From: Heterodontus francisci
Lineage: Eukaryota
Length of the DNA stretch: 32,567 nucleotides
Direction: 5' to 3'
NCBI RefSeq assembly: GCF_036365525.1
Contig: NW_027141915.1
Span: 1-32,567 of the forward strand
A program made the position numbers and the translations under genes. Below are positions 1 to 32,567 of the stretch, one piece after another. Positions within the stretch are counted from its first letter, which is position 1; each line of letters starts with the position of its first letter. The notes beneath the pieces are model-generated. The model worked only from the letters and a program-made list of their open reading frames with translations, was not told where the DNA came from and searched no databases.

Positions 1-147
1 GATGGACAATATTCAATATTCAGCACTTGTTAAAAATCTAAAATGGAATATTGATAATCCATAAATATAATATATAGTTCATTTCATGGATAGTCTATAT
101 AATAGGCATGAGGTAAAAGGGTTTCTGCAGTGGTCTGTAACACTGTG

Positions 148-204
148 TGAATAATGTCAATAAGCTAACATTTGGATCTGGGACCAAACTAATTGTGGAA
201 CCTA
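148..204 (+). CDS. TRAJ: TCR alpha J segment A1 (NNVNKLTFGSGTKLIVEP)
   Basis: Nonamer GGTTTCTGC 120-128, 12-bp spacer, heptamer CACTGTG 141-147, FGSG, donor GTAAGT at 205. Confidence 0.95.
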
Positions 205-326
205 GTAAGTGAAATTTAATGCTGTCGTTTTTTAATGATATTATTTGTAAAGCATTGTTTTGTTAATAAGTATTGTTAGTTGCTTACAATTTAAGATAAA
301 TAATAGCTATCAAGAAATATTAAGTA

Positions 327-752
327 GGCTGGAGACCATTTTCTTAGAAAACATACGGCTCAGGAGTTATCTATTAAAGGGCTTTAAAATTAAGAAGGGG
401 TTTGATAGGAGAGGCAAAGAGAAGATTTTTCCACTTGTTGGCATACTAAAGCTAGGGGTCATCAATATAAGATAATCACTAATAAATCCAGTATAGAATT
501 CAGGAGAAACCCCTTTACCCAGAGACTGGTGAGAATGTGGAACTTGCTGCCACAGGGAATAGTTGATCTGAATAGCACAGATGCATTTAAGGGGAAGCTA
601 GATAAATACATGATGGAGAAAAGAACAGATAGATATACAGAGAGGGTGAGATGGAATGGAATGAGATGAGATGCATGTCAGATTGAACACAGGCATAGAT
701 GAGTTGGCCCGAATGGCCTGTTTATGTACTGCACATTCGATGCAATTCTATG
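327..752 (+). mobile_element. Degenerate CR1-clade LINE 3' fragment (present in each cassette copy: ~4266-4684, ~8046-8455, ~11762-12188, ~14190-14580)
   Basis: Residual ORF2 C-terminal motifs (copy at 8121: RDHQYKI...FITQRVVRMWNLL...LKGKLDK) and a CR1-type 3' tail (ggccgaatggcctg...ttctatg). Boundaries approximate. Confidence 0.75.
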
Positions 753-920
753 GAAAATGTGATTGGTATGGGAAATATTAACATCTGTGAGTCATATTTT
801 AAAGGCAGAGGTAAATATTCTGAAACATAACTCAAAGTACAGACGGTTCTTTAATAAACAACAGGTGATGAAATGCCTGGGAATGGCTGACTGGGAAAGG
901 TTTTAGTATATCAGGCAGAT

Positions 921-971
921 TGAACCTGGCCAAATAAGCTGATCTTTGGATCAGGCTCCAGGTTATACCCA
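921..971 (+). pseudogene. TRAJ: TRAJ pseudogene B1
   Basis: Nonamer GGTTTTAGT 899-907 but only a 6-bp spacer and heptamer GGCAGAT. A +1 insertion gives an in-frame TAA, and 7 nt are deleted after FGS relative to B4. Donor GTAAGT at 972. Confidence 0.85.
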
Positions 972-1219
972 GTAAGTGAGATGTTTAGGGATTTCAGTTC
1001 TATATGTTGGAACAGTAAAGAAAAGCATGTCATCAAATTAATTGAAGAATGGATCAAATTAAGTTTCACATAACTTGGTCCACACTGAGGTGAATACCTA
1101 ATTTGGAAATGATCTACTTCCAACACCGTGAGGGGATGTTCTTAATGTGAATTAGGAATGTGTCAGAGAGATGAATCATTGTTAAGGAAAGGATTTTTGT
1201 TGAGGACTGTAATGGTGTG

Positions 1220-1279
1220 TGAGTGCTGACTCCTTCAAGGTGATATTTGGAGCTGGGACTGAGCTCAAAGTTCAACCCA
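1220..1279 (+). CDS. TRAJ: TCR alpha J segment C1 (SADSFKVIFGAGTELKVQP)
   Basis: Nonamer GATTTTTGT 1192-1200, 12-bp spacer, heptamer TGGTGTG 1213-1219, FGAG, donor GTAAGT at 1280. Confidence 0.9.
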
Positions 1280-2540
1280 GTAAGTGATTTTACATCTCCA
1301 TGTTCTTCCTTTTCTCTCCAATAGACTATCTGCTCCATAAATCACATTAAATCACTTCTTTAGTCTTAACACCTAGAATTATTCAACTTCAAAATAAAAT
1401 GATATTTATCACAATTGATGCTGACATTTGTGAAACATCTAACACGAATTTGAACTCATCTGTGACTCTCCAAACAATATAGGATGTTCGTTGTTACTGA
1501 GATAAAGACTGTAATGCTTTACACGGTTCTGCATGATAAGTCTGCTGATGAGCTTAATTGCATTACAACCATTTGCATTGCTCTTAATTTTCCATTAAGT
1601 GCTTTGTGTGGCCCTCGCAAAACCTGCATAAAATGTACATGGAGTTGGAATTGGTATCTATTTCTGCTGTCTTGTGCTGTGTAGTGATACTGAGCAGTTT
1701 TAATTAACTAATAATCATGGACTTATAGCAATGACGTGTGTCTAATTTTCATTTAAAAAGTTGCCAACAATATTTTACCTAGTGTTATAATGATAAGGAC
1801 GATATTGTAAGGCGATTATAAGGAAAGTGACCTCATCAAATAGACTTAAATATATTGCATTAGTTCAGCGAGTGAGTTGCATTTCCACTTTATTTCGAAT
1901 TAGATTTGATCAGATACTACTCATAGTTATTGGTTCAAACATGTAATGAATAATTGTAATTGTTTATTTATTTGCTGTTGTTATCAAATTCCAAATGATA
2001 TTTATAATTCTACTTCAGTTATATTAAAGATACCAATGCTGGATATTAGCTGGAACATAATTACTACCCATTGAGGTTAACTACAGGATAATAAAGAAAT
2101 ACGATGTCAATAGAACGGCCTAAGGTTTCATTAATGAAAGAACTGACTGAAATTGGGAAGGAAAAGTGTCAGAAAACATAACTGGGTTCAATTGTTAACA
2201 CCCCATCCTGTTTGTTAGGAAATTGTGAGACTTATGAAATATATAATCCAGGATGATAATTGAGGAAAGCAGCGAGAGAGTTCAGAATTACTGGGGAAGC
2301 ATTCAGAGGGACTGATATATAAATCAAAGCATTAGCTTTTTACTGGAAAGCTAGTTATGTTTGACTGATAAACAGAATAATTAACAATAGATGCCTAATT
2401 AATGCTAATGGACATGTAAATTGGTTTTACAAATAGTATTACAATTTGGCACTCAACGCTTTGAAGTATTCAAAGAAAGTTGCCCGAATGACCAAAAAAA
2501 ATGACTACAGGGAGTTTTTGCTAAAGGATGTAGGGCTGTG

Positions 2541-2603
2541 TGAACACTGGATTTGGCAATAATTTAATCTTTGGAAAAGGGACCAAGTTAACTGTGGAGC
2601 CAA
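2541..2603 (+). CDS. TRAJ: TCR alpha J segment D1 (NTGFGNNLIFGKGTKLTVEP)
   Basis: Nonamer AGTTTTTGC 2513-2521, 12-bp spacer, heptamer GGCTGTG 2534-2540, FGKG, donor GTAGGT at 2604. Confidence 0.93.
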
Positions 2604-2734
2604 GTAGGTATTCATTAAGAACTATAGACTATCTATCTGCCTACACACGTGTATGTTCTCTGTCCCACCTACAATGATCCAAGTATTTTTTTCTATATTT
2701 CAACATTTCTGAATATGGTAACTTTTCATTTTGG

Positions 2735-2940
2735 AGTATGGACCTTGATGGATAGTTGAGGCAAGTAGTGTGTATGGATTTAAGTGGAAGCTGGATAATT
2801 ACAGCAGGGAGAAAGGAATAGACGAATATCCTGACAGGATTAGATACAGAGGGTGGGAGGACACTGATGTGGAGCAGAAACGTTCGAATAGACCAATTGG
2901 ACAAAACAGCCTGTTTCTCTGGTGTAAATTCTTTGTAATG
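2735..2940 (+). mobile_element. Short CR1-like 3' fragment downstream of J-D (also ~6668-6878, ~10428-10625, ~12830-13030)
   Basis: tttaagXggaagctggataa (FKGKLD) and a tail like the other CR1 fragments; same position in four cassette copies. Boundaries approximate. Confidence 0.6.
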
Positions 2941-3269
2941 TAATATTATTATAATCTTTAAATTAATTCAATAATATTAAGCAAATATAATTGCCAAGGG
3001 GGCTTTTCTAGATATGCACTGATGCCTCTATATATTTACGTATTGATGTGCTTCTTTGTGCATTACAAGAAGCATTTTGATTATTCCTGTATGTACATAG
3101 AGATTGAAAGAGAGATAGAGGGAACAATAAGATAGATAGCTGATAGATGAAAATATATATGTAAAGTGAACAAACAAAATAGGTGTCTGTTACTTTAAAT
3201 TGTAGCAGTAAGATAGACAAAGAATAACAATTAACTTTGAAGGTTTTTGTTAGGCAGTGTAGGACTGTG

Positions 3270-3329
3270 TGAACCTTGGGAGCAACAAGCTTATTTTTGG
3301 AAGTGGGACTAGACTAATCGTGGAACCCA
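3270..3329 (+). CDS. TRAJ: TCR alpha J segment E1 (NLGSNKLIFGSGTRLIVEP)
   Basis: Consensus nonamer GGTTTTTGT 3242-3250, 12-bp spacer, heptamer GACTGTG 3263-3269, donor GTAAGT at 3330. Confidence 0.95.
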
Positions 3330-3536
3330 GTAAGTGCTGTATTATAAAATAATAATGTCACAAATCTGATCGAAAGAAATTAAAGAATTACATGAATAAT
3401 CCAGAAAATAGAACAATTAGATTGCTCACTTAATTCAGGTCATTGAAATGACAATGGGGGGAAATCAGTGGTAATAGTAGTGGTACATGGGGAACCGGCA
3501 CTATCCTGAGTTCTTGTAAAGGGATTAGTTACTGTG

Positions 3537-3599
3537 TGGATTCTACAGGATATGGTGCAATGGTATTTGGAGGAGGCACCAAACTCATTGTTAATCCTG
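3537..3599 (+). CDS. TRAJ: TCR alpha J segment F1 (DSTGYGAMVFGGGTKLIVNP)
   Basis: Nonamer AGTTCTTGT 3509-3517, 12-bp spacer, heptamer TACTGTG 3530-3536, donor GTAAGA at 3600. Confidence 0.93.
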
Positions 3600-3942
3600 G
3601 TAAGAACTCAATTATAGTTCCTCAAATTGACCATGCAACTTAGTTTACAAACAGGTTACGAATTGTGGGTGAAATAATGTACAGATTGTCAATGGACATC
3701 AAGCAGATCCAGACAAAGTTAAACTCTAGTTGAACATTCTGTAATAGTTAGTATAAATATGTGTCACTGATTGAAATTACATTGATTTGAATGAGACGGG
3801 AAATATGCAATATTCAGCACATGTTAAAAATCTAAATTGGAATATTGATGACCTATAAATAGAATATGCAGTTCATTTTGTGGATAAACTATATAATAGG
3901 TATCAGGTAAAAGGGTTTCTGCACTGGCTTGTTAATGCTGTG

Positions 3943-3999
3943 TGAATAATGTCGGTAAGCTAACATTTGGATCTGGGACCAAACTAATTGTGGAACCTA
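3943..3999 (+). CDS. TRAJ: TCR alpha J segment A2 (NNVGKLTFGSGTKLIVEP), 13-bp RSS spacer
   Basis: Nonamer GGTTTCTGC 3914-3922, 13-bp spacer, heptamer TGCTGTG 3936-3942, donor GTAAGT at 4000. Confidence 0.88.
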
Positions 4000-4121
4000 G
4001 TAAGTGATGTTTAAACCCGTACTTTTTATGATATTAGTGAAAACATTGTTTTATTAATAAGCATTGTTAGTTATTCGCAATTAAAGTTAAATAATAACTA
4101 TCAAGAAATATTAAGTAAGCT

Positions 4122-4147
4122 GGGGACCAAACTAATTGTGGAACCTA
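4122..4147 (+). pseudogene. Orphan 3' half of J-A2 (GTKLIVEP plus splice donor) from a local ~150-bp tandem duplication; no RSS
   Basis: gggaccaaactaattgtggaaccta|gtaagtga is identical to 3975-4007, and the following ~130 bp is also repeated. Confidence 0.85.
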
Positions 4148-4842
4148 GTAAGTGAAGCTTAATCCTGTATTTTTTATGATATTATTAGTGAAAACATTGT
4201 TCTGGTCATAAGTATTGTTAATTATTCACAACTGAAGTTAAATAATAACTATCAAGAAATACTAAGCTGGCTGGGGACCATTTCCCTAGAAAACAAACGG
4301 CTGAGGGGTTAACTATTAGAGCTCTTTAACATGAAGTAGGGGTTTGGATAGGAGAGACAAAGGGAAGATTTTTCCACTTGTTGGCATCATCAATGTACGA
4401 TAATCACTAATAAATCCAAAATAGAATTCCGGAGACACTTTTTTTTTTACCCAGAGACTGGTGAGAATATGGAACTTGCTACCACAGGGCGTAGTTGATT
4501 TTAAAAGCATAGGGGCTTTAAAGGGAAGATAGGTAAATAGACGATGGAGAAAGGAACAAATGGATACGCAGAGAGGATGAGATGATACAGGATGAGAGGA
4601 GGCTCATGTGTAACATGAGTACAAGCATAGATGAGTTGGGCCAAATGGCCTGTTTCTGTGCTGCAATTTCAATGCAATTCTATGTAAAACTTAATTGGTA
4701 TTGGAGATATTAACAATTTCTGAGTCATGAATTTAAAGGCTTAGGTAAATGTCCCAAAACATAACTCAAAATACAGACTTTTTTTTAAAATAAACAACAG
4801 GTGATGTAATGTCTGAGAAAGGTTTTAGTATATCAGGCAGAT

Positions 4843-4893
4843 TGAACCTGGCTAAATAAGCTGATTTTTGGATCAGGCTACAGGTTATACCCA
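4843..4893 (+). pseudogene. TRAJ: TRAJ pseudogene B2
   Basis: Same lesions as B1: nonamer 4821-4829, 6-bp spacer, GGCAGAT heptamer, in-frame stop, 7-nt deletion. Donor GTGAGT at 4894. Confidence 0.85.
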
Positions 4894-5142
4894 GTGAGTG
4901 AGATGTTCAGGGATTTCAGTTCTGTATGTTAGAACAGTAAAGAAAAGCATGTCATCAAATTAATTAAAATATGGATCAAATTAAGTTTCACGTAACTTGG
5001 TCCACACTGATCTGAATACCTAATTTGGAAATGATTCTACTTCAAGCACGGTGAGGGGATGTTCTTAATGTGAATTAGGAATGTGTCAGGAAGATGAATC
5101 ATTATTAAGGAAAGGATTTTTGTTGAGGGGTGTAATGATGAG

Positions 5143-5202
5143 TGACTGCTAACTCCTTCAAGGTGATATTTGGAGCTGGGACTAAGCTCAAAGTGCAACC
5201 CA
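5143..5202 (+). pseudogene. TRAJ: TRAJ C2 (TANSFKVIFGAGTKLKVQP): open frame, RSS heptamer defective
   Basis: Nonamer GATTTTTGT 5115-5123, 12-bp spacer, heptamer TGATGAG 5136-5142 (essential GTG changed to GAG), donor GTAAGT at 5203. Confidence 0.8.
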
Positions 5203-6466
5203 GTAAGTTATTTTCATCTCCAAGTTCTTTTTTTTCTTTCTTTAGTCTTCACCACCTACAATTATTCAACTTCATATTATTGGATGTTTAGCACATTGGA
5301 GTTGACATTCTTGAAACATCCAACACCAATTTGGACCCATCTGTGACTCTCCAAAGAATATAGGGTGTTAGTCAGTACTGAGATAAAGACTTTCAGACAG
5401 TACGCGTTTCTGCATGATACATTGCTGATGGGCTTAATTGCATTACAACCATTGTCATTGTTCTTAATTTTCCATTAAATGCTCTTTTATGGCCCTTGAA
5501 AATTCTGTATAAAACGTACATGGAATTGGAATTAATACATACTTCTGCTTTCTTCTACTGTGTAGAGATAGTGAACAATTTTAATTAAATGGTGATCTTA
5601 GACTTTTAGCAAAGGTGTGTGCCTAGTTTTCATTAAAAAGTTGTCAACAATATTTTACCTAGTGTTATAATGACCAGGAAAACATTATAAGGTGATTGAT
5701 CTATCTGAAAATGACTTCATCAAATGGTCTCAGCGTTACTGCTTTAGTTCAGAGAGCGAATTGCATGTCCATCTTATTTCGGATTAGGTTTAATCAGTTA
5801 TCACTCTTAGTTATTGGATAACAAATGTGTCAATGCATAATTGTTTATTGACATTTAGGTGCATGTTTTTTTTTCAAATTCCAAATGTTATCTATAACTC
5901 TACCTCAATTATATTAATGACACAAATGCTGGTAATAATCTGGTACATAATTACCAGCCATTGAGGTTAACTATAGGATAATCAAGAAATACGATTCCAA
6001 TAGAACAACCTAAGGTTTCATTAATGAAAGAACTGACTGAAATTGGGAGATTAAAGTGTCATAAATCGTAACCTGGTTCAGTTATTAACAGCCCATTCTG
6101 TTTGTTAGGAAGTTCTGAGATGTATTCACATACTGTGCATTAAGTATATAATCCAGGATGATAATTCAGGAAAGCATTGAGAAAGTGTAGCGCTTTCAGA
6201 ATTACTGGGGAACATTCAGAGGGATTGATATATAAATCGAAGCCTTAGCTTTTTTCTGGAAAGTTAGTTATGCTTGATTGATGAACAGAATGATTGAAAA
6301 TAGATATGCCTAATTAATGTCAATGGACACGTGAAAATGATTTGCACAGATAGTGTCACTATTATGGCATTGGATGATGCCAAGCATTCAAATATAGTTG
6401 CCAGAATGAGCAAAAACGAGTACAGTAAATCTGAAGGGAGTTTTTGCTAAAGGATGCAATGCTGTG

Positions 6467-6529
6467 TGAACACTGGAGCTGGCTCTAAGCTCATCTTTGG
6501 AAAAGGGACAAAGTTAACTGTGGAGCCAA
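6467..6529 (+). CDS. TRAJ: TCR alpha J segment D2 (NTGAGSKLIFGKGTKLTVEP)
   Basis: Nonamer AGTTTTTGC 6439-6447, 12-bp spacer, heptamer TGCTGTG 6460-6466, donor GTAGGT at 6530. Confidence 0.93.
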
Positions 6530-7202
6530 GTAGGTATTCATTAATAACTATAGACCATCTATAGACTTGCATACGTGTGTGTGTTCTCTGTACTGCCAGC
6601 AATCAATCCAATATATCTTCTCTATATCTTCAACATTTCTGAATATTGTAACATTTCATTTTGGAGTCTGTAACTTGCTACGAAATGGAGCTTTTAGGCA
6701 AGTAGCATGTGTGGATTTAAGGGGAAGCTGGATAATTACTACAGCGAGAAAGGAATTGAAGAATATCTTGATAGGATTAAATAAAGTGGGCGGGAGGAAG
6801 CTCCTATGGAGCAGAAATGTTAGAATAGGCCAATTGGACGGAGCAGTCTGTTAATGTGGTGTAAATTCTTTGTCATGTAATATTATTATAATGTTTAAAT
6901 AAATTCAATAATACTAAACAAATATAATTGCTAAGGGGTGGCTTTTGTTGATGTGCACTGTTGCCTCCATATATTTATGTGTCGATGTGCTTGTCATGCA
7001 GTACAAAGCTTTTCATTATTCCTACATGTAAATAGAGAGTGAGAGATAGACAGAACAATAAAATAGATAGCTGATGCATAGGTGGAAAAATGTATATAAA
7101 GTGAACAAGCAAAATAATGCTGTTACCTTGAATTTCAACAATATGATAGACAATTAATAACAAGTAAATCAGAAGGTTTTTGTTAGGCAGTGTAGGGCTG
7201 TG

Positions 7203-7262
7203 TGAATACTGCAGACAGAAAGCTTATTTTTGGAAGTGGGACCAGACTAATCGTGGAACCCA
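7203..7262 (+). CDS. TRAJ: TCR alpha J segment E2 (NTADRKLIFGSGTRLIVEP)
   Basis: Nonamer GGTTTTTGT 7175-7183, 12-bp spacer, heptamer GGCTGTG 7196-7202, donor GTAAGT at 7263. Confidence 0.95.
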
Positions 7263-7476
7263 GTAAGTGTTAGGAAAGGAAATTGTCATAAATCAGATTG
7301 AAAGAAACTAAGGAATTGTCATGAATAATCTAGAAAGTAAAACAATTAGATTGCTTAGTTATTTCAAGTCAATGAAACGCCAGTGAGAATATATCAGTAG
7401 TGATTGCAGCGGTACATAGGGAACCAGCACATGTCATAGGGAATCCTAAGTTCTTGTCAAGGGATCAGTTACTGTG

Positions 7477-7539
7477 TGGATCCTGCAGGATATGGTAATA
7501 TGGTATTTGGAGGAGGCACCAAACTCATTGTTAATCCTG
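7477..7539 (+). CDS. TRAJ: TCR alpha J segment F2 (DPAGYGNMVFGGGTKLIVNP)
   Basis: Nonamer AGTTCTTGT 7449-7457, 12-bp spacer, heptamer TACTGTG 7470-7476, donor GTAAGA at 7540. Confidence 0.93.
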
Positions 7540-7864
7540 GTAAGAACTCAAAATTACCATGCACATTATTTTATGAACAAATTACAAATGGTGGTCAAAA
7601 TAATGTGCAGATTGTCAATGGACACCAAGCAGATCCAGACAAAATTAAACTCTAGTTGAACATTGTGTAATAGTTAGTATAAATGTGATTCACTGATTGA
7701 AATTACATTGATTTGAATGAAATGGGGAATATGCAATATTCAGCATTTGTTAAAAATCTAAATTACAATATTGATCCATAAATATCATATACAGTTCATT
7801 TCGTGGATAGTCTATATAATAGGCAACAGGTAAAGGGGTTTCTGCACTGGTCTGTCATGCTGTG

Positions 7865-7921
7865 TGAATAATATCAACAAGCTAACATTTGGATCTGGGA
7901 CCAAACTAACTGTGGAACCTA
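7865..7921 (+). CDS. TRAJ: TCR alpha J segment A3 (NNINKLTFGSGTKLTVEP)
   Basis: Nonamer GGTTTCTGC 7837-7845, 12-bp spacer, heptamer TGCTGTG 7858-7864, donor GTAAGT at 7922. Confidence 0.93.
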
Positions 7922-8624
7922 GTAAGTGAAGTTTAATTCTGTATTTTTTATTATGATATTATTAGTGGAAAAATTGCTTTGTTAATGAGTATCATCGGTT
8001 GTTTGCAATTAAAGTTAAATAATAACTATCAAGAAATACTAAACAGGCTGGGGACCATTTCCCTAGAAAATACATGGCTAAGGGGTCAACTATTACAGGT
8101 CTTTAACATTAAGAAGGGGTTTGAATAGGAAAGACTTTTCCACTTGTCGGCAGACTAAAACTAGGGATCATCAATATAAGATCATAACTAATAAATCCAA
8201 TGTAGAATTCCAGAGAAACTTTATTACCCAGAGAGTTGTGAGAATGTGGAATTTGCTGTCACATGGAGTAGTTGATGTAAATAGCATAGATGCTCTTAAG
8301 GGGAAGCTAGATAAATAGATGGAGAATGGAACAGATGAATGTGCAGAGAGGGTGAGATGAAGTAGAATGAGATGAGGCTCATGTGGAATACGAACACGGG
8401 CACAGATGCGTTGGGCCAAACGGCCTCTTTCTGTGCTGAACATTCAATGCGATTTTAGTTGGTGTGGGCGATGTTAACAGTTTCTGAGTCATAAATTTAA
8501 AGGCTTGGATAAACATTCCAAAACACAACGCAAAATGTGTATTGTTCTTTAATAAACAACAGGTGATGTAATGTCTGGGAATGGCAGGCTGGGAAAGGGT
8601 TTTGTGTTAGCCTATCAGGCAGTC

Positions 8625-8681
8625 TAAACCATGCTAATAAACTGATTTTTGGATTAGGGACCAGGCTCCACTTTATACCCA
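8625..8681 (+). pseudogene. TRAJ: TRAJ B3 (NHANKLIFGLGTRLHFIP): open frame, defective heptamer
   Basis: Nonamer GGGTTTTGT 8597-8605, 12-bp spacer, heptamer GGCAGTC 8618-8624 (no GTG), donor GTGAGA at 8682. Confidence 0.8.
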
Positions 8682-8918
8682 GTGAGATATTAAAGGATTT
8701 CAGTTCTATGTATTAGAACAGAAAAGCATGTCATCAAATTCTTTGAAATATTGATCCAATTAACTTTTACATAATTTGGCCCTCCCCGCTGTGATATGAA
8801 ATTTTGGAAATGGCCTACTTCAAGCACGGTGAGGGGATTCTTAATGTGAATTAGGAATGTGTCAGGGTGATGAATCATTGTTAAGGAAAGGATTTTTGTT
8901 GAGGGGTGTAATGGTGTG

Positions 8919-8978
8919 TGAGTGCTGACTCCTTCAAGGTGATATTTGGAGCTGGGACTGAGCTCCAAGTTCACCCCA
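8919..8978 (+). CDS. TRAJ: TCR alpha J segment C3 (SADSFKVIFGAGTELQVHP)
   Basis: Nonamer GATTTTTGT 8891-8899, 12-bp spacer, heptamer TGGTGTG 8912-8918, donor GTAAGT at 8979. Confidence 0.9.
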
Positions 8979-10235
8979 GTAAGTTGTTTTATATCTCCCT
9001 GTTCCTTTTTTTCCCAATAGTAGACTATCTGTCAAATAAATCACATTAAATCTCCTTTAGTCTTATAATTATTCAACTTCAAAATAAACTGATATATATC
9101 ACAATTGAGCTTGACATTCTTGAAACATCCAACAATAATTTGGACCCATCTGTGACTCTCCAAAGAATACAGGGTGTTAGTACTGGGATAAAACTTTTCA
9201 GACTTTACACAATTCTGGACGATAAGTATTTAATTGTACATAATTGCATTATAAACATTTTCATCCCTCTTAATGTTCCATCAAAAGCTTTTCTGTGCTC
9301 CTCGCAAAATCTGCATTAGTTGAACATTGAGTTGGAACTAATATGTACTTCTGCTGTCTTGTGCTGTGCAGTAATAGCGAGCCATTTTAACTAAATGTGA
9401 TCATAGACTTTTCGCAATGGCATGTGCGTAATTTTCATTTAAAAGTTTTCAACAATAGTGTAATAATATTCAGGAAGACATTATAAAGCCCCTCAGAAAG
9501 TAACCTCATCAAATGGTCTCAACATTATTGCGCTAGATCAGAGATTGAGTTGCATATCCATCTTATTTTAGAATAGGTTTGATCAGATATTACTCTCATT
9601 TATTTGTTTAAAAAGTATGTCAATGCATAACAGTTTATTGTTAGCATTACTTAGTTGCATGATGTTCCTTTTATCACATTCCAAATGTTATCCAAAATTC
9701 TACCTCAGTTATATTAAGGAGACTGATGCTGGTAATAATCTGGAACATAATTACCATAATAAGGATAACTACAGGATAATAAAGAAACACAATTCCAATA
9801 GAACAACCTAAGGTCTCATTAATGAAAGAACTGACTGAAATTGGGAGAGAAAAGTGTCAGGAATCATAACTGGGTTCAACAGACCATCCTGTTTGTCAGG
9901 AAATTATGAAGTGTACCCACACACTACATATGAAATATACAATCCAAGATGATAATTCAGGAAAGCACTGAGAGAGTGTGGCACTTTCTGAAATACTGGG
10001 GAAGCATTCGGAGGGTCAGATATATAAATTGAAGCCTTAGCTTTGTACTGGAAAATTTAGTAATGCTTCAGTGAAAATCATAATAATTAAAATAGGTGTG
10101 CCTAATTAATGTCAATAGACATGTAAAAACGATTTGTACAGATAGTGTCATGAATATGGCATTGTCAGAATGAGCAAAATAAAAACGACTGCAGTAAATC
10201 TGAAGACAGTTTTTGCTAAAGGATGCAATGCTGTG

Positions 10236-10292
10236 TGAATGCTGGAGTTGGCTATATCTTTGGAAAAGGGACAACGTTAATTGTGGAGCCAA
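10236..10292 (+). CDS. TRAJ: TCR alpha J segment D3 (NAGVGYIFGKGTTLIVEP), 6 nt shorter than its paralogs but in frame
   Basis: Nonamer AGTTTTTGC 10208-10216, 12-bp spacer, heptamer TGCTGTG 10229-10235, donor GTAAGT at 10293. Confidence 0.9.
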
Positions 10293-10906
10293 GTAAGTAT
10301 TCATTAATAACTATAGACTATCTATTGACTTACGCACATGTGTATGTTCTCTGTACTGCCAACAATTAATCAAATAATTTTGCTGTCTGTTCAATGTTCC
10401 TGCATATTGTAAGAGTTTGTTTTGGAGTCTGTAACTTGCGACCACATGAAGCTCCAAAAGTGAGAAGCATGTATGGATTTAAGTGGAAGCTGGATAAGTA
10501 CAGCAAGGTGAAAGGGATAGAACAATACCCTGATAAGATTGGATAAAGAGGGTGGGAGGAAGCTGATGTGGAGCAGAAATGTTGGAATAGGCCAGTTGGA
10601 TAGAATCGCCTGTTTCTTTGTAATGTATTATTATAATAAAATCAGTTCATGGATATTGAGCAAATATAATTGCCAAGGGCTGTCTGTTGTTGATATGCAC
10701 TGATGCCTCTATATATTTATGCATCTATGTGCCTGTCTATGAAACATCAATTTACTATTCCTATATGTTGGTAGAGAAATAGATGAAAACATATATTTAA
10801 AGTGAACAGGTAAAATTTGTGCCTCTCTACTTTAAATTACAAGATTAAGATAGATGTAGAATAATAATTACCTCAGAAGGTTTTTGTTAGGCAGTGTAGG
10901 GCTGTG

Positions 10907-10966
10907 TGAATGTTGGGAGCTACAAGCTTATTTTTGGAAGTGGGACCAGACTAATCGTGGAACCCA
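10907..10966 (+). CDS. TRAJ: TCR alpha J segment E3 (NVGSYKLIFGSGTRLIVEP)
   Basis: Nonamer GGTTTTTGT 10879-10887, 12-bp spacer, heptamer GGCTGTG 10900-10906, donor GTAAGT at 10967. Confidence 0.95.
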
Positions 10967-11174
10967 GTAAGTGTTGTCTTAAGGGAGAACAATGTCACAA
11001 ATCTGATTTAAAGAAATTAAAGAATTGTCATGAATAATCTAGAAAATAGAACAATTAGTTTGCTTACTGAATTCAAGTCATTGAAACGCCAATGAGATTA
11101 ATTCAGTAGTGACTACAGTGGTACATAGGGAACAATTACTATCCTGAGTTCTTGTCAAGGGATCAGTTACTGTG

Positions 11175-11237
11175 TGGAATCTGCAGGCTATGCTAAAATG
11201 GTATTTGGAGGAGGCACCAGACTCAATGTTAAGCCTG
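11175..11237 (+). CDS. TRAJ: TCR alpha J segment F3 (ESAGYAKMVFGGGTRLNVKP)
   Basis: Nonamer AGTTCTTGT 11147-11155, 12-bp spacer, heptamer TACTGTG 11168-11174, donor GTAAGA at 11238. Confidence 0.93.
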
Positions 11238-11579
11238 GTAAGAACTCAATAATCATTCTTCAAAATGACCATGCAGATTAGTTTACAAACAAATAATGAA
11301 TTCTGGTCAAAATAATGTACAGATAGTCAATGGACACCAAGCAGAGGTAGATCAAATTAATCTCTAGTTTTACATTGAGTAATAGTTAGTATTAAAGTGT
11401 AAGGCTGATTGAAATTGCATTGATTTGAATGAGATGGGAAATATGCAATATTCGTCACTTGTTAACAATCTAAATTGGAATATTGACAATCCAAAAATAT
11501 AATATACAGTTCATTTCACAGATACTCTATATAATAGGTATCAGATAAATGGGTTTCTGCACTGGTATGTAATGCTGTG

Positions 11580-11636
11580 TGAATAATGCCAATAAGCTAA
11601 CATTTGGATCTGGGGCCAAATTAATTGTGGAACCTA
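11580..11636 (+). CDS. TRAJ: TCR alpha J segment A4 (NNANKLTFGSGAKLIVEP)
   Basis: Nonamer GGTTTCTGC 11552-11560, 12-bp spacer, heptamer TGCTGTG 11573-11579, donor GTAAGT at 11637. Confidence 0.92.
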
Positions 11637-12358
11637 GTAAGTGAAGTCTAATTCTTTATTTTTTTTTATTATGATGATGTAAGCCGAAATATTGTTTTGT
11701 TAATAAGTATTGTTAGTTATTTATAATTAACGTTAAATAATAACTATCAAGAAATACTAAGCAGGCTAGGAACCATTTCTCTAGAAAACACACAGCAGAG
11801 GGATCAGCTATTAGAGGTCTTTAACATTAAGAAGGGGTTTGATAGGGGAGACAAAGCAATTTTTTTCCACTTGTTGGGAAATTTAAACTAAGAGTCGTCA
11901 ATATAAGATAATCAGTAATAAATCCAATGTGGAATTCAGGAGAAACTTCCTTGCCCAGAGAGTGGTGAGAATGTGGAACGTGCTACCACAGGAAATAGTT
12001 GATGTGAACAACATAACTGCATTTAAGGTGAAGCAGGATAAATGCACGGTGGAGAAAGGAACAGATGGATATGCAGAAAGAGTGAGATGATGTAGGATGA
12101 GATGAGGCTCATGTGTGACATGAGTACAGACATAGATGAATTGGGCTGAATGACCTGTTTCTGGGCTACAAATTTGATGCAATTCTGTTTAAAGTCTAAT
12201 TGGTATTGGAAATATTAACAGTTTCTGAGTCATAAATCTAAAGGCTCAGGTAAACATTCCAAAACATAACTGAAAATATGGATGGTTCTTTAAGAAACAA
12301 CAGGTGAAGTAATGTCTGGGAATGGCTGGCTGGTTTCGTGTCAGCCTATCAGGCTGTT

Positions 12359-12415
12359 TGAACCTTGCTGTGAAGCTGATCTTTGGATCAGGGACCAGAC
12401 TCCAGGTTATACCCA
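12359..12415 (+). pseudogene. TRAJ: TRAJ B4 (NLAVKLIFGSGTRLQVIP): open frame, weak RSS, GC donor
   Basis: Nonamer TGGTTTCGT 12331-12339, 12-bp spacer, heptamer GGCTGTT 12352-12358, non-canonical donor GCAAGT at 12416. Confidence 0.8.
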
Positions 12416-12624
12416 GCAAGTGTGATGTTTAAGGATATCTGTTTTCTATGTTAGAACAGAAAACTCAAGGATTGCCTAATAAATGACAATGTTGTTCTAA
12501 AAATGGTTTGTGTCACTATTATGGCATCGGAAGATGTCAAGGGTTCAAATATAGGTGCCGGAATGAGCAAACAATTACTGCAGTTAATATGAAGGGAGCT
12601 TTTGCTAAAGGATGCAATGCTGTG

Positions 12625-12687
12625 TGAATTTTGGAATTGGCAATGAGCTTATCTTTGGAAAAGGAACAAAGTTAATTGTGGAGCCAA
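12625..12687 (+). CDS. TRAJ: TCR alpha J segment D4 (NFGIGNELIFGKGTKLIVEP)
   Basis: Nonamer AGCTTTTGC 12597-12605, 12-bp spacer, heptamer TGCTGTG 12618-12624, donor GTAGGT at 12688. Confidence 0.9.
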
Positions 12688-13357
12688 GTAGGTATTCATT
12701 AATAACTATAGACTATCTGTCGATTGACACACGTGTATGTTCTCTGTACGGCCAACAATGAATCAAATAATTTCTCCATATGTTCAATTAATCCTGAATT
12801 TTCTGACATTTATGCTGCTTCATTTTGGAGTGTGGAACTTGATACGGCATGGATAGTTGCGGTTAGGAACATGTATGGATTTAAGGGGAAGCTGGATAAG
12901 TACAGCAGGGGGAAAGGAATTGAAGAATATCCTGGTAGGATTAAATAAAGAGCCTGGGAAGAAGTTCCTGTGGAGCAAAAATGCTGGAATAGACCAGTTG
13001 GACAGAACAGCCTGTTTCTGTGGTGTATTTTTTTCCTAATGCTAGAACATTATTTTAATGTTAAAATTATTTCATGAACATTAAACAAATATAATTACCA
13101 GGGGGTGGATTTGGTTGATTATGCACTGTTGCTACTACATATTTATGTATGTATGCCTGTCTATGTAATACATGAAGCATTAAGTCATTACTCCTATTTG
13201 TACACAGATGGATTGATAGATGTAGAGTGAGAGATAGATAGGTGGATAAAAACATATATGTAAACAGACAAAATGTGTGGCTATTACTTTCAATTGCAGC
13301 AGTAAAACAGACAAATAACTAATCCAGAAGGTTGTTGTTAGGCAGTGTCGGGCTGTG

Positions 13358-13417
13358 TGAGGGATGGGAGCTACAAGTTTATTTTTGGAGGTGGGACCAG
13401 ACTAATCGTGGTACCCA
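13358..13417 (+). CDS. TRAJ: TCR alpha J segment E4 (RDGSYKFIFGGGTRLIVVP)
   Basis: Nonamer GGTTGTTGT 13330-13338, 12-bp spacer, heptamer GGCTGTG 13351-13357, donor GTAAGT at 13418. Confidence 0.92.
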
Positions 13418-13625
13418 GTAAGTGTAGTCCTATGAAAGAATAATGTCACGAATCTGACTAAAAGAAATTAAAGAATTTTAATGAATAATCTAGTGAAGAT
13501 AACAATTAGATTGCTGAGTTATTTCAAGTCATTGAAATGACAATGAGAATAAATCAGTGATGATAGTAATGGTACATCGGGAACCAGCACTCTCCTGAGT
13601 TCTTGTGAAGGGATCAGTTACTGTG

Positions 13626-13688
13626 TGGCTTCTGGAGGATATGATAAAATGGTATTTGGAGGAGGCACCAAACTCATTGTTAATCCTG
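13626..13688 (+). CDS. TRAJ: TCR alpha J segment F4 (ASGGYDKMVFGGGTKLIVNP)
   Basis: Nonamer AGTTCTTGT 13598-13606, 12-bp spacer, heptamer TACTGTG 13619-13625, donor GTAAGA at 13689. Confidence 0.93.
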
Positions 13689-14008
13689 GTAAGAACTCAA
13701 TTATAATTCCTCAAAATGACCACGTCAATTAGTTTACAAGAAAATTATGAATTCTGGTCAAGATAATGTACAGATTGTCAATGGATACCACGTAGAAATA
13801 GACAAAACTAAACTATAATTTTACATTGTGTAATTGTAGTGTTATTGTGTGAGGATGAACCTAAATTGATTTGAATGACATGGGAAACATGACACTTGTT
13901 AATAGTTGAACTTGTAATATTGATAATCCACAAATGTAGCATGCAGTTCATCTCATCAATAGCTTATACACTTGGCATCAGGTATCTGCAGTAACATGTA
14001 ATGCTGTG

Positions 14009-14065
14009 TGAGTCGTATCAATCAGCTAATATTTGGATCTGGGACCAAACTAATGGTGCAACCTA
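14009..14065 (+). CDS. TRAJ: TCR alpha J segment A5 (SRINQLIFGSGTKLMVQP), divergent A-family member
   Basis: Nonamer GGTATCTGC 13981-13989, 12-bp spacer, heptamer TGCTGTG 14002-14008, donor GTAAGC at 14066. Confidence 0.88.
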
Positions 14066-14630
14066 GTAAGCGAATTCTAATTCCGTGTAGTTTTTAAATT
14101 CCGTGCATGATAGTCAGAATGTTGTTTCATTATTAAGTATCACCAACTAATTACAATTAACAGTAATTAAATCTATCAGGAAAGACCGAACTGTCTGGAC
14201 CATTTTTCTCTGGAACAAAAGAGAAGGCTGATTGATAACTTATGGTTGAAATTACAGAAGGGTTTTTCCATTTGTGAATGAGTCTAAAACTAGGGCCCAA
14301 TTATGTAAGATAGTCACTAATGAATCCAACAAAGAATTCAGGAGAAACCTCTTTACCCGGAGAGTAGTTAGAATGAGGAACGTGGTGCCACATGGTGTAG
14401 TTGAGATGCATTTGAAGGAAATCGAGATATGTATGTGAAGCTGAAAGTAATAGAAGTATATGCAGAGAGGGTTAGATGAAATAGGGTGGATGGAGGCTCG
14501 TGAGGAGAATTAATGCCAGCATAGACTAGTTGGGTTGAAAATGGCCTGTTTCTGTGCTGGAAATGCTATTCAATTCTACGTAAAAAAAACTTTTGAATAT
14601 ATTGCTTGTATACCCATTATATATGTTAAG

Positions 14631-14992
14631 AATATAAGAAACAGGAGCAGAAGTAGGCCATTCAGCCCCTTACACCCTGCTTCACCATTAATTAGTATCA
14701 TGGCTAGTCTGCATCCTTAACTCAACCTTCTTGCACAATCCCCATATTCCCTGGTTCCCTTATTGCCAAAAATCAATTGACTTGAATATACTCAAAGGCG
14801 GAGCATCCACAGCTCTCTGGGATAGAGAATTCCAAAGATTCACAACCCTCTGAGAGAAGAAATTTCTCCTCATCTCAGTCCAATATGGCCAACCTATTAT
14901 TCTGAGACTGTGTTCCTGTGTTCCAGACTCTCCTGCCAAGGGGAAACAGCCTCTTATCATCCACCCTGCCAAGCCCCTTAAGAATTTGATAT
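14631..14992 (-). mobile_element. CR1-clade LINE 3' end
   Basis: Minus-strand ORF 14760-14972 (FPLAGES...HSLRI...RRNFFSQRVVNLWNSL) followed by a CR1 3' UTR. Confidence 0.85.
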
Positions 14993-15138
14993 GTTATAAA
15001 GGCAAAAATCAAGATTCCAAAACTTCATTCAAAATATTGTTGGCTCTTTGGCGTAAGGTCAATAAAAAAGTGCACAACAGATCATATTGAAAAAACCTGA
15101 TAGTACGATGAGTTTTTGTTATTGGGGCTTTCATTGTG

Positions 15139-15195
15139 TAGGTGATAGGATTAAACTGGTATTTGGAAGAGGGACTCCTCTCACTGTAGAACCCA
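15139..15195 (+). CDS. TRAJ: TCR alpha J segment (GDRIKLVFGRGTPLTVEP)
   Basis: Nonamer AGTTTTTGT 15111-15119, 12-bp spacer, heptamer CATTGTG 15132-15138, donor GTAAGT at 15196. Confidence 0.92.
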
Positions 15196-15511
15196 GTAAG
15201 TGCAGAACTATTTTCATTTTCCAATAAACTTTTACCAAACAGAAACTATTCCAAAGGTGAAAGCTGTTTCCAAGAAAAAGACAATTGCAATTTTTTTCTC
15301 CAATTATTATGATAAGATTTTGGTCAAAATGATGCAATTTAAGGTGTGCGATAGTCGATTGAACTAGCATGAAGTTCATGACAACTGAGTTCTACAAATA
15401 ATTTGAAACTCTCATCAAGTGATTCTCAGATTGTCAATTTTCAAAGGTAATTATGTTACAGCTATTAATGAAATCTGATTTAAAAGTATACTCCAGATTT
15501 TGATAAATCTG

Positions 15512-15910
15512 AAAAGACTTGCATTTATATAGCGCTTTCTCGCAGCCTCAGGCCATCCCATGGCAGTTTAGCACCAATGAAGGTCTTTGAAGTGTATTCA
15601 ATGTTACAGTGTAGGAAAGGCAGCAGCCACTTTTTGCACAACAAGCTCCCACAAATACCCATATTGCAACAACCAGCCTATCTTTTTTTTTTAATTATGT
15701 TCATTGAGGGATTAATATTGGCCAGGATACTGGGGATAACTTTGCATAGTGCCTTGGAATCTTTTACATCCACCTAATAGCATTTACTGCCACATCCAAA
15801 CCAATACTCCTGCATGTTACACTAAGGTATCAGCCTAAATGTTGTACACAAGTCTGCGGAATAGAACTTGTACACAGAATCTCAGAGGCAAATGTGCGCC
15901 TCACTGCCCC
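15512..15910 (-). mobile_element. Deu-domain SINE (SacSINE1/AmnSINE-like), degenerate
   Basis: The reverse complement contains aggtggatgtaaaagattccaaggcactat...cctggccaatatt, a Deu-domain-like core recognised from memory, and ends in aaagcgctatataaatgcaagtc. Confidence 0.6.
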
Positions 15911-15939
15911 AAAGCTTTTTGATCAGAATAGACAGTTAT

Positions 15940-16277
15940 TGTTTTGTCCTTGTTTCGAAATCCCTCCATGAATTCACCCTTCCATATCTGAATCCTCTTC
16001 CAGCCCTATTTCCCTCCAAGATCTCTGTTCTCCTCTCATTTCCTACACTCTTCCCTTGGAGGCCCTGCTTTCAGGTTCAGGCCCTAAGCTCTGGAATTTC
16101 CTTCCTAAATCTCACTGCCTTTCGAACTCCCTTTCCTGAGAAGCTACAGCTGTGATGAAGCTTTAGGGGTACCTGTCCTAATATCTCGTAACATGGCTCG
16201 GTTCCAAATTTTTTCATGAAATGTCTTGTGATGGTTTACTACATCAAAGGTGCTAGACAGTAGCAAGTTGTTGTTAT
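15940..16277 (+). mobile_element. L2-like LINE 3' end, degenerate
   Basis: ccctaagctctggaatttccttcc (PKLWNFLP) and a tail aaggtgcta...gcaagttgttgtt resembling the adjacent SINE tail. Confidence 0.5.
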
Positions 16278-16904
16278 AACATTGGTAAATAATTCTGCCT
16301 TGCAGCACACTTGTGTTTTGAAGAAGTGATGAACAGACCCTTGAAAGCAATCCATTGGAAATTGCAAATACCTTATTTTTCCAATCACCTCCATTGACTC
16401 GCCATTGAAATTTTAAATCATAGACATTACCTGTACTGCTGTGAGACTTGAAGTATAAAAAAGATCACTAAACATGAAATAAAGTGGAAAATAAATTAAA
16501 ATGGATGATACATTGGCCAGATTTTAAACATAGCAAGCAGCATTTTTGAAAGTTAATTGAGAATGATGAAAACTTCACTTGGACTCATTAGGGTCAATAT
16601 GGAGGAGAAGTTCATTCAAAGTTGCTTGCTAAGACTAGGAGTCATTCACTAAGTTGTGGATTCCTCAAATGTACAGCACAGAGATATTTAAAATGTACTA
16701 ATGAGATGGAGCGAAAGTCTGAAGTGAATTCAAATTGTCCTTAACTTAAAATTATTGATATTGCTATGAATAACCTGCATTCATTAGGGAAATGGGCCTT
16801 TGTGACTGGCAGTCGTCTCTCATTATAGTTCTGTGAGGTAGAACTAGAATGAAACTTAACCCAGTATCATAGGAACAGATTTTGTCAGGGGTTGTAGCAG
16901 TGTG

Positions 16905-16967
16905 TGACTAATAGAGGAACTGAGGTGCTGACCTTTGGAAGGGGAACCAAACTAACTGTGCAGCCAA
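16905..16967 (+). CDS. TRAJ: TCR alpha J segment (TNRGTEVLTFGRGTKLTVQP)
   Basis: Nonamer AGATTTTGT 16877-16885, 12-bp spacer, heptamer CAGTGTG 16898-16904, donor GTATGT at 16968. Confidence 0.9.
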
Positions 16968-17194
16968 GTATGTAATTTAATAAACTTAAGTTTCACTGGA
17001 AAACCTGATTAACAACTGCACATATGTCAGACCTATTTCAAATATTACCAATTGTTACAATAGCATATAAAGTGGTACTTAATAAAGATAGACACTGGAC
17101 AAAGTAGATCATTGACAAAATAGACCAAGAACAGTCGAGAGTAAGGCTCAAATGATGCTCAAGGCTATACTGTGGAATCGAAGATTTCATGTTT

Positions 17195-17275
17195 AGGTCA
17201 GATGGTTTCACAGGTCGGCGCAACATCGAGGGCCGAAGGGCCTGTACTGCGCTGTAATGTTCTATGTTCTATGTT
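17195..17275 (+). mobile_element. Very short, young-looking CR1/HE1-type 3' tail
   Basis: gggccgaagggcctgtactgcgctgtaatgttctatgttctatgtt with its terminal repeat; CpGs retained. Confidence 0.65.
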
Positions 17276-17379
17276 ACCTTATCTAATACACTAACAGGAA
17301 AGCACTGTTAGAGGTTACAATTAGTTTCAAACATTGGGTTTAATAGCTTCCATATTCCGTTGAAAAAGCAAACAGGATC

Positions 17380-17970
17380 CTTGGTGATACAAGTAGAAGC
17401 AAAGAGTAGAAAAGCAATGAAGTTATACTAAACCTTTATAAATCAGTAGTTAGGCCTCAGCTAGGGTATTGTGCCCAACTCTGGGCATCACAGTTTAGAA
17501 AGTGTGCAGAGCAGATCTACTAGAATGGTACCAAGGATGGGGAACTTCAAAACTTAATGGAGACTGGAGAAGCTGGAATCGTCCTCCTTCCAGCAGAGAA
17601 GAGAAAGAGAAAATTTGGTAGAGGGTTCAAAGTCATGAACAGTTTTGATAGAGTAAATAAGGAGAAACTGTTTCCAGTAGGACAGAGTAACCAGAGGACA
17701 CAGATTTAAGATAATTGTCAAAAAAGGAGAGGGGTAATTTTTTATATATATACACTCAGTGAGCTGGTGTGATCTGGAATCCACTGCTTGAAAGGATAGT
17801 TCAAGCAGATTCAATTGTAACTTTCTAAAGGGAATTGGTTATATTATTGTAAAGGAGAAATTTTCAGGTGGTGAGAGAGCAGAGGAATGGAATTTATTGC
17901 TGGTTCTTTCAAAGGCCCAGTACAAGCATGGTAGGCTAAATAATATCCTTCATTGTTGTAGAATTATATG
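17380..17970 (+). mobile_element. Old CR1-clade LINE fragment
   Basis: Frameshifted remnants of LYKS.VRPQL.YC.QLW, LEKL and RGHRFKI, plus the 3' UTR. Confidence 0.7.
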
Positions 17971-18802
17971 ATATTTATGCGTGTAAGGGAGGACGATCAC
18001 AAAGTGTCTGATAATATAAGTACTTGCAAAGCAATGCCTGAGAGTAACTGTTTAATCAATATTAGATGTCACGGTATAAACTCTCCAATATTAAATTGAT
18101 TCCTGCTAACTAAGATTGGCATTGGGCACACTAAAAATACAAGCTTTGTACATGAACTGTTCACACATTTGTTTCAGTAGCTATTAGGTATAATCCAGTG
18201 GAGATAGACTGCAAAATCCCACCGAGGCAACCAGGAACTCAACAGGGCAAGAAACAAAATGAGGTTAGATTAACTTGTACATACAATAAATTTCTACGAT
18301 TTGGGATAATGCAGTGGGACCGCGCTGGGGAAAATTATAAAATAAATGAGAAAGGTGGGTCAGAGACAATATTGGGTAAGATTTTGACCCATTCAATTCA
18401 AAACCCTTCCACTTAAACCAAGTTAACATTATGCCGGTTAACGTTTCTCAGACTGATCAATACACTTATGGTAGGAAATGTGATACTCTGTGGACGATGA
18501 GAAGAAAGCGCCATCTAAAATTTAGTTAAGGTAGCACATAGCAGTAAAAGCTAACTTAAATAATTTACAATGTGACAAGTGTATTTAGTCTGATCAGAAT
18601 TAGTGCAGTGAGATTAATCAAAGTACATGGATGGAAATAAAATGCATTGCCTTTTTATTGTGACAGAACAGTTAGCACCAATTAATATGAAGTACTCGAT
18701 AGAACTAATGAAAGAAAATTATGTCAATGGGGATGAATTATAGGTCAATGAAAGGGTCACAAAATGAACATGGGGCTTATTGTGGGAGAGTGTATTACTG
18801 TG

Positions 18803-18865
18803 TGAATCAAGGAATGAACAGTAAACTAAACTTTGGAGCAGGGACTAGATTAACTGTACAACCAT
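18803..18865 (+). CDS. TRAJ: TCR alpha J segment (NQGMNSKLNFGAGTRLTVQP)
   Basis: Nonamer GCTTATTGT 18775-18783, 12-bp spacer, heptamer TACTGTG 18796-18802, donor GTAAGT at 18866. Confidence 0.92.
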
Positions 18866-19550
18866 GTAAGTATCTTACAAAACATAATGAAACTTTTAAC
18901 CCAACCTGCCACTGTGTAATCAATTAGAAACATTCAAATGTATTTGAACAAATTTAGTGCATTGTCTAGTTAGAGCCCAAGGCGGATATACTTTACCGTG
19001 TATAAACTGTGCAGTAATAAATGCAAAGCTTATAGGGAGAGGATAAATTTAGGACTGTATTATTTTTCAAAGGGCCAGTGTTGAGATAGATAACACATGG
19101 AAGTAATCTTGGATGATAGAATAGGTTAGATTAGATAAGAAAGATTTTCAAAATTTGGTGACATGCAAATATTTAATGACTGCATTAAAAAAACAGCTGG
19201 ATGCAATTTTACACACTACTCTATAGCAATGTTGCAAGCATCAATAGAATAAGCAACACTTATAAATAATTGCTTACTTCAATATTTACTGCTTGGTTAA
19301 TGAGTTGCATTAAATGGTACAGTCTATGATTACACTGCAACTGAGAGAGAGGAGGAGAAAATACAACAAAAGACAGCCAGCAAGGGAGAGAGTAGAAAAA
19401 TACAGGGATCATAAATACCGGGTGAAGCACAGAAGAAAATGTGAGGTGGACTAAAATTAAACAGAAAGCTATAAAAATTAATTCCAATCAGCACTCTCTT
19501 CCCATACAGTGTAACGTTGTTACTTTCCCTTACATTGGTATTCTTGTGGA

Positions 19551-19586
19551 TTGTCCTGATGAGTGCAAGATGAAAAGCTTCGACAA
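19551..19586 (+). ncRNA. Minimal type I hammerhead ribozyme within a Penelope-like element remnant (~19516-19606)
   Basis: UUGUC-CUGAUGA-GUgcaagAU-GAAA-agcu-UC/GACAA: stem I UUGUC pairs with GACAA, the core is complete, and stem III is the palindrome AAGCUU. Confidence 0.75.
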
Positions 19587-19893
19587 CATGACTCTATTTT
19601 CAGCAATGCACAATTTTCTTTCGATAGTATTTTTTTTAATCTGGCACACTTCCTGTAAAGAGAACGTTCAATAAGAATTCAAGATGTTTCAATAACTCAT
19701 CATCATGGCCTTTGGGTTTATAACTAAGGATTTAGATGGTTGGTTGTGTGACAAAAACTTGGTTAAAGCAGGATAGACTGAAGACAGAATCTTGCATTGA
19801 AGGGGTCATTGTGGGAACTAGTTTGCACAGAAGAGGAGGCAGACATTGTGCATTGGTCAATAGGTACTTTTTGTACGAGAATAAGGCACTGTG

Positions 19894-19956
19894 TGAAATA
19901 TGGAGGCAACAATAAGATAACATTTGGAAGCGGGACCAAGCTAATTGTAGAACCCA
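19894..19956 (+). CDS. TRAJ: TCR alpha J segment (KYGGNNKITFGSGTKLIVEP)
   Basis: Nonamer ACTTTTTGT 19866-19874, 12-bp spacer, consensus heptamer CACTGTG 19887-19893, donor GTAAGT at 19957. Confidence 0.95.
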
Positions 19957-20081
19957 GTAAGTGCTGAAGCTTTTTATCATGTTTTCCATCTTTCAGTAAA
20001 AATAAAACATTTGATTAATTGTAAATGTGATCTTAAAACAAACATGAAAATGCCATGGTTTATAATTTCCATCATCAATGG

Positions 20082-20752
20082 CAGGGGTCTGCAACCTGGG
20101 ACATGTCACTCTTTAACATCTTCTTTGCGGCTCCCAATCTAATCCAGTTGGATTGCATTAACATGAAAAAAATCCTTTAAAAATTGTCAAGAAAGGTAAG
20201 AGCAGTGCTTTATTGTAGGGATAATTATGCTGCACTTTGCGTTTCAAATGATTATTTTAATGGAAAAACATTGTTGTGCTTTAAATAAACCTGTTCGGGC
20301 TACACCTGATGGTTATAGAGAATGCCTTTGGTTCAGGAACAGGTTTTAAGGATGCGACCATAGTATAGCCAAGGCAATAAATTATTCTGCATGTGCTATT
20401 AGAAGCTACCTTTTTATCATGAGAAAAAATTGCCTTCAATCTACACATCTTAAGTTCAAGTTTGTTTTAAAGATGACAATCTTGACAAAATTATAGTAAA
20501 AAAAAATCAAAGAATGCAATAATTCAATTACATCCATTTGTAATTGATTTGTTTCTATTGATACATAAATTTAAAACATACATTTTTCTCATTATATTTG
20601 CCAATTAGGCATCCTACCAGAAAAACTTAGTAATTTATCAAGCATTTAGTTTAGAAATGCTGAAATTTTGTCTTGTGGCTCCCAAAAGTTTTTATTTTGG
20701 GCAATATTTTTAAAAAGCCGCTTCAAGTAAAAAAAAAGGTTGCAGACCCCTG
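20082..20752. mobile_element. Non-autonomous hAT (Charlie-like) DNA transposon / MITE, 671 bp
   Basis: Perfect 16-bp TIRs CAGGGGTCTGCAACCT (20082-20097) and AGGTTGCAGACCCCTG (20737-20752), with subterminal TGYGGCTCCC motifs. The expected 8-bp TSD is degenerate (ATCAATGG vs GTCTATCA). Confidence 0.8.
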
Positions 20753-21107
20753 GTCTATCATTAAATGCAAAATATGTGATAAAATTCTCATTAGGCAGCT
20801 CACTAAAATCATTCGCCTTCTCAGAATTAATTTTTGCATCTTTGATGGATCTTTGCTAATAAAATAGGATATCCCCCAAATTTTAACTGAAAGGTAGATA
20901 GAGATAAGCACAGATAAGTATTGTAAAATGCCAAATAATGTTACCATTTAAAATATTTAGCAGCTGATCATGTATTTTGCCAGTCGTACTTCTGAAAGCA
21001 GAAGCATCAACATTATAATATTTAATAGCATTCACCAATGCATCCTGTAAAATGTAACTCACAATTGGGCATGCCACATAGTTTTTGTGTGGCTATATTA
21101 TGCTGTG

Positions 21108-21164
21108 TGAATAATAACTACAAACAAACATTTGGACCAGGAACCAGAGTGACCATAACACCGA
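21108..21164 (+). CDS. TRAJ: Most C-proximal intact TCR alpha J segment (NNNYKQTFGPGTRVTITP)
   Basis: Nonamer AGTTTTTGT 21080-21088, 12-bp spacer, heptamer TGCTGTG 21101-21107, donor GTAAGT at 21165. Confidence 0.95.
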
Positions 21165-22161
21165 GTAAGTTAACCTTTCTCTCCATTGAAACAACTGATA
21201 TATTACTCCTGCATGACTTAACTAGCAAACAATGGGCAAAACTGCATAGACAAATAGAAATATTGTAGAAATATAAACGTAAAATAATAGACTGTGTGTG
21301 GGGAAATCAAGTCCAACAAAAATGCAATTCACAGATTTAATATCCTATTATTAAAAATAGGAAAAAAATAGCTCATGGAAATTAATGGCAAATCCCATGC
21401 TGGGTAGTTTGTGGGTTTATGTACTGGGAAGACAAGAGCTTTGCAAATTTGGCAATTAACAAACATTCTAGTTGAAGCCAGGATTAAGTTGAATCTTCCA
21501 ATATTTTTCCATACTGTTATGTTTTGCGCACTAGTGTGTCATTGACGTATATATGTGCAAGTGGTTCTGTAAGCAACCTCCATAAGGGGTATTTCCAAAG
21601 GGAAGGGGATAATGGATTAAAAATGAAAACTGGTATTGGGGAAGTGGGAAGAGGTTGATACTGTACGGACAATTATTGCAGGGAGACAGTATTGATGCCA
21701 AATGCCTACCCTTTACACTGTAAAATTCTATTGAGTCTTTGGCAGACACATGAGACAAGTTAGTAACTTGTCATCCAATGTCATTGTTCTGGAAGCAAAT
21801 CCATGTATTTGACAAAGTATCAATTCATTGGACACTTATTCACATAGGACAGATGTTTTCAAGCAGCTGGCACTGGGCTTTATTGAAATGAACATCAGAT
21901 GCCTATCAGCCAGAGTTTGGAAATAGAAACATGCTAACAGGGCAGACAATTAGTGACATTATTGTAGTTAACAGTGAAATAAACATGAATCGATTTTGTG
22001 TCACTAAGCGAACTGTTATATTCATGGTAATCATCCAATAACACACATTGAGTGCTGTGTTATTATGTAGCTTAAGGGCACAGTGAAGGTGAATATTGCT
22101 GTGCAGTTATTTTGAACCTTCAGTAAGAAAATGAAATGCATCAAATATGACAATTAGAATA

Positions 22162-22318
22162 TGAGAATTGCTGAAAATAGAGACCTGTTGTTGAAGTGGT
22201 AAGAGTTGTTGTTTTCCCTTACATTGGTTATTCTCGCGGATTGTCCTGATGAGTGCAAGGCCAAAAACTTCGACAACATGTCTCTATTTTCAGAAATTCT
22301 CAAGTTCTGTACTACCAA
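22162..22318 (+). mobile_element. Penelope-like element terminal fragment with inverted 5' piece, mutated hammerhead (22241-22276) and 15-bp flanking direct repeat
   Basis: ATGACAATTAGAATA occurs at 22147-22161 and 22319-22333. 22163-22197 is the reverse complement of 22267-22301. The body is homologous to 19516-19606. Confidence 0.75.
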
Positions 22319-22843
22319 ATGACAATTAGAATAATAAAAAACTTTAAAAATGCAAAAATAAGATTAACAATTCAGCTGAATATTGAGCACATAAAAATAT
22401 CTCAAGGAGCCCTTCTCTTTCAAAACACAAGCATTCTCCAAAAGGAGTATGTAGAATTTATTATACACTTCCTGCGTTAGTGTCCAGTAGTAACAGAGCA
22501 GCTGCATTAAAACGTTAAGGTGCACAACACCAACTTTACTGTAAATGACATGCCTGTAATAGATTCAACTCTATTTGAAAGAATAAGCTAGCAAGCTTAC
22601 AATAGTTTCTTCATGGAGACCAGTTGATGGGTAAATAGTAACCTTGAAGGAATATTTGCTTGAATAAAGATGGAAACAAATAGAAATTGTATTGCCAAAC
22701 AGGGGCATCATTTGTATTTATAAGTCAGAAGTGACTCTGGATGGAGTAACATTTGCAATAACGGTCTGCCATAGTTTTACAAGGACATAACAGTTGAAAA
22801 TGAGGATTTGCAAGGAGATGTATATGCTGCAGGTATGCTGATG

Positions 22844-23250
22844 GGCAGATGGTGGTGTAGTGGTAATGTCACTGGACTGGTACTCCTGAAGCACAGACTA
22901 ATTCCCTGGCGACACTGGTTCAAATCCCACAGCAGCTCCTGCAATTTTAATTCAATTAATTAATAAGAATCTGGAATTGAAAGCTAGTCTCAGCAATGCT
23001 GCCATGAAATTATCATTGATTGTCGTAAAAACCCATCTGGTTCACTAATGCCCTTTAGGGAAGGAAATCTACTGTCCATACCTGGTCTGGCCTACAAGTG
23101 AATTCAAACACACAGCAATGTGGTTGACTCATTAACTGCCCTCTTAAATGGCCTAGCGAGCCATTCAGTTGTCAAGGACAATAAGGGATGGGCAACAAAT
23201 GCTGGCCTTATCTGTGATACTAACATCCCATGAAAAGAATTATAACAAAA
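22844..23250 (+). mobile_element. Near full-length tRNA-derived SINE (Meta-domain type)
   Basis: A-box-like tggtgtagtgg and B-box-like ggttcaaatcc. Central aacccatctggttcactaatgccctttagggaaggaaatct...ctggtctggcctac resembles the MetaSINE core (recognised from memory). The tail is LINE-derived. Confidence 0.75.
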
Positions 23251-23399
23251 TGATACGTGCATTAAGGTAGAGAGAGAGAAATCTGTTCATATCTCGATTT
23301 CTTGTGTACTTACTTTGATTTGTAGATTGGAGGATTTAGTTTAAATGTAAACTGTAAATGTAACTATATAATTACAATGTAAGAGTGTTAAAATGATTG

Positions 23400-23766
23400 A
23401 ATCATGTCAGAAATGCCTAAACAATATAGACATGAAAATATATTTTTTAATTTTCCACTGATGAGTCAGTCAATAACCAGAAGTCACGGATTTAAAAACA
23501 TTGGCAAAAGACCTAAAGGGGGAGATGAGGATCTACTTAGAGAGTTTCTGGGATCGGGAAGACTTTACCTGAAAAGTGGTGAAAGCTACTTGTATAAGTG
23601 GTTTTAGAAGGGGTTTAGACTGGTTCTTGAGGACGAGAAACTTATGGGGTTATTGACAAGAACTGGGGGTGCGGAACTAAGCAACACTGCACTTTCAAAG
23701 AGCCAGCACAGGCAGGAGGGGCTGAACAGCCTCCTTCCATGCTGTAAGATTCTATGATTCTATGAT
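23400..23766 (+). mobile_element. Old CR1-clade LINE 3' fragment
   Basis: FPLMSQSITRSHGFK remnant, ending in gattctatgattctatgatt. Confidence 0.7.
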
Positions 23767-24494
23767 TCAGGAATGGAATTTGATGGAGACATGTCAGTGG
23801 TGGGAATGTGGATGAGTGGGATTTGTAAGATGCTCAGTAATATTTACTCATTCAATGGTGTTATTTGCAACGTGGGAACAAGCATTAACTGACCTGTTTA
23901 GTGTAGTGCAGCCCCAAAAGTAGATAAACAGGGGATATGGGAGGGGAAGTCACTACAATAGCATTCCATTTTGTTAAAGAAAGAGAAAGAGAGCAAACAG
24001 AGAGGAAAACTCAAAGGCAAATGTGGGGAAAAAAATATAGTGAAATCAACAGGACCGTCACACAGATTAAATACAATCGAATGACAAATACAGCTGAAAA
24101 TCGACAATGAGAATATTCAATTAATAGCATGAAAGACAACCAATTAATTATATTCCAGTATAGAAAATAATGAGTGTTTTAGCAATGGCATTCATTAAAT
24201 AAATGGTTAAATTTGCAGCAAAACAAAATTGGCTGCTTAGAGAGCAGGTCATGGCAAAAAAAAAAAAAGATATAAAGATACTGGAATGATATAGAGTAAA
24301 ACTTTAAAAAGTATAATAACAGAAAGATTAAGAGAGAATGTGCAGGAAAAATAGCAACAAAAAAAAAGGTAATAATCAGGAAAGAATCTCTTAGTGGTGT
24401 GAAGTTAGTTAGCATCGGGTATGAGCAGTGAGAGATGAAGAAAATAAGGCTTTAGTGAAGAGTTGGGGATACTTTGCCTCATGTTACATAGAGG

Positions 24495-24945
24495 AGAAGC
24501 ATATTGGAATACTAGATTAATTCCTGGGATGGGATTGCTGTCCTATCAGAAGAGGCCAGGCCTATATTCTATGGAGTTTAGAAGAATGAGAGGTGATCTC
24601 ATTGAAGCATACAAGGTTCTGAAAGTGCTTTACAGGGTAAACAATGAGTGGTTGTTTTTAGTCTGGATCTAGGGGCACATTTTCATGATAAGGGTTCGCC
24701 ATTTAGAACGGAGATGAGGAGAAACTTCTTCACTCTGAGAGTTGTGAATCTTTGTTATTCTCTACTTGAGTAGTTTCAAGGCTGAAATTGATATGTTTTT
24801 GGTCTCTTAGGGAATCAAGGGAAATGGGAAGTGAGTGGGAATGTGGAGTTGAGACAAAGATCAGCCATGATCATATTAAATAGCAGAGTGGACCGGAGGG
24901 GCTGTGTAGTCTAGAAGCTGTGCTTCTATTTCTTGTGTGCTGATG
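24495..24945 (+). mobile_element. CR1-clade LINE 3' fragment
   Basis: TRLIPGM...GLYSMEFRRMRGDLIEAYKVL followed by 3' UTR. Confidence 0.8.
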
Positions 24946-25079
24946 GAATACGTCAGGCCACCAGAGCTATCACTTCTTCAAAAGAGAAAGAAATTAATCA
25001 AAGTTAAAGTAGACAAAGCACAAGGACCTGATTACTTACAAACAAGGAACCTGAGGAACTCTATTTAAAAAAATCACAT

Positions 25080-25345
25080 TGCCTCTGGCTATAAAACACT
25101 GGTTAGGTCACAGCTGGAGTCTTGTATCCAATTCCAGGCTTAGCAACTGAGGAAAGATGGCAAGGCCTCAGAGAGAGTGCAGAAGGGATTTGCGAGAATG
25201 GTACAAGGGCTGAGGGACTTTTGTTATGTGGAGAGGCTGGAGGAACTGGGATTGTCCTCCTGTAGAGCAGGAATGGGTTAAGGGGAGATTTAATAGAGAT
25301 GTTATATGAGGGGTTTTGATAGGGTCGATAGGGAGAAACTTTCTA
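25080..25345 (+). mobile_element. CR1-clade LINE internal fragment
   Basis: Remnants of YKTLVRSQLE.C.QF, ERVQK.F.RMV, ERLEELGL and GDLIE. Confidence 0.7.
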
Positions 25346-25783
25346 CGAGCCAGAGACTGGTATTAGACTGGATTACATGTGACAAGCATTACTGATGTGT
25401 TCAAAAGCCTATTCCCATGCTCCAATATTCTGGTCTTCATAGGTCATGCTCAGTGACAAGAAAGATATTACAGGGCAGCATTCCCATGCACAGACATGGT
25501 TCTGATTGATCAGCCTCAAAGCCCTTACGAAAGTAACATTTTGTGATGCACTACATAACTAACTGGTGACATGATAAGAGGTGAATGTAATATGCTTGAA
25601 AGGAACAAGTGACTTTGGAGTTATAGTTCCCAAAGATCTCAACCACTGGGCTTTTCTGGCTGTTATTTCAGGGTCTGTTTTCCAATAATGGATAGAGATC
25701 GATTGGTATGGTTAATCAATAACTCAAAAATTGTATTATGTGGCTACCAGATGGTATCAGCAATCCAGTTTATCCCACTCTTT

Positions 25784-26340
25784 ACATACAAACATACGAA
25801 CATATGAATTAGGAGCAGGAGTGGGCCATTTGGCCCCTCTAGCCTGCCCCTCTAGCCTGCTCCGCCAGTCAATATGATCATGGCTGATCTTGGGCTTCAA
25901 TTCTAATTTCCTGCCCGCCTCCCCATATCCCAAAATTCCCTGCGAGATCGGAAATCTATCTATCCCAGCCTTAAATGTATTCAATGATGGAGCATCCACA
26001 ATCCTCTGGGATAGAGAATTCCAAAGATTCACAACCTTTCGAGTGAAGTAATTTCTCTTCATCTCAGTCCTGAATGATTGACCCATTATCCTGAGACTGT
26101 GTCCCCGTGTTCTAGATTCCCCAAACAGTGGGAACAATCTCTCAGCTTCTACCCTATCAAACCCTTTCAAAATCTTGTATGTCTCAATTAGATCACCTCT
26201 CATTCTTCTAAACACCAGAGAATATAGGCCCAATTTACTCAGCCTCTCATCATAAGACAACCCCCTTTCTTAAATGTGGAGACCAAAACTGCGCACTGTA
26301 TTCCAGGAGAGGCCTCACTGAAACCCTGTACAATTATAGC
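25784..26340 (-). mobile_element. CR1-clade LINE 3' end, relatively young
   Basis: ORF 25757-26260 reads SYDERLSKLGLYSLVFRRMRGDLIETYKILKGFD...RGHSLRI...VVNLWNSL, a typical CR1 ORF2 C-terminus. Confidence 0.9.
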
Positions 26341-26757
26341 AATTCTGTCCATTGTCCCATGACTGAACAGAACAGGATCCAGATTAAATATGCTTTATGT
26401 TTGTGAATGGATTCCTACAAGATAACCAGAGCTAGCCTATTTGGATTATTATCATTGTCTGTTCCAGGGCTTTCACCTATTCAGAATGCCACGCGACTTT
26501 AAATGTTTCTCAGGTTATAAAAGGCAGTAACAATTTATATACAAATTCAAGCCCTCAAACGGAAACATGGATCAGTATTCATTTAGCAGCTGTGCTTTCA
26601 AATGACTCTAGTCTTTAAGTGAAGTATTCCACACTATTAGTCTTTGGTTTGGGGTATTGGATAGAGTCAGCCTAGTGGTTAAAGAGTGTTAGATTGTGAT
26701 GGCTTCGATGCTAAATCATGGAAACTTTCCTTTTCTCCTCTCGTTGCCTATCAACAG

Positions 26758-27039
26758 ATCGGAAAGATATTGCAAAACCATCCGTCTATATCCTCCCTCC
26801 GCGGGATCGGCCCGAGGTTTCACCCGTGTGCTTGGTGACAGACTTTTTCCCAAACAACATCACTGTGACGGTTAAAGACGGGAATGACAGAGCGAGCCGA
26901 ACGGAAAACGACACCTCGCTGTCCATCCCCGATCGCAGCTACAGTGTGGTCGGATTCCTGACAAAGTCTGGCTCCGAGTGGAAGGAAAAATTTCAGTGTA
27001 CTGCGACGGGTGAACAAACGAAAGCGTATCCAGATTCTG
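26758..27039 (+). CDS. TRAC: TCR alpha constant region exon 1 (Ig C domain)
   Basis: Polypyrimidine tract and CAG acceptor at 26757; phase 1 matches all J donors. Protein KPSVYILPP...VCLVTDFFP...YSVVGF...FQC lacks the C-strand Trp, as is typical of C-alpha. Donor GTATGT at 27040. Confidence 0.95.
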
Positions 27040-27130
27040 GTATGTTCTTTGATTTTTTTATTCATTGAGATTATAAGTGGAAATCATTATTGCTAGTGTT
27101 GTAAATATTATTATTATTGATCTTCCTCAG

Positions 27131-27178
27131 GTGATTCCCAGGCAGTTTGTATTGAGCGTGAAGAGGAGGAGGAAGTCG
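27131..27178 (+). CDS. TRAC: TRAC exon 2 (hinge with interchain Cys: GDSQAVCIEREEEEEV)
   Basis: Acceptor tcttcctcag, 48 nt preserving phase 1, a single Cys, donor GTGAGT at 27179. Confidence 0.9.
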
Positions 27179-27420
27179 GTGAGTACAATGTGTATTTTTA
27201 TGCCTGTGTCTGTTGTAAACACATTGTAAACACAAAAAAGGCCTTCGTTTCTGAAGGAATCGTTTTCAAAACAGCAATTTTGCAGATAGCGTTCGCCTGA
27301 TTTATCGTTCCCTGTTATTGGTTAAGATAGCAGAGCATGCAAAAACATTTATTATTGTAAAACAGTTCATTGTCTTCGATAGGCTCCTTATTTCCTGTGT
27401 TTTTCTTTCCCTTCTCACAG

Positions 27421-27527
27421 ATGCACACGTGAATATGCTTTCACTGACAGTCCTTGGCTTCAGACTTCTCTTCTTTAAAAGTATCGTATTCAACGCCTTG
27501 ATGACTATCCGTGTTTGGATCTCATAA
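27421..27527 (+). CDS. TRAC: TRAC exon 3 (connecting peptide, transmembrane and tail: DAHVNMLSLTVLGFRLLFFKSIVFNALMTIRVWIS*)
   Basis: Acceptor cttctcacag. The TM has the R-xxxx-K pair and the FNxLMTxRxWxS ending characteristic of TCR alpha. TAA at 27525-27527, then G and donor GTGAGA at 27529. Confidence 0.95.
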
Positions 27528-27689
27528 GGTGAGAGAGAAGATTTCCTGTTAAAGATAGAAATTTCTCCTGTGGACGGTCTGCTTTGCAGAAACCTTTTCC
27601 TGCAAAGAACAAATATTGAGAAAGTATAGAATTTGGAATAATAGTCAGAATGTATTTTAAAATCAGGCGAGGTTAAGGAAAGTAACTAT

Positions 27690-28330
27690 CAAGTAACATT
27701 CACACCACACAAGTGCCAGGCAATGACCATCTCCAACAAGAGAGAATCTAACCATCTCCCCTTGACATTCAATGATACATTCATTCCAAGGTCCCTTACT
27801 TCCTCTACACCGCTCAGTATTCTCCCATTAATCATGTATTCCTTTGCCTTGTTTGACCTTCCCAAATGCATCACCTCACACTTCTCCAGGCTGAATTCCA
27901 TTTGCCACTTTTCTGCCCATCTGACCAGATTATCAATATCTTCCTGCAGCCTACAGCTATCCTCCTCGCTATCTACCACACGGCCAATCTTTGTGTCATC
28001 TGCAAACTTCTTGATCGTGCCCCCTACATTTACGTCCAAATCATTAACATATAACCACAAAAAGCAGGGAACGCAGTACTGAGCCCTGCGGAACACCACT
28101 GGAAACAGCCCTCCAGTCGCAAAAACAACTACCCTTTGTTTCCTGCCACTGAGCCAGTTTTGTATCCACTTTGCTGCATTTCTTTGGATCCCATGGGATT
28201 TTATTTTCTCACCAGTCTGCCATGTGGGAGCTTGTCAAAAGCCTTGCTAAAATTCATGTAGACCACATCAACTGCACTACCCTCATCCATCTTGTTACTT
28301 CTTCAAAAAATTTGATTTAAGTTAGTCAGA
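27690..28330 (-). mobile_element. Composite LINE remnant: + strand fragment (27690-27775) fused to a - strand CR1 RT fragment (27776-~28330)
   Basis: Minus strand: YVNDLD...KFADDTKIG...LQEDID.LVRWAEKWQMEF...KCEVMHLG. Plus strand: QVTFTPHKCQAMTISNKRESNHLPLTFN. Confidence 0.85.
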
Positions 28331-28339
28331 CATGACTAT

Positions 28340-28710
28340 CAGGAAAGATTGCTGGGGTACTTTTCTCTGGAAAACAGAAGGCTGACCGAATAGAGGTATC
28401 AGGGGGGAGGCAGAGACCAAACCTATGGTGGTATAATAATAGGTCCAATAGGGAATTCAGGAGAATTTTCTTTACCCAGACAGTGGTGAGAATGTGGAAC
28501 TCACTATAACAGGGGAGTCATTGATCTGAAGAGCATAAATGCATTTAAGGAAAATCTAGACAAACAGATGAAGCAGAAAGGAAAAGGTTAGCTGATGGGT
28601 GAGATGAAGTAGTGGTGGGGATGGCGGGGGGGGGGGGGGGTCTCACAATGGTCAAAGACACCAGCATAAACTAAACCGAATGGCCTGTTTATTGTGTAAT
28701 ACTTTGTGAA
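28340..28710 (+). mobile_element. CR1-like 3' fragment of the same family as in the J cassette; contains a G15 run
   Basis: gaattcaggagaattttctttacccaga...gtggtgagaatgtggaac closely resembles 497-543. Confidence 0.7.
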
Positions 28711-28837
28711 TAGATTGTAGAGATGAACTCCGTTCTGGTAGCACTGAGTTATTCCTTTTGACGAATAGCTTGGCATGGAGGTGGGGCAGCTCTGTACCCT
28801 GTAACATACTAAAACTATCTGTTATCTCTTTCTCTAG

Positions 28838-29295
28838 AGGGACAATTGATCGCAAGCACAGAAGGAATCGTGTGAACATGACGGATTTTTGTTTCGATTG
28901 TGATGCAGAATGACGTTTGCATCTCCTATCATCTGCCCAAAGGCAATCTGTTACATGTTAAATACATATATGTGTCTGTCTGTAGTAGTTATGTTTGAAA
29001 GAATCTTCACGAATGTAAGATAGTGTAATTTCTGTCCTTCCCTCTCGAACAGTAGTATAGAATAATCTGATATATATGCAGCTTCCGATGAAGCTTTGCT
29101 CATTCTTACTATTGGAGATAGCTGAGCATTTATTAAAAGTATAGGCCGCATTATTGTAAGATGTATATTTTATCTTCTTTGTACATTAAGTTGCATGTCT
29201 TGTGATTAGGCTCCTGGAATATTCATGTACCATCCCGTGGAAGTGACTCAATCCAGTGCTTGACTGGGAAGAATAAAAATCGAAAATCGAATCAT
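28838..29295 (+). other. TRAC: Probable TRAC exon 4 (3' UTR) with poly(A) signal
   Basis: The donor after the stop codon implies an untranslated exon. The first good non-repeat acceptor is gttatctctttctctag (ending 28837), with ATTAAA at 29132 and AATAAA at 29272. Confidence 0.5.
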
Positions 29296-30410
29296 GGAAT
29301 TACACAGCAGAGGAGGCAGCTATTCAGGCCATTGTGCCTGGGCAGGCCCTTTGTACGAGTTATCCCATTAATCCCATACAAACATACGAATTAGGAGTAG
29401 GAGAAGGCCACTTGGCCCCTCGAACCTGCTCCACCACTCAATAAGATCATGGCTGATCTGATTGTAACCTCAGCTCCACATTCCCGCCTACCCCCAATAA
29501 CCTTTCACCCCCTTGCTTATCAAGAATCTAACTACCTCCGCCTTAAAAAATATTCAAAGACTCTGCTCCCACCACATTTTGAGGAAGAGAAGTCCAAAGA
29601 CTCACAACCCTCTGAGAGAAAAAAATTCTCATAATCTCTGCTTAAATGGGCGACCCCTTATTTTTAAGAGATTCTCCCACAGAGGGAAACATCCTTTCCA
29701 CATCTACCCTGTCAAGACCCCTCAGGATCTTGTAAGTTTCAATCAAGTTGCCTCTTATTCTTCGAAACTCCAGCAGATACAAGCCGAACCTGTCCAACCG
29801 TTCCTCTTAAGACAGCCCGCCCGTTCCAGGTATTAGTCTAGTTAACCTTCTCTGAACTGCTTCCAATGCATTTACATCCTTCCTTAAATAGGGAGACTAA
29901 TGCTGTACACAGTACTCCAGATGTGATCTCACCAATATAAAAGCAAAATACTGCGGATGTGGTCTCACCCATGTCCTGTGTAGCTGAAGCATAACCTCCC
30001 TACTTTTGTATTCAACTCCCCTCACAATAAATGATAACATTCTATGAGCTTTCCTAATTACGTGCTGTACCTGCATACTAACCTTTTGTGATTCATGCAC
30101 TCGGACACCCAGATCCCTCTGCATCTCAGAGCTCTGCAATATCCCACTCACCCGCTCTTTCCCCTATTTCTACAAGTATTTATCCAATTTACCTTTTCAG
30201 TTTCTCCTTATTGACTCTGTCGAAACCCCTCATGATTTTTGAAAACCTCTATTAACTCTACCCTCATGTTCCTCTGTTTGAAGCAGGACAACCCCAGCTT
30301 CTCCAGGCTATCCACATTAACCAAAACCCCTCACCCCCACTACCTTTCAAGTAAATCTCCTCTGCACCCTCTCCTTCCTAAGGTGTGGTGTCCACAACTG
30401 GGACTTAACC
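29290..30410 (-). mobile_element. Cluster of nested CR1-clade LINE fragments
   Basis: ORF 29897-30151 (QRDLGV.VH.S.KVSMQVQ...YKSREVMLQL...LEYCVQ) and a CR1 3' end starting at ~29376. Confidence 0.85.
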
Positions 30411-30873
30411 GTCAACTTCAAAAATATTGAAAGCGAGCATCTTTCAGATTTTGTTCCAAAGTCCCAAGATAAAACTTTATGCACGTGTATGTAAATATTC
30501 TAAGCAACTCATGTAAAGGGAAATGTATTGATTTGCTAACGCGTCAGAAGAATATTCAATATCTGGTTTACATTGTTGACTTACATTGCATCGAGATGCT
30601 TCTTGCTATTTTAGATATAACATTCCTTAGTATTGTTACATTTTAGAAAGAACTTCTGAGATTTTCAGAATTGTTGAGTCATTCTCATAACGCCTGCCAA
30701 TAAAATATATTTTAATACACTTTACGCTGGTCACTAGTCATTTATGCGCACTCAGTAACACGTACTCTGTTACAAAAGATGTATGTCTGTAATATATCAA
30801 AAACCTGGAGTTTTCAGGCACTTTCTATCCACATGAACTCACTTCCTGCTGCTAATAATTTGTCAAATTTTGG

Positions 30874-31080
30874 AACATAGGAACAGAAGGAGGCCATTCA
30901 GCCCCTCGAGACTGATTCTCCATTCAACAATGTGTGACCAACTCCATATACATGCTTTTGTCCCATTTTCCTTAATACCTTGGTTAGCAAAAATCTATCA
31001 ATCTCAGATTTAAATTTAACAGTCAATCTAACATCAATTGTCATTTGAGGAAGAGAGTTCCAAACATCTACCAAACTTGG
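30874..31080 (-). mobile_element. CR1 3' end fragment
   Basis: gaacataggaacagaaggaggccattcagcccctcgag is a reverse-strand CR1 tail. Confidence 0.7.
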
Positions 31081-31227
31081 GTCAACATTTTGGACCCGTT
31101 ATAAATGACTTTTATCCACATTTAGAACACACACTATCTGTTTAAAGTTACAACCCACTCTATGTCAGTTGTTAGCTCCCTTGCTTCTGAGCAACAAGGA
31201 CATAAGAAATAGGAGCAGGAGTAGGCC

Positions 31228-31850
31228 TTTTTTTATTATTCATTCCAGGGATGTGGGCGTCGCTGGCCAGGCCAGCATTTATTGCCCTTGAGAAGGTGGT
31301 GGTGAGCTGCCTTCTTGAACTGCAGCAGTCCATGTGGGGTAGGTACACCCACAGTGCTGTTAGGAAGGGAGTTCCAGGATTTTGACCCAGTGACAGTGAA
31401 GGAACGGCGATATAGTTCCAAGGCAGGATGGTGTGTGGCTTGGAGGGGATCTTGCAGGTGGTGATGTTCCCATGTATTTGCTGCTCTTGTCCTTCTAGTT
31501 GGTCGAGGTCACGAGTTTGGAAGGTGCTGTCTAAGGAGTCTTGGTGCATTGCTGCAGTGTATCTTGTAGATGGTACACACTGCTGCCACTGTGCGTCGGT
31601 GGTGGAGGGAGTGAATGTTTGTAGATGGGGTGCCAATCAAGCGGGCTGCTTTATCCTGGATGGTGTCGAGCTTCTTGAGTGTTGTTGGAGCTGCACCCAT
31701 CCAGGCAAGTGGAGAGTATTCCATCACACTCCTGTGCCTTGTAGATGGTGGACAGGCTTTGGGGAGTCAGGAGGTGAGTTACTCACCGCAGAATTCCTCG
31801 CCTCTGACCTGCTCTTGTGGCTACAGCATTTATGTGGCTGCTCCAGTTCA
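31228..31850 (-). mobile_element. LINE 3' end (second family) inserted into a CR1 3' tail (host 31195-31227 and 31847-31935)
   Basis: Encodes MEYSPLAWMGAAPTTLKKLDTIQDKAARLI...SLHHRRTVAA...SKSWNSLP with an A-rich tail. The host sequence gtaggcc|ttca-cccctcga is split by it. Confidence 0.85.
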
Positions 31851-31939
31851 ACCCCTCGAACCTGCACCGCCATTCAATAAGATCATGACTAATCTGATCA
31901 TGGCCTTCATTGCACTTTCCTGACTGTGACCCCGTGTTT

Positions 31940-32456
31940 TAAATAAGGACATACTTGCATTAGAGAGAGTGCAACAACAGTTCACCAAACTGATTCCGGG
32001 GATGAGGGGATTCTCCCAGGAGGAGAGGTTGAGTAGATTGGCCTATATTCCCCCGAGTTTAGAAGGATGCGAGGTGATCCTCATTGAAACATATCAAATT
32101 CTTCAGGGCTTTGACAGGGTGAGATGCTGAGAGGCTTTTTCCCCCCCTGGCTGGGGAATCTACAACACAGGGTCACAGACTCAGAATAAGGGTCAGCCAT
32201 TTGGGGCTTGTGATGAAGAGAACTTTCTTCACTCAGAGGGTTGTGAATCTTTAGAATTCTCTACCCCAGAGAGCTGTCGATGCTCAATCATGGAGCGTAT
32301 TCAAGGCTAAGATTGATAAATATTTGGGATTAAGGAAGAGGGGTAGAGTGCAGCAAGGAGATGTTGAGCTAGAAGATCAACCACGATCTTACTGAATAGC
32401 AGAGCAGGCTCGAAGGGCCGAATGGCCTACGTCTGCTGCTATTCTTATGTTCTTAT
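31940..32456 (+). mobile_element. CR1-clade LINE 3' end
   Basis: Remnants KDILALERVQQQFTKLIPGM, FRRMRGD and NFFTQRVVNL, with tail gggccgaatggcctac...ttcttatgttctta. Confidence 0.85.
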
Positions 32457-32567
32457 TTAGCTACAGAAAAATCAAAGTACTTGATAAATTGCAGACAAGA
32501 ATTTGTGACTATTAAAGAAAGTTTGAATGACTCTTTTCCTTCGTCTGATTGTTTTCCATTCTGGACA

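Follow-up and report, generated by a model that had tools for sequence, protein, structure and literature searches.

The 32,567-nt stretch of Heterodontus francisci DNA analyzed here (hereafter the window) contains a genuine minimal type I hammerhead motif, 36 nt long and on the sense strand, within the J-C region of a TCR alpha-type locus (Table 1). The motif is not specific to this locus; it is carried by one copy (copy 1) of a very abundant repeat, and we consider it highly probable that copy 1 is a Penelope-type pseudo-LTR relic of ordinary origin, which is probably inert. An earlier note on this DNA had described the motif as an intact ribozyme whose self-cleavage could affect pre-mRNA or germline transcripts depending on J position, with an inert relic as its fallback. 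The fallback is the reading that our results support, while J-position-dependent control of TCR alpha pre-mRNA was left unsupported by the high copy number of the repeat, the lack of any excess preservation of the motif, and the dead core of the partner available in cis.

Table 1. Coordinates of the hammerhead motif, the two repeat copies, and the surrounding locus in the window.
Feature	Position	Strand	Details
Hammerhead motif, copy 1	19551-19586	+	5-bp stem I, complete core, 2-bp stem II, palindromic stem III
Stem I	19551-19555/19582-19586	+	5 Watson-Crick pairs
Core CUGAUGA	19556-19562	+	
Stem II	19563-19564/19570-19571	+	G19563·U19571 and U19564-A19570; 5-nt loop
Position 11.1	19571	+	U in copy 1; C in 368/731 X9 reads and in 49.5% of X1 depth
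GAAA	19572-19575	+	
Palindrome AAGCUU	19575-19580	+	
C17 and predicted scissile bond	19581; 19581/19582	+	
Copy 1, 5'-truncated fragment of high-copy repeat (probable Penelope-type pseudo-LTR piece)	19484-19607	+	Read and contig break points, depth
CCAAT-like box	19484-19491	+	From sequence; putative promoter element
TATA-like box of the family	19510-19515	+	Two positions altered in copy 1
Copy 2 of the repeat, intron between last J and C	22205-22318	+	Hammerhead at 22241-22276
15-nt direct repeat, left (target-site-duplication-like)	22147-22161	+	Repeat comparison
15-nt direct repeat, right	22319-22333	+	Partly like the family's own tail
Inverted piece of the family 3' end	22156-22197	-	Pairs with 22267-22308 (42 nt, 88%)
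Nearest upstream J (heptamer to donor)	18796-18866	+	
First J downstream of motif (heptamer to donor)	19887-19957	+	
Constant-region exons (C1-set domain, hinge, transmembrane) of TCR alpha-type chain	26759-27527	+	Pfam, translation, splice sites

The motif agreed base for base with its earlier description, in which the sequence and coordinates of stem I, core, stem II, and palindrome and the predicted cut after C19581 were all correct. All strictly conserved bases of the hammerhead core were present in copy 1 (C3, U4, G5, A6, N7, G8, A9, G12, A13, A14, the pair A15.1-U16.1, and H17), and stem III could be formed only in a dimer. The structural-motif search that had been proposed bore the motif out: a descriptor combining the core, a stem II of at least 2 bp, GAAA, the palindrome, UH, and stem I matched once in the whole window, both strands included. 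The same descriptor was matched in dinucleotide shuffles in 1 of 600 cases with a stem I of at least 5 bp and in 5 of 600 with at least 4 bp, figures that are optimistic because the descriptor was composed after the motif was known. The loose core pattern alone stood at chance level (2 seen, 5.94 expected). The proposed search with hammerhead models failed to recover the motif, with no hammerhead family match in Rfam, either at the gathering score for the whole window or at E values up to 10 for 19300-22500; the Rfam hammerhead models probably fit minimal variants poorly. Scans of metagenome, genome, and viral contigs with the motif pattern gave 0 matches. A looser pattern retrieved six metagenome loci, which were rejected as chance, as stem I or the palindrome was present in none of them.

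Among 35 matches to the FGxG pattern of J segments, 29 were retained; 27 of them precede and 2 follow the motif, which lies 715 nt beyond the donor of the nearest upstream J. The sense orientation and these counts match the earlier description, with 27 being a minimum because the window begins within the J array, and with two or three probable pseudo-J included. Six matches (5778, 8803, 12630, 17614, 20327, and 26643) were dropped because the donor or the signal sequence was not a proper one. In Pfam, the constant exon at 26759 matched the C1-set domain (E = 1e-8), and PF09291 gave 0.0055, under its cut-off. It is followed by a hinge exon and then by a transmembrane exon with Arg and Lys, a pattern which we take to mark alpha and delta chains, and the large number of J segments fits alpha (PMC5931798). 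Protein searches with the constant exon found no relatives, and only generic immunoglobulin-type constant domains stood among the best 60 of 4,717 matches to this exon in the PDB.

The J array itself showed several further features. From 1 to 14400 it consists of about four tandem cassettes of 3.6 to 3.9 kb, 73 to 81% alike and with the same J order, and one J position per cassette looks degraded (915-975, 4837-4897, 8618-8682, and 12352-12416). The J segments at 945 and 4867 have an in-frame stop upstream and a poor signal sequence, the one at 8648 has a poor heptamer, and the one at 12382 has the donor GC instead of GT. The J at 3966 has its 3' half partially duplicated at 4103-4152, where the donor is kept and the FG codons and a signal sequence are missing. 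Between the last two J segments, 20082-20752 is occupied by a multi-copy element of about 670 nt with a 16-nt perfect inverted repeat at its ends and a depth of 370 to 2,100 (compared to 10), probably a non-autonomous DNA transposon.

The extent and abundance of the repeat were read from sequencing runs. Four of 13 runs, all 13 from one organism, were aligned to 18700-22500 at 80% likeness; X1 consists of contigs, perhaps from the window's own sample, X9 of raw reads from another sample, while X5 to X8 are RNA by guess only, with X6 from the same sample as X5. Reads and contigs of other copies diverged from the window before 19484 and after 19607, delimiting copy 1 as a fragment of about 124 nt, and its likeness to copy 2 extends to 19616. 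In the bin 19462-19588, X1 contig depth reached 213,500, compared to 10 to 13 in neighboring unique bins (about 20,000 times), which, as contig depth does not equal copy number, is safely taken to mean a copy number in the thousands to tens of thousands. X9 had a mean depth of 517 in the copy 1 bin and 0 in 18 of the 30 bins. Besides the CCAAT-like box of copy 1, a further one was found in the family's upstream loose-end consensus, before 19484, and the two altered positions of the TATA-like box carried A in 94% (19511) and 80% (19515) of X9 reads; the repeats of Penelope-like elements (PLEs) are described as typically carrying promoters. A target-site duplication was sought around copy 1 and none was found.

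A second copy of the repeat, whose hammerhead the earlier note had overlooked, lies 2,690 nt downstream and is 86% identical to copy 1 over 78 nt. In this copy 2, G12 of the core has changed to C (22262) and the palindrome is broken (22267), so that a base required in the catalytic core is missing. As a nearby copy of such identity has a dead core, members of this family evidently decay here. Copy 2 is contained in a 157-nt stretch between two 15-nt direct repeats, which are likely, if not certain, to be a target-site duplication; the boundary of the insertion is blurred because the right repeat partly resembles the family tail. Loose ends of the family were found after 22319, 22323, and 22327, i.e., at variable 3' ends, and the inverted piece is predicted to form a 42-bp hairpin (-49.7 kcal/mol, z = -7.2). 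Copy 2 thus displays 5' truncation, an inverted piece, and a short variable tail, and PLEs have been described as 5'-truncated, inverted, and with a tail of 30 to 40 bp (10.1101/2021.04.23.441226). From this anatomy we infer a Penelope origin, and protein searches with the copy 2 reading revealed no RT or GIY-YIG endonuclease ORF tied to the repeat family. The only matches to a 40-residue reading of copy 2 were two repeat-rich proteins, neither with an RT or endonuclease domain, and these were rejected.

Three further observations concern copy 2. The whole insertion (22147-22333) is present in every J-C transcript. The 3' half of copy 1, too, has an antisense counterpart in its inverted arm (-40 kcal/mol). 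A short reading frame at 22249-22329 starts with an ATG within the copy 2 hammerhead core and continues through the tail, somewhat like the ORF reported for the anole element, which begins at stem II; protein searches with this frame found no relative.

Copy 1 differed from other family reads at least at 19502, 19511, 19515, 19522, 19547, 19571, and 19591, seven positions found among the 40 difference rows listed, with 115 further rows beyond these. At the five non-CpG positions, the alternative letter was present in 80 to 94% of X9 reads; at the two CpG positions, C was present in 62% (19547) and 50% (19571). This pattern is consistent with methylation-driven decay, and the U at 19571 probably stems from a CpG transition. 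Alternatively, the half of the reads without C could belong to a subfamily that has this trait, and the shares at 19571 are biased by the preferential placement of T-bearing reads on copy 1. The change turns the closing pair of stem II from G-C to G·U, which the folding model penalizes by 2.2 kcal/mol. Of the earlier term "intact", the complete core and palindrome therefore stand, while the term as a whole was too strong, given a U at 11.1, a position with C in roughly 50% of the family reads. We had taken U11.1 as disabling, and dropped this view because natural motifs in Fig. S3 of PMC4209133 have G·U; it is now regarded only as weakening. By our own count, 8 of the 56 representative motifs in that figure have G·U at 10.1-11.1, all with a helix II of at least 6 bp, unlike copy 1, whose stem II has no G-C pair left. 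In the runs guessed to be RNA, C at 19571 was more frequent (61% in X5 and 82% in X6, compared to 50% in DNA), which would loosely fit expression of younger copies, the shares being depth-weighted over contigs.

The differences were also compared between the motif and its surroundings. Only 1 of 36 positions differed inside the motif, compared to 6 of 88 outside (Fisher p = 0.67), a test restricted to the listed positions and with almost no power, in which the core was not seen to be better kept than the flanks. A 13-base core would stay unchanged by chance with a probability of 0.40 to 0.47. The retention of all strictly conserved core bases is nevertheless a point against the relic reading.

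The following course of events would account for these observations. A 3'-end fragment of a Penelope-like family, or of a non-autonomous derivative, would have inserted between two J segments, comprising a pseudo-LTR with CCAAT- and TATA-like boxes, the hammerhead, and a tail of about 25 to 35 nt, and copy 1 would have been drifting ever since. In the parent element, the motif would have formed half of a double hammerhead, with two copies joining via the 6-nt palindrome and either core cleaving the UC site of the other copy. Copy 1, now solo, probably enters intron or germline RNA by passive transcription and would almost never fold or meet a partner before splicing, and hence would not regulate TCR alpha. 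Two sense copies in 32 kb need no selection, since the repeat is very abundant.

In a nearest-neighbor folding model, the hammerhead fold of the copy 1 monomer had an energy of +6.1 kcal/mol, and the pair probability of stem I fell from 0.25-0.59 in the bare 36-mer to at most 0.002 with flanks. Active folds came to +1.7 kcal/mol for copy 1 with copy 2 and -3.3 kcal/mol for the copy 1 homodimer, compared to ensembles near -13.4 kcal/mol. A homodimer with the majority letters was also disfavored (-7.7 compared to -16.3 kcal/mol for its ensemble), and these energies by themselves therefore do not tell a live copy from a dead one. Partners in a double hammerhead cleave one another, either core acting on the site of the other copy. 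A cut in cis at 19581 would thus need the core of copy 2, which is dead and cannot supply it, and the core of copy 1 could cut in cis only at 22271, which is predicted to be buried in the 42-bp hairpin.

For minimal PLE hammerheads, no activity as monomers and low activity as dimers have been reported, with most motifs being solo (PMC4209133), in line with the earlier statement that they cleave poorly as monomers and better as dimers. It could be hypothesized that weak activity persists, with copy 1 pairing in trans with another family transcript or a second TCR alpha transcript and being cut at 19581 in a few molecules, with no biological effect. The complete core and perfect palindrome would allow this, a dimer in trans is formally possible (-3.3 to -5.5 kcal/mol), the runs guessed to be RNA contain the family sequence in abundance, and solo salamander hammerheads with a weak helix III were reported to be 6 to 22% cleaved in 1 h (PMC7229834). 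However, the dimer ensemble is more stable than the active dimer by about 10 kcal/mol, no stem I is predicted to form once flanks are included, stem II is without a G-C pair, and the salamander motifs have contacts between loops 1 and 2, none of which was identified in copy 1. We consider such residual cleavage unlikely. For the anole element, insertion in vitro was reported not to require ribozyme cutting, and the site was neither the start nor the end of any RNA-seq read.

Copy 1 very probably works like, and derives from, the minimal PLE hammerheads described by Cervera and De la Pena in 2014 (PMC4209133), and the earlier assignment to Penelope-type, dimer-type motifs was thus upheld. Shared with them are the type I topology, the CUGANGA and GAAA core, a helix I of 4 to 5 bp, a palindromic region 15.2-16.2 with loop 3, a U-rich 5' flank, and membership of a large consensus family with thousands of mostly solo genomic copies (about 4,000 minimal PLE hammerheads in coelacanth and about 9,000 in Xenopus). 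Helix II is 2 bp here, whereas the shortest among the 56 motifs of Fig. S3 in the same paper is 3 bp and most have 4 to 8. Copy 1 has no extra base between A9 and 10.1, as is the case for only 2 of these 56, and in place of the conserved G10.1-C11.1 pair it has G·U with no G-C pair behind it. Cartilaginous fish are absent from the 56 representatives (PMC4209133). The relic belongs to the class described in 2014; strict membership is weakened by the lack of the extra base, of a long helix II, and, in copy 1, of the G-C pair. Lunse, Weinberg and Breaker have reportedly described small dimer-cleaving hammerheads of Penelope-like retrotransposons (RNA Biol 14:1499, as cited in PMC6765202). Judged by title and citation, these share with copy 1 the very short stems, palindromic stem III, and dimer-type cleavage, and differ in that copy 1 has no competent tandem partner.

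Animal non-LTR retrozymes (PMC7229834; 10.64898/2026.07.22.740005) likewise resemble copy 1 in their type I motif, weak palindromic helix III, non-coding repeat, and best activity as a dimer. They are described as tandem repeats whose helices are canonical and whose loops make contacts, whereas we observed dispersed solo fragments. Copy 1 would be a relic all the same if the family were not a PLE pseudo-LTR but a hammerhead-bearing SINE or a non-LTR retrozyme monomer; this origin would be consistent with the lack of an RT or GIY-YIG ORF tied to the family, with a report of retrozymes from a chondrichthyan genome, and with a stem II shorter than in all 56 motifs of Fig. S3 in PMC4209133. It appears quite improbable, as neither copy stands in a tandem array, an inverted 5' piece and a short tail of variable length are described as PLE hallmarks, and animal retrozymes have themselves been proposed to be PLE derivatives. 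Instead of tandem units, the window holds two copies at a distance of 2,690 nt, the intervening DNA being unrelated, and copy 1 is not a tandem retrozyme. The domesticated intronic ribozymes in RECK, the other amniote hammerheads, and the HDV-like ribozyme of CPEB3 are single-copy and active as monomers, and share with copy 1 the sense position in a host intron; the amniote intronic hammerheads are described as conserved across species (PMC6155905), in contrast to the drifting, high-copy sequence found here, which shows no sign of domestication.

The regulatory role proposed in the earlier note, i.e., an exapted ribozyme whose cleavage lowers upstream-J pre-mRNA or germline transcripts and spares the last two J segments, is compatible with the position of the motif on the sense strand, 715 nt past the nearest J donor and with exactly two J segments downstream. 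Intronic hammerheads have been domesticated in amniotes (PMC6155905), and successive J rearrangement matters in the shark thymus (PMC5931798). RNA coverage offered a faint hint in the same direction. X5 covered 29 of 30 bins, with a depth of 5 to 12 in unique DNA (X6 covered only repeats), and its sole zero-depth bin, 19335-19461, lies just upstream of the predicted cut, with a depth of 11.6 downstream and 6.7 upstream of it and of 5 to 8 further downstream; at such thin coverage a gap proves nothing. An X5 contig, 19561-20207, runs through the predicted cut, its 5' side of 21 nt being under the 31-letter bridging threshold. The gap might reflect cleavage, and thin coverage or filtering may explain it as well, so neither gap nor contig counts as evidence. 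No position at which many molecules start or stop was listed for these runs, which is no evidence either, since ends are not visible in contigs. Against regulation stand the absence of excess conservation in the motif (p = 0.67, low power), the cis partner with its dead core (G12 to C) sequestered in a hairpin, and the abundance of the repeat, which makes two sense copies in 32 kb explicable without selection. An engineered intronic hammerhead left splicing efficient in vivo, while a faster ribozyme blocked it (as cited in PMC2995048), and an element acting on 27 of 29 J segments would be a poor switch. We therefore regard exaptation as highly unlikely.

Two variants would assign a role to both copies or to the family as a whole, with a split double hammerhead of the two sense copies, or abundant family RNA cutting copy 1 in trans, acting as a tuner of TCR alpha. 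In the split version, only upstream-J transcripts would hold the intact core of copy 1 together with the intact stem I arm and UC site of copy 2, and could be cut at C22271; the inverted arm of copy 2, antisense to the 3' half of copy 1, could serve as a competing switch. We find such tuning scarcely probable; were it true, a transposon relic would tune TCR alpha J usage or receptor editing. Finally, a chance resemblance to a hammerhead, with which the missing Rfam match and the chance-level core pattern would agree, is hardly credible and already largely refuted by the single match of the full descriptor in 600 shuffles and by a core, stem I, and palindrome that are family-majority sequence.

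Our literature search found no work joining catalytic RNA with the antigen-receptor repertoire, and shark hammerheads were absent among the matches listed, as judged by titles and the beginnings of abstracts; this repeat family could already stand in the supplements of bioRxiv preprints, which may list chondrichthyan families. If TCR alpha pre-mRNA were cut according to J position, this would be the first catalytic RNA shaping an antigen-receptor repertoire, but the evidence points elsewhere. A seemingly intact hammerhead on the sense strand of an interesting gene is to be expected where repeats number thousands. As a relic, the motif matters little; it adds to the minimal hammerheads a family, probably chondrichthyan, whose stem II of 2 bp is unusually short.
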